A program made the translations under genes and the position numbers. A DNA stretch of 64,000 nucleotides. Origin: Anaerolineaceae bacterium (GTDB lineage: Bacteria; Chloroflexota; Anaerolineae; Anaerolineales; Anaerolineaceae). Below, in pieces: positions 1 through 64,000 of this stretch. Location of the stretch: positions 2,897 to 66,896 of the forward strand of contig JAAZOQ010000233.1 in assembly GCA_012797695.1 (NCBI GenBank). The letters run 5' to 3'. The notes below the pieces were generated by a model. The model made no database searches, was not told where the DNA came from, and was given only the letters and a program-made list of their open reading frames with translations. How positions within the stretch are numbered: the first letter of the stretch is position 1; every line of letters begins with the position of its first letter.

Positions 1-642
1 GCAGACCCCGGGCTGGCACCGTTCACGCTTTCGGGCACTTACGCTGATGGGAAGACCTTCACCTATGCTCAATCGATCCTGCTGCTGAGCGGGGATTATC
101 CCACTGACGATCCAATTACTGTTGATCCATCTTTGATTGATCCCGCCGTAACCCAGCCTGAAGAGGATCAAGTCAAGCAGATCACCGCACCTGCCACACA
201 GACCCGCTACTGGGATGGAATGTTCCAGATTCCGGCTGTCTACAATGAGTACAATGCCACCTTTGGAGACCGCCGCAGTTACAATGATGGCGCTTATAAA
301 AGTTTCCATTCCGGGGTGGATTTTGCTGGCGGCATGGGGCTGCCTATTTATGCCCCGGCAGCAGGGAAAGTGGTATTTACCGGACAGTTGACTGTGCGCG
401 GAAACGCCACAATCATTGATCATGGCTGGGGAATTTACTCTGCTTATTTCCACCAATCAGAAATCGATGTTAATGTAGGCGACATGGTAAGCCCCGGAGA
501 CGTTATCGGCAAAGTGGGCAACACCGGGCGTGTCGATAATTCGGATGCCTTCGAGGGGGCTGGCAGCCACCTGCATTGGGAAATCTGGGTCAATGGAGTA
601 CAGGTAGATCCCCTGGAGTGGCTCGATAAACAATACCCATGA
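1..642 (+). CDS. M23 family metallopeptidase (5' partial; frame is open from base 1)
   Basis: HSGVDFAGG...IIDHGWG...GNTGR...GSHLHWEIWVNG motifs typical of LytM/M23 peptidases; no stop between base 1 and the listed TTG at 133. Confidence 0.85.
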   Translation, partial: ADPGLAPFTLSGTYADGKTFTYAQSILLLSGDYPTDDPITVDPSLIDPAVTQPEEDQVKQITAPATQTRYWDGMFQIPAVYNEYNATFGDRRSYNDGAYKSFHSGVDFAGGMGLPIYAPAAGKVVFTGQLTVRGNATIIDHGWGIYSAYFHQSEIDVNVGDMVSPGDVIGKVGNTGRVDNSDAFEGAGSHLHWEIWVNGVQVDPLEWLDKQYP

Positions 643-708
643 GAGTGAAAGGCAAGAAACACTAAGGTATAATTGGGTAAATCAAATTACTAAAATGGTG
701 ACTGGCAC

Positions 709-2271
709 ATGAGTTTAAGTGATGAAATCTGGCAAACTTTAAAATTTTCGGATCAAGACATCGAAAGTCTCTATAACCACCTTCTTGAGATTGAATCCCC
801 ACAAACACTTTCAGAATTAACTGATTTCCTGGTTCGCAAGAAAATCGAACAAGAGAAGAAAAAAGCAACCCAGGCTCTTAAAGCAGAGGGAAACCTTTAT
901 TTTCCCAAGGATCAATATAAAAAAGGTCAAGAATTATTATTTCCGAGCCGTGATTTTCAAAAAGGAAAGATCGTTGCCGTCCGTGATGGAATCTCTCCTG
1001 ATTACCCTGAGTTGCAGGTGATCACGGTAACTTTCACAGGCGATGAACAGCTCGAATTTGCCAGTAATCTCTCTGATCATGCACTGAATACTTATACGCC
1101 GAAAGAAGAAACAGAACAGGCCTACCAGCCAGATTATGTTCTGGAAACATACGGCAAAACCCTCATTGGCAAATTATCAGAATTAGTGTCAACCAATGAA
1201 GACCTGATCAGCATCGGTGGAAGTTATTTCCCCCGATCTCTACTCGTGGACATCGGTGTTGGATATCTGAATCTGGCTGAAGCCGTCCTGGAAATGGCAG
1301 AAGGCGGACCTCTTTCTACGCCCGATCTGATTCAGCAAATTGAGCTACCTACCGATACCAATGCCAAGTTGACTGAATTTTCCATGAACTATGCGCTTCA
1401 GGAAGATCCACGTTTTGACGAGGTGGGGCCAGCTGGAGAAACTCTGTGGTTCCTCAATCGCTTGGAGCCAGATGAAGTCCGCAATGTGCCCATCATGCTT
1501 CAATATACTGGTGAACCGGTGACTCTCCCTGAAGAAATTGAGAAATTCGTAGATTTTGGTCCTGAGTTTTGTGATGAACTCGAGCCAAATTATCAATGTG
1601 ATTCCGTTGACGACGTTACCATCAGCTTAACCTATCCCCATTGGCGGGCAGGCACTCTACCGCTGACCGGCAAACTGCAAAAGCTTTTCCCCACTGCCTA
1701 CGAGACCCCGCGCATCAAATTCACTTTCCACAACGGGGATTCAGACGAAACTTTCAACGGCTGGGTGGTCCGCCCCTCACACTACATCTCGGGGTTAAGC
1801 AACTGGTACACCACCGAAGGGTTCATTCCAGGCAGTCAAGTTCATATTTCCCGCAGTGAAGTCCCTGGTGAAGTAATTATCAGCGCAGATAAAAAGCATA
1901 ACTCCAAGGAATGGATTCGCACCTTCCTGGTGGGGGCAGATGGCAATTACGTGTTTGCCCTGCTTAAACAAGTAGTTACTTGCTCATTTGACGAGAGAAT
2001 GGCAATTGCCATCCCGGATGTCAAAGCAATCGATGCCATCTGGGAAAAATATGCCAAAACCAAGCCACAACTTGAAAAGATCATGCAGATTATGATGCGT
2101 GAACTGGCCAAGCTCAATCCTCAGGGGCATGTCCACGCTCAAGAATTATATGCGGCAATAAACATTGTCAAACGCTGCCCGCCCTCGCCAATTATCAATA
2201 TCCTTTTCAACTGTCCCTGGGCGACTCACATGGGAGATCTGTACTTCCGCCTGGATGATTCAAATTCATAA
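709..2271 (+). CDS. hypothetical protein, 520 aa, no domain recognised
   Basis: Long ORF with ATG start and even composition; antisense ORFs are short. Confidence 0.6.
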   Translation: MSLSDEIWQTLKFSDQDIESLYNHLLEIESPQTLSELTDFLVRKKIEQEKKKATQALKAEGNLYFPKDQYKKGQELLFPSRDFQKGKIVAVRDGISPDYPELQVITVTFTGDEQLEFASNLSDHALNTYTPKEETEQAYQPDYVLETYGKTLIGKLSELVSTNEDLISIGGSYFPRSLLVDIGVGYLNLAEAVLEMAEGGPLSTPDLIQQIELPTDTNAKLTEFSMNYALQEDPRFDEVGPAGETLWFLNRLEPDEVRNVPIMLQYTGEPVTLPEEIEKFVDFGPEFCDELEPNYQCDSVDDVTISLTYPHWRAGTLPLTGKLQKLFPTAYETPRIKFTFHNGDSDETFNGWVVRPSHYISGLSNWYTTEGFIPGSQVHISRSEVPGEVIISADKKHNSKEWIRTFLVGADGNYVFALLKQVVTCSFDERMAIAIPDVKAIDAIWEKYAKTKPQLEKIMQIMMRELAKLNPQGHVHAQELYAAINIVKRCPPSPIINILFNCPWATHMGDLYFRLDDSNS

Positions 2272-2276
2272 GGAAA

Positions 2277-2717
2277 ATGATCATGTCAGACAACAAGCCT
2301 CATTTCAGTTTGATCAAACCTACTCTCGATACCCCTTTTCACATTGATTTCGACTGGTGGAAAGGACATGACAGCAACTGGCGCGTTTTTCTCAAAGATT
2401 GTCTGTGCCCAGAACATCAGGCGGCTTTTGCCAATCAATCTGAAAGCGGCATGATCGATTGGGTTGATCCCGAAACCGCCGAAGTTCATCAAGTGGATGG
2501 GTTGCAGTCTACTCTCATGTCACATTGTGCCAAAGAGCCAGGTTTTCTTACCCAAAATACCGCAATGATCGATGCCCTTTTCCGCGTCTTTCTCGCCACT
2601 GGAAACAGCCCGATGACCCCCAAAGAACTTTCCGAACGGATCGGCAAACCGGCAGATACCATCTTGCGTACGATCTCTGGTGTGCAGGTTTATAAAGGTA
2701 TTCGCCCGGTACAATGA
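2277..2717 (+). CDS. hypothetical protein, 146 aa
   Basis: ORF begins 5 nt after the previous stop with AAGGAAAA upstream; no recognisable motif. Confidence 0.55.
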   Translation: MIMSDNKPHFSLIKPTLDTPFHIDFDWWKGHDSNWRVFLKDCLCPEHQAAFANQSESGMIDWVDPETAEVHQVDGLQSTLMSHCAKEPGFLTQNTAMIDALFRVFLATGNSPMTPKELSERIGKPADTILRTISGVQVYKGIRPVQ

Positions 2718-2805
2718 TATTTCGTTTCCCGCTAAGGATCACAACAGAGACTCTGTGAAGGATTCTCCATAAACGAAATCTTGTGTATTATAATAATCAC
2801 CGTTT

Positions 2806-2878
2806 GCCCCCGTAGCGCAATGGACAGAGCACCAGCCTTCTAAGCTGTTGGTTGTGGGTTCGACTCCCACCGGGGGCG
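2806..2878 (+). tRNA. tRNA-Arg (anticodon TCT)
   Basis: Cloverleaf read by hand: acceptor GCCCCCG/CGGGGGC, anticodon loop CTTCTAA, T-arm GTGGG-TTCGACT-CCCAC; CCA not encoded. Confidence 0.9.
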
Positions 2879-2904
2879 CTAGTTTACCTATTTGAAATGA
2901 TCCT

Positions 2905-4977
2905 ATGGTGGGCAAGATGAAACCTGTTAGACTTTTTAACCATATTCACCAATGGCTTTCTTCCCTTTCGACACAATTTAGTTTTTTGAGCGGATTTGCA
3001 CTTGCGTGGGTTGCGAAAGATCAAGTTTTAAACAATCTAGCGGGTTATTTACCAAAATTTCTGGCCTTGCGATTACCCACTTTAGGAGGAAAAGTTTTCT
3101 TGCTAATACTTTTCCTCGGAATATTTACATTTTTAATCCAGCTACTAATTCATTTTTTCAGAAAACTATTCCCTGTTTTCTTCTACCGTCTGTTTTCTAT
3201 TTCTAGCAAAGAACCTTCGATTCTTAAAACAGCAATTTCCTATTTCTGTGGCTTTTCCACCATTCTAATTGCCATTTTCTTTTTAAAAAATAATGGAAAC
3301 ACAGTGAAGGAACTATTCCTTTTAAACCCAATAGTTCTACCAATTTTATTACTCTGGCTGGTAATATTAATAATTTTTCCTATCTCAAATTTTATTGTTC
3401 AGGTAAATCCCAATTCAACTTCAAAAGTTAGTTCCACCCTTCAGAGGCTTAGAAAAGTCTCCCCAGTATTGATCCTTCTAGCTTCATTTGTCTTTGTTTT
3501 CCTTTTGTTTGGATCGTTACTTAAAGCCAAATTTGGAGTAATTGACGACCATGAAATCATCCGATTTCTTGGGCCAGATAAGAAGCTTGGAATCAATGAA
3601 ATCTTCTTGGAACTAAAGAAAACTGAGGTGGGAAACTTTGGCTCACTTGAACGTTTTCGGCCAGTATATTATTTTCTACGATTACTTGAGTGTGTTATCT
3701 GGGGTGCACACCCAGAATTGTGGTACCTAGCACGGATTATATTGTTGACAATTTCGATCGCCACCACCTGGCATTTATTAGCCCAATTTTCTGGGTTCTT
3801 TACATCCAGCGCAATCACGGCTTATCTTTTAACGCTCCCTCTGTGGGTAGGAATATTTGGACGATTAGGTCCCAGTGAAGCTTATATTGCGGTAGGGTTA
3901 CCCATTTACATCTGGGGTTTCTTAGCGCTTCTTCATGAAAAACTTCCTAAGCGAAAAAGTTGGTTAGCAAACATTGCAATTATTTTTGGAACAATTGTGT
4001 GCGTTGGCTCAAAGGAGAACCTAGTAATCCTGATAATTCCTTCAACATATTTATTTTTTACTGGGCTGAGAAAAAGGAATTTTCTGTCAATTCTGTCTTC
4101 GGTAATCAGCGACCTGGCCTGTGCCTTTGTCGGCATCGCAGTATTTACCTTAATAAACAAAAATGGCACAGATGTTTATGGCATGAGCGTGTCGCCAATT
4201 CAACGTTTTTTAGCGTTATTTTTAACCTATAAATCAATCTTTGCAAACCCACTTTTTTATATCGGATTGCTTTTTCTCCTTTATCTTCTCCTTCTCGCTG
4301 CGTTCAGAAATTACAAAACTATATCTACCAATGTTCTCCATAGTTTTATAGCACTCTTAATAATTGCAAGTTTTGTTTTCAGTCAAATGTTCTTCTATCA
4401 AGGAAGTTGGCCGCTTAACAGCCGATATGACTATCCAGGAATACTTTACCTTCCCGCTATTGTCATCATTTTACAAAAAACAATAACCACTATCGTTTCT
4501 GAAAAGATTCCTAATCTCCCCACTTCTTCTGTTGCTATTTGTGTAAGTCTGGGTCTGCTTTTACTTACTTTTTCAAGAGGATACCAATCAATTCTCTCGA
4601 CAAATATATCAACTGTGGAAACAACCAATAATTTTGCTAATAAAGTAAACTCAATCATTGAATCAGCTAAATCGCATCCAGAAGACATAATTGTTTTAGA
4701 AAGCAGCAATGTTTGGGATTATGAACCAATTTTTAGTTATCAAATCTATTTAGTTAATTCCAGCGTCCAAAATCCAATCACCTTACGAATCCATAATTAC
4801 TCTCCTGATTCGGTCGAAAAAGGGTTAGAAGTGGAATTAGCCCAAGAGTTAAGTAAGCTTAGCCAAATTGGGGATAATAGGTTTCAATCAATCTCAACTT
4901 TGGAAAAATATGGTTCAGATTGTATATCGGTCATGATATCGGCTGAAACAGAAACAAATTGTTCTATCGAAAAATAG
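2905..4977 (+). CDS. large polytopic membrane protein, possibly a GT-C-type glycosyltransferase (tentative)
   Basis: 690 aa with more than 12 hydrophobic segments, a DDHE loop motif and a C-terminal soluble region; visibly AT-rich compared with its neighbours. Confidence 0.7.
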   Translation: MVGKMKPVRLFNHIHQWLSSLSTQFSFLSGFALAWVAKDQVLNNLAGYLPKFLALRLPTLGGKVFLLILFLGIFTFLIQLLIHFFRKLFPVFFYRLFSISSKEPSILKTAISYFCGFSTILIAIFFLKNNGNTVKELFLLNPIVLPILLLWLVILIIFPISNFIVQVNPNSTSKVSSTLQRLRKVSPVLILLASFVFVFLLFGSLLKAKFGVIDDHEIIRFLGPDKKLGINEIFLELKKTEVGNFGSLERFRPVYYFLRLLECVIWGAHPELWYLARIILLTISIATTWHLLAQFSGFFTSSAITAYLLTLPLWVGIFGRLGPSEAYIAVGLPIYIWGFLALLHEKLPKRKSWLANIAIIFGTIVCVGSKENLVILIIPSTYLFFTGLRKRNFLSILSSVISDLACAFVGIAVFTLINKNGTDVYGMSVSPIQRFLALFLTYKSIFANPLFYIGLLFLLYLLLLAAFRNYKTISTNVLHSFIALLIIASFVFSQMFFYQGSWPLNSRYDYPGILYLPAIVIILQKTITTIVSEKIPNLPTSSVAICVSLGLLLLTFSRGYQSILSTNISTVETTNNFANKVNSIIESAKSHPEDIIVLESSNVWDYEPIFSYQIYLVNSSVQNPITLRIHNYSPDSVEKGLEVELAQELSKLSQIGDNRFQSISTLEKYGSDCISVMISAETETNCSIEK

Positions 4978-5256
4978 TTTTGCTATTATTTATGCTGAAT
5001 TTATTGCTTTGTTTTTCCAATCCAGTTCATGGAAAACAATTTATCGAAGTGTAAACGCTATGGAATATAAGAAGTGCAACTTCATTCGTTATCAAAATTC
5101 ACTTAAAGAAGCAAAGTAAAATACAGTAATCAAGAATCACACAATTTCGCTGAAAAGCAAGTACTTTACCGATTTAATTTCGGAAGATGATAAAATAAAG
5201 GAAACTCTTTCACTCTTAATTTTTTAATTAATGGTGATTGTCAATAAGGAATTAAA

Positions 5257-7029
5257 ATGAGCCGATCAAACCATGCGGGGAAAAAATCTAATCAGTGGTA
5301 CACCATGGATGTCCATGTGCATACCCCTGCGTCAGAAGATTATCAACAACCCGAAGTCACTTATCTCGACATTTTACAAAAAGCTGAAGCCCGTGGAATT
5401 CAAATTCTCGCCTTCACCGATCATAATACGATTGCCGGTTACCGGACTTTGCAAGATGAAATCCAGCAGCTTGAGTTTCTCGAAAAGCTGAAACGATTAC
5501 TCCCAGAAGAACAGAAAAAATTAAATGAATATCACCGTTTGCTGAACAAGATCTTGCTTCTACCCGGTTTTGAATTCACTGCTACTCTGGGCTTTCACAT
5601 TCTTGCCCTGTTTTCTCCTCAAAAGAGTGTCCGTGAAATCGAACATCTTTTGCTGAGCCTTTCTATCCCGCCGCAAAGCCTGGATGACGGCACACCCGCC
5701 ATTGGTGCCTCGGTCGACGTACTTTCAGCATACAGCCTCATCGATCAGGCAAATGGGCTGGCCATTGCCGCCCATGCCAACTCTACCAACGGGGTAGCCA
5801 TGCGGGGCATGAATTTCGGCGGTCAAACCAGAATCGCTTATACGCAAGATATTCACCTGCATGCTCTCGAAGTCACTGATCTGGAAATGAAGGGCAATCG
5901 CACCACTGCAGCCTTTTTCAGCGGCACCAAACCTGAATATCCGCGTAGAATGCACTGCATTCAGGGTTCTGATTGCCACCGGCTAACCACTGACCCCGTC
6001 CGCAAGAAAAACCTTGGATTGGGAGATCGCGCTACAGACGTGCTGCTGCCTGAATTGTCTTTCGAGGCCCTTAAAGAGTTGTTCCTGTCGAACGACTTCT
6101 CGCGTACCCGCCCCCATCGGGTCAAAGAAGAACCCGCTTTCGACTTTATCCAGGCTGCCCGTGAAGAAGGCTCCAACATCATTCAGGATTTTCACGAATC
6201 AGCCTCTGTCCGCGGTGGAAAATTATATGCCGTGCTCTCGGATATCTGCGCTTTCTCGAATACCAACGGCGGCACACTCTTCATCGGCCTCACTGCTGAT
6301 CCACACGGGCCGGTACAGGGAGTTACTTCGCCTGACCAATTGATCAAACAACTCGAAAAAGAAATTCCCTCGAGGATCAGCCCACCCGCAGTGAATACAA
6401 TCGATATCCAAAAATATCGCGGAAAAGAAATTCTGCGCATCCTGATCCCACGTGGAGAAGAACCGCCCTACGCGTTGGATGACAATAAAATCTACATTCG
6501 CGAAGAGGATGAGACAAACCTGGCCGTGCGGGATGAAATCGTCAATCTGGTACAACGTGGCCTGCAAAAATCGGGGACTGCTCCTGTTATTGCAGTCAGC
6601 AACACCCTGCCCAGTGAACCTGCGGTAACGGGCAACACGCCAAATATTGAACCCCAAGAAGATGCCCACACCGATCCGCGCACAGGGGTTGAGGTGCTTG
6701 ACCCGATTCAGCGCGACGGCAAGCTCTTCTATTCCTTGCGCGACCTGCGCAATGGAAACACAGTAAAAAATGTCACCACTTCCTCCGCCAGACGCTTATG
6801 GCACTATGCGATTTCGAAATATGCAGAAGTAAGCCCGGCCATTGAAAAAGCCAACATCACCTGGCAAGGGAATTATGGGTTACTGCACAAATATTCCCAC
6901 GGGAATAATGTTCACTTCGATCTTATTCAAAAAACAGACTCTGGCTATCGCTATTTCTTCGGAGTTACCCCAGATGGCATCCATGGTCCCTGGAAAGCCT
7001 TTTTCAGTGAAGAAGAAGGGAATTCATGA
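5257..7029 (+). CDS. PHP-domain phosphoesterase fused to an AlbA_2/Schlafen-like putative DNA-binding domain
   Basis: N-terminus MDVHVHTPAS...AFTDHNT...AAHANS...GSDCH (PHP His/Asp ligands); mid-region KLYAVLSDICAFSNTNGGTLFIGL resembles AlbA_2. Confidence 0.7.
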   Translation: MSRSNHAGKKSNQWYTMDVHVHTPASEDYQQPEVTYLDILQKAEARGIQILAFTDHNTIAGYRTLQDEIQQLEFLEKLKRLLPEEQKKLNEYHRLLNKILLLPGFEFTATLGFHILALFSPQKSVREIEHLLLSLSIPPQSLDDGTPAIGASVDVLSAYSLIDQANGLAIAAHANSTNGVAMRGMNFGGQTRIAYTQDIHLHALEVTDLEMKGNRTTAAFFSGTKPEYPRRMHCIQGSDCHRLTTDPVRKKNLGLGDRATDVLLPELSFEALKELFLSNDFSRTRPHRVKEEPAFDFIQAAREEGSNIIQDFHESASVRGGKLYAVLSDICAFSNTNGGTLFIGLTADPHGPVQGVTSPDQLIKQLEKEIPSRISPPAVNTIDIQKYRGKEILRILIPRGEEPPYALDDNKIYIREEDETNLAVRDEIVNLVQRGLQKSGTAPVIAVSNTLPSEPAVTGNTPNIEPQEDAHTDPRTGVEVLDPIQRDGKLFYSLRDLRNGNTVKNVTTSSARRLWHYAISKYAEVSPAIEKANITWQGNYGLLHKYSHGNNVHFDLIQKTDSGYRYFFGVTPDGIHGPWKAFFSEEEGNS

Positions 7030-7547
7030 GCGATGGGGTGAAATGCGGAATCCTTACCATCTCAGATCGCTCTTCAAGTGGAGAACGGCCTGATCTTTCT
7101 GGACCCACGCTGGCAAAGCACGTTTCAAGTTTGGGATGGCAAGTAGTTCTCATGACCATCCTGCCAGACGAGCAAGCCAAGATTTCAGAGGTCCTGAAAG
7201 CCTGGGTAGATATCTCGAAGCTGGATATCATTCTGACCACTGGCGGAACGAGCTGCGCGCCGCGAGATGTCACTCCTGAAGCCACCTTATCTGTGATCGA
7301 CCGCAATATCCCCGGATTGGCAGAAGCAATGCGTGCAAAAAGTATAGCTATCAATGCCCATGCCATGCTTTCAAGACTCATTACCGGAATACGGAGAAAA
7401 ACGCTGATCATCAATTTACCCGGCAGCCCTCAAGCAGCGCTTGAAAACTTGCAAGTGATCGAATCGGTTTTGCCCCACGCACTTTCGCTTCTCCACGAAG
7501 ATCCAAAAGCCGAAAATGAACATCAAGCCAATATGAACCGAGGTTGA
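7026..7547 (+). CDS. mog: molybdopterin adenylyltransferase MogA/MoaB family
   Basis: ILTISDR...TTGGTS.APRDVTPEAT...PGLAEAMR...NLPGSPQAA; ATGA overlap with the upstream stop. Confidence 0.85.
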   Translation: MSDGVKCGILTISDRSSSGERPDLSGPTLAKHVSSLGWQVVLMTILPDEQAKISEVLKAWVDISKLDIILTTGGTSCAPRDVTPEATLSVIDRNIPGLAEAMRAKSIAINAHAMLSRLITGIRRKTLIINLPGSPQAALENLQVIESVLPHALSLLHEDPKAENEHQANMNRG

Positions 7548-7548
7548 T

Positions 7549-8253
7549 TTGCCAAACGCCAGTTTCCACCTTTTCCAGCTTCAAAAAGTAGATGGCCGCC
7601 TTCTGCAGATCGAACAAAGATTTCTGCAAATTGATCTTGAACTTTCGAATAATCCAGAACTGGTAGCCGTTCAAAAGGAAATGGAATACGAGAACCGCGT
7701 TTTAGCCGAAAAAGAAAAAGCTATGGCTGAGCTGGGAAAAAACATCCAGGCCAAACGGATAAAAACTCAGCAGTCAGAATCCAGTCTCTATAGTGGAAAA
7801 AACTCCAACCCCAAAGAATTAGGCGATCTGCAAATAGAAATTCAGTCTCTCAAAAAAAGTATTGCTGTTATTGAAGAGCAGCAATTCACCCTGTTGGGAG
7901 AAATAGATGCCCTCACGCAAAATATAACCAAACTTCAAATTGACCATGACCAGATCACGCAAAAAACGAATACTCTCAACCGCAACTTACTGGTAGAGAA
8001 AGATTCACTTCAGGCAGAAAAAGAGAAACTTTGCAAAGAAAAAACTGTGATTCTCAGCCAAATTTCAGAAGAATGGCTCAAGCAGTATCAGACACTGGCG
8101 AGTACCAAAAATCATATCGCTGTGGCGTTGATTGATGAAAATTGCTGTTCGACCTGTGGGGCAGAAATCACGCCCCGCGATGTACAAAAGGCACATACCG
8201 CGGCAACGCTGGTTTATTGCCCATCCTGTGGACGGATCCTTTACGCTGGCTAA
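7549..8253 (+). CDS. coiled-coil C4 zinc-ribbon protein (COG1579-like)
   Basis: Long heptad-rich region then CCSTCG...CPSCGRILY; TTG start 1 nt after the mog stop. Confidence 0.7.
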   Translation: MPNASFHLFQLQKVDGRLLQIEQRFLQIDLELSNNPELVAVQKEMEYENRVLAEKEKAMAELGKNIQAKRIKTQQSESSLYSGKNSNPKELGDLQIEIQSLKKSIAVIEEQQFTLLGEIDALTQNITKLQIDHDQITQKTNTLNRNLLVEKDSLQAEKEKLCKEKTVILSQISEEWLKQYQTLASTKNHIAVALIDENCCSTCGAEITPRDVQKAHTAATLVYCPSCGRILYAG

Positions 8254-8265
8254 GCTTACCAGGCT

Positions 8266-10689
8266 ATGAAATTTCCACCGATTGATCTTTTTTCCTTTGG
8301 CCTTGGCTTCATACTGGCAACAGTATTCTGGCTGATTCTGTTGCGTGTTTCCAAGCTAATTCCACACTGGAAAAAGACCATCGCTGAAAACCGTGCACAC
8401 CAGCAATATCAAAAAGACCTCGATCGCGAGCACGGATTCCGCTTACTGGCCCTGCGAAAAGCACAAGAGTCACACCTCGCTTTTCGCCTGTTCCCGCTGG
8501 AACAGATTTTGATCGAGCCAAGAGTGATCACCCCACAAAAATTCCTGCAGCAGTCGATGGAAGATTTCGATTCGGAGGCTCTTTATTATCTCTTACCGGA
8601 ACTGCCAGAGTTCCCAGCACTTTATACTCAGAGCCCAGTCGTATTCAATTCTCTTGAAACCCTGATTTCAGCGGGGCAACAGTTTATTGCCCTCTCGGCG
8701 GAACCTGGTTTCGGCAAAACAACAGCTCTGGCTGCCCTGGCAAGCCAGCTTAGCCGCGAATCCAACTCCAACCGGTACCTGCCCCTCTTTTTTGACTACA
8801 ATGAATTGCAACTCGAAGAACGAGATATTCAGGAAGCAATTCTCGATCATCTCGCTCGCAGCATTAAGGATCTGCACCGGGAAAATGCTGAAGCAATACT
8901 GCAACATGCCAACGAAGAAAAGCGTCTTGTTTTCCTGATTGACAATCTGGATATTCTCCCTCTATCTGAATTCAATAAAGCGCTGCTGAAAATCGGCCAG
9001 CTCAAAGAGAGATATCCCAATTCCTTTTTTGTGCTGGCAGTTGACCCCTATATTCATGGTGAGCTTCAAAAACTAGGCTTCGAAATTTTTTCGCTGGCTG
9101 TCTGGAGTGAAGAAGAAAAGACTCGTCTGCTTCTCAACTGGAAGAAGGCCTGGATCAAACTGGTCAACGATTCCAAACAAATCAACGCCATCGAACGAGT
9201 TGCTTTCTGGCTGAAACAAGAAACGATGTTTGATTCCCCCCTTGAGATTACCCTGCAAATCTGGTCAGCTTTTGCTGAACTTAAAGAAAACAATTCACGG
9301 CCCGGCATTTACCAGAATTATTTGCAACTTTTTACCAATGATCTTCTTGAAAAAGAAGAAATGGCCTCTTTACTCGAAGGGAACAGCCTGGATCCAATCC
9401 CCACTCTTTCGAGAGAAAATTTCACTGGGTATCTCCAACATATACTTGAAAGTAGGCTTAGTGAAGATTCTGGTATTCCCGTAAATGCTGCTGAGAATTC
9501 ACAGCAAGCGAATTCTCTCATCAATAACCTTATTAAGAAGCGTTTTCTCTATCCGCTCGACGAAAATACTTTTGGCTTTTACCATTCCAGCATCATTTCC
9601 TATTTTTACGCCATAGCCAATGATCAGCAGCGTCTTCCTGATTTCGAAGAAGTACTCCTGTCTCCCACGAAACGGCAAATCTTCAAGGATCGAATCACGT
9701 CGGAAGAAGACGCACACCTCATTGACCACTACTTACAAAACAGCGATCCCTATTTTCATAGAGACTTGCTCTTCGCGTTACCCTGGACAAATAGTTCTGG
9801 CACTCACCCTAATTTGAAACAAAAGCTTTTCAAATACTCAGCCCTGCTATTGCAAGATCCACGCATTCCGGTAAGCCTGCGCTTCCGGTTTCTGTTGCCT
9901 CTGGTGGAATCAAGAGATCCCTCGATTCTTTCTCTTTTCCTGTATCTCAGCACCCTGAAAGAGGAAAATATTCGTCAGGTCAGCGCCTTGGGGCTGGGCA
10001 TGTTTCACGATGAAAAAGCAGTTGCGCAATTACGGAAACTGGCAGAAGGTGATGGTTCCGCGTCTGTACAGCAACTGGCCTGCATTTCACTGAATCGAAT
10101 TTGGAGTCAATCAGCACAAGCTGCTCTGGTCGACCTCATTTTTGCCGCAGAAGAAAACCTTCGTGAATTAATTTGTGAACTGGTATCCCTGCATCATCCC
10201 GAAGGGGAACAGATCCTGCAAGAATTAGCCGAAACGGATAATTACCTGGCGCGCAAAGCGGCGGTGTATGGCCTGGTGCATATCCACCAACCCTGGGTGA
10301 ATCCCTTGCTGGAAAAATTGAGCATTGAAGATACTCAATGGGTAGTTCGCGATACCGCCAAGTTTGCCCTGGAACATCCGCGCAGCTCTGCCACCTTTAT
10401 TGCACAAAAGCCAATTCCCCCACTGGAGAACCCGTGGATCGTTCAAAAAGCCGACGAATATTCGATCGTGTTGCCTAAAAAAGGTTTACCAGTAGATCTT
10501 TTACTGACTTTGCTTGAAAAAGAAGATCGAGAAGGCAAACTCGCCGCGCTGGATTATCTCTCCCAGCTGCCTACCCCAGAAGTGATCGAAAAAATGAGGG
10601 TTCTCACCTCAAAAGCAAACGAACCCATCCGAGATGAGATATTCAATGCCTTATTTGAATTTGGGAAAAATGGATTAGCAATACGCTAA
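8266..10689 (+). CDS. membrane-anchored NACHT/STAND-type P-loop NTPase with C-terminal HEAT repeats
   Basis: N-terminal TM helix, Walker A AEPGFGKTT, Walker B LVFLIDNLD, C-terminal HEAT-like repeats (VRQVSALGLG, ARKAAVYGL, VVRDTAKFAL). Confidence 0.7.
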   Translation: MKFPPIDLFSFGLGFILATVFWLILLRVSKLIPHWKKTIAENRAHQQYQKDLDREHGFRLLALRKAQESHLAFRLFPLEQILIEPRVITPQKFLQQSMEDFDSEALYYLLPELPEFPALYTQSPVVFNSLETLISAGQQFIALSAEPGFGKTTALAALASQLSRESNSNRYLPLFFDYNELQLEERDIQEAILDHLARSIKDLHRENAEAILQHANEEKRLVFLIDNLDILPLSEFNKALLKIGQLKERYPNSFFVLAVDPYIHGELQKLGFEIFSLAVWSEEEKTRLLLNWKKAWIKLVNDSKQINAIERVAFWLKQETMFDSPLEITLQIWSAFAELKENNSRPGIYQNYLQLFTNDLLEKEEMASLLEGNSLDPIPTLSRENFTGYLQHILESRLSEDSGIPVNAAENSQQANSLINNLIKKRFLYPLDENTFGFYHSSIISYFYAIANDQQRLPDFEEVLLSPTKRQIFKDRITSEEDAHLIDHYLQNSDPYFHRDLLFALPWTNSSGTHPNLKQKLFKYSALLLQDPRIPVSLRFRFLLPLVESRDPSILSLFLYLSTLKEENIRQVSALGLGMFHDEKAVAQLRKLAEGDGSASVQQLACISLNRIWSQSAQAALVDLIFAAEENLRELICELVSLHHPEGEQILQELAETDNYLARKAAVYGLVHIHQPWVNPLLEKLSIEDTQWVVRDTAKFALEHPRSSATFIAQKPIPPLENPWIVQKADEYSIVLPKKGLPVDLLLTLLEKEDREGKLAALDYLSQLPTPEVIEKMRVLTSKANEPIRDEIFNALFEFGKNGLAIR

Positions 10690-10691
10690 GA

Positions 10692-11006
10692 TCAACTCAG
10701 ATGTTGCAGAATTCTCGCCTGCAAATCTTCAGGGGAAATATCCATTACAGTAACGATTTTATCCCGTGCAGTTAAACCCGAAATGATTTCTATTTTTGCA
10801 GGTCTGACGCCCAAAATTTCCGCCAGAAATTCAATCAACCCCTGATTCGCCCGCCCTTCTACTGGGGGAGCGGTCAAACGGATTTTTACCGTACCGTCAT
10901 TCATGATCTCCGTGATTTCATTTCTTGCCATGCGCGGAGTCACGCGAACGGTAATTGCGGCGCCTAACTTGCCATCGTGTAATTCAAAGTTTCGTCCAGT
11001 TTTCAT
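10692..11006 (-). CDS. DUF167/YggU family protein
   Basis: VRVTPRA..N...V.I.LTAPPVEGRAN..LIEFLA motif. Confidence 0.8.
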   Translation of the reverse strand: MKTGRNFELHDGKLGAAITVRVTPRMARNEITEIMNDGTVKIRLTAPPVEGRANQGLIEFLAEILGVRPAKIEIISGLTARDKIVTVMDISPEDLQARILQHLS

Positions 11007-11248
11007 GCGAGCATTCTCAACAAAAGATATTCTACAAATTGAAGCAGCAGTAACAAAATTACTGGGCTAAAATCCATGTTCATCAACGGAGGCACGACGC
11101 GTCGGATTGGCTCCAGCAAGGGATTCACGATGCGATCCAAAAACTGTCGAAATGGATGATAAGGTGACATGAAGAAAGAGATAATCGCATCCACAATAAT
11201 GATCAGGGTAAGCAGCTGAAAAACAGCCTGTATGAGTGTCTGTGCCAT
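11003..11248 (-). CDS. YggT family membrane protein
   Basis: 81 aa, two hydrophobic helices; sits between the yggS-like and yggU-like genes with a 4-nt overlap. Confidence 0.75.
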   Translation of the reverse strand: MAQTLIQAVFQLLTLIIIVDAIISFFMSPYHPFRQFLDRIVNPLLEPIRRVVPPLMNMDFSPVILLLLLQFVEYLLLRMLA

Positions 11249-11273
11249 ATTTTGTAATTATATCTTCTTTTCA

Positions 11274-12005
11274 TTAATTTTTTGTTGGACGCTTACCCAT
11301 AATTGATTCCCCAATTCGCACATAAGTAGCGCCTTCCGTCACTGCAACGCCATAATCCGCGCTTGTCCCCATGGAAAGTTCTGTAAAATGGGCCAGAGAG
11401 CTATTCGCGCGAACAAATTCAGCCAACTCACGGGTTTTGACAAAGTAACTTCGCGAGTCTTCCGGCCTTTCGGCCAATGGCGGCATCGTCATCAACCCCT
11501 TCAATTGAAGATGTGGGCAATCAGATTGCCAGCAATCCAACTGCTCAGCAAAGACTGGCCAGCTTGTTTGATCCCATACAGGGAAGCCATGTTTTGTCTC
11601 TTCGCCACTGACATTCACCTCGATCAATACAGGCAGCGTCTTCTCTAAAGCTGCATATTTTTGTTCGAGCTCGGTAAATAACTCGGGACGATCCAAAGAG
11701 TGAAACATGCCGAAATGCTGGATCAGATATTTGATCTTGCGGCTTTGCAAATGACCAATCATATGCCAGTGCAGGCCCTCAGCGGATAAGCGATCACTTT
11801 GCAATATTTTTTTATGGGTTTCTTCTGGATAGTTTTCACCCAACTGAGTTGCCCCAGCAGCGATTACTTCTGCAATTTTTTCAACGGGTTGAAATTTGGT
11901 AACCACCACCAGGGTAATCGCCTGTGGATTTCTCCCTGCTCGAGTAGCAACCTCAGTGATCCCTTCTTGAACCCGATTGAAACGATCCTTTATCCCTTCA
12001 GTCAT
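11274..12005 (-). CDS. yggS: YggS family pyridoxal-phosphate homeostasis protein
   Basis: VVVTKF...GENY.QE...HMIGHLQSRK...LSMGTSADY...VRIG. Confidence 0.85.
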   Translation of the reverse strand: MTEGIKDRFNRVQEGITEVATRAGRNPQAITLVVVTKFQPVEKIAEVIAAGATQLGENYPEETHKKILQSDRLSAEGLHWHMIGHLQSRKIKYLIQHFGMFHSLDRPELFTELEQKYAALEKTLPVLIEVNVSGEETKHGFPVWDQTSWPVFAEQLDCWQSDCPHLQLKGLMTMPPLAERPEDSRSYFVKTRELAEFVRANSSLAHFTELSMGTSADYGVAVTEGATYVRIGESIMGKRPTKN

Positions 12006-12799
12006 TCCTTCCTCTTTGCAGCCAAATTGAGGGTCGCTGCAAAGCGGCCCGTCTTTCCCTTTTCAGCCCGATGGCTGTACCAGTCCTCGGTATGACAGGC
12101 AGTACAGAGCCCGGCCACTTCAATTTTCTTGACACCCGCGGTTTCCAGAGTAATTGTATTGGCTTTCCACAAATCAAGAAACCAACCGTCGTCTTTTTGA
12201 ACGAATATTGTATCCAGTTCTTTTGAAAAATTAGTCTGAGCTGCCAGATATACTTCCTGCCCCACTTGGTAATGGCAGACCCCAATAGACGGGCCAATGC
12301 CTGCCACGATTTCTTCAGGCCTGGATTGATATTTAGCCTTCATCGCACGAATCGTTTCTGCAATAATTTGATCGAGCGTGCCTTTCCAACCCGCATGGGT
12401 AATGCTAACCACCCGGTGGGCAGGATCATAGAGCAAGATCGGCACACAATCAGCAAAGCGCATGAATAGAGTGATCTCGGCCTGATTGGTTACAATGGCA
12501 TCCGCCTTCTGATGTTCTTCTTCCAATGGGCGCGGAGAATCAGTGCAAATCACCTCATTCCCATGCACCTGCCAGACATCAAAAATGGACTCCACGGGCC
12601 GGTTTATTGTCTCGAAAATGCGACGGCGGTTTTCCACTACATTCGCGCGGGCATCACCGACCGTTCCGCCTTGATTCAAACTGGCCCAGGGTTGTGGACT
12701 TACCCCTCCCCGGCGCGTAAAAAATCCGTGGCTTACGATTTCTGGATCAAAAGTTTCAAATTGCCAATAGGTCAAACCATTTGCAATGTTTTTTTTCAT
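12002..12799 (-). CDS. pgeF: YfiH/PgeF (DUF152) purine nucleoside phosphorylase / peptidoglycan editing factor family
   Basis: QVHG...ADAIVT...ADCVPILLYD...ITHAGWKGT...CTAC. Confidence 0.8.
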   Translation of the reverse strand: MKKNIANGLTYWQFETFDPEIVSHGFFTRRGGVSPQPWASLNQGGTVGDARANVVENRRRIFETINRPVESIFDVWQVHGNEVICTDSPRPLEEEHQKADAIVTNQAEITLFMRFADCVPILLYDPAHRVVSITHAGWKGTLDQIIAETIRAMKAKYQSRPEEIVAGIGPSIGVCHYQVGQEVYLAAQTNFSKELDTIFVQKDDGWFLDLWKANTITLETAGVKKIEVAGLCTACHTEDWYSHRAEKGKTGRFAATLNLAAKRKE

Positions 12800-13806
12800 G
12801 ACAGCGATCCTGACTTCGCCAATTTTCGTCGGAGAGCAATTTTTCGTCCCAGATCAAAGCGGATTTCTTTCATAGATTCTTCCATCACCGGGTACACATA
12901 CCAGCCAGTAAATAAACCAAACAGAGTTCCAGTCACTGTTCGCAGAAGCGGCGTGCTTTCACGAACGGGGAACCAGGCCGGCCAGTTTCCACCCAGGCTG
13001 AAAAGTTGTAAGCCGCCATCCAACGCGATGGGCAAAACTCCTAAAATTACCCAGAAATACCAGGGTAACTGCTTAATTCGCTTCCTGGAAAGCTGAAAGA
13101 TCAACCCAGCCAGGATAAGAGAGGCATAGATTGCGACATCGCGCTCGCACAAGGCAACCTTATAACCCAACAAATCATTGCCAGTGAATTGGCGGGCATA
13201 GTTCACATCCAAGGCGCTATCCCCGGTAACTTGCTCATAAGTGAGCACATTGGGTACACCTGCCAGCTCACGCGGATAGTAAGGCTGTTCTCCGTAAAAG
13301 AAATAGGAACGGTAAGCTAATTGATGGCAAAAAATGCTATAAACGCTATAAATTACGTGGGCTGGACCAGGGTGATCTTCCTCCATCAAGACAGGTGCCA
13401 GAAAGGGAATACCCAGAAACAAGATCAAAAAACCGGTAAAAAACCACACGTAATTATTAGAAAGCCAGTAAGAAAATTTTTCGGCCCCGGTCAGGATAAG
13501 TGAATCTTTCTTTTTTTGCGGTTGAGGCTCAATGGGTTGATTTTCAGAATTCTTTTCCAGACGATCACGATAGGCATTGACCGCAATCTGAATATCAATA
13601 TCAGAAAAAGGAAATTTCAATCGGTAAGGACCGATCTGCAAGAAAGATGATTTTTCCTGAAAGCGATTGATCAGTTCAGGTTCGGCATCAAGTGAAATAT
13701 CGATCAGGTCAAAACTCAACTGCTGTGCCTGTTCCAATAAATGCTGATAAACCGCATGATCCGGATCATCTATTGAGCGATAGTAATAAGTGATCTTCAT
13801 GTTCAT
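12796..13806 (-). CDS. glutaredoxin-like N-domain fused to a DUF2085 membrane domain
   Basis: C-terminal half has FCHQLAYRS...ALCERDVAIY (DUF2085-like) with several TM helices; 4-nt overlap with pgeF. Confidence 0.6.
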   Translation of the reverse strand: MNMKITYYYRSIDDPDHAVYQHLLEQAQQLSFDLIDISLDAEPELINRFQEKSSFLQIGPYRLKFPFSDIDIQIAVNAYRDRLEKNSENQPIEPQPQKKKDSLILTGAEKFSYWLSNNYVWFFTGFLILFLGIPFLAPVLMEEDHPGPAHVIYSVYSIFCHQLAYRSYFFYGEQPYYPRELAGVPNVLTYEQVTGDSALDVNYARQFTGNDLLGYKVALCERDVAIYASLILAGLIFQLSRKRIKQLPWYFWVILGVLPIALDGGLQLFSLGGNWPAWFPVRESTPLLRTVTGTLFGLFTGWYVYPVMEESMKEIRFDLGRKIALRRKLAKSGSLS

Positions 13807-13813
13807 CCTCTAA

Positions 13814-14515
13814 TTATAAAAGCCATTTTGGCGTCCACACCGCTAAATGGGAGAACAGCCCCAAGCAAAGCAGCAAACCGAAAAAGATCAGCAGATAACC
13901 ACTGACCTGTTGAATCACCTGTAAAGTTCGCCCTCTTTTCTCCCATCTTCGCAAAGGGGATTCCAGCCCCAAAGAGAGAAGCAAAAATGGAAGTGAAATT
14001 CCGAGAGAATAAACGAGCAGCAATAAAACGCTTTGCCCTCGCGTTACTTCATTCGCTACAATGGCAGTCAGAATCGTCCCCAGTATTGGGCCAATACACG
14101 GAGACCACCCCGCACCAAATGCCAACCCCATCAAGAAAGCTCCCCACACTCCTCTGTCTGTGGCGGATAAAGCATGAAACGGCTTCCATTCATATTGAAG
14201 CGCAGGTAGCTTGATCAAACCGGTAAGCATGATTCCGTATATGATGATCACTACTCCACCCAAACGAGCTACCCAGGGCTTTACCTGATAAAGGAAATTC
14301 CCCAAAACAGAGGATCCCCACCCCAGGCCAATAAATAAAAGTGTAAACCCCAGGCAAAAAGCCAGCCCATTAACCAATAAACGGAATCGTTGGGTGTTAT
14401 CTCTTGATTGTGCCCCTAAAATTCCCAGATAGACCGGTACCATTGAAAATACACAGGGTGAAAGAAAAGAAACCAATCCTGCCAGAAAAACAGCAGCAAG
14501 ATTTATTAGTGCCAT
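13814..14515 (-). CDS. ccdA: cytochrome c biogenesis / thiol-disulfide transporter CcdA (DsbD family)
   Basis: LSPCVFSMVPVYLG and SPCIGPILG motifs, six TM helices. Confidence 0.85.
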   Translation of the reverse strand: MALINLAAVFLAGLVSFLSPCVFSMVPVYLGILGAQSRDNTQRFRLLVNGLAFCLGFTLLFIGLGWGSSVLGNFLYQVKPWVARLGGVVIIIYGIMLTGLIKLPALQYEWKPFHALSATDRGVWGAFLMGLAFGAGWSPCIGPILGTILTAIVANEVTRGQSVLLLLVYSLGISLPFLLLSLGLESPLRRWEKRGRTLQVIQQVSGYLLIFFGLLLCLGLFSHLAVWTPKWLL

Positions 14516-14539
14516 GAACCAGTTCCTTTCAACCCAAGG

Positions 14540-15667
14540 CTATTCAATTACCTGTACGTTCGTGCCTGCATAACCCAACTGTTCAACATGTCCATCATCG
14601 TAATCTACCTGAGGTAAAGACCAGCGGTAGACAAATTTTGCTTCATCGGGCGGAATATTTACACAACCATGCGACATGGGCTCGCCATAATTGTTATGCC
14701 AGAAGGTCGAATGAAGAGCAACTCCACCCGTCGCAAAAATACAGGTCCAGTTGACCGCAAAAAGCTCATAACCAGAAGCTGCCGAGCCCCCAGCCATGTG
14801 AATAGAAGCATATTTACGGTTGATCACATGATAATCTCCAACTGGAGTTGACCAGTTATCTACGATTTGGCCTTCAGAATTATATTTTGCCCCAGTAGAA
14901 ACTCGAGTGAACAAAACCTCATCTTTGCCTTCATAGCAAGACAGAGTTTGATGAGAAAGGTCTACCACAATCTTTTTATCAGTTACATCTGGGTGAATAG
15001 GTGCGAGATCTTCAGCCGTCAGTGGCTTCACCCCTCTGGCATCTGCCCAGAACTCGTCACCATAACTGCCATATTTTTCAACCATGTGATAGAGAGTATT
15101 GCCATTATCATCCAATTTCAAATCGTCTACCCAGAATACCTGGCTGTAATAAGCGCGAAACGGCTGATTAGCCGCGATCTGCTCCTGTAACTTGGGGGCA
15201 CGCGCCGGAGGGTTGGCCAGGGTCATTTCGAGATAGGGTACCGTTACTTCCCCCCAGAAACCCACATCGGATTTCTGCTGGGGTAGGCTGGCTAATGGCT
15301 GATTCAGTATTGCCATTGTGGGTTGTACACGGGTGGCAGGAACATAACCATCCGGCGTTTCCACCCAGCGATAGTTAGTAGGCGTTATAGTCAAAGGCAC
15401 TCCAATCACGTCCCTTTGCCACTCAATGATGTTATCTTCGTAGAGAGTCTTGACAGTGGCACTCGCCGGATCGGGCTTGGATTTGACCTCGACCAGATCA
15501 AACACCCTGCCTAACCGCTTTCCCTGTTCAAAATCGGTGATATCGCGGTTGGGAGCAAAATACGGATGTGGGCCTGAGCGAAAAGCCATTACGCCTGCGC
15601 TCAACAGCCCCAGTTTTAGAAAATCACGTCGATTGATACCTTTCATGTCATCCTGCCTGTCTACCAA
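14540..15667 (-). CDS. L,D-transpeptidase (YkuD domain) with a Tat signal
   Basis: RRDFLKLG twin-arginine signal; catalytic HSTFW...SHGCVN motif. Confidence 0.8.
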   Translation of the reverse strand: MVDRQDDMKGINRRDFLKLGLLSAGVMAFRSGPHPYFAPNRDITDFEQGKRLGRVFDLVEVKSKPDPASATVKTLYEDNIIEWQRDVIGVPLTITPTNYRWVETPDGYVPATRVQPTMAILNQPLASLPQQKSDVGFWGEVTVPYLEMTLANPPARAPKLQEQIAANQPFRAYYSQVFWVDDLKLDDNGNTLYHMVEKYGSYGDEFWADARGVKPLTAEDLAPIHPDVTDKKIVVDLSHQTLSCYEGKDEVLFTRVSTGAKYNSEGQIVDNWSTPVGDYHVINRKYASIHMAGGSAASGYELFAVNWTCIFATGGVALHSTFWHNNYGEPMSHGCVNIPPDEAKFVYRWSLPQVDYDDGHVEQLGYAGTNVQVIE

Positions 15668-15671
15668 TAAG

Positions 15672-17192
15672 CTATAAGCTTTGTTGGGTAACTTCTCTTT
15701 TGATCTTTTCTATGTCAAGCCCCCATAAACTATCTCCTGCCTTATAGGGGGTCACTCTTCGGATTGCCCGGTACAACTTTTCTGTGCCCGAGCCAAGTTT
15801 TCCAGGCTGCAATCGCAGACGAATATCGATCGCACGTGCAGCAGTAAATAATTCTACACTCAAAATATGCCGCGTATTGGCAAGGATTTGCGCACAATGC
15901 CGGGCCGCCGTCATGGCGTTTGCGTTATGATCCTCCTGCTCAGCCGAGGTTGGCAAAGAATGAACAGAATCAGGCGTTGCCAGGGTCTGGTTTTCCAGTA
16001 CGAGTGAAGCGGCCGTGTATTGCGGCATCATCACTCCTGAATTCAGCCCCGCATCTTCTGGAGTATCCACCAGCATCGGCGTCAGCCCCTGATTCAACTT
16101 TCCATCGGTAAGGCGGAAAGTGCGCCGTTCTGAAATAGCTCCCACTTCTGCCATTGCAATACTCAGAAAATCCATAGCCATACCCACCGGCTCGCCGTGG
16201 AAATTTCCCCCCGACAGGACCGCGTCATCGTCAAAGATCAGCGGATTATCCGTAGCAGCATTGATTTCTCGTTCGATCACGCCCTTTACATGATCCAAAG
16301 TATCTTTCGCTGCACCTAGAATCTGTGGGGAGCAGCGTAACGAGTAGGCATCTTGTACCCGCGCGGTTGAATCTACCAAAGTACTCCCGGCAAACAAACC
16401 GCGGATGGCCGCAGCCATCTCAATTTGTCCGTACTGGCCGCGAGCCAGATGAATTCGCTCGTCAAAAGCATCTGAACAACCCAGCATGGCTTCCAACGAA
16501 AGCGCGGTTGCCCGGGTGGAAAGAGACAGTAAATATTCAGCGTCAGCAACCGCCAAAGCGCCAACGGCTGCCGAGAAAGTGGCACCATTATTGATAGCCA
16601 GTCCCTCTTTAGCTCCCAAAATCAGGCGCTGAATTCCAGCGGCCTTCATGGTTGCCTTTCCCGACTGAATGCTGCCCTTGAATTCGGCCCGGCCTGACTC
16701 TTCGTCCAGATCGTTGGTGTCAGTAGTAAAAACCAGTGCCAGATGAGAAAGCTGGCAAAGATCACCAGAGGAACCCAGTGACCCCTGGCTGGGAATTACC
16801 GGGTGAACCCCTTTATTGAGCATATCCAAAAGCGTTTGTACGATCTCGACGCGAACCCCAGAAAACCCTTGCGCCAGCGTATTGGCCCGTACCAGCATGG
16901 CTGCACGCACCACTTCGGTGCTCAATGGATCGCCGGTACCCACAGAGTGGCTAAGAATCAGATTGCGGCTGAGTTGATTGCTTTCTTCAGCTTTAATGCG
17001 CCGGTCAGCAAAAATTCCAAATCCTGTATTGATCCCATACACAGGTTTTCCGCTTTTTACAATATTTTGCAGGCGCATCTGTGAACGTTCAATCAATTGC
17101 TTAGCCTGGTCACTCAGTTGTACTTCTTCACGCTCACGCGCCACTCGAACCACATCCGAAATACTCAGCTTATGGTCACCTAATAGGATCAT
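15672..17192 (-). CDS. hutH: histidine ammonia-lyase family (MIO-dependent aromatic amino acid lyase)
   Basis: GINTGFG, LILSHSVG (SH selectivity pair as in HAL), GSLGSSGDL (MIO position reads SSG, not ASG), EQEDHNA. Confidence 0.85.
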   Translation of the reverse strand: MILLGDHKLSISDVVRVAREREEVQLSDQAKQLIERSQMRLQNIVKSGKPVYGINTGFGIFADRRIKAEESNQLSRNLILSHSVGTGDPLSTEVVRAAMLVRANTLAQGFSGVRVEIVQTLLDMLNKGVHPVIPSQGSLGSSGDLCQLSHLALVFTTDTNDLDEESGRAEFKGSIQSGKATMKAAGIQRLILGAKEGLAINNGATFSAAVGALAVADAEYLLSLSTRATALSLEAMLGCSDAFDERIHLARGQYGQIEMAAAIRGLFAGSTLVDSTARVQDAYSLRCSPQILGAAKDTLDHVKGVIEREINAATDNPLIFDDDAVLSGGNFHGEPVGMAMDFLSIAMAEVGAISERRTFRLTDGKLNQGLTPMLVDTPEDAGLNSGVMMPQYTAASLVLENQTLATPDSVHSLPTSAEQEDHNANAMTAARHCAQILANTRHILSVELFTAARAIDIRLRLQPGKLGSGTEKLYRAIRRVTPYKAGDSLWGLDIEKIKREVTQQSL

Positions 17193-17212
17193 TTTACCTA
17201 ATCATCCTGTTC

Positions 17213-17668
17213 TCAATTTTGATTTCTTGCCAGATCACGTTCAACGTCTCTCTTGGCAATTGCTTGACGTTTATCGTAGAGCTTTTTCCCCTTGGCAACG
17301 GCAATATCCAGCTTAGCCCGACCCTCTTTCAGATACATTCTTACTGGTATGACAGTAACACCCTTTTGGCGAATTGCATTCCACAACTCACGGATCTCCC
17401 GTTTATGCAACAGTAAACGCCGGTTGCGTTTGGGATCGTGGTTGGAATAACTGGCCGCTTCATAGGGAGCAATGTGAGCGCCTACCAGCCAGGCTTCTCG
17501 GCCATCCACCTGAATATAGGCTTCCTGCAGGCTAACCTGCCCGGCCCGGATAGATTTGATCTCACTTCCCTGCAGAGAGATTCCTGCTTCGAAGTGTTCG
17601 AGCAGGAAATATTCAAACTCTGCTTTGCGATTTTTGGCAACGGTCTTATTTTCTTCCATGGTCATCAT
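17213..17668 (-). CDS. smpB: SsrA-binding protein SmpB
   Basis: KNRKA.FEY.....EAGI.L.GSEIKS.R.G...L.EAY....G.EAWL....I.PY....Y.NH.P.R.R.LLLHK.EI. Confidence 0.9.
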   Translation of the reverse strand: MMTMEENKTVAKNRKAEFEYFLLEHFEAGISLQGSEIKSIRAGQVSLQEAYIQVDGREAWLVGAHIAPYEAASYSNHDPKRNRRLLLHKREIRELWNAIRQKGVTVIPVRMYLKEGRAKLDIAVAKGKKLYDKRQAIAKRDVERDLARNQN

Positions 17669-17693
17669 TCTAACATAGCTGTCAAGGCTATAT

Positions 17694-19076
17694 TCAGGCG
17701 TTTGATTCAGCTTCTTTTGTAATTGCTTCGGCTAATTCTGCCAAAATCTTCCCGGTCATGCGAGCGGTAACAGGAGCTTCGTGTTGCTGACACCAACCGG
17801 TCAGGGGTTGCTGCCAGTGGATCAGTGCCTTGGCATCCGCTGGATAATGGCTTTCGCGTGCGCCAATATTGATCCAATTTTTCGTCGCAAGAGCATCATT
17901 CCATTCTTCCCAGGTCGCCAGATCAGGAGTGAGCGAAAAAGTGGAGAGCGGGGAAAAGAAAAGCGGTCTCCCTGACGGAAATTCTTTTACCATGCTCTTC
18001 AAGAACCGGGCTGAATCATGAGTATTAAAGATCAGCCACAAAGGAAGTAACCCCGAGCGCAGGATCGAAGTGGCATCGTATTGGCTAAAAACCTCCACCA
18101 CGACACCTGCCGGCTCACGGCCTTCAATTTCAAGCTGTTTCTTGACCATACGAAAAGCCAGTTGATTAAACCGGTTCGGATCATCAAAATGAATGCAGGT
18201 AAAACGATACCCTTCCCGTTCACAAAAAGTGCGCACCGCTTCTTTCAAACCCGGCTCAGACCCCCATTCTGATTCAGGTCCATCAATCAACGGGAAACCA
18301 GTCAGATTCCAGTTCGAGTCCGTGATCCCTTCCTGAGCACAATAAGCACGGATTCGTTCGCTTCCACTGATGAATTCTTCCGCTGAAATATCTCCCCAAC
18401 CGCCTACCTGAAAGACATTCTTCTCACCTACTTTAAATTGCTTCCACTTTGCCCCTCCCTCCAGGTAAATAATCTCCCCATTTTTCTGCAAATTGCGGCG
18501 AATATATTCCTGGTAAAGTTCAGGCAGGTCAAGTAGTTTCAAACGCAGGTGGTTCACTCGGCGCACCAACCAGCCATCATGAATCGGGTCATAATGCTGA
18601 ATGGACATCACTCCTGGGTTTCTCTCTGTCACAATCCGGGCAGTTTCAGCCGAAAGCTCATAATAATTTCGTACGTTTCCATCCATCGACCCATGTTCAA
18701 GTGTCATCACATAGGCCTGAGGCAAGAATGGGCCTCCCAAACCCAGAGCCAGGTGAGCTGTGGTTCCCCCCATCCCCACTCCCATCGTAATGGCCGGGAA
18801 TGGGCCTTTCACTTCAGCATAATCATCCAACCTGGCCTGAATGAGATCGGCTATTTTCAAATTGCGCACTAATTCACTGGAAAGAGCACCCGACTTCTGT
18901 GCCCGCGGGATCAACCACTGTGCCACTCTCTGCGGGAAAGCGCCAACAATTTGAAGCAAAGTTCGGGTAAGCAAATCAAATTCATAGGCCTGTGAATACT
19001 TCCCTTGCAAACCAGCGGCAACCGCACGGGTAATGATCGGTGAAGAACTCTCACGACTTTCATACGCGATGACCAT
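17694..19076 (-). CDS. hypothetical protein, 460 aa, no domain recognised
   Basis: Long uninterrupted ORF in the co-directional gene string; no signal peptide or known motif seen. Confidence 0.6.
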   Translation of the reverse strand: MVIAYESRESSSPIITRAVAAGLQGKYSQAYEFDLLTRTLLQIVGAFPQRVAQWLIPRAQKSGALSSELVRNLKIADLIQARLDDYAEVKGPFPAITMGVGMGGTTAHLALGLGGPFLPQAYVMTLEHGSMDGNVRNYYELSAETARIVTERNPGVMSIQHYDPIHDGWLVRRVNHLRLKLLDLPELYQEYIRRNLQKNGEIIYLEGGAKWKQFKVGEKNVFQVGGWGDISAEEFISGSERIRAYCAQEGITDSNWNLTGFPLIDGPESEWGSEPGLKEAVRTFCEREGYRFTCIHFDDPNRFNQLAFRMVKKQLEIEGREPAGVVVEVFSQYDATSILRSGLLPLWLIFNTHDSARFLKSMVKEFPSGRPLFFSPLSTFSLTPDLATWEEWNDALATKNWINIGARESHYPADAKALIHWQQPLTGWCQQHEAPVTARMTGKILAELAEAITKEAESNA

Positions 19077-19106
19077 TCTTATGCTCCAGAAGAAGAGATG
19101 GATTGA

Positions 19107-19727
19107 CTATTTTGATTGCAGCATCGAAAACATGCCAATAACCGCGCCCAGACCAATCAGAATAATAATGATCAGTCCAATCGGAATACTTCCTGTGCTG
19201 GCAACCCCAGAAGAATAAGTTGGCACACTAAGAGGAGCAGGCTGCGTATAAGTCGGTAAACTGGTCGAGTTTGGCGTGATGATAAATTGGGCAGCTAAAG
19301 TGGGGTCAATTGTCGCCGTCACCTTCGGCTGTGGAGTCGATGGGCTTTCTACCACCGGGACTTCTCCACCCGAAACATCCATATATAATGCCCAGATCCA
19401 ACCTTCTCCGCCCTGAACACCAGGATACTCAATCAGCAGCCAATCACCAGCAATTGTCTTACCTATGACGTTTACTTGCTGCCCGGTGAGAACCACCCCA
19501 ATTTTATCCGCCAGTGTGGAAGGATAATTTCGCACGTTGATATCTTCAGTCATTCCCAGCTTGGCCACTGCTACCGGGCCCAAAGGAGTTCCCGTCACTG
19601 TCGGAATTGAGCCAGTAGGCTGTTGAGCCTGCACCGTTTCAGGAGGGTTTATCGTATATAATAAAGAAACGAAAATGGTAATTATTACTCCTAATAACCA
19701 CCATCGAAGTGTTTTGTGTTGAGTCAT
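19107..19727 (-). CDS. SH3b-domain protein with N-terminal TM/signal and a C-terminal TM anchor
   Basis: INVRNYPS...GQQVNVIGK...DWLLIEYPG...GWIW (bacterial SH3); start placed at the ATG at 19727, preceded by GGAGAG; the track ORF extends to 19772. Confidence 0.65.
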   Translation of the reverse strand: MTQHKTLRWWLLGVIITIFVSLLYTINPPETVQAQQPTGSIPTVTGTPLGPVAVAKLGMTEDINVRNYPSTLADKIGVVLTGQQVNVIGKTIAGDWLLIEYPGVQGGEGWIWALYMDVSGGEVPVVESPSTPQPKVTATIDPTLAAQFIITPNSTSLPTYTQPAPLSVPTYSSGVASTGSIPIGLIIIILIGLGAVIGMFSMLQSK

Positions 19728-19774
19728 GTGCTCTCCAAAATTCAATTCATCTGAAACCTGATTATAATTCATTT

Positions 19775-20365
19775 ATGGAACAACGCCTTTACCACGGAAA
19801 CTTCACCAATAACGAAATCGCGGATGCTCTGATTGCCCATTTCGATCATGGATCCTATCGGGTACAAAAGGTCGGAGCAGGCAAAATCATGGCCGTGCAA
19901 ATTGCCACCTCCCCATACGAAACCTCGGGAGGGAAAACCGCCCTCAGCATCACCCTCCAAAATGCAGAGGATGGCGTTTTGATTCAAATCGGGCAACAAA
20001 CCTGGATGGGAGTGGCGGCTGATCTAGGGGTAACCACCATCGCAGCATTGCGAAATCCGCTCAGCCTTCTTGGTCGCTTGGATGATATCGCCCAAGATAT
20101 CCAGAACTTACAACTCACCGATGAGGTCTGGCAAACCATTGATCAAACCTCGCGTGCTATTGGTTCAGGTTTCGATCTCTCGGCCCGCCTGAAAAAATAT
20201 GTTTGCGAATATTGCAATACTCCTAATGAACCCGGGGCTTCCAGCTGCATCGCCTGCGGAGCACCGCTGGGGAATATTCAGCCACAGACCTGTCCAAATT
20301 GTGGATACATCATCTCAACGAATGAGTCTGTTTGCCCCAATTGCAAAAAACCCATTATTCGTTGA
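19775..20365 (+). CDS. double zinc-ribbon protein
   Basis: C-terminus CEYCN..N..G...CIACGAPL......CPNCG.......CPNCKKPI; start moved to the ATG at 19775 to avoid overlap with the divergent gene. Confidence 0.6.
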   Translation: MEQRLYHGNFTNNEIADALIAHFDHGSYRVQKVGAGKIMAVQIATSPYETSGGKTALSITLQNAEDGVLIQIGQQTWMGVAADLGVTTIAALRNPLSLLGRLDDIAQDIQNLQLTDEVWQTIDQTSRAIGSGFDLSARLKKYVCEYCNTPNEPGASSCIACGAPLGNIQPQTCPNCGYIISTNESVCPNCKKPIIR

Positions 20366-20381
20366 TTCTCAGGAGTAACTC

Positions 20382-21380
20382 ATGAAATTGAATGGCACGA
20401 TCACTGATGTTCCGGGCATCAAAGTTGGCCATGCAGAAGATCTTCAAGCAATCACCGGGTGCACTGTGGTTTTGTGTGAAAAAGGGGCAATTGCAGGGGT
20501 AGATCAACGCGGCGGTGCCCCCGGGACACGAGAAACAGACGCAATTCGCCCGTTACATCTTGTCAGTAAAATCCAGGCTATTTCCCTGGCGGGAGGATCT
20601 GCCTACGGGTTGGATGCCGCCAGTGGAGTAATGAAATATCTGGAAGAAAAAGAGCTTGGCTTCGATACTGGAGTTGCCAGAGTTCCAGTGGTACCTTCAG
20701 CAATTCTCTTCGATCTGGCGATTGGCAGTGCTAAAATCCGCCCCGATGCCAATATGGGGTATCAGGCCTGCCTGAACGCCTCAACCGATGCAGTAGAACA
20801 GGGATGCGTGGGTGCGGGTACCGGTGCCATGGCCGGGAATGCACTGGGGCCTTCTCAAGCCACGAAATCAGGCATTGGCTCAGCCAGTATTGATATCGGC
20901 GGCGGCATCATCGTGGGAGCGATCATCGCTGTCAATCCTTTTGGAGACATCATCGATCCAACCAACGGAACCATTATTGCCGGAACACGCTCCATCCGCA
21001 AAGGCCCCATCAAGATTGGGGAAGAGGCCGTTTTTGCCAATACTCGAGATTTGCTCAAGACAACTATTGGGAAAACCGCTATTTCATTTGCCTCCTCCCA
21101 TAATACTGTGATCGGAGTAGTCGCCACCAACGCTGCGCTTGATAAAGAAGAAACCAATTTTCTCGCGCAAATGGCGCAAGATGGCTTACCGCTGGCAATC
21201 CGCCCTGCGCACACCCTTTTCGATGGCGATACCCTGTTTGCACTTTCAACGGGCAGTCATCACGTTGACGTCAATGTCATCGGAACCTTTGCTGTAGAAG
21301 TAGTCGCTCAAGCTATCTTGAATGCAGTTCGCTCTGCCACCCTGCTGGGAGGGATCCCCTCGCTCAACGAATTATCTTAA
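20382..21380 (+). CDS. P1/S58 (DmpA-like) family aminopeptidase
   Basis: ITDVPGIKVGH...TGCTVVL...RGGAPGTRETD...AISLAGGSAYGL. Confidence 0.8.
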   Translation: MKLNGTITDVPGIKVGHAEDLQAITGCTVVLCEKGAIAGVDQRGGAPGTRETDAIRPLHLVSKIQAISLAGGSAYGLDAASGVMKYLEEKELGFDTGVARVPVVPSAILFDLAIGSAKIRPDANMGYQACLNASTDAVEQGCVGAGTGAMAGNALGPSQATKSGIGSASIDIGGGIIVGAIIAVNPFGDIIDPTNGTIIAGTRSIRKGPIKIGEEAVFANTRDLLKTTIGKTAISFASSHNTVIGVVATNAALDKEETNFLAQMAQDGLPLAIRPAHTLFDGDTLFALSTGSHHVDVNVIGTFAVEVVAQAILNAVRSATLLGGIPSLNELS

Positions 21381-21431
21381 TTCCTTGTATAATACAAATT
21401 GTCGATTTTCTTCATTCAAAAAGGAATCAAA

Positions 21432-22283
21432 ATGATAAAAATTATTGCCGATACCACTTCTGTCATTGAACCAGAAGAAGCACAAAATCTGGGAATTGTT
21501 ATGATTCCACAAATCATCGTGTTTGGCGATAAGAGTTATCGCGATGATAATGAAATCACTACCGAAGAATTTCTCTCCAAGCTCAGATCTTCCCCCGCCT
21601 TGCCCAAGACCGCCGCTCCCCCGCCCGCGCTTTACACCCCTGTTTTCGAGCAGATCAGCAAAGATCACGATTCTGCGATCGTGATCTGCCCCTCAGCCAA
21701 GGTAAGCGGCACTTACCGAAGCGCCTCTGTAGCGGCGCAGGACTATCCTGATGCAGATATCCATATCATCGATACCTACACGATCGGTCCCGCTCTGGGT
21801 ACTCTGGTTTATAAGGCCAAGCAATGGGCTGACGCCGGGTTGGATGTATCCACGATTCTCGAACGCCTGAATTTTGCCCGCAAACATAATTTGATCTATT
21901 TTTACGTGGATACCCTGGAATATCTGCATAAAGGCGGGCGGATTGGCACAGCTCAGGCCCTAGTCGGCAGTTTGCTGCAGGTAAAACCAATCCTGATCTT
22001 CAAAGATGGGCAGGTAAACCCCTTCGAGACTCAGCGCACAAAACGGAAAGCCATGGCCCGTATCGTTGAGCTGGTCAAAGCACAGTGCCCCCATAATGCC
22101 AATTCACAATTGGCCATTTTCCAGGCTGACGCCATGGAAGATGCACTCGCCTTGCGAGCAGAATTCTCCGAATTCATGAGCCTGGATGCCATCCGCATTA
22201 CCAAGCTTCCTCCGGCGATCATCGTCCATGCCGGTCCGGGTGTTGTGGCAGCTTCTTTCTTCACGGAATTCCCGCAAGACTAG
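21432..22283 (+). CDS. DegV family fatty-acid-binding protein
   Basis: MIKIIADTTS...LPKTAAPPP...SAKVSGTY.SA..AA...; start at the second ATG. Confidence 0.85.
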   Translation: MIKIIADTTSVIEPEEAQNLGIVMIPQIIVFGDKSYRDDNEITTEEFLSKLRSSPALPKTAAPPPALYTPVFEQISKDHDSAIVICPSAKVSGTYRSASVAAQDYPDADIHIIDTYTIGPALGTLVYKAKQWADAGLDVSTILERLNFARKHNLIYFYVDTLEYLHKGGRIGTAQALVGSLLQVKPILIFKDGQVNPFETQRTKRKAMARIVELVKAQCPHNANSQLAIFQADAMEDALALRAEFSEFMSLDAIRITKLPPAIIVHAGPGVVAASFFTEFPQD

Positions 22284-22290
22284 AATGTTC

Positions 22291-22318
22291 ATAAGAGCAC
22301 ACCAAAGTGTGCTCTTAT
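22291..22318 (+). terminator. 12-bp perfect hairpin after the DegV gene
   Basis: ATAAGAGCACAC-CAAA-GTGTGCTCTTAT; weak U-tract. Confidence 0.5.
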
Positions 22319-22328
22319 CATTTAACCC

Positions 22329-22991
22329 ATGCTGACAATCTTATTCGAAAACGCAGATCTACTGGCCATAGCAAAGCCATCCGGCTTATTGAGCATCCCG
22401 GATGGCTTTAATCCCGATCTACCCAACGCCAGAGACATACTGGCTCAAGACTTTGGTAAATTGTGGACCGTCCATCGCCTGGACAAAGGTACCAGTGGAA
22501 TCCTGCTTTTTGCCAAGAACGCTGAAGCACATCGCGAACTTAATGAGCAATTTACCCATCATTCTATAAAAAAAGAGTATTGGGCCATTGTTTTGGGAAG
22601 TTTTCCTGAAACTCTGTCGATCGAAAAACCCCTCCGCATCAACGTAGGGTCACGTCACCGCACCATCATCGATGAGGTCAATGGCAAAGCGGCTAGAACG
22701 GATTTCGAGTGCCACGAAGTATTTCATGAGAATTACTCGCTTATTTCTGCTTTTCCTTATACTGGCTACACGCATCAAATCCGGGCCCACCTCTATTCGG
22801 CCGGCTACCCCATTCTATTTGATCCGCTCTACTTCACAGAACTTTCCACCCATCTTTCTCTTGAAGTAAATTGCCGGCGCTTGATGCTGCACGCTTTTTC
22901 GATTCAATTCGTATCCCCGCAATCGTCTCAACCAATTACCTTGACCTGTCCTCTCCCAAAGGACTTCACTGACTGCATGCATCTGCTATAA
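22329..22991 (+). CDS. RluA family pseudouridine synthase
   Basis: HRLDKGTSGILLFAKN catalytic Asp motif, HQIRAHL. Confidence 0.85.
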   Translation: MLTILFENADLLAIAKPSGLLSIPDGFNPDLPNARDILAQDFGKLWTVHRLDKGTSGILLFAKNAEAHRELNEQFTHHSIKKEYWAIVLGSFPETLSIEKPLRINVGSRHRTIIDEVNGKAARTDFECHEVFHENYSLISAFPYTGYTHQIRAHLYSAGYPILFDPLYFTELSTHLSLEVNCRRLMLHAFSIQFVSPQSSQPITLTCPLPKDFTDCMHLL

Positions 22992-23026
22992 AAATAGGGC
23001 ATCCAGAAATTTGGATGCCCTATTTT
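22991..23026. terminator. bidirectional intrinsic terminator between the convergent rluA-like gene and hppA
   Basis: AAAATAGGGCATCCA-loop-TGGATGCCCTATTTT. Confidence 0.8.
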
Positions 23027-23043
23027 TATGTTACAGAAAAAAA

Positions 23044-25368
23044 CTAACCGATCTTTGCCGGTCTCTTGCTGACAGAGACAGCCCAGATAATTGCGGCTAA
23101 CAGAACAACGGCCACAACAACACGGACAACCACTGCCCCTTCGTAGCTGACGATCACAGGAGCGGCCAGCAAGCTGATCAGGTTGACCACTTTAATCATC
23201 GGGTTCAAAGCCGGACCAGCGGTGTCTTTCAGAGGATCACCCACGGTATCACCCACGACAGCAGCCTTATGGCGCTCAGAACCCTTACCGGTGTTCTCTG
23301 CGAGATTGCGGGGTTCGTCCTCGACCATCTTCTTGCAGTTATCCCAGGCACCACCAGAGTTAGCCATGAAGACAGCCAGTAACTGCCCACACAGGATAAC
23401 ACCAGCCAGGAAACCACCCAGCGCTTCCACGTTGAGAGAAAGACCAATGAAAAGTGGTGTCAAGACAGCGATAGCCGCCAGCGGGATCAATTCTTTCTGC
23501 GCGGATTGGGTTGAAATGCCCACAACCTCAGCGTAATCCGGCTTCACAGTTCCTTCCATGATACCGGGAATACGGAACTGACGGCGAACTTCTTCCACGA
23601 TACGGCCGGCAGCACGGCTGACCGCACGGATGGAAAGAGAGCTAAATAGCCAGGGCAAAGCGCCACCCAACAAGAAGCCAATGAACACACGAGTATCAGC
23701 AACGTTGATCCCCGTCAATGGTGTCATTCCTAAATTCGCCTGCACCTTGCTCACATCGGTGATGTAAGACGAGAACAAGCTGACTGCGGCAATCACAGCC
23801 GAGGCAATGGCAACACCCTTGGTGATCGCTTTGGTGGTATTGCCAACAGCATCCAGGTCAGCCATAATCTGGCGGGCCTTGAGGGTTTCCTCATCGGTCA
23901 TGTCGTGCCAGGCCATCTCACCAATACCATTGGCGTTATCCGAGATCGGGCCGAAGGAATCCATGGCCACGTTATTCCCGGTGTGACTCAGCATACCGAT
24001 ACCCACCATAGCCACACCATACAAAACATAAATCAGGGTTTGGTTGGATAACACGCCCAGAGGATTGCTGCCTCCATAGAGCAGTAAAGCGCCAATGAAG
24101 GAGATCACAATCGCGATCAGAGCATACACACTGGATTCCATACCCAGAGAAAGGCCAGAGAGGATTGTGGTCGCTGGTCCAGTTCGGGTGGAATTGACAA
24201 CGTCCTTCACTTCCTGGCTCTTGGTAGAAGTGAAAGCAGAGGTCAACGGGTTGAAAGCCACAGCCAGGGCAACACCGATGGTGGTCAGCATGGCCAGCTT
24301 CCAATCGTGAGCGTAGAAAATAGCGACGATGAAAGAGAAGATAATGGTGTTCACGCTCGAAACTTCATACGAGCGGAACATGGATCCTTCTGCATCGTGA
24401 GAGCGCAAGAATTTGATCGGGAAGTTTTCCCAGATCGGCACGGTGAAAGTACCCAAGATTGAGCTCAAAACACCAATACCACGAATGATCAGCGGATAAA
24501 CAATCCATTTCAAGCTGCCATCCTGGCTATACAGAGAAAGGCCCAGGATCAAAGCAGAAACGATTGTGGTTTCATAGCTCTCGAAGATATCTGCCGCCAT
24601 ACCAGCGCAGTCACCCACGTTGTCACCCACGAGGTCAGCGATTACCGCAGCGTTACGCGGATCATCTTCCGGAATGTCCTTTTCAACTTTCCCGACCAGG
24701 TCAGCGCCGACATCAGCAGCCTTGGTGTAGATACCACCACCCACACGCATGAACAGAGCGATCAGCGTGCCGCCAAAACCGAAGCCAAGCAAAGCATCTG
24801 GAGCCGCTTTACCAAAAATGATGAAGATGACGGTACCGCCGAGCAGGCCCAGGCCATCTGTCAACATACCGGTGATTGTGCCGGCATAATAAGCAATGGA
24901 GAGTGCTTCATTAAATGAGCGGCGAGCCGCTGATGAAGACCTTACATTGGCTTGAATTGCCATGCGCATACCGAGTTGGCCCACAATTAAAGAAAAGGAC
25001 GCCCCAAGTACAAATGCCAGAGAACGTCCTAAAGAGATAATTAATTGTGTGTTGTTGGGAAACTCTTCAAGTGCTTCGGAACTGGGTTTCACAACATAAA
25101 CAGAAAGGAAGAGTGCCACAAACAGAATTCCGACTGCCGGAAGAATGGTTTTCAGTTGGCGACTCAAGTAACTGTTCGCGCCGACTCGAATGGCATCCCA
25201 CACTTCCTGCATCTTTTTTGAGCCTTTATCCTTTTTCAGGACAGTGCCCCGGAGCAACCAGGCATAGAGGAGGCTAATGAAAGCCACGACCAGGACTGCG
25301 ACAATGGCAATTTGTTCAAAACCGTTCATGCCATGTCTGGTGCCCATTCCTAAAAGATCTATCTGCAT
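23044..25368 (-). CDS. hppA: membrane-bound proton/sodium-translocating pyrophosphatase
   Basis: 774 aa, about 16 TM helices, GGG.YTKAADVGADLVGK.E..IPEDDPRN.A.IAD.VGDNVGD and DTVGDP.KD motifs; GGAGGG SD upstream of the ATG at 25368. Confidence 0.9.
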   Translation of the reverse strand: MQIDLLGMGTRHGMNGFEQIAIVAVLVVAFISLLYAWLLRGTVLKKDKGSKKMQEVWDAIRVGANSYLSRQLKTILPAVGILFVALFLSVYVVKPSSEALEEFPNNTQLIISLGRSLAFVLGASFSLIVGQLGMRMAIQANVRSSSAARRSFNEALSIAYYAGTITGMLTDGLGLLGGTVIFIIFGKAAPDALLGFGFGGTLIALFMRVGGGIYTKAADVGADLVGKVEKDIPEDDPRNAAVIADLVGDNVGDCAGMAADIFESYETTIVSALILGLSLYSQDGSLKWIVYPLIIRGIGVLSSILGTFTVPIWENFPIKFLRSHDAEGSMFRSYEVSSVNTIIFSFIVAIFYAHDWKLAMLTTIGVALAVAFNPLTSAFTSTKSQEVKDVVNSTRTGPATTILSGLSLGMESSVYALIAIVISFIGALLLYGGSNPLGVLSNQTLIYVLYGVAMVGIGMLSHTGNNVAMDSFGPISDNANGIGEMAWHDMTDEETLKARQIMADLDAVGNTTKAITKGVAIASAVIAAVSLFSSYITDVSKVQANLGMTPLTGINVADTRVFIGFLLGGALPWLFSSLSIRAVSRAAGRIVEEVRRQFRIPGIMEGTVKPDYAEVVGISTQSAQKELIPLAAIAVLTPLFIGLSLNVEALGGFLAGVILCGQLLAVFMANSGGAWDNCKKMVEDEPRNLAENTGKGSERHKAAVVGDTVGDPLKDTAGPALNPMIKVVNLISLLAAPVIVSYEGAVVVRVVVAVVLLAAIIWAVSVSKRPAKIG

Positions 25369-25514
25369 ACTACCCTCCAGAAAAACTAAAATGAGAACTT
25401 GATGCGGATTTAAGAAAATTCACCAAACATTCTACCACTAGTTTATGGTTTTGTACGAGAGGATTCGGAATTTCATTATTTTGGTTAATACTTCATTAGA
25501 AAGCAGTAAACTTA

Positions 25515-25544
25515 TTGACTTTTGCCATCAAATTGTTGTATAGT
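25515..25544 (+). promoter_or_regulatory. candidate sigma70-type promoter of rpoD
   Basis: TTGACT - 18 nt - TATAGT, about 185 nt upstream of the start codon. Confidence 0.45.
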
Positions 25545-25573
25545 GTATTTCGCTTAATTAAAGAGGATACTTA

Positions 25574-25605
25574 CTAATGAGCGGAACTATCTCACCGCTC
25601 ATTAG
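25574..25605 (+). promoter_or_regulatory. perfect 11-bp inverted repeat in the rpoD leader
   Basis: CTAATGAGCGG - 10 nt - CCGCTCATTAG. Confidence 0.6.
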
Positions 25606-25728
25606 TTGCTCATAGGGTACTACGTTATTAACCAAAGTCTATTGAATTTCTAATCTTTTTTGTGTATGCTCAATTTAGCGAGTAGCTGTCCCTTGCTCGC
25701 TTTCACAGGAAGGTAGTCCGTTACTAAA

Positions 25729-26943
25729 ATGGAAAATCCGATTATTAATATTGTTGATGACGATGATGAAGAATACCCGGCGATTGCTCGGCTGATTGAA
25801 TTAGGCCGGCAAAAGTCGTATGTCACGATCGATGACATTCTACACTTCTTCCCCGAAGCGGAACAAGATGTAGAACAACTGGAAGAGACCTTTGCTGCTC
25901 TGATGAGCGCCGGAATTGCCTACGTTGAAGACGAAGCAATTCATGACGAACCTACTGAAGAAGAACTTTCCAGTGCTGAAGACGAAGAATCCCTCGAAGC
26001 CCATTCTACTTCGATTGATGATCTCGAAAACATCGACACTGACGATACGATTGGGCTGTACTTAAAGGAAGTCAGCCGGGTTCCCCTGCTTACTGCTGAA
26101 GAAGAAGTGGAACTGGCCCAGCGCATCGAACGCGGGCGTATGGCTCGCGAAGAGTTGGCCCGTGGCAACGTCAGTATTCGTCGTCGTCAAGAATTACGCA
26201 AATTGATCGAAGATGGTTGGGCGGCTCGTGAGCACCTGATCACTGCCAACTCCCGGTTGGTCATCAGTGTGGCCAAGAAATACATGGGGCGTGGTGTACC
26301 TTTCCTGGACCTGATTCAGGAAGGCAATATTGGTCTCATCCGTGCCACCAAGAAATTCGATTACCGTCGCGGGCATAAATTCAGCACCTATGCCACCTGG
26401 TGGATTCGCCAGGCTGTGACCCGGGCCATTGCCGATCAAGGTCGTACGATCCGTGTGCCCGTCCACATGGGTGACCAAATCAATAAATTGCTGCGCATCC
26501 AGCACCAATTAACCCAGCGACTGGGGCGTGAACCAACTGTAGATGAACTGGCCGTCTCTCTGGATGTTCCCCCGAAAAAGGTTGAGAACATGATCCAGGT
26601 TGCCCGCCGTCCGCTGTCTCTGGAAACACCAACCGATGACGAAGAGGATTCCGTGCTTGGCGACTTCATTGAAGATGATGAGGCTCCCCCGCCGGATGAA
26701 TCCGCGACTTATAATTTGCTGCGTGAGCATCTTGAAGAAGTTTTAAACGGTCTTCCGCCGCGCGAAGTACGCATCCTGCAATTGCGCTACGGACTTCTGG
26801 ATGGTCAGGCCTACACACTGGAAGAAGTTGGCAGAAAGATGGGCGTTACGCGCGAAAGAGTCCGCCAAATCGAAGCGCAAGCCCTGAGCCGCTTACGTCA
26901 TCCCTCGATACGACGGAAATTACGAGATTACTTAGGCGAATAA
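25729..26943 (+). CDS. rpoD: primary RNA polymerase sigma factor (sigma-70/SigA)
   Basis: Acidic region 1, LIEGNLRLV-type region 2 ([38 protein letters not shown]), regions 3 and 4 ([18 protein letters not shown]). Confidence 0.92.
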
Positions 26944-26946
26944 TCA

Positions 26947-26979
26947 AAAATACGGTATGATAAACTCATACCGTATTTT
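26947..26979 (+). terminator. rpoD intrinsic terminator
   Basis: AAAATACGGTATGA-TAAAC-TCATACCGTATTTT, 14-bp perfect stem. Confidence 0.8.
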
Positions 26980-27031
26980 CTTGCTTAAACCAACAAACTG
27001 TTGCATACTACTTTAAGTAGGAGTAATACAT

Positions 27032-29242
27032 ATGCCAAATCTTTCTTTACGCGCTTACGAAAAACAAATTGAAAACCTGATCGAAGAAAACCGTATTGAC
27101 GAAGCCATTGAGCATTGTCAACAAATTCTTCGTTCTTATCCCAAGTGCATTTCGACGTATCGCATCCTCGGCAAAGCCTTGCTGGAGGGAAAACGCTACG
27201 ATGAATCTGCCGATGTTTTCGAGCGCGTATTGACTGTTTTCCCGGACGATTACATCGCTCATGTAGGAATGAGCATCATCCAAGAAAACAACGGCAATCT
27301 GGATGCAGCTATCTGGCATATGGAACTGGCATTCGATAGTCAACCTTCCAACATCACCATTCAAGAAGAACTAAAACGCCTTTTGGGCTTGCGGGATGGT
27401 ACTCACCCGGCCAAGATTCGCTTAACTCGCGGGGCGCTGGTACGCATGTATGCCCGAGGCGAGTTATATCCCCAGGCAATTGCTGAGATCAAATCCGCTC
27501 TGACAGAAGACAGCAAACGGGTCGATCTGAAAGTATTGTTAGCCAAAATGAATTACCTGCTGGGGGATTCCACAGAGGCATTGAATCTGTGTAACCAGCT
27601 TGTCAGCGAATTACCCTTTTGCTACGAGATCAACCAGATTCTGGTCTCTTTACTGCCCGGCTCTGATAAGGCAGAAAAGACGCCCATCTATCGTGACCGG
27701 TTACAGGCGTTGAATCCATATGAAGCCTTCGTTGGAGAAAAATATTCTTCTGATACTGAAGTACCGGATGATCAGGTGACTGTTGAACAGCTAAGCGAGA
27801 TCAGCACCGGTTCCATTCCTCAAAATTCGGAATGGGTAAAAAAGATGGATAGCAAATGGGAAGAGGAAGAACCAGCGTCAAATGAGACCTGGTCGCCTTT
27901 CGGCAACGATGCTGCCCCAGCGAACCCATTCAACGATACTCCTCCTGTCGCTGAAGATACTCAAACAGAAGCCCAATCGATTCCGACGAATGAAGTACCC
28001 GAGGTAAATTCTAAGGGTGAAAACCTGCCAGACTGGATGCGCTCCGCCGGTTGGTTGCCTACCAATGATACCGCCACTCATGACGCAGAAAGCCAAAATC
28101 CATTTGCGGATGACCAGCCGGCACAGGAGGCTGAATCTGCGGATCTTCCAGATTGGCTTCGCTCCCTGGCTCCAGAGGAACCCGAAACCGCGCCCTCCGC
28201 GGAAACAGATTCGTCAACATTTATGACCAACAACGATCAGCCAGCCGCAGAGAATAGCACTTCTGAAGAACCAGCAGAAACCGATCTCCCCGATTGGTTG
28301 AAAAGCTTTGAAAACGAAAATTCTCAGACTCAGCAACCTGGTGAAGAACTCCCTGATTGGATGAAATCACTGCAATCGGAAGAAAATCAACCCCAAGCTG
28401 AGACCACAAATTCACCCTTCGCAACAGAAACTACGCCTCCTTCAAAAAACGAAGAGGAATCTGTCCCACAAAAATCAACGAATACCTTGCCGCCCCTCTT
28501 CGATGAAGAGGAAGAAGCAGCCACTTCGCCCAGTCTTCCAACCCAGGAAAGCGCGCAGGAGCCAGAATCCGATGTACCGGATTGGGTACGCTCCGTTATG
28601 ACCGGGCCAGAGCCAACTCCAACTGAAGCAGAAAACGAAGTGCCAGATCAAACTCAGCCACCTACAGCAGAGGAATCGGCTGCAGCAATTTCTGAAAAAA
28701 CCGGCGACGACTTGCTCTCCTGGCTGCGTGACCTGAAGCCAGAAGAAGAAACCGGAGCTCCACTCTCAGAGGAAACAGAGGGTTCGACCGCTGAAGAAAA
28801 CGGGAACCTGGAAGACTTTTCTTCTCTGGATCGGTTGGAACACCTGACCGAAGAGTCTCTCCCAGCGGAACAGCCAGAAACTTCAAGCGCTGAAGCTTTT
28901 CACAGCAGTATGCTGGATTCGCTCAGTAGTGAGCCTGATATTCAGGAATCCACAGGACCTGTTTCAAGTGAAATGGCCGATTCTGTCGCCCCCGCTGAAC
29001 CAGTCGCCTCCCCCATTCCAGAAGTCGAACCTGCAGTGGTTGCCCCGGAAGAAGCGGTTGAAGCCACAGAAACAGCCGGTAACGGAACCAGCCTTGAGCA
29101 TTATGTGGAACAGACCCAACTCTACCCAGATGATTTTGCTGCCTGGCAGGCCCTGGGTGATGAGTATGCGCGGGCCAATGAATTTTCAAAAGCTCTGGCT
29201 GCTTACAATAAAGCAGAAGAGTTAATTATCCATTCTAAATAA
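27032..29242 (+). CDS. TPR-repeat protein with a long acidic linker carrying LPDW(L/M)(R/K)S repeats
   Basis: N- and C-terminal TPR-like helices; low-complexity E/P/T/S-rich centre with six PDW/SW motifs. Confidence 0.75.
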   Translation: MPNLSLRAYEKQIENLIEENRIDEAIEHCQQILRSYPKCISTYRILGKALLEGKRYDESADVFERVLTVFPDDYIAHVGMSIIQENNGNLDAAIWHMELAFDSQPSNITIQEELKRLLGLRDGTHPAKIRLTRGALVRMYARGELYPQAIAEIKSALTEDSKRVDLKVLLAKMNYLLGDSTEALNLCNQLVSELPFCYEINQILVSLLPGSDKAEKTPIYRDRLQALNPYEAFVGEKYSSDTEVPDDQVTVEQLSEISTGSIPQNSEWVKKMDSKWEEEEPASNETWSPFGNDAAPANPFNDTPPVAEDTQTEAQSIPTNEVPEVNSKGENLPDWMRSAGWLPTNDTATHDAESQNPFADDQPAQEAESADLPDWLRSLAPEEPETAPSAETDSSTFMTNNDQPAAENSTSEEPAETDLPDWLKSFENENSQTQQPGEELPDWMKSLQSEENQPQAETTNSPFATETTPPSKNEEESVPQKSTNTLPPLFDEEEEAATSPSLPTQESAQEPESDVPDWVRSVMTGPEPTPTEAENEVPDQTQPPTAEESAAAISEKTGDDLLSWLRDLKPEEETGAPLSEETEGSTAEENGNLEDFSSLDRLEHLTEESLPAEQPETSSAEAFHSSMLDSLSSEPDIQESTGPVSSEMADSVAPAEPVASPIPEVEPAVVAPEEAVEATETAGNGTSLEHYVEQTQLYPDDFAAWQALGDEYARANEFSKALAAYNKAEELIIHSK
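28020..28740 (+). repeat. six spaced copies of an LPDW(L/M)(R/K)S-type motif within the TPR protein
   Basis: Copies at about 28025, 28145, 28286, 28348, 28574 and 28712 (NLPDWMRS, DLPDWLRS, DLPDWLKS, ELPDWMKS, DVPDWVRS, DLLSWLRD); codons differ between copies. Confidence 0.8.
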
Positions 29243-29253
29243 CGGAGTTAATT

Positions 29254-29709
29254 GTGGAACAAACCTTAGTCTTGATCAAACCAGATGGCATTCAGCGCGG
29301 TCTGACCGGAGAGATCATCAAACGTCTCGAAAATCGTGGCCTGAAGCTGGTCGCCGCCAAATTTTTACTGGTCAATGAATCCCTTGCCAAAAAGCATTAT
29401 GCCGTTCACGAAGGGAAACCCTTTTACGCCGGCTTAATTAAGTATATTACCAGTTCCCCACTGATGGCTATGGTGTGGGAAGGCCCACAAGCCGTAGCGG
29501 CTGTGCGCCAGACCATGGGAGCCACTCGCCCCACTGAAGCTGCTCCTGGCTCGATCCGTCACGATTATGCGTTGGAAGTAGGCCGTAACTTAACCCATGC
29601 CTCTGACTCCGTGGAAAATGCCAAAATCGAGATCAGCATCTGGTTTAAACCCGAAGAGATCGTCTCATGGGAACGTGCCACTGACGCCTGGATCCAGGGG
29701 CAAAACTAA
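29254..29709 (+). CDS. ndk: nucleoside-diphosphate kinase
   Basis: EQTLVLIKPDG..RGL.GEII.R.E..G......K........A..HY..H..KPF...L..Y..S.P..AMVWEG...V...R...GAT.P..A.PG.IR.D......N..H.SDS; GTG start. Confidence 0.92.
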   Translation: MEQTLVLIKPDGIQRGLTGEIIKRLENRGLKLVAAKFLLVNESLAKKHYAVHEGKPFYAGLIKYITSSPLMAMVWEGPQAVAAVRQTMGATRPTEAAPGSIRHDYALEVGRNLTHASDSVENAKIEISIWFKPEEIVSWERATDAWIQGQN

Positions 29710-29728
29710 CCCGCTTCTTCACCTTTTC

Positions 29729-29757
29729 TTTACAGAAAGCAAGAAATAAAGTATATT
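29729..29757 (+). promoter_or_regulatory. candidate promoter of tRNA-Val
   Basis: TTTACA - 17 nt - TATATT, about 29 nt upstream of the tRNA. Confidence 0.5.
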
Positions 29758-29785
29758 GGTGTCACTCTTGCGAGTGATACCTTTT

Positions 29786-29859
29786 GGGCGGGTAGCTCAG
29801 TTGGTTAGAGCGCCTCTCTTACACAGAGGAGGTCGCAGGTTCGAGTCCTGTCCCGCCCA
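29786..29859 (+). tRNA. tRNA-Val (anticodon TAC)
   Basis: Acceptor GGGCGGG/CCCGCCC, anticodon stem CCTCT/AGAGG with loop CTTACAC, T-loop TTCGAGT. Confidence 0.9.
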
Positions 29860-29875
29860 CTAGTACCTCCTATAG

Positions 29876-29919
29876 TGCCCGCTTTTTTCGTGCAACGAAA
29901 TGAGCGGGTGATCTTTTTT
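29876..29919 (+). terminator. hairpin plus T-tract after tRNA-Val
   Basis: CCCGCT...TTTCG-TGCAA-CGAAA...AGCGGG followed by ATCTTTTTT. Confidence 0.55.
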
Positions 29920-29920
29920 C

Positions 29921-29929
29921 TGATATAAT
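29921..29929 (+). promoter_or_regulatory. extended -10 element upstream of tmRNA
   Basis: TGATATAAT ending 9 nt before the mature tmRNA 5' end. Confidence 0.5.
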
Positions 29930-29938
29930 TACTTTCCC

Positions 29939-30334
29939 GGGGATGAAAGGCTTCGACGGGCGAGGCTGATCCCGGAATGCGTGCCGAGAGGTACCGACCT
30001 CGTTAACTCAGTACAAACCTTTAAGTGCCAATCGCACAAACACCTACGCAGCTCTTCCTCTCGCCGCCTAGCGTCGAAGGATCCTGCGCCTGACACCTCG
30101 GTGTCACGTCTGTCTGCTCCGCTCTCTTACCGGTAGCAGAACAGGCGTCACAAAGTAAGAGTGCCGCAATTCAAGCCGCGAGGATTGCGAAAGAGGGCTT
30201 TCGGGCCTGAGCGGATGGTCAACATCGGGTTCTGTGACTCTTCCTGACGCTGACGACACTCAAGAGGCTCTACGCATGTAGATTTCCGAGGGTTGAATCG
30301 TTCGGACGCGGGTTCAATTCCCGCCATCTCCACC
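29939..30334 (+). ncRNA. ssrA: tmRNA (SsrA), one-piece
   Basis: 5' GGGGATG pairs with 3' CATCTCC-A-CC; T-arm GCGGGTTCAATTCCCGC; internal tag frame ending ...ALPLAA-TAG. Confidence 0.88.
30027..30071 (+). other. tmRNA tag reading frame encoding ANRTNTYAALPLAA then stop
   Basis: GCC resume codon after TTTAAGT, 14 codons, TAG at 30069-30071; the hydrophobic LAA end is typical of proteolysis tags. Confidence 0.7.
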
Positions 30335-30335
30335 T

Positions 30336-30366
30336 AAAAAACACCAGCTACTTGCTGGTGTTTTTT
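30336..30366. terminator. bidirectional terminator between tmRNA and rlmI
   Basis: AAAAAA-CACCAGC-TACTT-GCTGGTG-TTTTTT. Confidence 0.8.
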
Positions 30367-30375
30367 GATCTTGAT

Positions 30376-33617
<3,242 letters not shown>

Positions 33618-33738
33618 TTATAGCAGGATTATGAACAAATTTACTATTTATTAATAGGAACGTATTTGAAAACCAGATGCGTCTGGGGATTAATTCAGGT
33701 AGAATATTATTGTCATTCTCACGCTAATTGGAGGAAAT

Positions 33739-34104
33739 ATGTCTGGTGGAAAAATTGTTGCCATTATTGCAGCGGTTATCCTGATCCTGTTTGGAGCCTT
33801 AATGATCCTCGGTGGAACCAATTCCGCCGCCGGGGCGATTGGCTGGCTGCCCGTTGGGATCGTCTTTATTGGGATTGGATTAGTCATCATCTATTTTGCG
33901 ACCCGTCAGGCCGCCAAGGCAGCGGATAACAACGTCACCCTGAAAATAGACCTGCCAGGGAATGTATCCATGGATACCTTAAAATGCAAAAGCTGCGGGG
34001 GAACGCTGCAGCCAGAAAATATTCAAATGGTCGCAGGCGCTCCGGTAGTGACCTGCCCTTATTGCCATACGACTTATCAATTAACTGAAGAACCAAAATG
34101 GTAA
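33739..34104 (+). CDS. small membrane protein (2 TM) with a C-terminal zinc ribbon
   Basis: Two hydrophobic helices then CKSCGG...CPYCHTTY; GGAGG SD 4 nt upstream. Confidence 0.6.
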   Translation: MSGGKIVAIIAAVILILFGALMILGGTNSAAGAIGWLPVGIVFIGIGLVIIYFATRQAAKAADNNVTLKIDLPGNVSMDTLKCKSCGGTLQPENIQMVAGAPVVTCPYCHTTYQLTEEPKW

Positions 34105-34131
34105 GCGTTTATCTATCTCTGGGAGGGACGA

Positions 34132-35859
34132 ATGAAACATCTTAGGTACGTGTGTTTATTGCTGATTTTCGTTGTGCTGGCTGGGAGTGTTACCCCTGTT
34201 CATGCGCAAGATTATCGCTTCCAGGTACCAGAAGAATCTGCAGTTGTCACGATCAACACAGACGGTTCAATCTCAATCGATTATTCGATCACTTTTAATA
34301 ATGATTCTGGAGCGCATGCCATCGATGTAGTCGATATCGGCATGCCAAACTCAGATTACGTCTTGAAATCCATCACGGCCTCTGTGGATGGTTATCAGCT
34401 TAGCCGTATTACCAAGTCAGATTACGTCGATCCGGGGATTTCTGTTTATCTGGATAACCGCGAAATTCCCGCCGGGGGAACAGGCACGCTGGCGGTCCAC
34501 GTAGGCACGGTCAACAACGTGATCTACCCGGCGACACAAACGGAATCAGAAAGCTACGCCAGCTTCGTCTTCTCGCCCAACTGGTTCGATAGTCAATACT
34601 GCTATGGAGATACCAACCTGCAGGTTACCCTCCTGCTGCCGGCTGGATTGCAATCCGCTGAAACCCGCTATTACACCCCCGAAGGGGGATGGCCTGGGCC
34701 AGATGAGCCCGAATCCAAAATTATGGAAGACGGGAAAATCTTCTTCACCTGGGTTTCAGATCAAGCCAATGCCTATACTGAATATAAGTTTGGAACCAGC
34801 TTCCCGGCCCGAGTACTGGCAGAAAATGCCATCGTCACTTCCCCTTATACCGGGCCAGGTACTTCTTCCACTTCTTCTTCCGGCTCAGATGGAATCAGCT
34901 TCGATACCAGTGCCATCTGTCCTTTTATCTTTTGTTTGGGCTTCATTGGTTTCTTCATCCTGATCATCTACTCTGCCACGGTCGGAGCCCAAAAACGCAA
35001 GATGCAATATCTGCCTCCAAAAATCTCGATGGAGGGACACGGCATTAAGCGCGGGTTGACGGCAGTAGAAGCAGGGATTTTGATGGAACAGCCTATGGAT
35101 AAGATCATGACCATGATCTTGTTTGGCCTGCTCAAGAAAAATGCTGCGGAAGTAGTAACAAAAGAGCCGCTGGCAGTCAAAGCAGCCGATCCGCTGCCCG
35201 CTGACCTGTATGGTTATGAGACAGATTTTCTCAGTGCCTTTACCTCGACTTCTTCTTCTGAAAAGCGCAAATTGCTGCAAAAGATGATGGTCAACCTCAT
35301 CCGCAGTGTCGGTGAAAAGATGAAGGGCTTCAGCAAGAAAGAGACCGTTGCCTTTTATCAAGATATCATGAAACGTGCCTGGGAACAGGTCGAGCAAGCC
35401 GCTACTCCAGAAGTCAAGGGACAGGTTTACGAAGACGTAATGGATTGGACCATGCTCGACAACGATTACGAGAAACGCACCACCCAGACTTTCAGCGGGC
35501 CAGTATTCATTCCGACTCCAAGCTGGTGGTGGCGTTACGAACCCAGCTATCCACGGACGGTTTCCGCGGCTCCAGTTTCCACCGCAGGGTCCTCCACTTC
35601 GTCAGGGAGCGGTGGACGGGTATCGCTGCCTTCACTCCCGGGTTCCGCGTTTGCCGCCTCTGTCGTGGGCAGTGTTCAGAATTTCTCGACCAACGTATTG
35701 GGGAATCTGACCTCTTTTACCAGCGGTGTAACCAACGTCACCAATCCACCCCCACCTCCCTCCACTTACCGCAGTTCTGGTGGCGGCGGTGGAAGTTCTT
35801 GCGCCTGCGCTTGTGCCTGTGCGGGATGTGCCTGCGCCTGTGCTGGCGGTGGCCGCTAA
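34132..35859 (+). CDS. DUF2207-like single-pass membrane protein with a C-terminal (Cys-Ala)n tail
   Basis: Signal peptide ending VHAQ; N-terminal DYRFQVPEESAVVTINTDGSISIDYSITF and post-TM GLTAVEAGILME...ILFGLLKK resemble DUF2207 signatures; ends GGGGGSSCACACACAGCACACAGGGR. Confidence 0.7.
   Translation: MKHLRYVCLLLIFVVLAGSVTPVHAQDYRFQVPEESAVVTINTDGSISIDYSITFNNDSGAHAIDVVDIGMPNSDYVLKSITASVDGYQLSRITKSDYVDPGISVYLDNREIPAGGTGTLAVHVGTVNNVIYPATQTESESYASFVFSPNWFDSQYCYGDTNLQVTLLLPAGLQSAETRYYTPEGGWPGPDEPESKIMEDGKIFFTWVSDQANAYTEYKFGTSFPARVLAENAIVTSPYTGPGTSSTSSSGSDGISFDTSAICPFIFCLGFIGFFILIIYSATVGAQKRKMQYLPPKISMEGHGIKRGLTAVEAGILMEQPMDKIMTMILFGLLKKNAAEVVTKEPLAVKAADPLPADLYGYETDFLSAFTSTSSSEKRKLLQKMMVNLIRSVGEKMKGFSKKETVAFYQDIMKRAWEQVEQAATPEVKGQVYEDVMDWTMLDNDYEKRTTQTFSGPVFIPTPSWWWRYEPSYPRTVSAAPVSTAGSSTSSGSGGRVSLPSLPGSAFAASVVGSVQNFSTNVLGNLTSFTSGVTNVTNPPPPPSTYRSSGGGGGSSCACACACAGCACACAGGGR
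35800..35844 (+). repeat. imperfect TGY-GCN hexanucleotide repeat encoding CACACACAGCACACA
   Basis: TGC GCC TGC GCT TGT GCC TGT GCG GGA TGT GCC TGC GCC TGT GCT read in the frame of the 34132 gene. Confidence 0.9.
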
Positions 35860-35876
35860 AGAAAGCATCTTATTTT

Positions 35877-37241
35877 ATGTCAGTAAAGAGTTCTTTCGCT
35901 CGATTGGCTCATCGTTCACCAGTGGCAGCATTGCCTGCCACTGGTGTCTACCATTTTCTGCGTGAATCCGACGCCGAAAAAAGCCGCATTCACCTGCGTC
36001 TCGATCCGGATGGCACAGGAACTCTGATCATCAATGCCAATCGCATCTTTCACTTGAACCCCACAGCGGCCCTGATGGCTTATTACTCGCTTGCCCGTAC
36101 TGACGAAACCGCTGCCGTGAAAGCCTTCGAAAAGCAATATCAGGTCAGCCGCAGTCAAGCGCAGCAAGATTTTGCTCAATTCCGTTCTGAACTGGAAGCA
36201 CTGATCTCGCCAGAGACCTGCCCCATTTGCGATCTTGATCTTGAAACAACTGCACCATTCAGCAGTTCACCCACAGCGCCCTATCGAATGGATCTGGCCC
36301 TGACTTATCGCTGCAATAATGCCTGCGCTCATTGTTATAACGCTCGCTCACGAAATTATCCGGAATTAAAAACCGAAGATTGGTACCAGATTCTGGATCG
36401 TCTCTGGGAACTGGGAATTCCCCACATCGTTTTCACGGGCGGGGAACCTACCCTGCGTGATGACCTTCCAGAATTGATTCACCATGCCGAGCAGAATGGG
36501 CAAATCACCGGTCTGAATACCAATGGTCGGCGTATGAAAGACCCGGTTTACGTGCAGCAATTGATCGATGCTGGTCTGGATCACGTCCAGATCACCCTCG
36601 AAAGTCACCGCGCTGAGATTCACGACAAAATGGTCAACGCGACTGGCGCCTGGCAAGAAACTGTCGCCGGGGTCAAAAATGCAGTGAATTCCCGGCTGTA
36701 CGTGATGACCAACACCACGATGCTGAAATGGAATGCTCCTTTTCTGACCGACACGCTGGAATTTTTGGGGCAACTGGGGTTGAAAACCGTAGGGCTGAAT
36801 GCCTTGATTTATTCAGGGCGAGGCAAAACCGTGGGTACCGGCCTCTCCGAGTCAGAACTAATGCCGCTTCTCGACATCGCCAAGCAAGTCACCGAAAAAT
36901 ATAAGCAAAGATTGATCTGGTACACTCCCACAGAGTACTGCCATTTCGATCCGGTGCAAATGCAGTTGGGAGTCAAAGGCTGTACTGCAGCCCTGTATAA
37001 CATGTGCATCGAACCTGATGGCAGCGTGATCCCCTGCCAATCCTATTATCAAAGTCTGGGAAAACTGCTCGAGAATTCTTGGAATTCCATCTGGAACCAC
37101 CCACTCTCACAAAAGTTGCGCAACCGCCAGGGATTGCCTGAAAAATGTCATTCCTGCCTGCTGGTGCAGGAATGCGGCGGCGGCTGCCCGTTAAAATTCG
37201 AGTCTATTTCATTTGAAAGCTCTTCACAGGAGGGTTTATGA
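35877..37241 (+). CDS. radical SAM/SPASM enzyme with an N-terminal PqqD-like RiPP recognition element
   Basis: CNNACAHC (CX3CX2C), FTGGEPTLR, SPASM cysteines C..C.....C...C (CHSCLLVQECGGGC) and upstream GCTAA...PDGSVIPC; N-terminus LIINANRIFHLNPTAALMAYY...SQAQQDFAQF is PqqD-like; start chosen as the first ATG after the upstream stop. Confidence 0.85.
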   Translation: MSVKSSFARLAHRSPVAALPATGVYHFLRESDAEKSRIHLRLDPDGTGTLIINANRIFHLNPTAALMAYYSLARTDETAAVKAFEKQYQVSRSQAQQDFAQFRSELEALISPETCPICDLDLETTAPFSSSPTAPYRMDLALTYRCNNACAHCYNARSRNYPELKTEDWYQILDRLWELGIPHIVFTGGEPTLRDDLPELIHHAEQNGQITGLNTNGRRMKDPVYVQQLIDAGLDHVQITLESHRAEIHDKMVNATGAWQETVAGVKNAVNSRLYVMTNTTMLKWNAPFLTDTLEFLGQLGLKTVGLNALIYSGRGKTVGTGLSESELMPLLDIAKQVTEKYKQRLIWYTPTEYCHFDPVQMQLGVKGCTAALYNMCIEPDGSVIPCQSYYQSLGKLLENSWNSIWNHPLSQKLRNRQGLPEKCHSCLLVQECGGGCPLKFESISFESSSQEGL

Positions 37242-38401
37242 AAGTTCGCATTCGCTCGATTTTCGATAAATTATTCTTCACTCCCAAGCCATTTCCTCCT
37301 GGCAATTACCAAGCCACCCTTACCAACGAAGATGGCTCGCCATTGCGGCTGCATCTGCGGGTTGAGAAAGATGGTTTGGGCTTATTGATCGTCAACGCCT
37401 CCACCATTCTTCACCTCAATCAAACTGCGACCGAGATCGCATATCATCTCATTCAAAATACCCCAGCAGAAGAAGCCATTCAGGAAATGCTCAAACGTTA
37501 TCGTTCGAGCTACACTGAAATCCACGATGACTTCAAGAACATGAAGATCCGCCTGACCTCCCTGCTGAACACCCCCGATCTTGACCCCGAAACTTTTCTG
37601 GATATCGAACGCGTTGACCTGCACGGACAAGAAATCTCTGCTCCCCTGCGCCTGGATTGCGCGTTAACTTACCAGCTTTCCAGCGGGGAAGCCAGCATCT
37701 ATGCCCCAACGGATCGGGTAGCCCGTAACCTCGACAGCGAGGAATGGAAAAAGATTCTGGAAAAAGCCTGGGCAGCTGGAATTCCGCACATCGTTTTTAC
37801 CGGCGGCGAGCCCACGCTGCGGCCAGATCTACCCGAACTGATCGAACATGCAGAACAATTGGGGCAAGTCACCGGGGTAATCAGCGATGGCTTACGCTTC
37901 ACAGAAAAAGATTATCTCGAGTCGCTCTTAAAAGCCGGTCTGGACCACATTCTCTTTATCTTGAACCCGGAAGAAGAACATTCCTGGGAAGCTTTGCGGG
38001 ATGTACTCGGAGAAGACGTCTTTACCACTGTCCATCTCACGGTAACTGCAAACAGACCTCTGGATGCCAGTTCCCTGCTGCCAAAGCTCTCTGAAATGGG
38101 AGTGAATTCACTCTCTCTCAGCACAGATGAACCAGAGATGCAAAAAACACTGGCTGCCATTCAACAAAAGGCCACCGAAAATGGTTTCACGCTGGTCTGG
38201 GATCTGCCAGTACCCTATTCCAGAAACAACCCCATCAGCCTGGAAATGGAATCCGCGGAATCACACAAAGAAGGAGCAGGCCACACCTGGCTCTACGTGG
38301 AACCGGATGGTGAAGTATTACCCGGTCAGGGCATCAACCGGGTGCTCGGCAACTTCCTGACCTCTGAATGGGAAGAAATCTGGCTGAACGCACGGAAATA
38401 A
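37238..38401 (+). CDS. pseudo-radical-SAM paralog (RRE + TIM-barrel core, all Fe-S cysteines lost)
   Basis: Aligns by eye with the upstream gene (GIPHIVFTGGEPTLR.DLPELI.HAEQ.GQ.TG, AGLDH) but has LTYQLSSGEASIY in place of LTYRCNNACAHCY and no SPASM cysteines; ATGA overlap with the upstream stop. Confidence 0.75.
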   Translation: MKVRIRSIFDKLFFTPKPFPPGNYQATLTNEDGSPLRLHLRVEKDGLGLLIVNASTILHLNQTATEIAYHLIQNTPAEEAIQEMLKRYRSSYTEIHDDFKNMKIRLTSLLNTPDLDPETFLDIERVDLHGQEISAPLRLDCALTYQLSSGEASIYAPTDRVARNLDSEEWKKILEKAWAAGIPHIVFTGGEPTLRPDLPELIEHAEQLGQVTGVISDGLRFTEKDYLESLLKAGLDHILFILNPEEEHSWEALRDVLGEDVFTTVHLTVTANRPLDASSLLPKLSEMGVNSLSLSTDEPEMQKTLAAIQQKATENGFTLVWDLPVPYSRNNPISLEMESAESHKEGAGHTWLYVEPDGEVLPGQGINRVLGNFLTSEWEEIWLNARK

Positions 38402-39165
38402 TGGCCTTTTCTCTCGATCAATGGCACGCAAGGTACCTTGAGCAGGCGCAATGGACTGCCCCCTTGCGTGCTTTTCTTTTGCAGCAGCTTTCGTTACCTG
38501 CTCAGGCGCGCGTGCTCGAGACTGGATGCGGTACTGGTGCACTCTTCCCGAATAGGTCACAACTCAGCAATTATGAATGGTACGGCATCGATATCGCACC
38601 CGAGCGTTGTGCCTTTGCTCAAAAAGGAAACCCTGCCGCCATTATTTCTTGTGCAGAGGGCATTCGCTTGCCCTTTGCGAATGCCACGTTTGACCTCACC
38701 TTCTGCCATTATTACCTGCTGTGGATGAATAACGCTGCGCTGCCGGCTCTGCGGGAAATGGCGCGGGTTACCCGGCCAGGGGGTTACGTGATGGCCATGG
38801 CTGAGCCAGACTATGCTGCCCGCATCGACTTCCCGGCAGAAACCGCACAACTTGGGCAACTGCAAAACTCTTCCCTGCAGAAACAAGGAGCCGCACTGGA
38901 TATGGGGCGGCGATTACCCGAACTGTTTCGCCAGGCGGGGATCAGCGAAATTCAGTTTGGACAGAGCGGTTTTCAGCGCGAGGTCACGGGGACGCCGCAA
39001 TGGCTTGATTCTGAATGGAAAGTAATCGCTCAAGACCTGGCAGACACCCTCCCCCCTCAAGAAATTGCTCACCTAGAACGTCTGGATCGCCAACACTGGC
39101 AGAAAGGCAGCCGGGTGTTGCAGATCCCAACTTTCTATGCTTATGGCAAAGTGAAAGCTGAGTGA
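38401..39165 (+). CDS. class I SAM-dependent methyltransferase
   Basis: Motif I VLETGCGTGAL, post-I WYGIDI, RPGGYV; ATG shares a base with the upstream TAA (TAATG). Confidence 0.8.
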   Translation: MAFSLDQWHARYLEQAQWTAPLRAFLLQQLSLPAQARVLETGCGTGALFPNRSQLSNYEWYGIDIAPERCAFAQKGNPAAIISCAEGIRLPFANATFDLTFCHYYLLWMNNAALPALREMARVTRPGGYVMAMAEPDYAARIDFPAETAQLGQLQNSSLQKQGAALDMGRRLPELFRQAGISEIQFGQSGFQREVTGTPQWLDSEWKVIAQDLADTLPPQEIAHLERLDRQHWQKGSRVLQIPTFYAYGKVKAE

Positions 39166-39225
39166 ATGCATACACTCGTGCAGGATATTTTAAGATTTCG
39201 TTGCAAGCAAATGTCTTGAGTTTCC

Positions 39226-39254
39226 TTGACGCCCCCCTACCCCTATGGTAAACT
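39226..39254 (+). promoter_or_regulatory. candidate promoter of tRNA-Asp
   Basis: TTGACG - 17 nt - TAAACT, -10 ends 11 nt before the tRNA. Confidence 0.55.
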
Positions 39255-39265
39255 ATTGTCTGTTC

Positions 39266-39338
39266 GGGGGCGTGGTGTAGCGGCTAACATGCGGCCCTGT
39301 CAAGGCCGAGATCGCGGGTTCGAACCCCGTCGCTCCCG
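39266..39338 (+). tRNA. tRNA-Asp (anticodon GTC)
   Basis: Acceptor GGGGGCG/CGCTCCC, anticodon stem CGGCC/GGCCG with loop CTGTCAA, T-arm GCGGG-TTCGAAC-CCCGT. Confidence 0.9.
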
Positions 39339-39352
39339 CCTGAACAAGAAAA

Positions 39353-39380
39353 TGACTGCCTTCGAGGCAGTTATTTTTTT
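39353..39380 (+). terminator. terminator after tRNA-Asp
   Basis: ACTGCCT-TCG-AGGCAGT followed by TATTTTTTT. Confidence 0.7.
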
Positions 39381-39424
39381 ATCCGGTATAATCACAGCAG
39401 AAATTCATTACAGGAGGAAAATGC

Positions 39425-40462
39425 ATGAAAATCTATATTACTGGCATCAGCGGTTTTCTCAGCATCAACCTGGTGCGCTATTTGCTGGCGCACGGCTATA
39501 CCGACATCAGCGGGATTGACCTGGTTGATTTCGATTACCCAGAACGTGACCAGATCACTTTCTTGAAAGGCGACATCCGCGACCAAGAAGCGCTCAAGAA
39601 AAGCATGGCTGGCGCTGACATCGTGATCCACACTGCGGCCGCACTGCCCCTGTATTCGCCGGAAGACATCTACACCACGGATATCGTTGGCACCCGCAAT
39701 GTACTCGAAGAAGCCGTGGCCGTAGGCGCCAAACGCTTTGTGCACATCTCTTCTACGGCAGTATACGGGGTTCCCGATCATCATCCGCTCTACGAAACTG
39801 ACCCGGTCAGCGGCGTTGGACCTTACGGAGAGGCCAAAGTACAGGCAGAAGAAGTTTGCCGCGAATACCGCAGCCAGGGGCTGACTGTCTCGACCATTCG
39901 GCCCAAATCATTCATTGGGCCAGAACGTCTGGGGGTATTCGCCATCTTCTACGAATGGGCCAGCGAAGGGCGCGGTTTTCCGATGATTGGCAACGGCAAA
40001 AATCGCTACCAGTTTCTGGATGTCGAAGACCTGTGCTCGGCAATTCTGGCCTGCATGACCCTGGAAACCGAAAAAGTCAACGACACCTTCAATGTCGGCG
40101 CGGCAGAATTCACCACCATGAAGGAAGATTATCAGGTCGTGCTGGACGAAGCTGGCTTTGGCAAAAAGATTGTGACCTTTCCGGCCAAACCGGTGATCGC
40201 CGTGCTGAAAGTGCTTGAGTTCCTGAAACTCTCGCCCCTGTATCCGTGGATCTATGAGACCGCAGCTAAAGACTCGTTTGTCTCCATCGAAAAAGCGCAA
40301 AAAGTGCTGGGGTATACGCCGAAATACTCGAACCAGGATGCCATGCTGCGCAATTACCGCTGGTACATTGCCAACAAGGACAAATTCAGAGGTGGCACAG
40401 GGGTCTCGCACCGTCTGCCCTGGAAGCAAAAAGCGCTTAAGCTGGTCAAAATCTTCTTCTAG
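39425..40462 (+). CDS. NAD-dependent epimerase/dehydratase (extended SDR)
   Basis: MKIYITGISGFLS Rossmann motif, YGEAK catalytic pair; AGGAGG 7 nt upstream. Confidence 0.85.
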   Translation: MKIYITGISGFLSINLVRYLLAHGYTDISGIDLVDFDYPERDQITFLKGDIRDQEALKKSMAGADIVIHTAAALPLYSPEDIYTTDIVGTRNVLEEAVAVGAKRFVHISSTAVYGVPDHHPLYETDPVSGVGPYGEAKVQAEEVCREYRSQGLTVSTIRPKSFIGPERLGVFAIFYEWASEGRGFPMIGNGKNRYQFLDVEDLCSAILACMTLETEKVNDTFNVGAAEFTTMKEDYQVVLDEAGFGKKIVTFPAKPVIAVLKVLEFLKLSPLYPWIYETAAKDSFVSIEKAQKVLGYTPKYSNQDAMLRNYRWYIANKDKFRGGTGVSHRLPWKQKALKLVKIFF

Positions 40463-40466
40463 AGAA

Positions 40467-40496
40467 AAACGGGACACTCATTAGAGTGTCCCGTTT
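40467..40496. terminator. bidirectional hairpin between the epimerase gene and glpD
   Basis: AAACGGGACACTC-ATTA-GAGTGTCCCGTTT. Confidence 0.75.
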
Positions 40497-40516
40497 CACT
40501 TTTCATCATTAGAACC

Positions 40517-42199
40517 CTATTTCACGATCACGCCGTGATATTCCTTGAGGTGAGCAATGGTGCGCTCCACCTCGGATTGCACAGTGGCTTTGGACCAGCC
40601 GTTCACTTCGGCAAAGATCGCCGCGAACTCCTCGACCAGCGGACGGGTTACCTCACCCAACCAGGCCAGCGTCGAACGGCGCAGCAAAACATCTTCTACG
40701 TGAACCGGCTTCTCATTCTCTACCAGATAAATCACTTCCCCGCGCTGCCAGTTGGCCTTGCTCTGCAGCGGGGAATCACCCACTCTGGCAATTTCCTTGG
40801 CCACCAGCAACGAGCGCGTGCCGTAGCGGACAAAGAGATCCTGTACCACGGATTCCTTCACGCCAGTCTTGTCGCACACATACTTCACCATCTCAGCGCG
40901 TTCTTTGTCATTGCGCGGAAAATCCTTGCCGCCGCCCACCCCTAATGCCGCCGTGCTGCGAGTGCGCTTCTTGTCGAGCATTTTCAAGATCACGTCGGTG
41001 GTCTGCTCTGAGAAGGCACGGAAACTGGTCCATTTGCCGCCAACCAAACTGAGCACCGGAATATTGCCCAGCTTGTCTTCCTTGATGCTGTGATCACGAG
41101 AAATTTGGCCCGTCGTCTTGGCCCTGGAATACTCCAGCGGGCGTACCCCGGTGAAGCGGAAAACGATGTGCTCTGGCTTGACCGGAATATCCGGGAAAAC
41201 ACGAGACACCAGATTGATGAAATATTGTTCCTCTTCAGGCGTACAGCGCGCTTCATCTGGGTTCTCAATCGGCAAATCAGAAGTCCCGATGATGACCTTA
41301 TCCCAGAAGGGGAAGATCAACACAATACGCCCGTCTTTATTCTCGAAGAAAAACTCTTTATTGCCAATCGCCTGGCGCAACTCAGGGAGATCAAGCACCA
41401 GATGAGAGCCCTTGGTACCACCGATATAACGCTCTTCGATGCCCATCTCGCGGTTGACCGAATCGATCCAGGGGCCAGCAGCGTTGACGATGATCTTTGC
41501 CTGCACCGTAAAAGTTTCGCCGGTGACCTCATCCTTAAGAACCACGTTCTCCCCTTCTTTGCCGACCAGAGAAACGTAATTCAAGGCACGCGCGTGCGGG
41601 CCTTCGGCCTCGGCGTCGCTGATCAAATCCATCGCGTAACGTTCCGGGGAGAGAATCTGACCGTCATAGTAAAGAGCCGTGTACTTGATCTGCGGGTTCA
41701 AACGCGGATACATTTGCAAAGAGCGCTTGCGGCCGTAGAATTCGTGGGTCGGAACGGTCTTCTGCTTATGGGTGAAAGAGTCATACATGATCAACCCAAA
41801 TTTGATCACAAAAGCACCGCGTTCCGCTGGTTTATCGAGCCAGTTGAGGAATTTCAAAGGTGCATTCAGCAGCCCGGACCAGAATTTGAATATCGGAATG
41901 ACCGTCGGCAACGGACGTACCACGTGCGGGGCATTCTCGATCATACGATTGCGCTCCTGAACGGCCTCGCGCACCAGCCGGAACTCCCCATTTTCGAGGT
42001 AGCGGATGCCGCCATGGGCCATGTGAGAAGATGCCGTCGATGCCCCTGAGCAAAAATCACTCCGATCAATCAAAAGAACATTGACACCGTTCAATGCCAG
42101 ATCACGAAACGTTCCAATTCCGTTGATGCCTGCACCTACGACCAAAACGGTTACCTGATTGTTTTTCTTGAGCTGATCCAGTACTTCTGCTCTTTTCAT
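40517..42199 (-). CDS. glpD: FAD-dependent glycerol-3-phosphate dehydrogenase/oxidase
   Basis: VLVVGAGINGIG...SGASTASSHMAHGGIRYLE. Confidence 0.85.
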   Translation of the reverse strand: MKRAEVLDQLKKNNQVTVLVVGAGINGIGTFRDLALNGVNVLLIDRSDFCSGASTASSHMAHGGIRYLENGEFRLVREAVQERNRMIENAPHVVRPLPTVIPIFKFWSGLLNAPLKFLNWLDKPAERGAFVIKFGLIMYDSFTHKQKTVPTHEFYGRKRSLQMYPRLNPQIKYTALYYDGQILSPERYAMDLISDAEAEGPHARALNYVSLVGKEGENVVLKDEVTGETFTVQAKIIVNAAGPWIDSVNREMGIEERYIGGTKGSHLVLDLPELRQAIGNKEFFFENKDGRIVLIFPFWDKVIIGTSDLPIENPDEARCTPEEEQYFINLVSRVFPDIPVKPEHIVFRFTGVRPLEYSRAKTTGQISRDHSIKEDKLGNIPVLSLVGGKWTSFRAFSEQTTDVILKMLDKKRTRSTAALGVGGGKDFPRNDKERAEMVKYVCDKTGVKESVVQDLFVRYGTRSLLVAKEIARVGDSPLQSKANWQRGEVIYLVENEKPVHVEDVLLRRSTLAWLGEVTRPLVEEFAAIFAEVNGWSKATVQSEVERTIAHLKEYHGVIVK

Positions 42200-42219
42200 G
42201 ATGTGTGCAATCTCCTTGA

Positions 42220-43065
42220 TTATTCCTTTGAGCTATCCAGTTTGGTCTGGATGCCTTGCCCCAGCTCCTGCGACCGTTCATAGGCGGCCAGAATGGCCCG
42301 CGAAATGGCCGTGCGAAAGCCGGCTTTTTCAAGATAATACAGCGCCTCAGCGGAAGTTCCACCCGGTGAAGTCACCTCGTTGCGCAGCTTGGCCGGATGA
42401 TCTTTCGAAAGACGATAAAACTCTACACTGCCCAGTATCGTCTGCGAAACGAGCTGCTCGGCAATGCGGCGCGGAAAACCCAGATGCACGGCGGCATCGA
42501 TCATGGCTTCCATAAAGAGGAAAACGTATGCCGGGCCCGTGCCTGAAACCGCCGTGGCCATATCCAGATAAGATTCGTCATCTACATACACTTCTTCGCC
42601 CAGCGTGGTCAGCAAATCGATGGTGGACTGTTTCTGCGCTTCGGTCACGCTCTCCGTCGTCGTCCATACTGTGATGCCTTTGGAAATGCGCACCGGCGTA
42701 TTGGGCATGGTGCGTACGATATTGGCATGATCAAGTGCCTTCGCCAAACTTTCGAGCTTAATGCCCGCAATCACTGAAAGCACCACCGCATCCGGCTTCA
42801 ATTTGCCTTTGATCGAGCGGGCTACCTGATTGAAGCGCTGCGGCTTGACCGCCAGCACGATAAAATCGGCATTCGCCACCGCCTGGCCGTTATCGGTGGT
42901 GATCTGGACGTGATAAAGGTCCTGCAAATGCTGATTGCGCTCCGCCTCAGGTCCGGAAATCGTGACATTCTGGGGAGCACAGATGTGACTATTCACCAGG
43001 CAAGAAAGGATAGCTTCCCCCATCACTCCTGGGCCAATGACAGCAACTTTCATTTTCTCTAACAT
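42220..43065 (-). CDS. proC: pyrroline-5-carboxylate reductase
   Basis: KVAVIGPGVMGEA, RTMPNTP, SPGGTSAEAL. Confidence 0.88.
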   Translation of the reverse strand: MLEKMKVAVIGPGVMGEAILSCLVNSHICAPQNVTISGPEAERNQHLQDLYHVQITTDNGQAVANADFIVLAVKPQRFNQVARSIKGKLKPDAVVLSVIAGIKLESLAKALDHANIVRTMPNTPVRISKGITVWTTTESVTEAQKQSTIDLLTTLGEEVYVDDESYLDMATAVSGTGPAYVFLFMEAMIDAAVHLGFPRRIAEQLVSQTILGSVEFYRLSKDHPAKLRNEVTSPGGTSAEALYYLEKAGFRTAISRAILAAYERSQELGQGIQTKLDSSKE

Positions 43066-43180
43066 AGCATTCCTATCCTTTCGAGCGGGTACTGTTTTCT
43101 CATTTTACCGCGAACCCCTTCATTCGCAAAACGTTCTTAAGCCTTTCAGATTTTGCCGTTTTGCCGTATCATGCTTAGCG

Positions 43181-44140
43181 ATGGAGACAAGCACGCCAGC
43201 TTTCATGATCCGGGAGATCCCGGTATACGGACGATTGATCCTGGCCCCCATGGACGGGTTTACCGACTGGCCAATGCGTTCAATCTGCCGCGAATTCGGC
43301 TCAGCCATGAGCTATTCGGAGTTTCTCAACGGCATCGACATCACCCAGGGAAACCCGCACCTCAAAAGCCAGCTTTACTTCGCCCCTGACGAGCATCCAC
43401 TGGTCTATCAGATCTACGATGATGCCCCGGAGCGGTTCCTGCAAGCTGCGCTCAAAGTTGCCGCTCGCCAGCCAGACATCATTGATATCAACATCGGCTG
43501 TTCAGCGCGCAACGTCGCCAACCGCGGGGCCGGTTCCGGGCTGCTCAAAACACCCGCCAAGATCGCGCAAATCGCTTCAGCACTGGTGAGCCAGCTGCCC
43601 ATGCCCATTACCGCCAAAATCAGGCTGGGCTGGGATGATGACTCGCGCAACTTTCTGGAAGTGGCCCACATTCTGGAAGACAGCGGCGTAAGCCTGATCG
43701 CCGTCCACGGACGAACGCGGCGCCAGGAATATGGGGGCAGCGCTGATTGGGAGGCCATTGCCGCCGTCAAAGCCGCGGTCAAAATCCCGGTCATTGGCAA
43801 CGGTGACATCACTGACTTCGCGCTGGCCCAACGACGCCTGCAGCAAAGCGGAGTGGATGCAGTCATGATCGGACGGGCCGCCATCGGCAACCCGTGGATC
43901 TTCGCCGGCTCATCGCGCGAGGAACAACCCGTCAGCGAACGCTACCGCGTCATCGAACGCCACCTCAAGCGAATGAGCGAACTGTATTCCGAACGCATCG
44001 CCATGCTCATGTTCCGCAAGCACCTGCTGCGCTACATGCAAGGTTACCTGACCTCTGCGGAAATCCGCCGCAGTATCTTTTCTCACCTCGAAGCTGACCC
44101 GCTGCTGGCCGAAATCCGCACTTTATTCGATCTCAACTAA
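43181..44140 (+). CDS. dusB: tRNA-dihydrouridine synthase
   Basis: LAPMDGFTD.P.R, DINIGCSA, KIRLGWD, VHGRTR...Y.G.ADW; start moved to the ATG at 43181 (the track ORF overlaps proC). Confidence 0.85.
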   Translation: METSTPAFMIREIPVYGRLILAPMDGFTDWPMRSICREFGSAMSYSEFLNGIDITQGNPHLKSQLYFAPDEHPLVYQIYDDAPERFLQAALKVAARQPDIIDINIGCSARNVANRGAGSGLLKTPAKIAQIASALVSQLPMPITAKIRLGWDDDSRNFLEVAHILEDSGVSLIAVHGRTRRQEYGGSADWEAIAAVKAAVKIPVIGNGDITDFALAQRRLQQSGVDAVMIGRAAIGNPWIFAGSSREEQPVSERYRVIERHLKRMSELYSERIAMLMFRKHLLRYMQGYLTSAEIRRSIFSHLEADPLLAEIRTLFDLN

Positions 44141-44156
44141 ACCGGAGGAATCATCC

Positions 44157-44876
44157 ATGAGTCTGCTCGAAGAAATCGTTGCCTCCCTGCCCGCTCCGCC
44201 TCAGCCGGTACGGCACGTCATGCTGGGCATCCACTGGACGACAGTGTGCAGCCGCTACTGCGGATTGGCTTCGACACTGACCAGCGAACACCTGGAACAC
44301 GTTGATCTGGACGGCGTCGGTGCCTACACGAAACGTTCCGCACAGGAGCTGGCCCGGATGGCCCTGTCCGGGAACCATCTGGAACGCAGTATTGGCGTGG
44401 CTGCCCTCAACTCCATGATGGACGTTGAAACGCTGCACCCGGTCGAACTCAATGCCTACAACTGGCTCTTCGATCACGTCGCCGGCAAGACCGTCACCAT
44501 CGTTGGGCACTTTGCCTTCGTGGATCACGTGCGCAGCCTGGCCAAAGAAACCTGGGTGCTTGAACGCAATCCCCGCCCCGGCGACATTCCAGCGGAGCAA
44601 TCTGCGCCGTACCTGGGCAAAGCGGAGATCATCGCCATCACCGGCAGCGCCGTGGTCAATGGCAGCATGGATGACGTGCTGGCCATGTGCAACCCGGCGG
44701 CCACCATCATGGTGCTGGGACCTTCCACCCCGCTCTCGCCGCTCCTCTTCGAGCACGGCGTCTCAATCCTCTCGGGAAGCCAGGTCACCGACGAAGACGC
44801 GGCCCTGCTCACCATCGCCGAAGGCGGCGGATACTCGCAATTAATGGGCGTGAAACGGGTTACAATATTCAAATAA
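44157..44876 (+). CDS. DUF4213/DUF364 (putative chelatase-like Rossmann) protein
   Basis: Overall pattern V....LG...T.V......GLAST..., later IVGHF....V.......V.E.N and ITGSA..NGS resembles DUF364. Confidence 0.65.
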   Translation: MSLLEEIVASLPAPPQPVRHVMLGIHWTTVCSRYCGLASTLTSEHLEHVDLDGVGAYTKRSAQELARMALSGNHLERSIGVAALNSMMDVETLHPVELNAYNWLFDHVAGKTVTIVGHFAFVDHVRSLAKETWVLERNPRPGDIPAEQSAPYLGKAEIIAITGSAVVNGSMDDVLAMCNPAATIMVLGPSTPLSPLLFEHGVSILSGSQVTDEDAALLTIAEGGGYSQLMGVKRVTIFK

Positions 44877-44886
44877 CGGAGGTTCC

Positions 44887-45228
44887 ATGCTCAATACCGA
44901 TTACTTCAATGAGATCCCGGCAGCGGTCACCGTGTGCGACACAGACGGGATCATCCTCTACATGAACCAGAAATCACAATCCACCTTTGTGAAAGACGGC
45001 GGCGCGGCGCTGATCGGGCGCTCCCTGCTGGATTGCCACCCGGGTGCCTCGAAAGGCAAGCTCAAGGCCCTGCTGGTCTCGCAGCAGTCGAACAGCTATA
45101 CCATCGAGAAGAATGGTGTGCATAAAATGATCCAGCAAATGCCCTGGTTCGAGAATGGCGAGTACAAAGGCCTGATCGAGTTCTCTTTCATCATCCCGGC
45201 AGAAATGCCGCATTTCATCCGAGGTTAA
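44887..45228 (+). CDS. small stand-alone PAS-like domain protein
   Basis: 113 aa, IPAAVTVCDTDGIILYMN......F......LIGRSLLDCHP pattern. Confidence 0.55.
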   Translation: MLNTDYFNEIPAAVTVCDTDGIILYMNQKSQSTFVKDGGAALIGRSLLDCHPGASKGKLKALLVSQQSNSYTIEKNGVHKMIQQMPWFENGEYKGLIEFSFIIPAEMPHFIRG

Positions 45229-45229
45229 C

Positions 45230-45571
45230 ATGGCCATCTATCACATCGCAATCCAATCTGAATGGCAGGCCGGCTTGGATAAAGGCAGCTACCAGCCCGC
45301 CGGTTTCGAACGCGACAGCTTCATCCACTTCTCGAAAAAGGAACAGGTGCTGCGCGTTGCCAACGGCCTGTACGCGAACCGGAGCGATCTGGTGCTGCTC
45401 AAGGTCGACCCGCAGCGAGTGAACTGCCCCGTCATCGAAGAGAACCTCGAGGGCGGTAGCGAACTGTTCCCGCACCTCTACGGTCCCCTGCCCAGCGCCG
45501 CCGTAATCGCCACCGCTCCGCTGACCTGGCAAGCGAAGGGATATTCCTTCCCGAACAGCCTGGAAGATTAG
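45230..45571 (+). CDS. DUF952 family protein
   Basis: IYHI....W......Y.P.....GFIHFS...Q......................FPHLYGPL. Confidence 0.7.
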   Translation: MAIYHIAIQSEWQAGLDKGSYQPAGFERDSFIHFSKKEQVLRVANGLYANRSDLVLLKVDPQRVNCPVIEENLEGGSELFPHLYGPLPSAAVIATAPLTWQAKGYSFPNSLED

Positions 45572-45584
45572 CAAAGGAAACCTG

Positions 45585-45881
45585 ATGAAACACTTTATCG
45601 TCGAAATCCAGTACAAAGCTCCCATCGAAGAGGTCAGCCAAACCACCCCCAAACATCGTGAATTCCTGCAAAAAGGCTACGAGCGCGGCTGGCTGCTGCT
45701 CTCTGGGCCACAAAACCCCAAAGTGGGCGGCATCGTGGTGTGCAAAGCCCCGTCGCTGGCAGAGATCCAGGCCTATTTCGCACAAGATCCCTACTCCCTG
45801 GCCGGGCTTTCGGAATACAAGTTCACCGAGTTCGAGCCGGTGAAATACGCACCCCTGGCAGAAGCCTGGGTGAAAGAGTAA
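45585..45881 (+). CDS. YciI-like protein
   Basis: 98 aa, HREFL......G.LLLSGP.......G.......S..E......DPY. Confidence 0.7.
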   Translation: MKHFIVEIQYKAPIEEVSQTTPKHREFLQKGYERGWLLLSGPQNPKVGGIVVCKAPSLAEIQAYFAQDPYSLAGLSEYKFTEFEPVKYAPLAEAWVKE

Positions 45882-45892
45882 CGGAGGAAGAA

Positions 45893-46144
45893 ATGAGCGA
45901 ACCCAATACCCATTATGAAGAATTTCACGTAAACGGTGAGTCGCTGGTCGCCAAGATCAAAGAGATCATCCATGAAGGCAACGTGCGCCGCATCCTCATC
46001 AAGGATGAGAAGGGCAATACCTACATCGAGATCCCGCTGACCGTGGGCTTAGTCGGGGTCGTACTGCTGCCAGTGTGGGCCGCGGTCGGCGCCATTGCCG
46101 CGCTGGCCGCCAATTTCACCATCGGCGTGGAAAAGGCGGATTAA
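45893..46144 (+). CDS. small protein with a C-terminal TM, DUF4342-like
   Basis: GESLVAKIKEIIHEGNVRRILIKDEKGNTYIEIPLTVG then a hydrophobic tail; GGAGGAAG SD upstream of the ATG at 45893. Confidence 0.55.
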   Translation: MSEPNTHYEEFHVNGESLVAKIKEIIHEGNVRRILIKDEKGNTYIEIPLTVGLVGVVLLPVWAAVGAIAALAANFTIGVEKAD

Positions 46145-46177
46145 GCCGCGCACTTCCCGCCCCCGCACGGCAACTCG

Positions 46178-46186
46178 TGGTAAAAT
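46178..46186 (+). promoter_or_regulatory. extended -10 element upstream of tRNA-Arg(CCG)
   Basis: TGGTAAAAT ending 12 nt before the tRNA. Confidence 0.45.
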
Positions 46187-46198
46187 ACACCTCGTTGC

Positions 46199-46270
46199 GT
46201 CCCTGTAGCGCAATGGATAGCGTGCCGGCCTCCGAAGCCGTCGGTGTGGGTTCGAATCCCACCAGGGACA
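46199..46270 (+). tRNA. tRNA-Arg (anticodon CCG)
   Basis: Acceptor GTCCCTG/CAGGGAC, anticodon loop CTCCGAA, T-arm GTGGG-TTCGAAT-CCCAC. Confidence 0.88.
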
Positions 46271-46273
46271 CTC

Positions 46274-46300
46274 AAGAGATGACTCAGGTCATCTCTTTTT
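46274..46300 (+). terminator. terminator after tRNA-Arg(CCG)
   Basis: AAGAGATGAC-TCAG-GTCATCTCTT-TTT. Confidence 0.75.
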
Positions 46301-46523
46301 CGTTAACTTCATGGTTTCGATAACTGCGGGAACCCTCAAAAAACGAGGGCGGGCGAATCAAAATGAATCCTTTTTGGAAAGAGAAATAAACTTCGCAGGG
46401 AAAACGATCCGGGCATGTTTATTGTTATAAATCATTTGTTCTATTTTATTAAATAAGGATTTTACTTTACTTTTTTCACACCCGCATATTAAAAAGGTAA
46501 ACGTGAGAAGAACTATTTTATAC

Positions 46524-46544
46524 TTAAGTTACTGATGTTACGCA
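46524..46544. repeat. left target-site duplication (46524-46531) plus left terminal IR (46532-46544)
   Basis: TTAAGTTA + CTGATGTTACGCA read directly. Confidence 0.8.
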
Positions 46545-47640
46545 CAAGTGAAAGAAAAACGGATAAGATTTGGGAATGGACAAAGAATACTTAGAACTGT
46601 ACACAGACTATTTAATCAGCACGTTTGGGTATGCCACAGCCACCGGTCTTTCACGGCTGGTGGAGGGACAAGTCAGTCATGACCAGATTACTCGTTTTCT
46701 CTCCGAAGAGGAATACACCTCGAAAGACTTGTGGCTGGAAGTCAAAGGGACAGTGCGAAAAGTGGAACGGGAAGAGGGAGTGTTGATATTTGATGACACG
46801 ATTCAAGAAAAACCCTACACAGACGAAAACGAGGTGATGTGCTGGCATTATGATCACAGTAAAGGCCGAGCGGTGCAGGGCTTCAACCTGCTCAACTGTC
46901 TGTACCATGTAGGAGACATCTCTATTCCGGTGGCCTTTGAGCTGATCAAAAAGCCGGTAGAGTATTGCGATCTGAAAACACACCAGCACAAACGAGCCAG
47001 TTTGGTCACAAAAAATGAACTGATGCGAGCCATGCTGGATGTCTGTGTGCAAAACAAGCTGTTATTTCACTTTGTTTTGTTCGATACCTGGTTCTCTTCC
47101 AAAGAGAACATGTGCCATATCCACGAAACACTCAAAAAAGAGTTTGTCTGCGCGCTCAAAAGCAATCGTTTGGTTGCAGTGAGCGAAGAAGATCATCAAG
47201 CCAAACGCTTTACGCCGATTGAAGAATTGCCCTGGCGGGAAGAGACAGTATTCACAGGTTGGCTCAAAGACGTGCCTTTTCCTGTGTGCTTTGTGCGCCA
47301 AGTTTTCACCAATAATGATGGCAGCACGGGAATTCTCTATCTGACCTGCAGTGACACAACCCTAACGCGTGGACTTATTCTGTCAACCTATCAGAAACGA
47401 TGGCAGGTAGAAGTCTTCCATAAATCGCTCAAACAAAATGCTGCCCTGGGAAAAGCCCCTGTTCGCCGGGTGGTAACACAAAATAATCATGTCTTTGCTG
47501 TTTTGTATGCTACGTTCAAATTAGAGTGTTTGAAAATAAAACAACATCTGAGCCATTTTGCCTTACGTGCTCATTTGTATCTCAAAGCGACTCGCATCGC
47601 CTTTGACGAGCTTCAAGCTCTCAAGGCTGCGTAACATCAG
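46532..47640 (+). mobile_element. intact IS4-family insertion sequence (1109 bp)
   Basis: Perfect 13-bp terminal inverted repeats CTGATGTTACGCA / TGCGTAACATCAG, immediately flanked by an 8-bp direct repeat TTAAGTTA; single DDE transposase gene. Confidence 0.8.
46576..47634 (+). CDS. IS4-family DDE transposase
   Basis: IFDDT and VLFDTWF acidic motifs; YQKRWQVEVFHKSLK fits the Y-(2)-R-(3)-E-(6)-K IS4 signature; the stop codon lies inside the right IR. Confidence 0.85.
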   Translation: MDKEYLELYTDYLISTFGYATATGLSRLVEGQVSHDQITRFLSEEEYTSKDLWLEVKGTVRKVEREEGVLIFDDTIQEKPYTDENEVMCWHYDHSKGRAVQGFNLLNCLYHVGDISIPVAFELIKKPVEYCDLKTHQHKRASLVTKNELMRAMLDVCVQNKLLFHFVLFDTWFSSKENMCHIHETLKKEFVCALKSNRLVAVSEEDHQAKRFTPIEELPWREETVFTGWLKDVPFPVCFVRQVFTNNDGSTGILYLTCSDTTLTRGLILSTYQKRWQVEVFHKSLKQNAALGKAPVRRVVTQNNHVFAVLYATFKLECLKIKQHLSHFALRAHLYLKATRIAFDELQALKAA

Positions 47641-47648
47641 TTAAGTTA
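47628..47648. repeat. right terminal IR (47628-47640) plus right target-site duplication (47641-47648)
   Basis: TGCGTAACATCAG + TTAAGTTA read directly. Confidence 0.8.
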
Positions 47649-47718
47649 AACTATTCGCAAATGATCACTCCGGAAACAGATCTGTATAATAAAAAAGGAA
47701 TCAACCATCAGAGGACTA

Positions 47719-48243
47719 ATGATACTTTTTAGAAGAATAAAGTCAAAAGATATGTCTACATCACTTCAAGATTACTATAAAATCGAATACCAACAAGTGG
47801 TTAGTAGAATATATGCATTCGAAACAATTCGACTCCAGAGTGGAATCTTTTTTGGAACAGCTAATATTACAGCACTTGGCTTTGCATTTGCGCGAAAAGA
47901 ATCAGGTATTTTTTTTATTGCGGCATTGATACTATCAATATATCTTTTTTACGAAGTCAGAGCACGAAAAGCTTCACAAATTCTATACTTTCGAGGGTTG
48001 CAATTACAAAGGTTCTTATCTAACAATGATCAGGAAGCATTTTTAGAGATCAGCAGAAGCGCACAAGCGGAAGAAGCAAAAAAAATATTATCCTTTGATG
48101 ACATAAAAATTAGGAAAAAATTGCTGATAAATTCTAAAACTTACAGAACTGGTATTTTTTTTATCATTCCAATTCTTGTGATTTCACTAGAAGTTATTGC
48201 TGGAATCTTATACTTAACCATTGCTTGTTGGCCTTTATATTAA
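47719..48243 (+). CDS. hypothetical membrane protein, AT-rich
   Basis: 174 aa with three hydrophobic segments; no motif recognised. Confidence 0.5.
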   Translation: MILFRRIKSKDMSTSLQDYYKIEYQQVVSRIYAFETIRLQSGIFFGTANITALGFAFARKESGIFFIAALILSIYLFYEVRARKASQILYFRGLQLQRFLSNNDQEAFLEISRSAQAEEAKKILSFDDIKIRKKLLINSKTYRTGIFFIIPILVISLEVIAGILYLTIACWPLY

Positions 48244-48794
48244 CTTTATAAAAATGTCATCAAAAAAAATGGAAAGATGAATGGATTCTACATTGACCAT
48301 TTCGCCTTTTAGGAAAGGCTTTCACCTTTGCAAGAGTATTCTTCAGCAACTTGGTAAATTTCGGGAGATCAAAAACTGGGTCTAAAGGCCAAAACCTACC
48401 CCATCCAAGCATCTGCAGAAGTAAAACTTTTTCACCTAATTGCCCATTCTTTTTTCTCTTTAACGCTTTCCACCTCTTAGGGTGCTGCAGGACACTGCTA
48501 TTACCACGTTTTGTGTTGGTGAACGCGACCTGCGGGGTCGGCGTAGAGCATCCGCCCTGGTGGGTATCCAGGTCAGATGAGAACCCCTGAGCACTGACCA
48601 GTGAAGCACAGAAATCTGGGAACAGGTACGGGTAGTGAATTGAGCTATGCCATCATCCCGGCATGAAAACCGCCGATGACTTTTCAATTTCTCCTTAATC
48701 CAAACCGGATAAGTTCGAGAAATCTTTGTATAATTATTCAAGCAGCGTTTGACTTCGAATCTAAAACCCAGGTTTTCTCAATCCACAGGAAGGG

Positions 48795-49133
48795 ATGCAC
48801 ATGGAAACTGATATTCTGGCACTGGCAGAAAGTCATTTGCAAAGCGTCGCGCATGATCTGGAGCAAGCCAAGAGTGACTTTCTCGAAAATGAAAGAAAGA
48901 TCATCATCGAGCTGATCTATTCACAAGAAAATGTCTACGAAGGCACCAACCCGGCCTTTCTGAGCAGCGTGGTGCTGCCGCCTTTGCTGAATGAACGGCA
49001 CAAACTGCAGGAAAAAATCCATCGGCTGAGCGAAATCTCAGAGAAAATGAAACTTTTCATTCAGGAAATGAGCAACCCCGAAAACCTGGCCGCCTTCAAG
49101 GCCTACGCAGAATCCATGCTGGCCCTGAAATAA
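48795..49133 (+). CDS. hypothetical helical protein, 112 aa
   Basis: ORF followed by a clean hairpin terminator; TATAAT at 48729-48734 upstream. Confidence 0.5.
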   Translation: MHMETDILALAESHLQSVAHDLEQAKSDFLENERKIIIELIYSQENVYEGTNPAFLSSVVLPPLLNERHKLQEKIHRLSEISEKMKLFIQEMSNPENLAAFKAYAESMLALK

Positions 49134-49153
49134 GCCTTTCCTCAAACCCATCC

Positions 49154-49181
49154 GCCTGCACGCAATTGTGCAGGCTTTTTT
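49154..49181 (+). terminator. terminator after the 48795 gene
   Basis: GCCTGCAC-GCAATT-GTGCAGGC-TTTTTT. Confidence 0.75.
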
Positions 49182-49250
49182 ATATGCCGCTAATATTCCT
49201 CCAATACGAAACAGGTATAATGCAATTCAATCAACAGTAAAGGAGTCAAA

Positions 49251-49961
49251 ATGTTCTTTGGTGGTGGATACCTGCTTTACATCCTGATCAGTTTACCGGC
49301 ATTGCTGCTGGGACTGTGGGCGCAATTAAAGGTGAAGAGCGCCTTCAACCAGTATTCCAAGGTGCGCACCGTCACCGGGATGACCGGGGCAGAAGTGGCC
49401 CGGCGCATGCTGGATTCAAATGGCCTTTCCAATGTGCGTGTTGAGGAAACCAGCGGTTTCCTGACCGATAATTATGATCCCTCCAGCAAGACGCTGCACC
49501 TGAGCCCAGACGTCTACCGCAGCAACAGCGTGGCCGCAGCCGGGGTAGCCGCACATGAATCCGGGCACGCAGTACAGGATGCCAACGCTTACGCGCCGCT
49601 GAAATTGCGCGCGGCCATGGTACCCAGCGTGCAACTGGGAAGCTGGCTGGGCCCGATCGTCTTTTTCATCGGATTGTTCATCCAGAGCAACACCGGTACA
49701 ACCATTGCCTGGATCGGGCTGCTGCTCTTTGCCGCAACCGCGCTCTTCGCGCTGATCACCCTGCCGGTGGAATTCGACGCCAGCAACCGGGCAAAAGCCT
49801 GGCTGGCCAGTTCGGGAGTCATGTACAATTCGGAAATGGAAGGGGTATATAAGACACTGGATGCGGCAGCACTGACTTACGTTGCGGCAGCCATCCAGGC
49901 ACTGTCGACCGTGCTATATTACGCCTTTCTGCTGATGGGCCGCTCGTCACGGCGCAACTGA
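49251..49961 (+). CDS. YugP-like membrane zinc metallopeptidase
   Basis: HESGHAVQ zinc motif, N- and C-terminal TM helices, AAGGAG SD. Confidence 0.8.
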   Translation: MFFGGGYLLYILISLPALLLGLWAQLKVKSAFNQYSKVRTVTGMTGAEVARRMLDSNGLSNVRVEETSGFLTDNYDPSSKTLHLSPDVYRSNSVAAAGVAAHESGHAVQDANAYAPLKLRAAMVPSVQLGSWLGPIVFFIGLFIQSNTGTTIAWIGLLLFAATALFALITLPVEFDASNRAKAWLASSGVMYNSEMEGVYKTLDAAALTYVAAAIQALSTVLYYAFLLMGRSSRRN

Positions 49962-49976
49962 CCGCCTAACCAAGAT

Positions 49977-50017
49977 AAAAAAGTCCCGGAGTTCAAAAAC
50001 TCCGGGACTGATTTTTT
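49977..50017. terminator. bidirectional terminator between the metallopeptidase gene and mreB
   Basis: AAAAA-AGTCCCGGAGTT-CAAA-AACTCCGGGACT-GATTTTTT. Confidence 0.8.
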
Positions 50018-51023
50018 AACCGGCCAGCAAACTGCGTTTGAGCGCATCACGCAGCGCCAGTGCCTTGACAGCACCCTCTGCGGCACAGGTCAGCGGATTA
50101 TCCACGATGTACACCGGGATGCCCAAAGAGCGGGTCAGATATTTATCGATGCCGCGCAAAAGCGCCCCACCACCGACCAGGGCAGCACCGCGATCGATAA
50201 TATCCGAGATCAACTCGGGCGGGGTTTTCTCAAGCACCTTCTTAGCCAGCTTGACCACTTCGGTAAGGCTTTCCTGCAAAGCTTCGACCACATCATCCGT
50301 GGTTAACACCACGGGGCGAGGCAAGCTGGTGATCTGGTCCACGCCCTGGACTTCCAGCGACATCTGTTCATCCTGTGGGATGGCCGCGCCGATCTTGATC
50401 TTAAGCTGTTCCGCGGTGGGCTGGGCAATGATCAAGCCAAAACGTTTGCGCACATAAGCCTGAATGGCATCATCGAAAGCCAAACCGCCGGTGCGGGAAG
50501 CATCCGCAGAAACGATGCCGTTGAGGCTCACCACCGCCACCTGATTGACGCCGCCGCCAAGAGAAATGACCATGTTGCCTGACGGCGTCGAAATAGGAAG
50601 ATCCACGCCCAGGGCCGCGGCCAGGGGAGCCGGAATGAGATAAACCTCACGGCTGCCCGCACCGATCCCGGCCTCGTGGACGGCACGAGCCTCCACGCTG
50701 GTCGCTCCATATGGGATGGTGATCATCATACGCGGACGAAAAACGCGCATCTGGCCGCAGACCTTGCGGGCCAGATAGCCCAGTAACGTCTCGGTCACCT
50801 CATATTCCGCAATCACCCCATGCTGCATGGGATGGACGATCTCAATTGTCTCAGGGACCTTGCCTTCCATATCCTGGGCAGCCTGGCCCCACTCAACCAT
50901 TTTATATTCATCACTGACAATGGCGACCGTGGTCGGTTCCTGCAGTAAGATTTGCGAACCTTCGGCAATGACGGTATTGGTCGTACCCAAGTCGATTCCC
51001 AGTTCGCGAGTTAATCCTGGCAT
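50016..51023 (-). CDS. mreB: rod shape-determining actin homolog MreB
   Basis: GIDLGTTNT, GGGVNQVAVVSL, GGGALLRGI. Confidence 0.9.
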   Translation of the reverse strand: MPGLTRELGIDLGTTNTVIAEGSQILLQEPTTVAIVSDEYKMVEWGQAAQDMEGKVPETIEIVHPMQHGVIAEYEVTETLLGYLARKVCGQMRVFRPRMMITIPYGATSVEARAVHEAGIGAGSREVYLIPAPLAAALGVDLPISTPSGNMVISLGGGVNQVAVVSLNGIVSADASRTGGLAFDDAIQAYVRKRFGLIIAQPTAEQLKIKIGAAIPQDEQMSLEVQGVDQITSLPRPVVLTTDDVVEALQESLTEVVKLAKKVLEKTPPELISDIIDRGAALVGGGALLRGIDKYLTRSLGIPVYIVDNPLTCAAEGAVKALALRDALKRSLLAG

Positions 51024-51154
51024 AAGTGCACCTCATTCAGTCGTCAAGGACTGTATCTTGTCTAAATTCCAGCAGAACTTCCGTGAGCCTGTCTGAACCA
51101 TTATTTTACATCACAAATCGAGTTTTCTGGGATAACCCGAGATTCGCCAAAAGA

Positions 51155-51727
51155 TCAAGAGAAATACTGCAAAGCAATGCGCAGCCGCTCTTCGACGTCT
51201 TTTGGAGCATCCTTCGGGATCGTCTGCAAGGCTGCCTGGGCCTCGACCACGCTGTAACCGAGACCGGTCAGCGCATCGAGCACCTCCAGGTCGACGTTGC
51301 GGGTGGTCGTATCCGCTGCTGTGAACTCACCCTTGATCTTGCCCTGCAACTGCAAAACGATGCTCTGCGCCGTCTTTTTACCCACCCCGGGGACGCGGGT
51401 GAACAGGTCCGCCTCATCCGCGAGGATGGCCTGCCGGATCAAGCCAATCGACATCGTCGAGACAATGCCCAAAGCAGTCCGCGGGCCCACTCCATTGGCG
51501 CCCAACAGCAGCACGAAAAGATCGCGCTCCTCGGTCGTCTCAAAGCCAAAGAGGGTCAAGGCATCTTCGCGCACCACCAGATAAGTGAAAAGGGATTTCG
51601 GTTTAAACGGTTCCACCTCTTTGCACACGTTCTTGGGAACGAAAACCCGAAAACCCACCCCGTTGACATTGAGCACCAGGCTATCTTCGAGCACCTGAGA
51701 AACGATTCCTTCAAGAGAGGCGATCAT
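51155..51727 (-). CDS. ruvA: Holliday junction branch migration complex subunit RuvA
   Basis: MIASLEG.V........L.VNGVGF.V, LL.ANGVGP..AL, VPGVGKKTA. Confidence 0.9.
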   Translation of the reverse strand: MIASLEGIVSQVLEDSLVLNVNGVGFRVFVPKNVCKEVEPFKPKSLFTYLVVREDALTLFGFETTEERDLFVLLLGANGVGPRTALGIVSTMSIGLIRQAILADEADLFTRVPGVGKKTAQSIVLQLQGKIKGEFTAADTTTRNVDLEVLDALTGLGYSVVEAQAALQTIPKDAPKDVEERLRIALQYFS

Positions 51728-52527
51728 TTTTTACCTCGTTGCAAATGCTGGTTAAAAATCTCATATAGAGTAACCCCGGTGGCCACCGCCAGATTGAGCG
51801 AATCACTTCTGCCGGCCATGGGGAGCGCCACCATCTGGTCACAGGCCTGCACCAGGTCGGGATGCAGCCCTTCGCGTTCACTGCCCATGAGAAGCAGCAT
51901 GTTCTCTGGGTAAGCAACTGACTGGTAATTCACACTGGCGGCATCGGACGTGCCCACCGTAAATACAGTATGCTGTTCCTTCCAGCGGCGGTAGCTGGCC
52001 GTATCCGTTTTGATGAGCTCAATGGCAAAGAGCGCGCCCATACTGCCACGAACCGCTGAAGGATCATAAGGATCGGTACAATTGTCGATCAAAAGGATCC
52101 CCCGACCGCCCACCGCATCTGTGGTGCGCATGATCGTGCCCAGATTACCGGGGTCGGCTACAGAATCCAGGCCTACCCATAGGCCCATGTGCAGCGGATC
52201 GAGAGAAGAAAGCTCATGCCATTCCTGGCGCACCACCGCGGCCAACCCCTGCGGGTTCTCCTTGAGGCCAAAGCTCGCGAAAACGGCCGCGCTGACTTCC
52301 AACACGGCCACGCGGGCAGATTCGATCTGCTGCATTACCTCGGCACGCAAATGTTCTGCCAGTAATTCAGGGGCCAGCAGCAAAGTTTCGACGCGCTCTG
52401 GACGAGAAATGGCCTCGCGCACGATGCGAATGCCTTCGATGTAGAAAACACCCGATTCCTGGCGATATTTGCGTTCGCGCAATTTGCGGATGGCCTTGAC
52501 GCGTTCATTGGCAGTGCTGGTGATCAT
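51724..52527 (-). CDS. TrmH/SpoU family RNA 2'-O-methyltransferase
   Basis: DPGNLGTIMRT, LLMGSEREGL, IPM.G..DSLN.AVA. Confidence 0.8.
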   Translation of the reverse strand: MITSTANERVKAIRKLRERKYRQESGVFYIEGIRIVREAISRPERVETLLLAPELLAEHLRAEVMQQIESARVAVLEVSAAVFASFGLKENPQGLAAVVRQEWHELSSLDPLHMGLWVGLDSVADPGNLGTIMRTTDAVGGRGILLIDNCTDPYDPSAVRGSMGALFAIELIKTDTASYRRWKEQHTVFTVGTSDAASVNYQSVAYPENMLLLMGSEREGLHPDLVQACDQMVALPMAGRSDSLNLAVATGVTLYEIFNQHLQRGKK

Positions 52528-53030
52528 CAGGCCCCTCCAATGGATTCCAGACGCTGGTAGGCGCGCGACTGCAGATGACAGAGAGCAATCGCCAGCGCAT
52601 CCGCGGCATCGTCCGGTTTGGGAATGGCGGGCAATTGCAGAATCGTGCGCACCATTTCCTGTACCTGCTTCTTATCGGCAGAGCCATAGCCGGTCACCGC
52701 CTGTTTTACTTCGTTGGGAGTATATTCCGCCAGGGGAATGGACTGCTGCGCCAAAGACAACAAGATCACCCCTCTGGCCTGCCCCACCGCGATGGCAGTG
52801 GTGACGTTCTTCTGGAAAAACAACTTCTCCACCGCGCCAAAATCTGGCCGGTGGAGAAGCAATAATTCACTCAACTGCTGATTGATCGCGAGCAAGCGCT
52901 GTTCCGCGGCCAAGCCGGCCGGGGTAGCGATGATCCCATAAGTGACCAGACGGATTTCTTTACGGTCGTTCTCTTCAATAATGCCGTAGCCGGTGGTCGC
53001 GGTACCGGGATCCAGCCCGATGACCAGCAT
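52527..53030 (-). CDS. ruvC: crossover junction endodeoxyribonuclease RuvC
   Basis: VIGLDPGTATTGYG, AVEKLFF.KN, DAADALAIALCH. Confidence 0.9.
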   Translation of the reverse strand: MLVIGLDPGTATTGYGIIEENDRKEIRLVTYGIIATPAGLAAEQRLLAINQQLSELLLLHRPDFGAVEKLFFQKNVTTAIAVGQARGVILLSLAQQSIPLAEYTPNEVKQAVTGYGSADKKQVQEMVRTILQLPAIPKPDDAADALAIALCHLQSRAYQRLESIGGA

Positions 53031-53035
53031 ATTCC

Positions 53036-53791
53036 CTACTCAGACTCCATTGCTGCCATGGCTTCATCGGAGATCTTGAGGTTGGAATAGACATCCTGAA
53101 CGTCATCCATATCTTCAAGATTTTCGATGGTGCGCAGCACCTGCATGGTATCTTCCACGCCCAGTTCCATTTCCTGATTCGGGATCATCTTGAGGCCCGC
53201 TTCTTCAGGAATGATATTGGCCGTGCGGAAGATGTCAATCAGGGTTTTGAAAGATTCAACCGGAGCCTCAACCTCGATCTCTTCGTCGTCCTGGCTAACG
53301 TCATCAGCGCCACCTTCGACAGCAAGCTCGAAGAGCTTGTCGAAATCATTGCCTTCCTTGGGGAAGGAAAAGACTGCCGCGCGATGGAACTGCCAGCTCA
53401 CTGAGCCCAGCTCCCCCAGGTTGCCGCCTGAACGAGACAGCAAATGGCGCAGCTCCGCGACGGTGCGATTGCGGTTTTCAGTCACACACTCAATTACTAG
53501 AGCAACCCCATTAGGGCCATAGCCTTCGTAGGATACCTCTTCGTAAATTTCGCCGTCCTTGCCTTCACCCGTCGCTCTTTTGATAGCTCTTTCGATATTA
53601 TCTTTGGGCATGCTTTGTGCTTTGGCTTTATCCACGGCTAACCGTAAGCGGAAATTCGAATCGATATCCCCGCCACCTTCTCGGGCTGCCATGACGATCT
53701 CACGCGTTAAGCGCGTGAAGACCTGGCCGCGTTTTGCATCAGCTACACCTTTTTTTCGTTTAATCGTCGCCCACTTAGAATGCCCGGACAT
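53036..53791 (-). CDS. yebC: YebC/PmpR family DNA-binding regulator
   Basis: SGHSKWATIKRKK...D..R...F..L..EI..A...GG; start set at the ATG at 53791. Confidence 0.9.
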   Translation of the reverse strand: MSGHSKWATIKRKKGVADAKRGQVFTRLTREIVMAAREGGGDIDSNFRLRLAVDKAKAQSMPKDNIERAIKRATGEGKDGEIYEEVSYEGYGPNGVALVIECVTENRNRTVAELRHLLSRSGGNLGELGSVSWQFHRAAVFSFPKEGNDFDKLFELAVEGGADDVSQDDEEIEVEAPVESFKTLIDIFRTANIIPEEAGLKMIPNQEMELGVEDTMQVLRTIENLEDMDDVQDVYSNLKISDEAMAAMESE

Positions 53792-53981
53792 ACACAAGCT
53801 CCTTCAAAAGAGAAAAAATATTTTTTAGCAGAATATCCAGATTATACCATGCAATCCCAGAGCAAATTTGAGGGAAACGGGGCAGAAGCAGGTCTGCATT
53901 TTTGCTAACGGATTTGTAAACCTTCAATTATGAAATGGTTTTGCGCTTGTTAAAAGGAGGACCAAAATTTACCCTTAGCGC

Positions 53982-54629
53982 ATGATCAATTTCTTCAAAA
54001 GAATCCTGCTTACCGCAACCCTGCTCTTTTTGCTGCCCCGCCCTCAAGGGGCACTCCTCCCCATTACCGGTACAAATTCCACAGATTCCACCTCCAGCAC
54101 CGCCAACGTGCAGACGCTGGCAGACTTCACCACCGACCTCAAAAATGGCAATGCCCGCCAGGCCGTGGGCATTTATGCCGACGAAGAATTTGCCCTGCCC
54201 ATTGTGCAGCAGCCCAATGCAAACCCTTCTTTCGTTTCGCGTGAAGAAGAAAAAGTCACCTATTTCGCCATGACAGCCAGCTACGGCTCCATTGGTCTGG
54301 TGGCCCACAACGATCTGGCCGGGAAACATTTCTTCGATCTGCAAGAAGGGGATACACTGACCCTGGTGTATGGAGATGGTCATCAAAAGAAATATGAGAT
54401 CAGCCACATCTATGCGCTGCAGGCGCTTTCACCCACCAGCCCCTATTCCAGATTTATCGACCCGGAAAGCCCCGAAAAAGTCATGAGCGTGGAAGAAGTG
54501 TTCACGCAGATGTATGGTGAAAAGGGCAGTCTGGTTCTGCAAACCTGTATTGCTAAAGAAGGCGTCGATTCTTGGGGACGGCTGTTCATCATTGCCGAAC
54601 CCGCCCTTACCCCCAGTCAGGTCAAATAA
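53982..54629 (+). CDS. sortase-like protein (tentative)
   Basis: N-terminal TM/signal, GLVAHN..AG (His region), LVLQTC (TLxTC-like), downstream Arg. Confidence 0.5.
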   Translation: MINFFKRILLTATLLFLLPRPQGALLPITGTNSTDSTSSTANVQTLADFTTDLKNGNARQAVGIYADEEFALPIVQQPNANPSFVSREEEKVTYFAMTASYGSIGLVAHNDLAGKHFFDLQEGDTLTLVYGDGHQKKYEISHIYALQALSPTSPYSRFIDPESPEKVMSVEEVFTQMYGEKGSLVLQTCIAKEGVDSWGRLFIIAEPALTPSQVK

Positions 54630-54634
54630 CTTCG

Positions 54635-55393
54635 TTATTCCGTATAAGGACTTGCCACCAGAATCAGACGGTGGGTATTGGAGATCTTTGGCCAGCAGGT
54701 GACCAGCGTGAGCCGAACGTCATCTGAAGTCGCCAGCCAGCGCGCGTTCTGAATGCGCGTCTGCATATCCACAAAGCGTTCCTGCAAGATCATGCGATTG
54801 GCCACGATGAACGTGAATTTGTGCGTCCCGGAATAGACGTAGATCAAATCCCCTAACTGAACGTTGACCAGATTGCCAAAAACTTCCCCGTACTCGTTGT
54901 GATGCCCATTGATGACCGTGTTGCCAGGTTGGCCCAGGAGTGCCGAATCAGGGTGCCAGCCAGCGGCAAACTCATTGGGAGCTTCCCATTGACCAAAAGT
55001 TTCCCCATCGACGTTAGTGGAATTGTACTGAGCAATGATCACCGGCGCGTCAATTCCCACCGAGGGGATCACGATACGATCTGGGATCAGCGGAGTCTCC
55101 AATGAAGTATCCGCACCAGGATGGACGAAATACTTCGTGCTGTTCAGATCAGCAAATACCGGAGCCGCCTGAGTTTTCTCTGCCCCCGCTGCCAAAGCAG
55201 TCATCGTCGTCTGCGCCTGTGCCGGCAACGAGAGAGGAGTGATATTTACCTCAATGCTGGTAGAAGTAGCTGCTGACGAGGCCGCAGCAGCCGGCCAGAA
55301 CACAATGACCAGCCCAATAATTCCCCCCACAAACAGCAGGCCACCCAAAACAATCAGCGCCCAGTCTTTATACTTAATCCAGACATTTTTCAT
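54635..55393 (-). CDS. sortase (class E-like)
   Basis: N-terminal TM, IPSVGIDAPV, NTVINGHH, RLTLVTCWP, downstream R. Confidence 0.75.
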   Translation of the reverse strand: MKNVWIKYKDWALIVLGGLLFVGGIIGLVIVFWPAAAASSAATSTSIEVNITPLSLPAQAQTTMTALAAGAEKTQAAPVFADLNSTKYFVHPGADTSLETPLIPDRIVIPSVGIDAPVIIAQYNSTNVDGETFGQWEAPNEFAAGWHPDSALLGQPGNTVINGHHNEYGEVFGNLVNVQLGDLIYVYSGTHKFTFIVANRMILQERFVDMQTRIQNARWLATSDDVRLTLVTCWPKISNTHRLILVASPYTE

Positions 55394-55413
55394 CTGATTA
55401 AGTATAGTACTTT

Positions 55414-56169
55414 TTACTCCACAGTGTTCAACAAACTTCCAATTCCTTCGATAGTCACCTCAACACCATCCCCCGATACCAATGGTCCCACCCCAGCCGG
55501 GGTGCCAGTAAAAATCAAATCGCCGGGTTCCAGGGTCATGATCGAAGAAGCAAAAGCAATGATCTGCGGAATGGTAAACACCATTTCGCGGGTCGAAGCC
55601 ATCTGACGCAATTCAGCGTTGACTTTACACGAGATCATTACGTCTGCGGGGTCGAGATCGGTCTCGATCCACGGGCCGATCGGGCTAAAGGTGTCAAAGC
55701 CTTTGGCACGAGTCCACTGCCCATCGCGATGCTGCAAATCACGGGCGGTGACGTCATTGCCAATGGTATAGCCCAGAATGTAGGCCCGCGCGTCTTCTGC
55801 CGCGATCCAGCGGCCGCGCTTGCCGATCACCACAACCAGCTCCGCTTCGTGTTCCACCTGCTGCGATTGGGGAGGCAGAACAATGGTGCCATTGTGCGGC
55901 AAGATGGCGGAAGGCGGTTTCATGAATAGCATCGGCACATCCGGGATCACCGCGTCCTGCTCACGGGCATGTTCAGCATAGTTCCGGCCCATGCACAGAA
56001 TCTTGGAAGGCACCACCGGCTCCAGAATTTTGACGTTCTTGAGATCAAACGCCGTATCGCGGCGCATATACTCCCCAAAAAGATTCCCTTCGATCAGGCC
56101 AACGCGATCTTCGTTGATCCAACCAGTATGAATTACTCGGTCTGGAGTTTGAAAACGCAGAAACTTCAT
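55414..56169 (-). CDS. fumarylacetoacetate hydrolase family protein
   Basis: GRNY..H..E, HE.ELVVVIG, GDLI.TGTP.GVG. Confidence 0.85.
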   Translation of the reverse strand: MKFLRFQTPDRVIHTGWINEDRVGLIEGNLFGEYMRRDTAFDLKNVKILEPVVPSKILCMGRNYAEHAREQDAVIPDVPMLFMKPPSAILPHNGTIVLPPQSQQVEHEAELVVVIGKRGRWIAAEDARAYILGYTIGNDVTARDLQHRDGQWTRAKGFDTFSPIGPWIETDLDPADVMISCKVNAELRQMASTREMVFTIPQIIAFASSIMTLEPGDLIFTGTPAGVGPLVSGDGVEVTIEGIGSLLNTVE

Positions 56170-56321
56170 AGTTCTCTCCCAATTTCACTGAAGATGGCCT
56201 TATTATACCGACTCCAGAGGCAAACTGGATATAAAATGAGAGCCGCAGCAGTCGTGTTTTTCAGCGGCGCGTTGTATAATCTGGAAGGATTCTGCACGAA
56301 AAACTCGCTGAGGGAGATTCA

Positions 56322-57464
56322 ATGAAACTCCACGAATATCAATCAAAAATGCTGTTCAGCAAGAAAGGGATTCCGATCCCGAAGGGGAGATTGGCCGGGG
56401 CATCCAGCGAAGTCAAGCAGATCGCAGAAGAATTAGGGGGACGAGTCATCGTCAAATCGCAGGTATTGGTCGGTGGACGCGGGAAAGCAGGGGGCATTCG
56501 ATTAGCGAAGACTGCTGAAGAAGCCCAAGAACTGGCAACCACGATCCTGGGAATGGAAATCAAAGGACTGCCGGTACGCAAGGTACTGGTCGAGGAAGCG
56601 GTGCCCATCGAAAGAGAGTTCTACGTCGGCATCGTCAATGACCGCCGCAGTAAATGCCCGGTACTGATCGCCTCCGGCAATGGCGGTATGGATATCGAGG
56701 AAGTCGCCAAGACCAACCCCGAAAAGATCTTCCGCACCTCCATCGATCCGCTGCTGGGGCTGTGTGATTTTCAATTGCGCAATGCCGCCATTGGTATCGA
56801 TCTGCCACGGGCATTGTGGAAAGATTTCATCGAGATCATCCAACTTATGTGGCTCATCTACATCGAGAACGATGCCACCCTGACGGAGGTCAACCCACTG
56901 GTCATCAACGCTGAAAAGCACCTGGTAGCGCTGGACGCGAAGGTAATCATCGACGACAATGCTCTCTTCAGGCACCCGGAACTGGCTGATCTCCGCGACA
57001 TGGACGCGGAGGAGCCCGAAGAAACCGAGGCACGGAAGTTTGGTGTCACTTTTATTAAACTCAACGGCAACATCGGCTGCCTGGTCAATGGGGCGGGGCT
57101 CGCCATGGCTACCATGGATATTCTGGAACTATGCGGCGGAAAACCTGCTAATTTTCTGGATATCGGCGGTGGGGCCTCTGCAGAAAAAGTGGCTGCGGCG
57201 CTGAAGATCATCCTCAACGACAAAGACGTGAAATCGATCCTCATCAACATCTTTGGAGGGATCACCCGCTGCGATGAGGTAGCCAAAGGGGTACTGATGG
57301 CAGCGACCGACCTCAAAATACAAATTCCCATCGTGGTCCGGCTGGTGGGGACCAATCAGGTCGAAGGACAGCAGCTTTTGCAGGAAAAAAATTATCCAAC
57401 GGCGAGATCACTCTTGCAGGCAGCCAAAATGGCCGTGCAACTGGCCGGGGAGAAACAATCATGA
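56322..57464 (+). CDS. sucC: succinate-CoA ligase (ADP-forming) beta subunit
   Basis: [44 protein letters not shown]. Confidence 0.92.
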
Positions 57465-58324
57465 GCATTCTGACCTCACAAAACACACGTTTGCTGGTAC
57501 AGGGCATCACCGGCAGCGAAGGGCTCTTCCATACCCGACAGATGTACCAGTACAAGACCAACATCGCGGCCGGGGTCAGCCCGGGGAAAGGCGGCGAGTG
57601 GGTATTGGACGGCAAAATTCCGGTCTTTGACTCGGTCAAAGCAGCCGTCGAGACCACTGGGGCCAATGCCACTGTCATTTTTGTTCCCGCCAAGCATACG
57701 GCAGATGCCATTTTCGAAGCTGTAGACGCCGACATTCCTCTGGTCGTTTGCATCACCGAAGGGGTTCCCATTCAAGATATGATGCGGGTCACATGCTATC
57801 TGCAGGGCAAGAAGACCCGGCTAATCGGGCCGAACTGCCCCGGCATTCTCAGCCCGGGGGAAGGGAAGATTGGCATCATTCCCGCAGACATTACCTTCCC
57901 GGGGAACGTGGGGGTAATTTCGAAATCGGGTACCCTGACCTACGAGGTGCTGTACGCGCTGAAACAAGCTGATAAAGGGGTATCGACCTGCGTGGGTATC
58001 GGAGGCGACCCCATCAAGGGCAGCAGTTTCATCGACATGCTTGAATTGATGGAAGCGGACGCCAAGACTGACCAAATTGTGCTGATCGGTGAAATCGGCG
58101 GCCGCGAGGAAGAAGAAGCCGCAGAATACGTCTCGCGCTTCGTCACCAAACCGGTGGTGGCTTTCATCGCCGGGGTCACCGCCCCTCCCGGAAAGCGCAT
58201 GGGGCATGCCGGCGCCATCATCGAAGGCAAAGATGGCACTGCCCAAGAAAAGATCGAAATTCTCGAATCCTCGGGCATCCGGGTTGCTCAGCATCCCGAA
58301 CAAATTCCAGAATTGCTGGCTTAA
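57461..58324 (+). CDS. sucD: succinate-CoA ligase alpha subunit
   Basis: [30 protein letters not shown] catalytic His; ATGA overlap with sucC. Confidence 0.92.
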
Positions 58325-58329
58325 AATAA

Positions 58330-58357
58330 AGAGGTGCAGTCAGATGGCTGCACCTCT
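58330..58357. terminator. bidirectional hairpin between sucD and the ACP gene
   Basis: AGAGGTGCAG-8 nt-CTGCACCTCT. Confidence 0.65.
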
Positions 58358-58376
58358 CATAATTCCAGTTGTGTCT

Positions 58377-58613
58377 CTATTTCTTGTGGCCGTCGATGTA
58401 AGTAACCGCATCTTTAACGGTTTTAATGCTGCGGGCATCTTCGTCATTGATATTGATGCCGAATTTTTCGCAAAAACCGTCGATCAGGAAAAACTGATCC
58501 ATTGAATCGGCCTTCAGGTCTTCGACAAAACGAGTATCTTCTTTGACCTCTTTTTCGTCCACCTTTAAGACATCGACAATTACTGCCTTCACTTTGTCAT
58601 ATGTGTCGCTCAT
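58377..58613 (-). CDS. acyl carrier protein-like (stand-alone)
   Basis: 78 aa, four-helix pattern with the LKADSMD phosphopantetheine Ser motif. Confidence 0.75.
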   Translation of the reverse strand: MSDTYDKVKAVIVDVLKVDEKEVKEDTRFVEDLKADSMDQFFLIDGFCEKFGININDEDARSIKTVKDAVTYIDGHKK

Positions 58614-58821
58614 TTCAAGCCTCCTGGAATCTTTCTTTCATATTCTGATATTTTGAATTGTAACTTTCCTGCTCGTTCTGTCAAGTATTCTTGCATACGC
58701 TTTTATGTTATGATGAATTTTGGATGCAACGTCTGAACACCTCCAGAACCTGCAAGCAGAAATATTCTACTAAACAATAACACCGAAAAAGCCATTTCGA
58801 TCTGCTATACTCAAGAACAAT

Positions 58822-59853
58822 ATGGAAAATCATTCGATCCATACACAACGCAAAGACGATCACCTGCGCATCAACCTCGAAGAAGACGTCCGCTCTGGTC
58901 TCCGCAACGGGTTGGAACGAATTCAACTGGAACACTGCGCCCTGCCTGAGTTTGCACTCAATGACGTGGACCTCAGCAGTGACTTTCTGGGAATGAAAAT
59001 TGCGCTGCCGCTGCTGGTTTCCTCCATGACCGGGGGGACTGAGCAAGGAGCCGAGATCAATGCCCGCCTGGCCAACGCCGCTGAAGCAATGGGTGTAGCA
59101 ATGGGGCTGGGCTCGCAGCGCACTGCGCTGAAAAACCCGGCCGCGGAGCGGTCTTTTCAAGTAAGGAAATATGCCCCCACCATCCCGATCTTTGCCAATC
59201 TGGGCGCCGTGCAATTGAATTACGGGGTTACACCCGAAGACTGCATGCGGCTGGTGGAAATGGCAGAAGCCAACGCGTTGATTCTGCATCTGAACCCACT
59301 GCAGGAGGCCTTGCAGCCCGAAGGAGAGAGCAACTTCAGCAGTCTGCTGCCCAAAATCGAGTCCGTTTGCAAACGCGTACCCGTCCCCGTGATCGTTAAA
59401 GAAGTCGGCTGGGGTATTTCGGGCAAAGTTGCCTTTCTGCTCAAGCAAGCCGGCGTTGCTGCCATCGACGTGGCCGGAGCGGGCGGAACCTCTTGGGCAC
59501 AGGTTGAGATGTTCCGTGCCAAAACTGAATCCGATCAGCGCATTGCCGCTCACTTCCGCGATTGGGGGATTCCTACCGCTACTGCGCTGCGCCAAATCCG
59601 TGAACTGAATCTGGGCCTGCCCGTGATCGCTTCCGGCGGAATCCGCAAGGGTATTGAGATCGCCAAGTGCATCGCTCTGGGAGCCGATCTATGCGGCATC
59701 GCCGGGTCATTTCTGCAAGCGGCGTCCCTTTCCAGTGAAGCCGTACTGGAAGCTTTCGAGGAAATTCGCAAAGAGCTCGCCATTGCCATGTTTGCCTGCG
59801 GGGCCAGCAATCTTGCCAAACTGAAAACTACAGGAACCTTTCCCCTTGACTGA
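58822..59853 (+). CDS. fni: type 2 isopentenyl-diphosphate delta-isomerase (FMN-dependent)
   Basis: RKDDHL, SSMTGG, GSQR, VKEVG.G, SGGIR.G. Confidence 0.88.
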
Positions 59854-60859
59854 ATCCCTTTCACTGCCCCAATTGCAGGAAGCCATTGAAAACGAATTGA
59901 TGAGCTGCGTCGGCCAGGCAGAAGATGCCCGCTATTCAGAATACCAATCCATGTTTACCTATCAAATGGACTGGGAAACCAGCGAAAACGCAAAACGCGG
60001 AAAACGGGTGCGCCCATTGCTGGTGCTGCTGAGTACCCATGCCGTGGGCGGGAACTGGAGCGATGCCCTGCCGGCAGCCGCCGCGCTTGAATTGCTGCAC
60101 AATTTTTCGCTGGTCCACGATGACATTCAGGATAAAAGCCCCACCCGGCGAGGCAAAGCCACTGAATGGGTCAAATGGGGCGAAGCTCTGGCCATCAATA
60201 CCGGCGACGGACTGCTGGCAATTTCTTCCCTGGCCCTGAAACGTCTCGCTCCCCGGCTGACAGCGAAAAAAACGCTGCAAATCCATGATCTCACCCACAC
60301 TGCCCTGCTCAACCTGACGCGCGGACAATATCTCGACATGTCTTTCGAAACACAAGAAAACGTACCCGTGGAAGATTACTGGGAAATGGTACACGGCAAA
60401 ACCTGCTCTCTGCTGGCAACCGCGCTTGAGATCGGGGCCCTGATCGGCGGTGCCGCCCCCTGGCAGCAGGCAGCCTTGCACACCTGCGGCATCCGTTTGG
60501 GAGAGGCTTATCAGGTACAGGACGACTGGCTGGGAATCTGGGGAGACAGCGCGCAGACCGGAAAATCAAATCAATCTGATCTGCTCGAGCGGAAAAAATC
60601 TTACCCGATCCTTTGCGCACTGGCACTAAAAGGACACTTCTCTCAGGTCTGGCGCTCCCTGCCGGGCAGCATTCCCCCCACAGAAATCCCCGGGCTGCTG
60701 GAAGCACTGGAAAAAGATGGCATTCGACAGAAAACCGAGGCCAAGATGTCTGAACTTTACGATGATACTTTTGCTCTGCTGGATACCGCCGGCTGCAGCC
60801 AGGATTCCCTTGCGCCCCTGCGGGAATTATTTACCAAACTGATCCGGCGCGCTCAATAA
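59846..60859 (+). CDS. polyprenyl (geranylgeranyl-type) diphosphate synthase
   Basis: First Asp-rich motif LVHDDIQD and second QVQDDWLG; TTG start overlapping the fni stop. Confidence 0.85.
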   Translation: MTESLSLPQLQEAIENELMSCVGQAEDARYSEYQSMFTYQMDWETSENAKRGKRVRPLLVLLSTHAVGGNWSDALPAAAALELLHNFSLVHDDIQDKSPTRRGKATEWVKWGEALAINTGDGLLAISSLALKRLAPRLTAKKTLQIHDLTHTALLNLTRGQYLDMSFETQENVPVEDYWEMVHGKTCSLLATALEIGALIGGAAPWQQAALHTCGIRLGEAYQVQDDWLGIWGDSAQTGKSNQSDLLERKKSYPILCALALKGHFSQVWRSLPGSIPPTEIPGLLEALEKDGIRQKTEAKMSELYDDTFALLDTAGCSQDSLAPLRELFTKLIRRAQ

Positions 60860-61320
60860 AGCAAAGGGCCGACGCACACAGCAGTTGGCTTGCAGCAATG
60901 CTCCTTGGCCAGCACGCGCATGGATTTACCCGTGTCCGGTTCACATAACTCGGGAGCAATTTCCGCCACCGGCAAGATCAAATGGTCCAGCCGAAAAAGA
61001 TTGGGGTCAAAAACCTCCCCGGCAAAGACCAGAATATCCAGATCGATCGTGCGGGGAGCATTCTTATCGGCAGTACGTACCCGCCCCAAAACAGATTCAA
61101 TGTGAGCCAAAATCTGCTGCTTGAGCGTCTGACTGGAAAGATCCGTCTCGATCAAAACCGCTGCATTGAGAAAAGCAGGCCCATTGGAGCCCACGGCCGC
61201 CGTCTCCCAGCGAGAAGAAACCGCCAGAACTTTTACCAGTCGTGCCAACTGGCGTAAAGCTTCCGGCAGGTTCTGGTCGGGAGAAATATTCGAGCCAAGA
61301 CCAAGAATTGCCTGCGACAT
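60853..61320 (-). CDS. folK: 2-amino-4-hydroxy-6-hydroxymethyldihydropteridine diphosphokinase
   Basis: LGLGSN, FLNAAV, PRTIDLDIL. Confidence 0.85.
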   Translation of the reverse strand: MSQAILGLGSNISPDQNLPEALRQLARLVKVLAVSSRWETAAVGSNGPAFLNAAVLIETDLSSQTLKQQILAHIESVLGRVRTADKNAPRTIDLDILVFAGEVFDPNLFRLDHLILPVAEIAPELCEPDTGKSMRVLAKEHCCKPTAVCVGPLLY

Positions 61321-61328
61321 ACTTCCTC

Positions 61329-61682
61329 TTAGCTGCGGCTGCGTTCGATCTCGACCCCAACAGATTTCGAAAAACGCACCGCACCGGGTTTCTCAACGCG
61401 CACACGCACACTCACTACCTTTTCGTCTTCCAAAATGAGGCTGGCAATATCCGTTGCCAACGCTTCCACCGTATAACGCTGCACCTTCTCGACATGCGCC
61501 AAAATCTTCTTGGCAATCGTGCGGTAATTGACACTATCTTCGACATTGTCTGAAATACCAGCTGAGTGAATATCCGCAGACATGACCACGTTCACCAGAA
61601 TATCCTGGGGTTGTTCCCGTTCCCGATCAGAAATGCCAATTACACCGCGAATCAATAAATCATTGATAAAAATCTGATCCAT
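61329..61682 (-). CDS. folB: dihydroneopterin aldolase
   Basis: I.I.DL...G.IG....ER...Q......V, VNY, VRVEKPGA. Confidence 0.85.
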   Translation of the reverse strand: MDQIFINDLLIRGVIGISDREREQPQDILVNVVMSADIHSAGISDNVEDSVNYRTIAKKILAHVEKVQRYTVEALATDIASLILEDEKVVSVRVRVEKPGAVRFSKSVGVEIERSRS

Positions 61683-61695
61683 GTTTTCTCCTTGC

Positions 61696-62436
61696 TCAGA
61701 TTAAGTGTCTGCCCCCATCCAGATGAATGATCTCCCCGGTAATATATTCAGGGCCAGTCAACAAAAAACGGCACAGGTCTTCCAGTTCATCAATACTGGC
61801 CCAACGCCGCGCCGGAACGTTGCGCAAAATCGCTTCAGATTCACCGCCATCACTCGGAGGCAAAATAGCGCCAAGCGCAATTGCATTCACCGTCACCTGG
61901 GGCGCACCTGCCACCGCACAGGCCTGGGTCAGCGCGGCCAGACCGGCCTTGCTGATAGTATAGCCAAAATGATCGCGGCCGGGACGCAGAGCGCGCCAAT
62001 CCAGCATATTGATCACACGGCCTGGTTCACCTGCCGCATGCAGGCGAATGAAGGCCTGGCTGAGCAAGAATGGAGCGGTCAAATTCACTGCCAGATTTTG
62101 CTGCCAGGTGGTCAGATCCGTCTCGAGAAGCCCGCCCGGTGGAAAAATCGCCGCATTATTGATCAAACCATATAACGGGGCCTCCGTGAAGACGGCTGCA
62201 ATCAACCGCTCCATTTCGGCAGGCTGAGAAAGATCAGCCTGAACGATGCGAGCCCGCACTCCCAGAGATTCCGCCTCGGCTGCCGTAGACTCCGCATCTG
62301 CCTGCGAATGACCGTGGTGAATGATCACCTCCGCGCCCAGACGTGCCGCGGTCAGCGCCATCACTTTGCCCAGACGGTAAGCTGAGCCAGTCACCAAAAT
62401 CGATTTGCCGGCAAGGGGTTTTTGCGTCGTTTCCAT
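61696..62436 (-). CDS. SDR oxidoreductase, pteridine reductase/FolM-like
   Basis: TGSAYRLG (TGX3RXG variant), NNAA, YTISK; directly upstream of folB-folK on the same strand. Confidence 0.8.
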   Translation of the reverse strand: METTQKPLAGKSILVTGSAYRLGKVMALTAARLGAEVIIHHGHSQADAESTAAEAESLGVRARIVQADLSQPAEMERLIAAVFTEAPLYGLINNAAIFPPGGLLETDLTTWQQNLAVNLTAPFLLSQAFIRLHAAGEPGRVINMLDWRALRPGRDHFGYTISKAGLAALTQACAVAGAPQVTVNAIALGAILPPSDGGESEAILRNVPARRWASIDELEDLCRFLLTGPEYITGEIIHLDGGRHLI

Positions 62437-62531
62437 TTTTTAATAGTAGAAGTGAAAGAAAAGGATGTCAAGGGCATGACGAGAAAAGAACGCTTCTGTA
62501 TAATGAGGTCAGTCAACTCAAGGAGTCAAAA

Positions 62532-63284
62532 ATGCAGGCTTATTCAAGTGGATTTGCTAAAGTCTACCAACAAAAATGGGGAAACTTCTCGGCCGTGGTT
62601 GCTCCCATTCTTCTCCATTTCTATCGAGAAACCCCCTCCGGGCAAGAAAATCAGCCTGTTCTGGACCTGTGCTGCGGGGCCGGGCACCTGGCCCGTTTGC
62701 TGCTGGAAGCAGGCTTCCCGGTTACCGGGCTGGACCTTTCAGAAGCCATGCTGCAACACGCACGTGAAAATTGTCGGGAATACATCGAACAGGGAAAAGC
62801 GCATTTCATCCAGGGAGACGCCAGTGATTTTGCAGTAGAGGGAAAGTTTGGTCTGGTCGTCTCGACTTACGACGCCATGAATCACCTGCCCGATCTGGAA
62901 GCGCTGGAAAACTGCTTCAAATGTGTGAGAAAACTGGAACCAACTGCATTCGTCTTTGATATGAATACACGCAAAGGATTGAAGCGCTGGAATGGCATTT
63001 CGATCAGTGAGGAAGAAGATCTGATGCTGATCAATCGCGGCGTGTATGAAGAGGGGTTACCCAAAGCCTGGATGCGGTTAACCGGTTTTTCAAAACAAGA
63101 AAATGGCAGCTATGAACGTTTCGAAGAGACCGTTCACAATCTGGCGGTTCCGTTGAACTGGGTTAAAGAAGCTCTGCTGCGCTCTGGCTGGCAAAAGATC
63201 CGCTTTACGACCCTGCGCGACCTCAAACAAGACCTGGCGGAACCAGAAAACGAGGGACGCGTTTTCGTTGTAGCTGAGCCATAA
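62532..63284 (+). CDS. class I SAM-dependent methyltransferase
   Basis: VLDLCCGAGHL motif I, GLDLS; AGGAG SD before the ATG at 62532 (the track ORF start is further upstream and overlaps the SDR gene). Confidence 0.75.
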   Translation: MQAYSSGFAKVYQQKWGNFSAVVAPILLHFYRETPSGQENQPVLDLCCGAGHLARLLLEAGFPVTGLDLSEAMLQHARENCREYIEQGKAHFIQGDASDFAVEGKFGLVVSTYDAMNHLPDLEALENCFKCVRKLEPTAFVFDMNTRKGLKRWNGISISEEEDLMLINRGVYEEGLPKAWMRLTGFSKQENGSYERFEETVHNLAVPLNWVKEALLRSGWQKIRFTTLRDLKQDLAEPENEGRVFVVAEP

Positions 63285-63316
63285 AAAAGCGCTCCCGTTG
63301 AGGGGAGCGCGAAATT
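63283..63316. terminator. bidirectional hairpin between the methyltransferase and TauE genes
   Basis: AAAAAA-GCGCTCCC-GTTGAG-GGGAGCGC-GAAATTT. Confidence 0.7.
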
Positions 63317-63329
63317 TCATTGAGGAATC

Positions 63330-64000
63330 TCACTGTAAGAAGATCATGGCCACACCCAGACAGGCAAAGACCCCGCCCACCAGACGATTCAGTGTTTTCT
63401 CGGAAACACGATTGGCCAGGCGAGCACTCAACAAGCCCCCAATCACCGCAGCCACCGTCAAGATCGCCCCGGTGGAAAAATCGACATTCTCCTGCAGGGC
63501 ATAACCCAACGTACCGGAAGCCGCCGTCAGCGCCATAATCAAAGAAGAAGTGCCAATGGCCATGTGGGTCGGAAATTTTAAAACGATCATTAAAACCAGC
63601 AGGAACATCAGCCCTCCGCCGGCACCGAACAGACCGCTGATCACGCCCAGAATGATCCCAATGCCCAGCGTGATCAGACGATTCTTCCAATTCAAGATCG
63701 CCAGTTTACTGTCACTCACCTCGCGGGTGGGACGGGTGCTCTTGATCCACATCGATATCGCCATCAAGAACATAAAAAACACAAAGCCCTTACTCATCAG
63801 ATCGCTGGAAAGGGCCTCATTTGCCACCAACGCGCCCGCCTGGGCGCCCAAAATTGCACCCACCGCCAACCACAACCCGGCTTTCAAATTCACATTTCCG
63901 CGTTTGTAATAAGAATAAGCCACAAACAACGGCGTGATCATATCGACAAACAAACTGGTTCCTACGGCAGTGTGCATGGAAAATCCCAAGATCATCGTCA
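63330..64000 (-). CDS. TauE/SafE (DUF81) family anion exporter, 5' end outside the window
   Basis: Multiple TM helices with AVGTSL and AIGTSS repeats; the frame stays open to the window edge and the first TM expected for the family is missing. Confidence 0.75.
   Translation of the reverse strand, partial: TMILGFSMHTAVGTSLFVDMITPLFVAYSYYKRGNVNLKAGLWLAVGAILGAQAGALVANEALSSDLMSKGFVFFMFLMAISMWIKSTRPTREVSDSKLAILNWKNRLITLGIGIILGVISGLFGAGGGLMFLLVLMIVLKFPTHMAIGTSSLIMALTAASGTLGYALQENVDFSTGAILTVAAVIGGLLSARLANRVSEKTLNRLVGGVFACLGVAMIFLQ

Follow-up and report, generated by a model that had tools for sequence, protein, structure and literature searches.

A conserved gene cluster in which a radical SAM enzyme probably modifies the Cys-Ala tail of an adjacent membrane protein

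The window, i.e. the whole stretch of DNA that was analysed, comprises 64,000 nt of an Anaerolineaceae bacterium. Five co-directional genes, g1 to g5, occupy positions 33739-39165. The genes and their flanks are as follows:

31563-33611, - strand: ligA, upstream flank of the cluster
33739..34104, + strand: g1, 121-aa membrane protein, first gene of a conserved trio
34132..35859, + strand: g2, 575-aa single-pass membrane protein, proposed substrate
35877..37241, + strand: g3, 454-aa RRE-radical SAM-SPASM enzyme, proposed catalyst
37238..38401, + strand: g4, 387 aa, g3 paralog lacking the clusters, proposed to be a partner or adaptor without catalytic activity
38401..39165, + strand: g5, 254-aa class I SAM-dependent methyltransferase, candidate for accessory tailoring
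39226-39254: promoter-like site ahead of tRNA-Asp
39266-39340: tRNA-Asp, downstream flank of the cluster

In the window, g1 and g2 are separated by 27 nt and g2 and g3 by 17 nt, and overlaps of 4 nt (ATGA) and 1 nt (TAATG) connect g3 with g4 and g4 with g5, respectively. An alternative start of g5 is an in-frame ATG at 38368. The five-gene arrangement is far beyond chance expectation. A direct check against the window confirmed the spacing, motifs and domains that a preliminary description had given for the five genes, with the exception of one label for g2 (see below), and also its flanks, i.e. ligA upstream and tRNA-Asp with a promoter-like site downstream. The same description had reported that a small precursor ORF is missing, and had named a conserved small precursor gene nearby as a finding that would refute its reading. 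A search for conserved ORFs of at least 20 aa revealed no conserved small precursor ORF inside the cluster or up to 1.5 kb away, in agreement with the report, and thus the refuting case did not arise.

The g3 protein had been described as having the hallmarks of a RiPP maturase, which was verified by Pfam matches and by both of its Cys motifs. Three domains scored above their gathering cut-offs, i.e. PqqD (PF05402, residues 46-107, 26.1 bits versus a cut-off of 23.4 bits), Radical_SAM (91.3 bits), and SPASM (39.8 bits). The following features were localized:

35979..36206, + strand: PqqD-like RiPP recognition element (RRE) of g3, residues about 35-110 (PF05402 and SkfB alignment)
36312..36335, + strand: CX3CX2C radical SAM motif of g3, C146, C150, and C153 (direct reading; invariant in the alignment)
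36939..37187, + strand: SPASM region of g3, C355, C369, C377, C387, C424, C427, C433, and C437 (direct reading and Pfam)

The eight cysteines of the SPASM region are invariant across the g3 alignment, and the last four form the CX2CX5CX3C motif (C424, C427, C433, C437). Among solved relatives, SkfB is the best match at full length (E 3e-19; the alignment begins at g3 residue 35), followed by PqqE and CteB. No NCBIfam equivalog reached its cut-off with g3, whose catalytic core is most similar there to NirJ2, PqqE, and AhbD, not to sactisynthases.

The g2 protein consists of a signal peptide, a beta-sandwich ectodomain, a transmembrane helix, a cytoplasmic helical domain, and a Cys-Ala tail, as deduced from the sequence and an AF2 model:

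34219..34806, + strand: g2 ectodomain, residues 30-225, beta-sandwich, pLDDT about 85-95 (AF2 model)
34915..34995, + strand: g2 transmembrane helix, residues 262-288 (AF2 model), with the basic stretch QKRKMQ directly after it
35008..35541, + strand: g2 cytoplasmic domain, residues about 293-470, helical bundle with the motif YLPPKI..EG.GIKRGLT..EA, conserved in the archaeal homolog
35629..35748, + strand: g2 pre-tail segment, residues about 500-539, LPSLPGSAFAAS...F..G.T..TNP.P, conserved, two predicted helices
35800..35856, + strand: g2 tail, CACACACAGCACACAGGGR, residues 557-575 (direct reading), proposed modification site (core)

The earlier assignment as a protein with a signal peptide and a single transmembrane segment holds, because the N-terminus is signal-like and only one helix (262-288) is predicted. 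In the family alignment, K288, R289, and K290 are invariant. The signal peptide, the single helix and this KRK stretch suggest a positive-inside topology, from which we infer that the C-terminal half of g2, including the tail, lies in the cytoplasm. The cytoplasm is where radical SAM enzymes work. Foldseek matched the ectodomain to M1 aminopeptidases (N-terminal domain) and to a subunit of human OST-A with 560-580 residues. The two helices of the pre-tail segment span residues 504-522 and 526-537 (AF2 model), twelve of its residues are invariant (P500, P503, G504, F507, A508, F518, G524, F529, T534, T537, N538, P539), and its LPG.DFA segment is retained in archaea; by inference, it is a candidate for a "leader-like" recognition region. 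The family comprises 1068 clusters at 50% identity, and a bacterial and an archaeal homolog share 29% identity.

The domain check that had been proposed was thus only partly successful: PqqD, Radical_SAM, and SPASM were found in g3, but DUF2207 was not found in g2. The label "DUF2207-like" has to be dropped, as g2 matched no Pfam family at E<=0.01 and no NCBIfam entry. None of 16 family members matched DUF2207 even at E<=10.

The g2 protein ends with ...GGGGGSSCACACACAGCACACAGGGR*, as read directly. The 19-residue tail has the pattern (Cys-Ala)4-Gly-(Cys-Ala)3-Gly3-Arg and is directly preceded by a poly-Gly/Ser linker. We compared 75 tail-bearing genes, i.e. 74 ORFs from the loci and the window. 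Of these, 73 share the same tail, and the other two have Ser instead of Gly9. The coding DNA of the tail, in contrast, has 75 different sequences in the 75 genes, and synonymous sites are saturated, indicating selection on the peptide. No other part of g2 is conserved as strongly as the tail; otherwise, the protein is 45-76% identical. When the 150 most diverse representatives of the family (50% identity clusters) were compared, about 118 had tails of the (Cys-X)n...GGGR type, with variants of the blocks in other lineages. In archaea, all 119 homologs among the matches listed (query excluded) end with CVCAC-xx-CACACAC-xx-CACACA-GGG.

The remaining proteins are a small membrane protein (g1), a paralog of g3 (g4), and a methyltransferase (g5). 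For g1, two transmembrane segments are predicted; the C-terminal part contains a CxxC...CxxC zinc ribbon, and the sequence ends with EEPKW:

33985..34065, + strand: zinc-ribbon cysteines of g1, C83, C86, C106, and C109 (invariant alignment columns)

Only weak zinc-ribbon matches were obtained for g1 in Pfam and NCBIfam. The four cysteines and the C-terminal EEPxW are unchanged in bacteria and archaea. The view that g4 is a dead tandem paralog of g3 is supported by 33% identity over 383 residues (E 1e-65) and by the substitution of each of the three cysteines of the radical SAM motif and of every SPASM cysteine. Although it has no CX3CX2C motif, g4 retains an RRE-like N-terminus and a GGEPT motif. 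Its AF2 model matches SkfB, SuiB, and PqqE; with SkfB and SuiB, the match covers the entire g4 chain, RRE included. As proposed, g5 is a SAM methyltransferase, and it belongs to class I (Methyltransf_11, 58.8 bits).

To assess the linkage of the genes, 80 Anaerolineae loci were retrieved through g4. Most loci are from related Anaerolineae, so that the samples are not independent. If radical SAM genes of this type usually occurred without an adjacent Cys-tailed protein, the earlier reading would be refuted; this was not the case, and g2 was found in 56 of the 57 loci with sufficient sequence upstream. The values were similarly high for g1 upstream of g2 (55/56), g3 (64/66), and g5 up to 3.5 kb downstream of g4 (61/62). 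In contrast, ligA is adjacent in only 28 of 54 loci, showing that the cluster outlasted a reshuffling of its flanks. The system spans the whole class. In one bacterium (L084), the order is rearranged to g1-g3-g4-g2-g5, and g5-like genes adjoin the system there and in L087 and L088. In P0385 and P0397, a g4-like RRE and degenerate barrel are fused to a complete g2. In one Anaerolineae subclade, two lipid synthesis genes, for a CDP-alcohol phosphatidyltransferase and an acyltransferase, lie between g3 and g4. An adjacent g3 is missing at a few loci (L064, L071, L085/86), and L044 has g3-g4 without g1 and g2 alongside. The partners may be encoded elsewhere in these genomes, or the link may not be obligatory.

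Divergent g2 homologs led to nine distinct contexts, seven of which have a g3 ortholog beside g2, including all five of the Bathyarchaeia type. These five contain g1-g2-g3 only, without g4 and g5 alongside, on contigs with otherwise unrelated neighborhoods (Alba, TBP, tRNA-intron endonuclease, or Nre). The archaeal cluster members carry the names Bathyarchaeia or Aigarchaeota, and g3 is 45% identical to a Bathyarchaeia ortholog. Judged from these sequences, the core is the trio of the zinc-ribbon membrane protein g1, the tailed protein g2, and the RRE-radical SAM-SPASM enzyme g3, and the paralog g4 and the methyltransferase g5 are accessories. The preliminary description had left g1 unused, yet it is part of the conserved core.

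Its proposal that the cluster modifies a membrane protein's own tail is supported by the linkage, the invariant tail, the reordering in L084, and the fusion in P0385; the latter two are independent support. The cluster thus probably represents an undescribed modification of this tail by the adjacent radical SAM enzyme, although no chemistry has been demonstrated. The gene content, motifs, folds, conservation, and linkage are observations; that g2 is the substrate of g3, which chemistry takes place, and what g1, g4, and g5 do are inferences. On balance, we favor a conserved, uncharacterized maturation system in which g3 modifies the g2 tail, g4 is an adaptor, and g5 methylates. In it, g1 would be a small membrane protein that presents a cytoplasmic zinc ribbon. 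The g3 RRE would bind the conserved C-terminal region of g2, and 5'-deoxyadenosyl radical chemistry would act on the Cys-Ala tail while it is still attached to the protein. The likeliest product would be thioether cross-links from Cys sulfur to carbon, by which the two Cys-X blocks would be fixed as a rigid hairpin. Anaerolineae and some other bacteria have two accessories in addition: g4, which lacks iron-sulfur ligands but has kept the fold and the RRE, could hold g2 as a non-catalytic adaptor, and g5 could add a tailoring methylation. Direct evidence for a modification of the tail does not exist, and no data identify the chemistry. A description of the system was not found in Pfam, NCBIfam, or the literature searched.

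Other explanations have to be considered. CxC repeats are classic thiolate ligands, and the tail could be a metallothionein-like module for metals or iron-sulfur clusters, with its thiols on one face of a hairpin and without cross-linking by g3, which would instead assemble, insert, or alter a metallocluster or a ligand bound to the tail, or receive metal or sulfur from it. The tails have 7-10 strictly alternating cysteines in blocks split by two-residue linkers (AG, VS, VG, DS, HA), a spacing from which it is inferred that the thiols would all point to the same side of a beta-hairpin or meander; the hosts are anaerobes rich in Fe-S proteins, and the system, spanning a whole class, looks housekeeping-like. 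However, the X of CxC is usually variable in simple thiolate sites, whereas every tail Ala is invariant in bacteria, g3 and g4 have recognition elements typical of peptide-modifying enzymes, and no conserved metal chaperone or transporter is present in the clusters compared. We regard this explanation as unlikely, but not negligible. Alternatively, the tail could be a true RiPP core that is cut at the Gly-rich linker and freed as a peptide or cofactor, as PQQ and mycofactocin are released after modification. The linker resembles double-glycine leader junctions, and g3 shares the RRE and SPASM architecture with cofactor maturases of the PqqE and MftC type. But g2 would be an unusually large precursor, and a membrane protein of 550 aa whose ectodomain and cytoplasmic domain are both conserved is hardly a disposable leader; furthermore, neither bacterial nor archaeal clusters contain a conserved protease or exporter, and the fusion of a g4-like domain to g2 fits a stable complex, making release very doubtful.

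It seems similarly improbable that the substrate of g3 is a small molecule, such as a tetrapyrrole, a lipid, or another cofactor, with g1 and g2 as a scaffold in the membrane or as regulators and a separate role of the tail. The catalytic core indeed scores highest with NirJ2, AhbD, and PqqE, but all values are far below the cut-offs (NirJ2: 139 versus 500 bits), and the NirJ/AhbD matches begin only at residue 142, while the RRE-containing N-terminus aligns with SkfB. The lipid genes between g3 and g4, which would be compatible with a lipid substrate, are limited to one subclade. Mere inherited synteny without a functional link is strongly disfavored. Though synteny in many Anaerolineae loci extends to ligA and an RlmI-like gene, the adjacency of ligA is lost in about half of them with the cluster still in place, and the trio recurs in Archaea, its order is permuted in L084, and a domain fusion exists.

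Among characterized systems, the sactipeptide and ranthipeptide maturases SkfB, AlbA, and CteB share with g3 the PqqD-like RRE, the CX3CX2C barrel, and the auxiliary-cluster domain, and their substrates are Cys-rich like the g2 tail. SkfB, a thioether-forming enzyme, is both the best full-length solved relative of g3 and the best structural match to the g4 model. In contrast to these systems, a separately encoded short precursor, a protease, and an exporter are absent, and a membrane protein of ~575 aa has the candidate core at its C-terminus. RiPP cores are hypervariable, whereas this one is unchanged across a bacterial class but for the Gly9 exchange in two genes, and the g3 scores for StsB, AlbA, and SkfB in NCBIfam are far below the cut-offs. 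PqqE/PqqD and MftC/MftB combine PqqD-type recognition with a SPASM radical SAM reaction at the C-terminus of the substrate peptide, as proposed here, and PqqE is the second-best match of g3 in NCBIfam and in the PDB. However, g3 reached only 126 bits with TIGR02109 (cut-off 381) and 93 bits with mycofactocin (cut-off 265), and these maturases act on short peptides that contain Glu/Tyr or Val-Tyr, neither of which occurs in the tail.

A precedent for radical SAM-SPASM cross-linking of Cys in a protein kept within a functional complex is QhpD, which forms intra-protein thioethers in QhpC, the gamma subunit of quinohemoprotein amine dehydrogenase (PMC10114670). QhpC, however, is a small soluble subunit with Cys linked to methylene carbons of Asp/Glu, which are missing in the g2 tail, and amine dehydrogenase genes do not occur near the cluster. 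The anaerobic sulfatase-maturating enzyme (anSME), of the radical SAM-SPASM type, also modifies a Cys of a full-length protein, not of a RiPP precursor (PMC10114670). Unlike g3 it has no RRE, and it recognizes the C/S-x-P/A-x-R motif of sulfatases, which is absent from the tail, as is a sulfatase from the locus. For g4, pseudo-radical-SAM/SPASM partners are a parallel, such as the halobacterial pseudo-SAM/SPASM protein (NCBIfam TIGR04347), also a paralog without CX3CX2C encoded beside an active enzyme. The score of g4 is 40 bits (cut-off 525), and in contrast to partners of this type, g4 has lost all SPASM cysteines as well and has an RRE-like N-terminus.

The five co-directional genes g1 to g5 lie between ligA and a tRNA-Asp gene:

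31563-33611, minus strand: ligA, upstream of g1
33739-34104, plus strand: g1, ORF of the zinc-ribbon membrane protein
34132-35859, plus strand: g2, ORF of the Cys-Ala-tailed membrane protein, the proposed substrate
35877-37241, plus strand: g3, ORF of the RRE-radical SAM/SPASM enzyme
37238-38401, plus strand: g4, ORF of the cluster-less g3 paralog
38401-39165, plus strand: g5, ORF of the SAM methyltransferase
39226-39254: promoter-like site
39266-39340: tRNA-Asp, directly downstream of g5

The first two intergenic gaps measure 27 and 17 nt, and the next two gene pairs overlap by 4 nt and by 1 nt, in agreement with the positions and spacing of the preliminary description. Within the cluster, a scan for promoters and terminators gave no signal exceeding shuffles.

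Homologs of g4 number in the thousands; identity is 53-96% for the closest 120, whose named members are labelled Anaerolineae or Chloroflexi. A genome scan with the g4 alignment yielded 80 loci, all from Anaerolineae/Chloroflexota and including Levilinea saccharolytica and Bellilinea caldifistulae. After labelling of the locus ORFs with the window proteins, the order g1-g2-g3-g4-g5 was found nearly everywhere. Among loci whose flanking sequence sufficed for the count, g3 is present in 64 of 66, g2 in 56 of 57, g1 in 55 of 56, and g5 in 61 of 62 loci, and the flanking ligA in 28 of 54; the flanks have been reshuffled while the cluster persisted. The exceptions are two loci with g1-g2-g4 that lack g3 (L064 and L071), one with g3 and g4 but neither g1 nor g2 (L044), and two with g4-g5 alone (L055 and L068).

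In one subclade, a three-gene lipid-type insert is located between g3 and g4, with the cluster order intact (L029:7802-9942, L033:7836-9952, L039:7799-9957, L054:3925-6062, and L057:7817-9942). The translated ORFs, read without HMM support, resemble a CDP-alcohol phosphatidyltransferase, an acyltransferase, and a small membrane protein.

The g2 protein ends, by direct reading, in ...GGGGGSSCACACACAGCACACAGGGR, and a Cys-rich tail closes all 73 complete g2 homologs, which are otherwise 45-76% identical. The ending CACACACA[G/S]CACACAGGGR is common to 72 of the 73, the exception being an obvious frameshift (L053). At the DNA level, all 75 tail coding sequences differ from one another, and all or nearly all synonymous codons are in use at the Cys, Ala, Gly, and Arg positions. 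Among the 75 tails, the residues differ only at a single position, where two sequences have Ser instead of Gly. By these alignments, the tail is the most constrained part of g2; the segment preceding it is conserved as well (LP.LPGS.FAAS...F..G.T..TNP.P).

When 1.84 billion cluster representatives were searched with a profile, 1068 clusters fell into the g2 family at E<=1e-3, of which 415 also passed E<=1e-30. In the sources examined, every name on record is "hypothetical protein" and no Pfam domain is recorded. Among the best 150 representatives of the 1068 clusters, about 118 carry a (Cys-X)n tail, and the remainder are fragments or frameshifted calls. The variants include Cys blocks arranged 3+3, 3+4, or 2+4, a three-block form, linkers of two residues (DS or VS), and a (CA)5 without interruption. 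In all 119 listed archaeal homologs (query excluded), the C-terminus has the form CVCAC-xx-CACACAC-V[S/G]-CACACA-GGG[A/G][R/H] or one close to it. The literature searched, including searches for Cys-Ala repeats, for SPASM enzymes with membrane-protein tails, and for DUF2207, did not describe the tail sequence or a comparable system.

The DUF2207-like label formerly attached to g2 had to be dropped. The protein has no Pfam match at E<=0.01 and no NCBIfam match, and none of 16 diverse family members matched DUF2207 (PF09972) at E<=10, a threshold at which only chance matches were returned, e.g. Condensin2nSMC. Precomputed Pfam annotation is blank for each of the 240 g2 homologs listed, and neither Pfam (2025) nor NCBIfam (release 20, June 2026) contains a model for g2. 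In an AlphaFold2 model (mean pLDDT 70), the N-terminus is signal-like; a beta-sandwich ectodomain modeled with confidence (residues 30-225) comes next, and then a TM helix (262-288) followed by K-R-K. The C-terminal half consists of a winged-helix-like and helical-bundle domain (about 311-470), helices at 504-537, and a disordered Gly/Ser linker with the tail. On the basis of the TM helix and K-R-K, the C-terminal half including the tail is predicted to be cytoplasmic, the topology being inferred. The cytoplasm is the compartment in which radical SAM enzymes work. In Foldseek comparisons, taken only as a lead, the ectodomain (window 34219-34806) resembles the N-terminal domain found in M1 aminopeptidases.

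The preliminary description had read g3 as an enzyme with RRE, radical SAM, and SPASM domains, g4 as its dead paralog, and g5 as a SAM methyltransferase, and all three assignments were borne out. For g3, the Pfam models PqqD (PF05402), Radical_SAM, and SPASM (PF13186) scored 26.1, 91.3, and 39.8 bits, i.e. above their gathering cut-offs of 23.4, 29.5, and 21.5 bits. The CX3CX2C motif (C146-X3-C150-X2-C153, in a partial TIM barrel) is invariant among orthologs, the SPASM motif is C424-X2-C427-X5-C433-X3-C437, and eight Cys are invariant across positions 355-437. No NCBIfam equivalog compared with g3 (NirJ2, PqqE, AhbD, MftC, SkfB, AlbA, StsB, ScmE/F, GeoRSP, and others) reached its cut-off; NirJ2 was best with 139 of 500 bits, and PqqE and SkfB had 126 of 381 and 85 of 300. 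Against solved structures, the best sequence match was SkfB (E 3e-19, from the RRE through the auxiliary-cluster domain), PqqE was second, and CteB aligned over nearly the full length.

The g4 protein is 33% identical to g3 over 383 residues (E 1e-65), with every cluster-ligating Cys replaced and the FTGGEPTL motif retained. Its Pfam matches are a partial Radical_SAM (53 bits) and a sub-threshold PqqD (17.4 bits). A structural model (pLDDT 73) combines an N-terminal four-strand/three-helix domain with a partial barrel, and its best structural matches are SkfB (382 of 383 columns, TM 0.58), SuiB, and PqqE, with full-length alignments to SkfB and SuiB. Neither g4 (40.3 bits) nor g3 (114.4 bits) reached the cut-off of 525 bits for the pseudo-SAM/SPASM family TIGR04347. 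For g5, Methyltransf_11 (58.8 bits, cut-off 21.2) and Methyltransf_25 (55 bits, cut-off 27) identify a class I enzyme with a Rossmann-type SAM-binding domain; no NCBIfam equivalog reached its cut-off (BioC 54.7 vs 185 bits, DVU_1556 53 vs 155 bits). Named NCBIfam families were rejected for g3, g4, and g5, as every score was far under the cut-off. From the absence of an equivalog for g3, its likeness to SkfB, PqqE, and CteB, and the g4 model, g3 forms a new subfamily among the RRE-radical SAM/SPASM peptide maturases, peptide modification itself being inferred, and g4 is its derivative, modeled with the full fold and without the clusters.

The DVU_1556 methyltransferase family is the second-best, sub-threshold NCBIfam similarity of g5. 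In one Anaerolineae subclade, C_GCAxxG_C_C-type and phosphatase-like proteins are encoded directly before g5 (L056:11333-13417, L069:11746-13081, L075:12103-13162, and L080:11750-12757). The g5 gene may be part of a second conserved module.

Outside this class, g1, g2, and g3 are all encoded, without g4 and g5 and with nothing else shared, in five archaeal contexts. Neighbors or names identify these as a cluster including partial proteins named Aigarchaeota (L081), contigs with Alba and TBP (L082/83), with Nre (L089), or with a tRNA-intron endonuclease and IF-2B (L091) close by, and a cluster with a member named Bathyarchaeia (L090). Archaeal and window proteins are 45% identical over 430 residues for g3, including the RRE, and 29% identical over 539 residues for g2. 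The g1 protein, left uninterpreted in the preliminary description, is part of the conserved core. The archaeal versions (112-117 aa) retain the four zinc-ribbon cysteines and the terminal EEPxW. Bacterial and archaeal copies alike contain two TM segments and a CxxC...CxxC zinc ribbon, and in both the EEPxW motif at the extreme C-terminus does not vary (window 33739-34104, L081:8571-8924, L082:9660-10007, and L089:7669-8007).

Further contexts differ in gene order and content. A high-GC bacterial contig (L084) has the order g1-g3-g4'-g2-g5, in which g4' (L084:5636-6928) is devoid of CX3CX2C and keeps the SPASM motif CX2CX5CX3C in its C-terminal part; this g4' may represent a paralog partway through decay. 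L087 contains g1-g2-g2-g3 and a g5-like methyltransferase on the opposite strand, and L085/86 has two tandem tailed g2 paralogs without an adjacent g3. A natural fusion of 948 aa (P0385, L088:486-3332; the same protein from a second source is P0397) comprises a g4-like RRE and a degenerate barrel without CX3CX2C at residues 21-326, then a signal-anchor and a complete g2 ending in CACACAGCACACACAGGGR. A g3 C-terminus is encoded upstream and a g5-like gene downstream. In this single polypeptide, the pseudo-enzyme with its RRE and the tail both face the cytoplasm.

The RRE-bearing radical SAM/SPASM enzyme is genetically locked to the membrane protein, as demonstrated by two domains of life, an order permutation, and one fusion. 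The extreme C-terminus of g2 is under exceptional purifying selection, and by the inferred topology it is predicted to share a compartment with g3. We propose that g3 would recognise the conserved pre-tail segment and modify the tail in situ; an enzyme-substrate relationship between g3 and the tail is an inference that we regard as rather probable. The chemistry is much less certain. Thioether cross-linking is the leading candidate, itself inferred and doubtful, and it is favored because the closest full-length relatives of g3 are thioether synthases, because the substrate is Cys-rich, and because the non-Cys tail positions are invariant, as expected of reaction sites or tight packing and unexpected of a site that merely binds metal. 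Between the Cys-X blocks, the linkers of two residues (AG, VS, VG, DS, HA) may allow tight turns that would align all tail thiols along a single face of a hairpin or meander, a geometry compatible with either cross-linking or metal binding. The P0385 fusion and the retention of g4 with g2 in L064 and L071 suggest that g4 is probably a non-catalytic adaptor for g2, and g5 probably adds a methyl group.

Other readings were rejected or dropped. A (TGY GCN)n tract could be conserved as a DNA repeat or RNA element, but the 75 DNAs all differ and their synonymous sites are saturated; together with the nearly unchanging residues, this places selection on the peptide. A sortase/exosortase-type C-terminal sorting anchor is at odds with the 290-residue, predicted cytoplasmic domain in front of the tail and with the partner, which is no membrane protease but a radical SAM enzyme of the cytoplasm. 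A hidden small precursor was likewise rejected. When ORFs of 20-110 aa were clustered across about 60 loci, no conserved ORF was found inside the cluster or 1.5 kb to either side besides tRNA-Asp reading frames, and the earlier statement that no precursor ORF is present stands. The g1-g5 system thus lacks what defines the family of RRE-dependent radical SAM/SPASM RiPP pathways, a separate short precursor.

RRE-dependent radical SAM/SPASM RiPP pathways resemble the system in their working, whereas the separate short precursor is theirs only. Radical SAM-SPASM enzymes acting on proteins have been described, i.e. anSME on sulfatases and QhpD on QhpC (PMC10114670). The substrate motif of anSME in sulfatases is C/S-x-P/A-x-R and the enzyme has no RRE; in contrast, the g2 tail is without this motif and g3 has an RRE, and no sulfatase was found in the window region. 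QhpD introduces Cys-to-Asp/Glu cross-links in QhpC, whereas the g2 tail contains neither Asp nor Glu, and no qhp-like neighbors of g1-g5 were found in the window or the Anaerolineae loci.

That the g1-g5 system is real, widespread, and unannotated is well supported; its biochemical function has not been shown. As a tentative proposal, somewhat short of probable, the modification would be of a housekeeping type, common to Bacteria (Anaerolineae and others) and Archaea (Bathyarchaeia). The radical SAM/SPASM enzyme would convert the invariant, predicted cytoplasmic (Cys-Ala)n tail of g2 into a covalently cross-linked and/or metal-holding module kept on the protein, i.e. a tethered RiPP-like cofactor of a new structural class, with the cluster-less paralog as chaperone. 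To our knowledge, nearly all work on RRE-radical SAM/SPASM enzymes has treated them as producers of small secreted peptides; here, such an enzyme is tied to a large membrane protein at its C-terminus. The target is unvarying within the bacterial class and has block variants in the archaeal class. This pattern speaks for a role in the basic physiology of abundant anaerobes, as structure or cofactor, and against a natural product. With the 19-residue tail, a radical SAM subfamily that has no assigned reaction gains a defined candidate substrate that is easy to test, and g4 would be a natural case of a catalytically dead radical SAM paralog as a recruited partner, substrate-fused in one lineage. 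The system also offers a first entry point into the function of a family that comprises >1000 clusters (50% identity) and is annotated in no database.

Several minor observations concern g2 and the surroundings of the cluster. With the whole g2 chain, the top Foldseek matches (8b6l_O, 8pn9_E, and 6s7o_E) were a 560-580-residue subunit of human oligosaccharyltransferase OST-A, presumably ribophorin I, judging by length. Its layout is that of g2, i.e. a luminal beta-sandwich, a single TM helix, and a cytosolic helical bundle; with a TM-score of only 0.24, the modeled resemblance is no more than a lead. Tandem g2 paralogs, each with its own Cys-Ala tail, are encoded at L039:2283-6369, L085:10001-13602, and L087:273-3571, and forms of about 770 aa with a duplicated ectodomain also occur (P0242, P0243, P0248, P0251). 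The tRNA-Asp gene is kept 3' of g5 in at least 13-17 related loci; an overlapping tRNA-Ser(cga) predicted by ARAGORN (39304-39397, minus strand) is probably a false positive. Upstream of an RlmI-like gene and ligA, the window contains a tmRNA gene (29939-30334, tag peptide AQTPTQLFLSPPSVEGSCA), preceded by tRNA-Val (29786-29860).

Follow-up and report, generated by a model that had tools for sequence, protein, structure and literature searches.

Most of what is known about radical SAM/SPASM enzymes that carry peptide-recognition domains comes from variable secreted natural products and from a few cofactor pathways. In the sacti- and ranthipeptide systems (SkfB/SkfA, AlbA/SboA, CteB/SCIFF, and PapB/PapA), a radical SAM enzyme harboring an N-terminal RRE, a CxxxCxxC motif, and a SPASM domain is found beside a Cys-rich core, which belongs to a precursor of 30-60 aa and is hypervariable. 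In such systems Ala can act as a sactionine acceptor (as in thuricin CD and ruminococcin C1), PapB installs six thioethers on a repeat substrate, and a SPASM cluster of CteB binds a substrate Cys (PMC8172795). In the QhpD/QhpC system, a SPASM enzyme modifies the Cys residues of a protein that retains the modification in its mature structure, that is, the thioethers of the quinohemoprotein amine dehydrogenase subunit (PMC8172795); this is the closest logic to an in-protein cross-link that is not released. Lastly, PqqE/PqqA, MftC/MftA, GeoRSP, and the haloarchaeal pseudo-SAM/SPASM systems (TIGR04303, TIGR04347) combine PqqD-type recognition with a radical SAM/SPASM enzyme, and in the GeoRSP and haloarchaeal ones a true radical SAM enzyme is paired with a paralog lacking the SAM cluster.

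The window analyzed in this work (the whole stretch of 64,000 nucleotides from an Anaerolineaceae bacterium) harbors a cassette spanning positions 33739-39165, the features of which are reported in Table 1. The usual cassette embeds the genes for a two-TM zinc-ribbon protein, a membrane protein with a Cys-Ala tail, a radical SAM/SPASM enzyme with a PqqD-type domain, an optional pseudo-radical-SAM protein and, usually, a SAM methyltransferase. The tail had been pointed out, together with its mixed synonymous codons, in a first-pass annotation of this DNA, and the reading is confirmed in frame: positions 35800-35844 (TGC GCC TGC GCT TGT GCC TGT GCG GGA TGT GCC TGC GCC TGT GCT) encode (Cys-Ala)4-Gly-(Cys-Ala)3, residues 557-571 of an ORF whose C-terminus is ...NPPPPPSTYRSSGGGGGSS-CACACACAGCACACA-GGGR-stop, with TGC/TGT used for Cys and GCC/GCT/GCG for Ala. 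The flanks described there (NPPPPPS, an SSGGGGGSS spacer, and GGGR-stop) also hold, since NPPPPPSTYR-SSGGGGGSS precedes the tail and GGGR plus TAA (35857-35859) follows it. The tail is the only Cys-x run of more than three units, in any frame, within the whole window, and a composition accident is ruled out for seven Cys alternating with seven Ala.

Table 1. Position of the cassette genes, and of the C-terminal segments of the tail protein, within the window.
Feature	Position	Strand	Remarks
Small membrane protein, 121 aa; two TM helices, then a CxxC...CxxC zinc ribbon	33739..34104	+	First cassette gene
Tail-bearing single-pass membrane protein, 575 aa	34132..35859	+	From translation, AF2 model, and Foldseek
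Leader-like conserved segment, aa 503-541 (PGSAFAASVV...FTSGVTNVTNPPP)	35638..35754	+	Proposed RRE recognition sequence of the maturase
Gly/Ser-rich linker (PPSTYRSSGGGGGSS)	35755..35799	+	Length and sequence vary among orthologs, flanks fixed
Core tail CACACACAGCACACAGGGR and stop codon	35800..35859	+	Invariant in orthologs
Radical SAM/SPASM maturase, 454 aa, with N-terminal PqqD-like RRE	35877..37241	+	Begins 17 nt past the tail-gene stop
Pseudo-radical-SAM paralog, 387 aa	37238..38401	+	Start overlaps the stop of the maturase gene (ATGA)
Class I SAM-dependent methyltransferase, 265 aa	38368..39165	+	Pfam Methyltransf_11, 9.5e-16

The linkage between the tail and the enzyme is found far beyond this window. 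A radical SAM/SPASM homolog adjoins the tail gene in about 85 of the 91 form-A loci with enough flanking sequence and in all seven form-B loci with upstream sequence; the linkage spans more than 10 phyla, Asgard archaea included, and even the divergent archaeal three-block tails retain the small protein and the radical SAM/SPASM gene. The reverse search, starting from the enzyme, yielded two radical SAM homologs (64-66% identity), both with the tail protein directly upstream. The outcome considered in the first-pass annotation, i.e., tails that are widespread and have no radical SAM association, is thus not what we observed: tails are widespread, yet tied to the enzyme. Six tail loci (L004, L007, L025, L028, L042, and L120) have no adjacent radical SAM gene, and at least one of them (L025) encodes a second tail protein of a genome carrying a full cassette elsewhere (L068).

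Given its invariance and the radical SAM gene next to it at about 85 of the 91 loci that could be checked, the tail probably undergoes a previously undescribed modification. More specifically, gene context and homology suggest, with a probability that we would put at roughly 55%, that the tail represents the conserved core peptide, and hence the substrate, of the adjacent radical SAM maturase within a dedicated post-translational modification cassette. According to this reading, the C-terminus would resemble a RiPP precursor fused to a protein, with a leader-like segment, a floppy Gly/Ser linker, and an invariant core. The leader-like segment has the invariant residues P503, G504, F507, A508, F518, G524, F529, T534, T537, N538, and P541, a helix is predicted for its residues 504-537 in the AF2 model, and its LPGxxFA...FTxxVTxxTNPxP pattern recurs in Acidobacteriota, Zixibacteria, Coatesbacteria, Aminicenantes, and others. 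The radical SAM/SPASM enzyme might dock on this segment via its PqqD-type domain and modify the Cys/Ala core, probably helped in Chloroflexota by the pseudo-radical-SAM protein, without cluster cysteines, as a non-catalytic partner; the SAM methyltransferase, usually encoded next, would probably add methyl groups. The most likely chemistry would consist of several thioether bridges, of the sactionine or ranthionine type, from Cys sulfur to a carbon of neighboring or opposing Ala residues, and the tail might thereby become a rigid cross-linked knot kept on the membrane protein. What we suggest about the type of bond, the part played by the methyltransferase, and the physiological role of the tail follows from gene context and homology. 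Several features count against this reading: the substrate would be a 575-aa membrane protein and not a short precursor, with no peptidase or exporter in the cassette; the six tail loci mentioned above have no radical SAM gene beside them; the enzyme scores far below the cut-offs of the NCBIfam families; the AF2 model leaves the tail without structure; and CxC-rich tails look like metallothionein-type metal sites too.

The constraints acting on the tail bear on the latter point. Of the 120 best homologs (50-98% identity), which were retrieved without reference to the tail, 119 share exactly the same 19-residue ending; the tail is conserved in orthologs, and the lack of such conservation, named in the first-pass annotation as a refuting outcome, was not observed. 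The whole family comprises 1075 representatives of 50% clusters (E<=1e-3); a Cys-x tail ends 118 of 150 such representatives, and in these 118 the residue between consecutive Cys is Ala 579 times and Val seven times, with no other residue. The spacer residue is therefore constrained like Cys itself, as would be expected for the substrate of an enzyme more than for a simple metal site. The strongest alternative, though in our opinion an unlikely one, is nevertheless that the tail is a metal or iron-sulfur site with a metallothionein-like CxCxCxC arrangement, and that the radical SAM enzyme and the methyltransferase act elsewhere or build or insert the cluster. The seven thiols would lie at i, i+2 on one face of an extended strand, a two-residue Ala-Gly turn would, judging from the sequence, pair C7/C10, C5/C12, and C3/C14, and the carriers are all anaerobes, in which free thiolates persist. 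However, known metal-binding Cys runs have freely varying spacers, whereas here 579 of 586 are Ala and the others Val; moreover, the enzyme linked to the tail gene has a peptide-recognition (PqqD) domain, and no metallothionein or metal-chaperone family was matched in Pfam or NCBIfam. Between the metal or Fe-S binding and the serial cross-linking suggested in the first-pass annotation, gene context would favor enzymatic modification.

As for the composition of the cassette, the conserved genes are only those for the small protein, the tail protein, the radical SAM protein(s), and the methyltransferase; no peptidase, amidase, or transporter is conserved, and the ABC genes found at one locus (L125) do not recur at the other loci. 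Among the 67 form-A loci whose upstream sequence is long enough, 61 encode a homolog of the small protein immediately before the tail gene, and form-B and archaeal loci have one there as well; the small protein (Cys 83, 86, 106, and 109) gave weak zinc-ribbon matches in Pfam, and the Pfam, NCBIfam, and PADLOC scans assigned neither this protein nor the tail protein to a family. The pseudo-radical-SAM protein keeps an RRE-like N-terminus and a barrel remnant, and has a single Cys and no CxxxCxxC motif, which is missing in 60 of its 62 homologs as well; it occurs in Chloroflexota form-A loci and is absent from the Asgard, Zixibacteria, Coatesbacteria, Acidobacteriota, and Fermentibacteria ones. 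The methyltransferase, for which an alternative start at 38401 would abolish the 34-nt overlap, matched no NCBIfam equivalog; a homolog is present in most two-block ...GGGR systems, Asgard and form-B loci included, and is not adjacent to the archaeal three-block variants (three loci). A rule linking the methyltransferase to the terminal Arg was considered and dropped, because one of the archaeal three-block loci without an adjacent methyltransferase gene still ends in ...GGGAR. The idea of a defence system was also abandoned, since the PADLOC matches to the radical SAM proteins reflect only generic viperin-type superfamily similarity, and the Rfam and promoter/terminator scans at the cassette revealed no riboswitch or other regulatory RNA.

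This gene content speaks to a second alternative, which we consider improbable, namely that the tail is a sacrificial scaffold on which the radical SAM enzyme and the methyltransferase build a small molecule or cofactor that is then released, as in PQQ/PqqA, mycofactocin/MftA, or pearlin-type pathways. In favor of this idea, the motif forms the very C-terminus and terminates in an unchanging GGGR, the enzyme has PqqE and the mycofactocin maturase among its better-scoring relatives, and invariance across phyla is typical of cofactor precursors and not of antibiotics; yet the cassette has no conserved peptidase, amidase, or transporter, fusing a single-turnover scaffold to a membrane protein of this size and conservation would be a waste, and several (CA) repeats are present instead of one reactive pair.

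Coming back to the tail as a substrate that keeps its modification, the enzyme itself has the CxxxCxxC motif, the SPASM domain with about seven conserved Cys, and the PqqD-like RRE of a generic radical SAM/SPASM RiPP-type maturase. Indeed, Pfam matched Radical_SAM (1e-25), SPASM (5.5e-10), and PqqD (PF05402; residues 46-107, 26.1 bits against a gathering score of 23.4); the cluster motif CNNACAHC at 146-153 (C146-x3-C150-x2-C153) is conserved in 83 of 89 orthologs and, of the eight C-terminal Cys, those at 355, 369, 387, 424, 427, 433, and 437 in 83-86 of 89. The best PDB relative is SkfB (3.3e-19, RRE and core), with an alignment that includes the RRE, as it begins at residue 35, followed by PqqE, CteB, and SuiB. 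The enzyme falls below all the NCBIfam equivalog cut-offs (SkfB, AlbA, PqqE, MftC, NirJ/Ahb, ScmE/F, GeoRSP, HxsC, StsB, and WgkB), the closest scores being those of NirJ/AhbD/PqqE-type enzymes (NirJ2, the best, 139 bits against 500; PqqE 126 against 381; GeoRSP 99 against 400; SkfB 85 against 300). With scores so far under the cut-offs, the type of reaction is unreadable from homology. Scored against the window enzyme, the form-B radical SAM proteins from Anaerolineales reach 366-379 and the form-A ones from Asgard archaea 376-442; the similarity of the enzyme follows the form of the tail, not taxonomy.

The comparison with the systems described above can thus be made on several levels. The sacti- and ranthipeptide systems share with this locus the architecture of the enzyme beside a Cys-rich core, SkfB being the closest full-length relative of known structure, and the multiple thioethers of the PapB repeat substrate and the Ala acceptor provide precedents (PMC8172795). 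They differ in that the core found here ends a 575-aa membrane protein, is invariant across phyla, and has no leader peptidase or exporter associated with it, and in that the window enzyme lies under every NCBIfam cut-off of those families. In essentially all loci the Cys-rich core ends a membrane protein of 520-680 aa, which explains the linkage without a short precursor ORF. A classical RiPP would have a short stand-alone precursor and a conserved leader peptidase or exporter, none of which was found; since the cassette is devoid of a peptidase or exporter, we do not regard it as one. QhpC, in turn, is a periplasmic subunit, small and soluble, in which Cys is linked to Asp/Glu and a quinone serves as cofactor, whereas the tail described here is cytoplasmic and alternates Cys and Ala, and no dehydrogenase genes were detected with Pfam and NCBIfam. 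The pairing of a true radical SAM enzyme with a cluster-less paralog recalls the GeoRSP and haloarchaeal systems; however, in the comparison with the PqqE, MftC, GeoRSP, and haloarchaeal families, the window scores are 99-126 bits against cut-offs of 381-525, the substrates are different, and their accessory genes are absent.

Radical SAM epimerases with auxiliary clusters, such as YydG and PoyD, are known from the biosynthesis of epipeptides and polytheonamides. A third alternative, even less probable than the previous one, would be that the enzyme epimerizes alternate residues, either all the Ala or all the Cys, leading to an alternating D/L, beta-helix-like rod. The strict two-residue periodicity would suit such chemistry, but no specific epimerase-family similarity appears among the NCBIfam or PDB matches listed, and Cys-rich cores beside SPASM enzymes are more often thioether substrates (PMC8172795).

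At the DNA level, 85 canonical tails from other genomes are encoded by 85 distinct sequences (mean of 11.5 synonymous differences per 57 nt) with zero amino-acid changes; the synonymous sites of the tail are near saturation, and purifying selection acts at the codon level. This is in agreement with the selection on the peptide, and not on a DNA repeat, originally proposed from the mixed codons. Tandem Repeats Finder detected no DNA repeat at the tail (35500-36000, score >=30), so that the reading of the tail as a microsatellite was rejected, as the first-pass annotation had anticipated in describing it as not a pure one. The same annotation had left room for length variation between strains, which was not observed: the 90% cluster has the same tail in all 11 members, and the only C-terminal variation concerns the Gly/Ser linker (P0396). 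The view of the tail as a functionless low-complexity or slippage-prone repeat terminating a Gly-rich C-terminus, to which the Gly/Ser linker before the tail and the imperfect hexanucleotide repeat of the DNA might point, can be dismissed almost entirely, because close relatives show no length variation, the peptide is invariant over saturated synonymous sites, TRF finds no repeat in the DNA, and the tail is conserved across phyla and domains.

Preferring the tail as the substrate of the maturase, a wider and more tentative possibility may be put forward, i.e., that many anaerobic bacterial phyla, Asgard, and other archaea share an undescribed in-protein modification system in which an invariant (Cys-Ala)n tail at the cytoplasmic end of a membrane protein is covalently remodeled by a radical SAM/SPASM enzyme, for instance as a ladder of thioethers, as lanthionines made by radical chemistry, or as a rod of alternating D and L residues. 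The resulting new structure would act as a built-in prosthetic group or structural element and not as a secreted product. A DNA pattern scan revealed the tail in at least 120 species genomes, in every case at the extreme C-terminus, in Chloroflexota, Planctomycetota, Acidobacteriota, Fermentibacteria, Zixibacteria, Coatesbacteria, Hydrogenedentes, Clostridia, and Asgard archaea. The tail motif and its protein family are absent from Pfam, NCBIfam, and the literature searched, where nothing relevant was found for the tail string, for Cys-Ala with RiPP, for SPASM with membrane-protein tails, or for DUF2207 with radical SAM. Here, then, radical SAM/SPASM machinery is tied to a single invariant 19-residue Cys-Ala motif at the cytoplasmic end of a conserved membrane protein, whose family exceeds 1000 clusters at 50% identity, from Chloroflexota to Asgard archaea; conservation to this extent suggests a modification of the housekeeping type in anaerobes. 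The predicted substrate is compact (a tail of ~80 residues ending in a ready-made tryptic peptide, SSGGGGGSSCACACACAGCACACAGGGR), the enzyme set is small (two to three genes), and cultured carriers exist (Ornatilinea apprima P3M-1 and Leptolinea sp. HRD-7). The cassette also represents a natural pair, an active-type radical SAM enzyme and a pseudo-radical-SAM protein without cluster cysteines, for the study of non-catalytic partners.

A remaining question concerns the membrane protein that bears the tail, initially assigned to DUF2207 (PF09972). The resemblance is in the layout, that is, a signal peptide, an extracytoplasmic beta-sandwich, a TM helix, and a cytoplasmic portion with a Gly-rich, low-complexity end; the DUF2207 definition, though, includes neither the cytoplasmic domain nor the Cys-Ala tail of this protein. 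The label is unsupported, because neither Pfam nor NCBIfam matched any family at E<=0.01 for the tail protein, and neither the window protein nor 18 other family members gave a DUF2207 match above threshold; in the Pfam scan of 19 divergent relatives (E<=1 or 0.1), the sole DUF2207 match was a sub-threshold one of a form-B protein (L083) to the N-domain (15.4 bits, E 0.022; gathering score 24.4). The search of the PDB with the family profile gave nothing below E 0.1, and Foldseek with the cytoplasmic domain alone no PDB fold match below E 1. With the full model, the beta-sandwich resembles ribophorin I/OST1 and the N-domains of M1 aminopeptidases (TM about 0.24), matches that are generic and from which we draw no functional conclusion.

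The protein starts with a signal peptide (aa 1-25), followed by the beta-sandwich (aa 30-225, pLDDT about 90 in the AF2 model), a TM helix (aa 264-291, nt 34921-35004) with KRK immediately behind it, and a winged-helix-like plus helical domain (aa 311-470), whereas the Cys-Ala tail is modeled with no structure (pLDDT <40). Given the signal peptide, the single TM helix, and the KRK directly after it, the last ~285 residues, tail included, are cytoplasmic, and the N-terminal beta-sandwich lies outside the cell. The cytoplasm is where radical SAM enzymes work, and the topology of the tail is hence compatible with it.

In the window, nucleotides 35800-35844 code, in frame, for (Cys-Ala)4-Gly-(Cys-Ala)3, that is, residues 557-571 of a single-pass membrane protein (the tail protein) whose C-terminal end reads ...TNPPPPPSTYRSSGGGGGSS-CACACACAGCACACA-GGGR-TAA. 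The first-pass annotation had described this tail exactly, including its mixed Cys (TGC/TGT) and Ala (GCC/GCT/GCG) codons. Tandem Repeats Finder reported no DNA repeat at the tail, and the window contains no other run of more than three Cys-x units, whatever the frame.

The whole protein was used as query in a homology search that was not conditioned on the tail and that returned 3712 relatives at E<=1e-3. Among the best 120 of these (50-98% identity, mostly Anaerolineae MAGs), 119 share the identical 19-residue ending CACACACAGCACACAGGGR, the remaining one deviating by a single Gly-to-Ser change; in an alignment of 31 sequences, all 19 tail columns are invariant versus a mean column identity of 64%. 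At the DNA level, the 85 canonical tails from other genomes are 85 different sequences, with a mean of 11.5 synonymous differences per 57 nt and no amino-acid change, 13 residues being fixed by the search pattern, and the leading Cys-Ala unit and the GGGR-stop not being fixed. The strain-level variation in tail length that had been predicted was not seen: the tail is the same in all 11 members of the 90% cluster of the window protein, whose sole C-terminal polymorphism is a Gly/Ser linker seven residues longer in one member (P0396). Hence the variable, slippage-prone element is the linker and not the Cys-Ala core.

A degenerate DNA pattern for (CA)3-G-(CA)3, searched in one genome for each GTDB species, retrieved at least 120 loci. 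Most of the matches listed belong to Chloroflexota (Anaerolineae, including the cultured Ornatilinea apprima and Leptolinea sp. HRD-7), and the others to Planctomycetota (Thermoguttaceae, Pirellulales), Acidobacteriota, Aminicenantes, Sabulitectum/Hyd24-12, Zixibacteria, Coatesbacteria, Hydrogenedentes, Clostridia, Syntrophothermus, one deltaproteobacterium and Asgard archaea (Heimdall-, Hod- and Promethearchaeota). In every listed locus but one (L097) the motif stands at the very C-terminus, with GGG-R-stop (once GGGV) after it. Two forms are recognizable. In form A, (CA)3-5-G-(CA)3-GGGR, the tail follows a conserved LPGxxFA...FTxxVTxxTNPxP segment plus a Ser/Gly linker. In form B, (CA)3-G-(CA)4-GGGR, it follows FGDVAxSFAGWxENTMG...DLSGxDxxTGxxFxAL plus a Gly linker; this form is represented in Planctomycetota, Hydrogenedentes, Proteobacteria and part of the Chloroflexota (loci L002, L009, L020, L046, L050, L055, L059, L064, L067, L070, L076, L083 and L091).

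A profile search over 1.84 billion 50%-cluster representatives assigned 1075 members to the family at E<=1e-3. A Cys-x tail terminates 118 of the best 150 of them, the others being fragments or frameshifts plus one Asp/Gly/His-tailed protein; this representative (P0254, 334 aa) has the cytoplasmic domain and, in place of the Cys tail, an Asp/Gly/His-rich repeat end (DGGHDSGYDGGH...). Distant members carry variants such as CACACAC[AVD]SCACACAGGGR, (CA)5GGGR and (CA)3GGGR, as well as archaeal three-block tails (e.g. CVCACVSCACVCACVSCACACAGGGAG). The three archaeal loci with such tails (L124-L126) end in GGGAG, GGGAR or SGGGGVG, and Alba, TBP and Nre are among their neighbour genes.

According to its AF2 model, the tail protein consists of a signal peptide, a beta-sandwich predicted with confidence (residues 30-225, pLDDT about 90), a single transmembrane helix (264-291) immediately followed by KRK, a winged-helix-like and helical domain on the cytoplasmic side (311-470), a helix across the leader-like segment (504-537) and a disordered tail. 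From the signal peptide, the one transmembrane helix and the KRK, the Cys-Ala tail is predicted to be cytoplasmic, where radical SAM enzymes act. The beta-sandwich, a generic fold, resembles ribophorin I/OST1 and M1 aminopeptidase N-domains in a fold search; the cytoplasmic domain, modelled again by itself (pTM 0.66), had no fold match in the PDB. The label DUF2207, assigned to this protein earlier, is not supported, since no Pfam family was reached by the window protein or by 19 other family members, the single DUF2207 N-domain match, in one form-B protein, being sub-threshold (E 0.022). NCBIfam gave no match for the tail protein or for the small protein encoded upstream of it.

Coordinates of the cassette, its flanking genes and the archaeal family members
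Feature	Location	Coordinates	Strand	Remarks
tRNA and tmRNA genes	window	29786-29859, 29939-30335		upstream of the region; Rfam
ligA (NAD-dependent DNA ligase)	window	31563-33611	-	adjoins cassette, divergently transcribed
Small protein, 121 aa	window	33739-34104	+	two TM helices and CxxC...CxxC zinc ribbon
Tail protein, 575 aa	window	34132-35859	+	
Radical SAM/SPASM protein	window	35877-37241	+	with PqqD-type recognition element
Pseudo-rSAM paralog	window	37238-38401	+	one Cys, without CxxxCxxC
Class I SAM methyltransferase	window	38368-39165	+	
tRNA gene	window	39266-39338		directly past methyltransferase, marks cassette end; Rfam
Archaeal family member	L124	6001-7566		three-block tail, some Val for Ala in this group
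Archaeal family member	L125	6001-7653		as L124
Archaeal family member	L126	6001-7662		as L124

The cassette genes are all co-directional. The radical SAM gene was mechanically called as 35445-37241 (+; 598 aa, TTG), which extends it by 432 nt, back into the tail gene in a different frame; its true start is most likely the ATG at 35877, 17 nt past the tail-gene stop, and the methyltransferase may start at the ATG at 38401 rather than at 38368. The enzyme carries CNNACAHC at residues 146-153, and the cluster motif together with a SPASM motif of 7-8 Cys is conserved in 83-86 of 89 orthologs. Its PqqD match exceeds the Pfam gathering score, and its closest solved relative, across recognition element and core, is the sactisynthase SkfB (3.3e-19), followed by PqqE, CteB and SuiB; no NCBIfam equivalog cut-off was passed, and the database names of its homologs are generic only. 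Overall, the enzyme shows the features of a peptide maturase. The pseudo-rSAM paralog has no SPASM cysteines and retains an N-terminus resembling the recognition element, and 60 of 62 homologs are alike in lacking CxxxCxxC; form-B systems possess a different degenerate paralog, without CxxxCxxC, in which a SPASM-like CxxCx5CxxxC is retained.

The gene order of the window recurs on the contig of a 53%-identical homolog. Among the 120 matches listed, about 85 of the 91 form-A loci with at least 1.5 kb of flank have a radical SAM homolog immediately downstream (83 under a strict filter, L084 and L119 being dropped solely by an overlap rule), and the small protein lies upstream of the tail gene in 61 of 67 loci. 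Outside this linkage rule fall L004, L007, L025, L028, L042 and L120. Conversely, starting from the enzyme, both sampled homologs (64-66% identity) have a tail protein directly upstream. The order is permuted in form B (small protein, radical SAM/SPASM enzyme, CxxxCxxC-less paralog, tail protein, methyltransferase; all seven loci with upstream sequence), while form-A loci outside Chloroflexota, including the Asgard ones, lack the pseudo-rSAM and keep the methyltransferase, and the archaeal three-block loci retain small-protein, tail-protein and radical SAM/SPASM genes, with no adjacent methyltransferase. The accessory genes thus vary by lineage, and the universal core consists of these three genes. 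Enzymes of Anaerolineales form-B loci score lower against the window enzyme than those of Asgard form-A loci: enzyme similarity tracks tail form, not taxonomy. In many Anaerolineae loci (L019, L023, L034, L043, L045, L049, L066, L096, L102, L106, L108, L110, L112, L115 and L118) the cassette is adjoined by ligA, which argues for a stable core-genome position and not a mobile island.

The C-terminus has the architecture of a RiPP precursor joined to a membrane protein: a segment resembling a recognition sequence, then a flexible linker, then the invariant core. Its gene is genetically locked to that of a radical SAM/SPASM enzyme bearing a peptide recognition element. The most economical reading is that the Cys-Ala tail would be the substrate of the adjacent enzyme. 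The tail might instead be a scaffold for a released cofactor, or its residues might be epimerised, and both are live alternatives. So is a metal-binding site; however, the residue between consecutive Cys in the 118 Cys-x tails among the best 150 members is Ala 579 times, Val seven times and never another, so that the spacer is as constrained as the Cys. Moreover, Ala is an established sactionine acceptor, a SPASM cluster is able to bind a substrate Cys, and a single SPASM enzyme can put six thioethers onto a repeat-type substrate (review PMC8172795). These points speak for a covalent reaction in which both Cys and Ala take part, rather than for a plain metal site. The reaction type, like the methyltransferase target, the pseudo-rSAM role and the physiological purpose, is something that we infer. 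The two Cys-Ala blocks seem to be joined by a turn at the central Gly, or at the [AVD]-[GS] pair; a hairpin is nevertheless not required, as turn-less variants exist.

Components of this sort are already known. The type of substrate, the invariant Cys-Ala motif with its bacterial and archaeal breadth, and the membrane-protein family, however, have no counterpart in Pfam, NCBIfam or PADLOC, nor did they turn up in the literature searched. The value of a follow-up is high, because the experiment is simple.

Two tail proteins accompany a single enzyme set in L076 (tandem form B), in L102 and L087 (tandem form A) and in the MAG in which L025 encodes a second tail protein, the other locus (L068) grouping tail protein, radical SAM enzyme and methyltransferase; one maturase may therefore serve several substrates. 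L097, the sole non-terminal motif among the matches listed (reverse strand, oriented 2155-3309), comes from a high-GC genome and encodes a short protein of ~343 aa (signal peptide, beta-sandwich and TM helix) whose Gly-rich tail contains ...GGGGCACACAGCACACACAGGGR and continues for 34 residues (VGCSRKAIG...) past GGGR, with a radical SAM/SPASM ORF directly upstream; this might reflect read-through or be a true variant. Lastly, the tail and radical SAM genes are broken into short ORFs in L039, L043, L072 and several further loci from MFD long-read MAGs, which looks like homopolymer frameshift assembly error and not pseudogenisation.

Follow-up and report, generated by a model that had tools for sequence, protein, structure and literature searches.

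A paralog of a PqqD-radical SAM-SPASM enzyme devoid of all the cluster-binding cysteines was found to be fixed across the whole bacterial class to which the Anaerolineaceae bacterium studied here belongs. In the window analyzed (the whole stretch of 64,000 nucleotides from this organism), it is encoded directly after its active counterpart and is referred to below as pseudo-rSAM. Judging from its motifs, this protein is unable to bind a [4Fe-4S] cluster, and hence to perform radical SAM chemistry; judging from its pattern of substitutions, it is retained by selection and is not a decaying duplicate. The loss of the catalytic residues in combination with purifying selection is what characterizes a functional pseudo-enzyme. 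On balance, we infer that pseudo-rSAM acts as a non-catalytic binding or scaffold subunit, a role which would have been acquired by subfunctionalization. The labels it carries at present ("radical SAM protein" and "organic radical activating enzyme") are wrong in its case. Radical SAM/SPASM maturases are one of the principal sources of modified peptides. As to pseudo-enzymes, those related to kinases and proteases have been studied thoroughly, those related to radical SAM proteins scarcely at all. The pseudo-rSAM family provides an unusually clean case, as it is class-wide, is under a constraint equal to that acting on its active partner, and has an identifiable candidate substrate.

The gene is part of a five-gene cassette occurring in the Anaerolineae and their relatives, which has apparently not been described so far. 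In the window, the genes of the cassette and the tRNA gene at its downstream end are arranged in the following order:

33739–34104, + strand: small membrane protein (121 aa) with an N-terminal TM segment and a C-terminal Zn-ribbon, an ORF with weak Zn-ribbon matches; first gene of the cassette
34132–35859, + strand: membrane protein (575 aa), the probable substrate, with orthologs 41–76% identical in at least 69 loci
35877–37241, + strand: active PqqD-radical SAM-SPASM enzyme (454 aa), with CX3CX2C at nucleotides 36312–36335 and the full set of SPASM cysteines
37238–38401, + strand: pseudo-rSAM (387 aa), the cluster-less paralog, with an RRE/PqqD-like domain followed by a partial TIM barrel and by what is left of the SPASM domain, shortened and without cysteines
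38401–39165, + strand: class I SAM-dependent methyltransferase (254 aa; Pfam Methyltransf_11/25); last gene of the cassette
39266–39340, + strand: tRNA-Asp (Rfam, ARAGORN)

The cassette is conserved in all the 80 genome loci wherever the contig allows it to be seen, in the distant member L084, and in 26 of the 27 judgeable metagenome loci carrying an Anaerolineae-type active enzyme. An ortholog of the 121-aa protein is located directly upstream of the tail-bearing membrane protein in nearly all the loci, including the archaeal-type L087 and L095. The active enzyme matches the Pfam families Radical_SAM (91 bits), SPASM (39.8 bits), and PqqD (26 bits); it reaches no NCBIfam cut-off, the best match being NirJ2 (139 bits vs. 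a cut-off of 500). The cassette includes no protease or exporter. The epimerase gene at 39425–40462 was rejected as a further member, since it is absent from all the 80 related loci and the tRNA gene intervenes. Scanning the cassette for promoters and terminators yielded fewer matches than shuffled sequences and was uninformative.

The sequence-only reading of this region had taken the two adjacent genes to be paralogs, which was borne out by BLASTP: pseudo-rSAM and the product of 35877–37241 are 33% identical over 383 aa (E = 1e-65). The conserved block to which that reading had drawn attention, GIPHIVFTGGEPTLR.DLPELI.HAEQ.GQ.TG, is indeed present in both proteins, and the DNA encoding it agrees at 80 of some 116 aligned columns (about 70%). 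Chance similarity is excluded by the E-value and by the conservation in the relatives. Independent gene callers gave the same product for the ORF 37238–38401 in three public contigs. The parts of pseudo-rSAM discussed below are the following:

37295–37573, + strand: RRE/PqqD-like domain (approximately residues 20–112), based on PF05402 and the AF2 model
37658–37660, + strand: codon of Cys141 (LRLDCALTY, barrel strand beta-1), the sole conserved Cys of the pseudo-rSAM family
37673–37699, + strand: loop QLSSGEASI, which in the alignment takes the place of the cluster-binding RCNNACAHC found in the active enzyme
37796–37813, + strand: FTGGEP, the retained "GGE" motif (columns F187–P192, invariant in alignments A1 and A2)

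The CX3CX2C motif has gone, as had been claimed, except that the string QLSSGEAS given as its replacement was one residue off: it is LSSGEASI which aligns with CNNACAHC (residues 146–153 of the active enzyme). The model confidence is low around this former cluster loop (residues 147–156). Neither CX3CX2C nor any equivalent three-Cys motif typical of the radical SAM superfamily is present, and because the motif is absent, pseudo-rSAM can be said to have a radical SAM fold without being a radical SAM enzyme. The SPASM cysteines have all been lost too, in agreement with the earlier claim: the active enzyme contains 13 Cys, including the full SPASM set, vs. only C141 in pseudo-rSAM, where no Cys occurs after this residue. 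Cysteines which might serve as alternative ligands of a cluster, named in the sequence-only reading as what would speak against a pseudo-enzyme, were not found, C141 being the only conserved Cys column in the 78 orthologs. It is a Cys in 78/78 of them, 42 of which contain exactly one Cys, and its position is occupied by Leu in the active paralog.

The cluster cysteines are missing in all the 78 intact full-length orthologs of pseudo-rSAM, which were collected from the loci of 80 species-level genomes. Omega (dN/dS), obtained for five pairs of close orthologs, ranged from 0.047 to 0.084 in the case of pseudo-rSAM vs. 0.046 to 0.098 in that of the active enzyme, and 83 columns are invariant among 24 pseudo-rSAM sequences showing 52–72% identity. 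The loss of all the catalytic ligands and the truncation of the C-terminal SPASM part are what might be expected of a decaying duplicate or pseudogene without any function, but this explanation, to which we attach practically no credit, is refuted by the 78 intact orthologs, the more than 120 protein clusters making up the family, the omega values of 0.05–0.08, and the 83 invariant columns. Nor did the relatives show any of the inactivating changes that the earlier reading had set down as a sign of decay. Four flagged "internal stops" turned out to be ORF-extension artefacts or long-read assembly errors and were rejected, none of them being a real lesion in the pseudo gene; likewise, the apparent "active enzyme without CX3CX2C" in L143 is due to an assembly gap (XX in the translation).

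The pseudo-rSAM sequences form a single clade in the NJ trees, with a bootstrap support of 97% (16 taxa) or 96% (42 taxa), and the branching order within this clade parallels that seen among the active enzymes. The tandem duplication proposed in the sequence-only reading is thus correct insofar as pseudo-rSAM is a duplicate of the active enzyme, but this duplication is ancient and not recent. Gene conversion and recent duplication were also rejected as the origin of the near-identical block, in which the identity amounts to 0.665 within genomes vs. 0.656 between genomes; the similarity of this block can be attributed to the conservation of motifs in both families. Pseudo-rSAM stems from one old duplication of the neighboring PqqD-rSAM-SPASM maturase, and the two copies have diverged together ever since under equally strong purifying selection.

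The ATGA overlap between the active and the pseudo gene (37238–37241), which is preceded by AGGAGGG, is real, but it was found in only 7 of about 73 loci; in most of these loci, the two genes are separated by a spacer of 13–46 nt, and in 10 of them by inserts of 0.9–2.3 kb. Since it is not conserved among the loci, the overlap carries little weight as an argument for the stoichiometric co-production which had been read into it. The junction between the pseudo gene and the methyltransferase gene is tighter than that between the active and the pseudo gene. The start of the methyltransferase gene overlaps the stop of the pseudo gene by 1 nt in the window (TAATG, 38399–38403); the methyltransferase gene follows the pseudo gene in 74 loci, and in 58 of these the junction is overlapping or shorter than 18 nt. 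In the rearranged loci L098, L103, and L106, the pseudo gene stays beside the methyltransferase gene and not beside the active rSAM gene.

The 575-aa membrane protein consists of a signal peptide, a beta-sandwich ectodomain, a single TM helix, a helical cytoplasmic domain, a Gly/Ser/Pro-rich linker, and a Cys-Ala tail. Searches of Pfam and NCBIfam gave no match for it, even with the threshold relaxed to E ≤ 10. In the AF2 model (pLDDT 70), the N-domain resembles the N-domains of M1-aminopeptidases and ribophorin/OST1. As a lead only, the protein may resemble the DUF2207/TIGR04222-type membrane proteins with Gly/Cys-rich tails. The part of it which matters most here is the following:

35800–35856, + strand: C-terminal tail CACACACAGCACACAGGGR (19 aa, including 7 Cys), with the stop codon directly after it; putative core peptide of the active rSAM enzyme

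This tail is invariant in 28/28 diverse orthologs and, among 75 genome loci, in about 73, while across 74 loci all the synonymous codons are used at each of its positions. Selection on the tail at the DNA level, or as a repeat or an RNA element, was rejected, every synonymous codon being used. Among the metagenome tails, 61 of 85 show the exact form, and the remainder deviate from it by a single CA unit or a single residue; the tail is also present in L092 and L095, and in L087 with S instead of G. The tail in the Bathyarchaeota genome CP070659 contains a TGA codon in frame, which may encode selenocysteine. The invariance of its 19 residues makes the candidate substrate stand out from the rest of the protein, which is only 41–76% identical. 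Because the peptide is invariant while every synonymous codon varies, we are fairly confident that the tail is the substrate of the cassette. As in RiPP-like systems, a conserved core sequence adjacent to the enzyme and inherited together with it was found in the bacterial loci and in the archaeal-type contigs. Thioether cross-links on the tail would be a guess based on precedents, in which little confidence can be placed.

The PF04055 (Radical_SAM) match in pseudo-rSAM covers residues 158–240 and scores 53.1 bits vs. a cut-off of 29.5; all the 24 family members tested match this model. In the case of PF05402 (PqqD), the score in the window (17.4 bits) is under the cut-off of 23.4, and all the 24 aligned members match at E ≤ 0.01, with a best value of 5e-9. 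The AF2 model of the N-terminus shows four strands (residues 22–60) followed by three helices (residues 62–111). The best structural matches obtained with Foldseek were SuiB (E = 2e-10), SkfB (TM 0.58), and PqqE, the SuiB and SkfB alignments covering both the RRE and the barrel (more than 400 columns), and PqqE was also the best PDB match in terms of sequence (E = 1.8e-15). The RRE-like N-terminus which had been described as intact has thus probably been kept as an RRE/PqqD domain, peptide binding by which is a prediction. PF13186 (SPASM) has no match in the pseudo-rSAM of the window and only weak ones (E ≥ 0.002) in 7 of 24 relatives; some 60 residues are missing from the C-terminal end of this domain, of which only the beta-hairpin YVEPDGxVLPGQG is left.

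The job of the cassette would be to modify the invariant cytoplasmic tail CACACACAGCACACAGGGR. Pseudo-rSAM would most likely use its RRE and its barrel to bind the membrane protein at its cytoplasmic C-terminal end (the linker, which contains TNPxP, and/or the tail), and would then either hold it for the active rSAM enzyme and the methyltransferase or form a bridge to them. The ancestral single enzyme would have combined catalysis with binding to the membrane protein, and after the duplication, catalysis would have been assigned to one copy and binding to the other. The scaffolding or substrate-holding role suggested in the sequence-only reading, which had missed both the cassette and the likely substrate, is plausible and agrees with the comparisons between loci. 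If this scaffold model is true, pseudo-rSAM illustrates the division of a maturase into two subunits, one for catalysis and one for binding. An RRE is present in either paralog, however, so that simply outsourcing the RRE does not, as far as the domain composition goes, explain the pseudo copy. In addition, the strict invariance of FTGGEP, C141, E251, D255, E259, D260, and H266 would seem to exceed the needs of a passive scaffold and could reflect ligand binding or a new catalytic site.

The GGE motif of radical SAM enzymes contacts the methionine moiety of SAM, and we take FTGGEP to be the retained form of this motif on the basis of what is generally known about radical SAM structures. It is conceivable, although rather doubtful, that the barrel now serves another purpose, either catalyzing a reaction which needs no cluster or accommodating a small ligand (SAM, SAH, methionine, 5'-dA, or a metal), in which case pseudo-rSAM might perform a second step on the tail by means of the retained GGE pocket and its family-specific invariant residues. 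D217-G218 and LDH are invariant in the pseudo family along with FTGGEP and C141, as are the pseudo-specific residues E251, D255, E259, D260, H266, S293, and S295, which sit on or just past the barrel strands in the predicted structure; omega is as low as in the active enzyme, and the pseudo gene is tightly coupled with that of a SAM-dependent methyltransferase. Apart from the Radical_SAM and PqqD matches, however, no known non-radical enzyme motif was detected in pseudo-rSAM. The SAM affinity of radical SAM enzymes depends largely on coordination by the cluster, which is absent here, and the independent cluster-less derivatives found elsewhere do not have the pseudo-specific residues. If the barrel does have a new activity, pseudo-rSAM will prove to be a new enzyme.

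The same architecture (an N-terminal PqqD/RRE, a partial TIM barrel with GGE, and a C-terminal auxiliary domain) is found in SuiB (streptide), SkfB and AlbA (sactipeptides), and PqqE with PqqD. The active paralog carries all the cluster motifs of these maturases, and as in the RRE maturase systems, the cassette genes adjoin a gene for a product with a conserved Cys-rich end. Unlike these maturases, pseudo-rSAM lacks CX3CX2C and every auxiliary-cluster cysteine; the RRE maturases act on a short secreted precursor, whereas here the C-terminal end of a membrane protein of 575 aa is the presumed substrate, and the cassette is distributed class-wide like a housekeeping trait, whereas natural-product clusters are patchy. 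Paralogous rSAM/SPASM genes lying side by side next to a substrate gene are also found in the pairs HxsB/HxsC, ScmE/ScmF, TrnC/TrnD, and RumMC1/RumMC2, and the active paralog shows sub-threshold matches to HxsC, ScmE, and ScmF. To our knowledge, both members of each of these pairs keep their cluster cysteines, whereas one member of the present pair has none, the loss being fixed family-wide. Discrete RRE proteins (PqqD, MftB) and the inactive E1-like partners of the YcaO cyclodehydratases present the peptide to the enzyme without having any catalytic residues, which is the concept proposed here for pseudo-rSAM; the latter differs from them in that it is a full-length copy of an enzyme, the active form of which keeps its own RRE. 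The Bacteroidales precedent mentioned in the sequence-only reading was not confirmed, and the only curated precedent found by name was NCBIfam TIGR04347, "pseudo-SAM/SPASM protein" (pseudo_SAM_Halo), which groups radical SAM/SPASM look-alikes regarded, to go by this name, as pseudo-enzymes; no curated family for pseudo-rSAM was found. TIGR04347, which we assume to be restricted to Halobacteria and to have no known function, ranks among the better sub-threshold matches of the proteins encoded by the present system, but does not include pseudo-rSAM, the score of which (40.3 bits) is lower than those of the active-type proteins of this system (104–130 bits) and far below the cut-off of 525. Literature searches on pseudo-radical-SAM proteins and pseudoenzymes, rSAM-SPASM proteins in Anaerolineae, SPASM/PqqD proteins in Asgard, and the tail sequence yielded nothing relevant.

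Related systems consisting of a tail protein and rSAM proteins were encountered in further Chloroflexi as well as on archaeal contigs, and the closest named relatives of the archaeal-type contigs are Asgard, Bathyarchaeota, and Korarchaeota MAGs. The pseudo copy is absent from the related systems in L092, L096, L148, and L090 and from 6 of the 15 loci that are not of the Anaerolineae type, and since related systems exist without it, it can be regarded as accessory rather than core. Separate cluster-less derivatives are present in L087 (nested in the archaeal-type active clade, 77%), L095/P0276, L089/L093, and L094/P0316, each of which is encoded directly after a membrane-protein gene. The cluster has been lost independently at least twice and probably four or five times, the exact number being uncertain with these long-branched NJ trees. 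In L089, L093, and L094, the membrane protein is tail-less and the adjoining rSAM homolog is also without CX3CX2C; these cases come from three short contigs and about two lineages, and their genomes may carry an active paralog elsewhere. The joint loss of the tail and the motif indicates that the cluster chemistry is tied to the tail, and that the pair formed by the membrane protein and the rSAM-fold protein persists without this chemistry. These comparisons suggest that the rSAM-fold proteins of the tail-protein system have a cluster-independent role. The wider system stands out in that its probable target is a large membrane protein and not a secreted peptide, and in that the association with the membrane protein has outlasted several losses of the radical cluster.

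It might accordingly be asked whether pseudo-rSAM is not a maturation factor but a lasting partner of the membrane protein in the cytoplasm, either as a subunit or as a chaperone, its link with the rSAM enzyme being only historical; it would then remain attached to the mature protein in its working complex, or else shield the thiol-rich tail or control access to it. The cluster-less homologs which are still translationally coupled to tail-less membrane proteins (L089, L093, and L094) and the cluster-less copies located directly after the tail-protein gene in L087, L095, L129, and L147 are consistent with this idea, but such cases for comparison are scarce and come from short contigs, and the pseudo gene of the Anaerolineae lies between those of the active rSAM and the methyltransferase and travels with the latter, which fits maturation better; we consider such a role improbable. 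In a broader and similarly speculative reading, which is unlikely to hold in full, the rSAM-fold proteins would not act just transiently as maturases but would belong, as stable subunits on the cytoplasmic side, to a widespread membrane complex of the Chloroflexota and, as it appears, of Asgard, Bathyarchaeia, and Korarchaeota archaea. The active copy would turn the Cys-Ala tail into a novel structure attached to the protein (for instance, a poly-thioether ladder, or a cofactor site binding a metal or a cluster), and the pseudo copy of the Anaerolineae would read, bind, or further process this structure via C141 and its own invariant Asp/Glu/His residues. If this were true, the recurrent loss of the radical cluster would be a general evolutionary route leading from an enzyme to a structural subunit.

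The pseudo-rSAM family is also represented in the cultured strains Levilinea saccharolytica KIBI-1 and Bellilinea caldifistulae GOMI-1, and its occurrence in cultured hosts makes it accessible to experimental testing.

In the ORF listing of the window, five genes lie close together on the + strand, from 33.7 to 39.2 kb; they are referred to here as the cassette.

Genes of the cassette (window position, strand, product and source)
33739-34104, + strand: small membrane protein with a TM segment and a Zn-ribbon, 121 aa (ORF)
34132-35859, + strand: membrane protein with a Cys-Ala tail, 575 aa (ORF)
35877-37241, + strand: active PqqD-radical SAM-SPASM enzyme, 454 aa (ORF and profiles)
37238-38401, + strand: pseudo-rSAM, 387 aa (ORF)
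38401-39165, + strand: methyltransferase, 254 aa (ORF)

The same boundaries were set for the pseudo-rSAM by gene callers on three public contigs encoding the identical protein. Profile searches show the 454-aa protein to be a complete enzyme of the PqqD-radical SAM-SPASM type (PF04055, 91 bits; PF13186, 39.8 bits; PF05402, 26 bits); CNNACAHC occupies its residues 146-153, and it has 13 cysteines overall. When the window proteins were used in tblastn searches, all five genes were found in the same order in 80 loci wherever the contig allows. The epimerase was rejected as a member of the cassette, since it is never present downstream in these 80 loci; a tRNA-Asp gene lies between the two in the window. 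Genes for an NAD-dependent epimerase and for a protein of the glycerol-3-phosphate-dehydrogenase type occur near the rSAM both in the window (39425-42199) and in the Hodarchaeota-type contig L090 (1526-3498), which is probably a coincidence because the 80 Anaerolineae loci do not share this neighborhood. ARAGORN also reports a 94-nt tRNA-Ser(cga) at 39304-39397 on the - strand, opposite the tRNA-Asp and overlapping it; since Rfam gave no such report, this call is probably false.

The pseudo-rSAM can be aligned with the active enzyme along its whole length (33% identity across 383 residues, E 1e-65). LSSGEASI stands where the active enzyme has CNNACAHC, the SPASM cysteines are substituted, the last ~60 residues of the SPASM domain are missing, and C141 is the sole cysteine left. 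The sequence-only reading, which had described a cysteine-less paralog next to the active enzyme, is therefore confirmed at 37238-38401, and the core of its interpretation holds; the block it had noted as near-identical in the two genes is also present, with a DNA identity of ~70%. In the AF2 model (pLDDT 71.9, pTM 0.68), an N-terminal strand-helix domain precedes a partial barrel of six strands, after which comes a short C-terminal hairpin. Confidence is low in the linker between the domains, in the former cluster loop (147-156) and at residues 322-349. The top PDB structure matches are SuiB (E 2e-10), SkfB (TM 0.58) and PqqE, which is also the top PDB match by sequence. The PqqD profile gives a sub-threshold score with the window protein (17.4 bits vs. 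a cut-off of 23.4) and matches 24/24 members of the family at E<=0.01. The pseudo-rSAM has the fold and, with a probable N-terminal RRE, the architecture of the RRE-bearing rSAM/SPASM maturases but lacks the cluster motifs defining them: it is a homolog of these maturases, outside the enzyme class itself.

More than 120 full-length protein clusters (376-411 aa, 53-96% identity to the pseudo-rSAM) were obtained in the protein search, all from Anaerolineae/Chloroflexi where the source is named. Scanning one genome per species yielded relatives in several hundred genomes, the count of 540 being an upper bound which includes matches to the active paralog; the best 80 loci are all from Anaerolineae, including the isolates Levilinea saccharolytica KIBI-1 and Bellilinea caldifistulae GOMI-1. 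The CX3CX2C and SPASM cysteines are absent from all 24 members aligned (52-72% identical), and 83 columns are invariant, including LRLDCALTY, FTGGEP, GLDH, PVPYS and YVEPDG..LPGQG. C141 is the only cysteine conserved across 78 orthologs, 42 of which have no other. The dN/dS values (Nei-Gojobori, five closest ortholog pairs) are 0.047-0.084 for the pseudo-rSAM, 0.046-0.098 for the active enzyme and 0.046-0.074 for the membrane protein. Alternative cluster-ligating cysteines and inactivating changes in relatives, both named in the sequence-only reading as grounds for refutation, are excluded by these data: the pseudo-rSAM belongs to a conserved family and is not a decaying copy. The near-identical block, from which the sequence-only reading deduced a tandem duplication, was rejected as a sign of recent duplication or gene conversion, since the paralogs are no more similar in it within the same genome (0.665) than between different genomes (0.656). 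In NJ trees, all pseudo copies of this type form one clade (support 97% with 16 taxa, 96% with 42), the branching order of which mirrors that of the active enzymes, the group consisting of L098, L103, L106 and L128 being basal to the Anaerolineae-type group in both trees. This indicates a single old duplication, after which the two copies co-diverged.

The 575-aa membrane protein matched no Pfam or NCBIfam family in profile searches. In its model, a signal peptide and a beta-sandwich ectodomain are followed by a single TM helix and a helical domain on the cytoplasmic side, and this predicted topology places the C-terminus, and hence the tail, in the cytoplasm. The tail (CACACACAGCACACAGGGR, the last 19 residues, 35800-35856) contains seven cysteines and is identical in 28/28 diverse orthologs and in ~73/75 genome loci, whereas the rest of the protein is merely 41-76% identical among orthologs. 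Since all the synonymous codons are in use at each tail position in the genome loci, the constraint acts on the peptide. The tail is preceded by a (T/F)NPxP element, which is conserved, and by a Gly-rich linker. This pattern of an invariant Cys-rich C-terminus adjoining an RRE-bearing rSAM/SPASM maturase makes the tail a quite probable substrate of the enzyme. Sub-threshold NCBIfam matches of the active enzyme include the sactipeptide maturases SkfB, AlbA and StsB, and thioether formation would be our guess, by analogy, as to the modification. Two tandem genes for the membrane protein, each with the Cys-Ala tail, occur in L038, L049, L072, L087, L109, L131, L158, L164 and L167. In the complete Bathyarchaeota genome CP070659.1 (L091, 5917-5999), where the tail protein is followed by the rSAM, an in-frame TGA lies inside the tail (...RCVCA-TGA-ASCACACACVSCACACAGGGAR-stop) and the rSAM start codon 2 nt further on; this TGA could be a selenocysteine codon, a read-through site or a nonsense mutation.

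About 35 full-length cluster-less representatives were found in a profile search of 1.8 billion representatives; a distant one, P0265, has the same cassette and the same tail. CX3CX2C is present in 119/121 active-type relatives, whose MAG names include Hodarchaeota, Ranarchaeia, Promethearchaeota, Heimdallarchaeaceae, Helarchaeota, Korarchaeota, Bathyarchaeota and Chloroflexi. A metagenome scan with the tail protein added 80 loci, and the exact 19-mer was found in 61/85 metagenome tails, the others deviating by a single residue or CA unit. A pseudo copy was found in 26/27 judgeable metagenome loci whose active enzyme is of the Anaerolineae type vs. 9/15 of those where it is of another type, which makes the tail-protein/rSAM pair the core and the pseudo copy an old accessory that became fixed in the Anaerolineae-type lineage. 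Of the cassette genes, L090 carries only the rSAM and, after it, the methyltransferase. The Chloroflexi contig L092 has the Zn-ribbon protein, a tail protein with the same 19 residues, the rSAM and the methyltransferase without the pseudo copy; TM1506-like and TPR proteins (7457-9047), which may be analogous accessory factors, fill the slot between the last two. In one Anaerolineales lineage, CDP-alcohol phosphatidyltransferase, lipid A-type acyltransferase and PAP2 phosphatase genes, all of lipid metabolism, separate the active rSAM from the pseudo-rSAM (L037, 5802-7942; similarly L032, L041, L049, L053, L065, L067, L069 and L070), with an additional minus-strand gene ahead of the methyltransferase. 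In L129 (8621-12900) and L147 (4124-8100), the Zn-ribbon and tail protein genes are directly followed by the pseudo copy instead of the active enzyme, then by opposite-strand genes (one truncated and membrane-protein-like, without the tail, the other a long active rSAM of 541-549 aa) and by the methyltransferase.

CX3CX2C is also missing in homologs outside the main pseudo clade (L087, L095, L089, L093 and L094). In L087 (GC 0.33, closest to Asgard among named relatives), P0431 (441 aa) retains just six C-terminal cysteines, directly follows the tail protein gene, lies 4 kb downstream of an active paralog (465 aa) and nests within the archaeal-type active clade at 77% in the NJ tree. P0302 of L095 directly follows a protein with a canonical tail. 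In L089, L093 and L094 (the last two archaeal by their neighboring genes), a membrane-protein homolog without the Cys tail (22% identity, E 1e-23) overlaps an rSAM homolog without CX3CX2C, which has kept the SPASM cysteines in L093. These cases are few, come from short contigs and have long branches in the trees; the losses counted as independent number at least two and are probably four or five. The joint disappearance of tail and radical cluster supports the enzyme-substrate relation, while the persistent coupling of an rSAM-fold protein to the membrane protein without radical chemistry suggests a second, cluster-independent role. The value of the finding is raised by this context, which the sequence-only reading had not seen: a five-gene cassette kept class-wide with an invariant candidate substrate tail, archaeal-type contigs bearing related systems, and repeated transitions from enzyme to pseudo-enzyme.

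We infer the function of the pseudo-rSAM from the best-fitting model, subfunctionalisation. A single ancestral enzyme would have had two tasks, binding the membrane protein on its cytoplasmic side and modifying the tail. Once duplicated, one copy would have retained catalysis; the other would have retained binding or scaffolding and shed both the clusters and the last part of the SPASM domain. The ATGA overlap with the active rSAM gene, previously taken as a sign of stoichiometric co-production, is real and is preceded by AGGAGGG, but the coupling is not conserved: these genes overlap in merely ~12 of ~73 loci, with ATGA in 7. The pseudo-rSAM and methyltransferase genes overlap or lie <18 nt apart in 58/74 loci, and they move together in the rearranged loci L098, L103 and L106, so that the pseudo copy may serve to bring the tail to the methyltransferase no less than to the rSAM. 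FTGGEP and C141 are strictly invariant, as is a pseudo-specific set of acidic residues and His on the barrel strands, which argues against a purely passive role; the main alternative, a ligand-binding or new catalytic function, nevertheless seems rather unlikely to us as compared with retained binding or scaffolding.

No NCBIfam model reached its cut-off with any of the five cassette proteins or their archaeal-type counterparts. The precedent of pseudo-rSAM proteins in Bacteroidales, invoked in the sequence-only reading, was not upheld: TIGR04347 is the only curated "pseudo-SAM/SPASM" family found, and the pseudo-rSAM scores 40 bits vs. a cut-off of 525. This family is repeatedly among the top sub-threshold matches of active-type enzymes (104-130 bits; proteins of L087, L092 and L093) and might be one more cluster-less lineage derived from that clade of enzymes. 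The papers that could be searched contain no mention of the tail, the cassette or a comparable radical SAM pseudo-enzyme. Relatives of the pseudo-rSAM are publicly labeled "radical SAM protein", "organic radical activating enzyme" or "PqqD family peptide modification chaperone".

Elsewhere in the window, a tRNA-Val gene (29786-29860) is followed by a tmRNA gene (29939-30334; tag peptide AQTPTQLFLSPPSVEGSCA), and the short ORFs within 29786-30334 were discarded as spurious. The G+C content is lower (0.39-0.44 vs. ~0.50-0.55 elsewhere) at 2001-6000 and 46001-48000, the latter following a tRNA-Arg gene (46199-46271); both stretches may be acquired islands.
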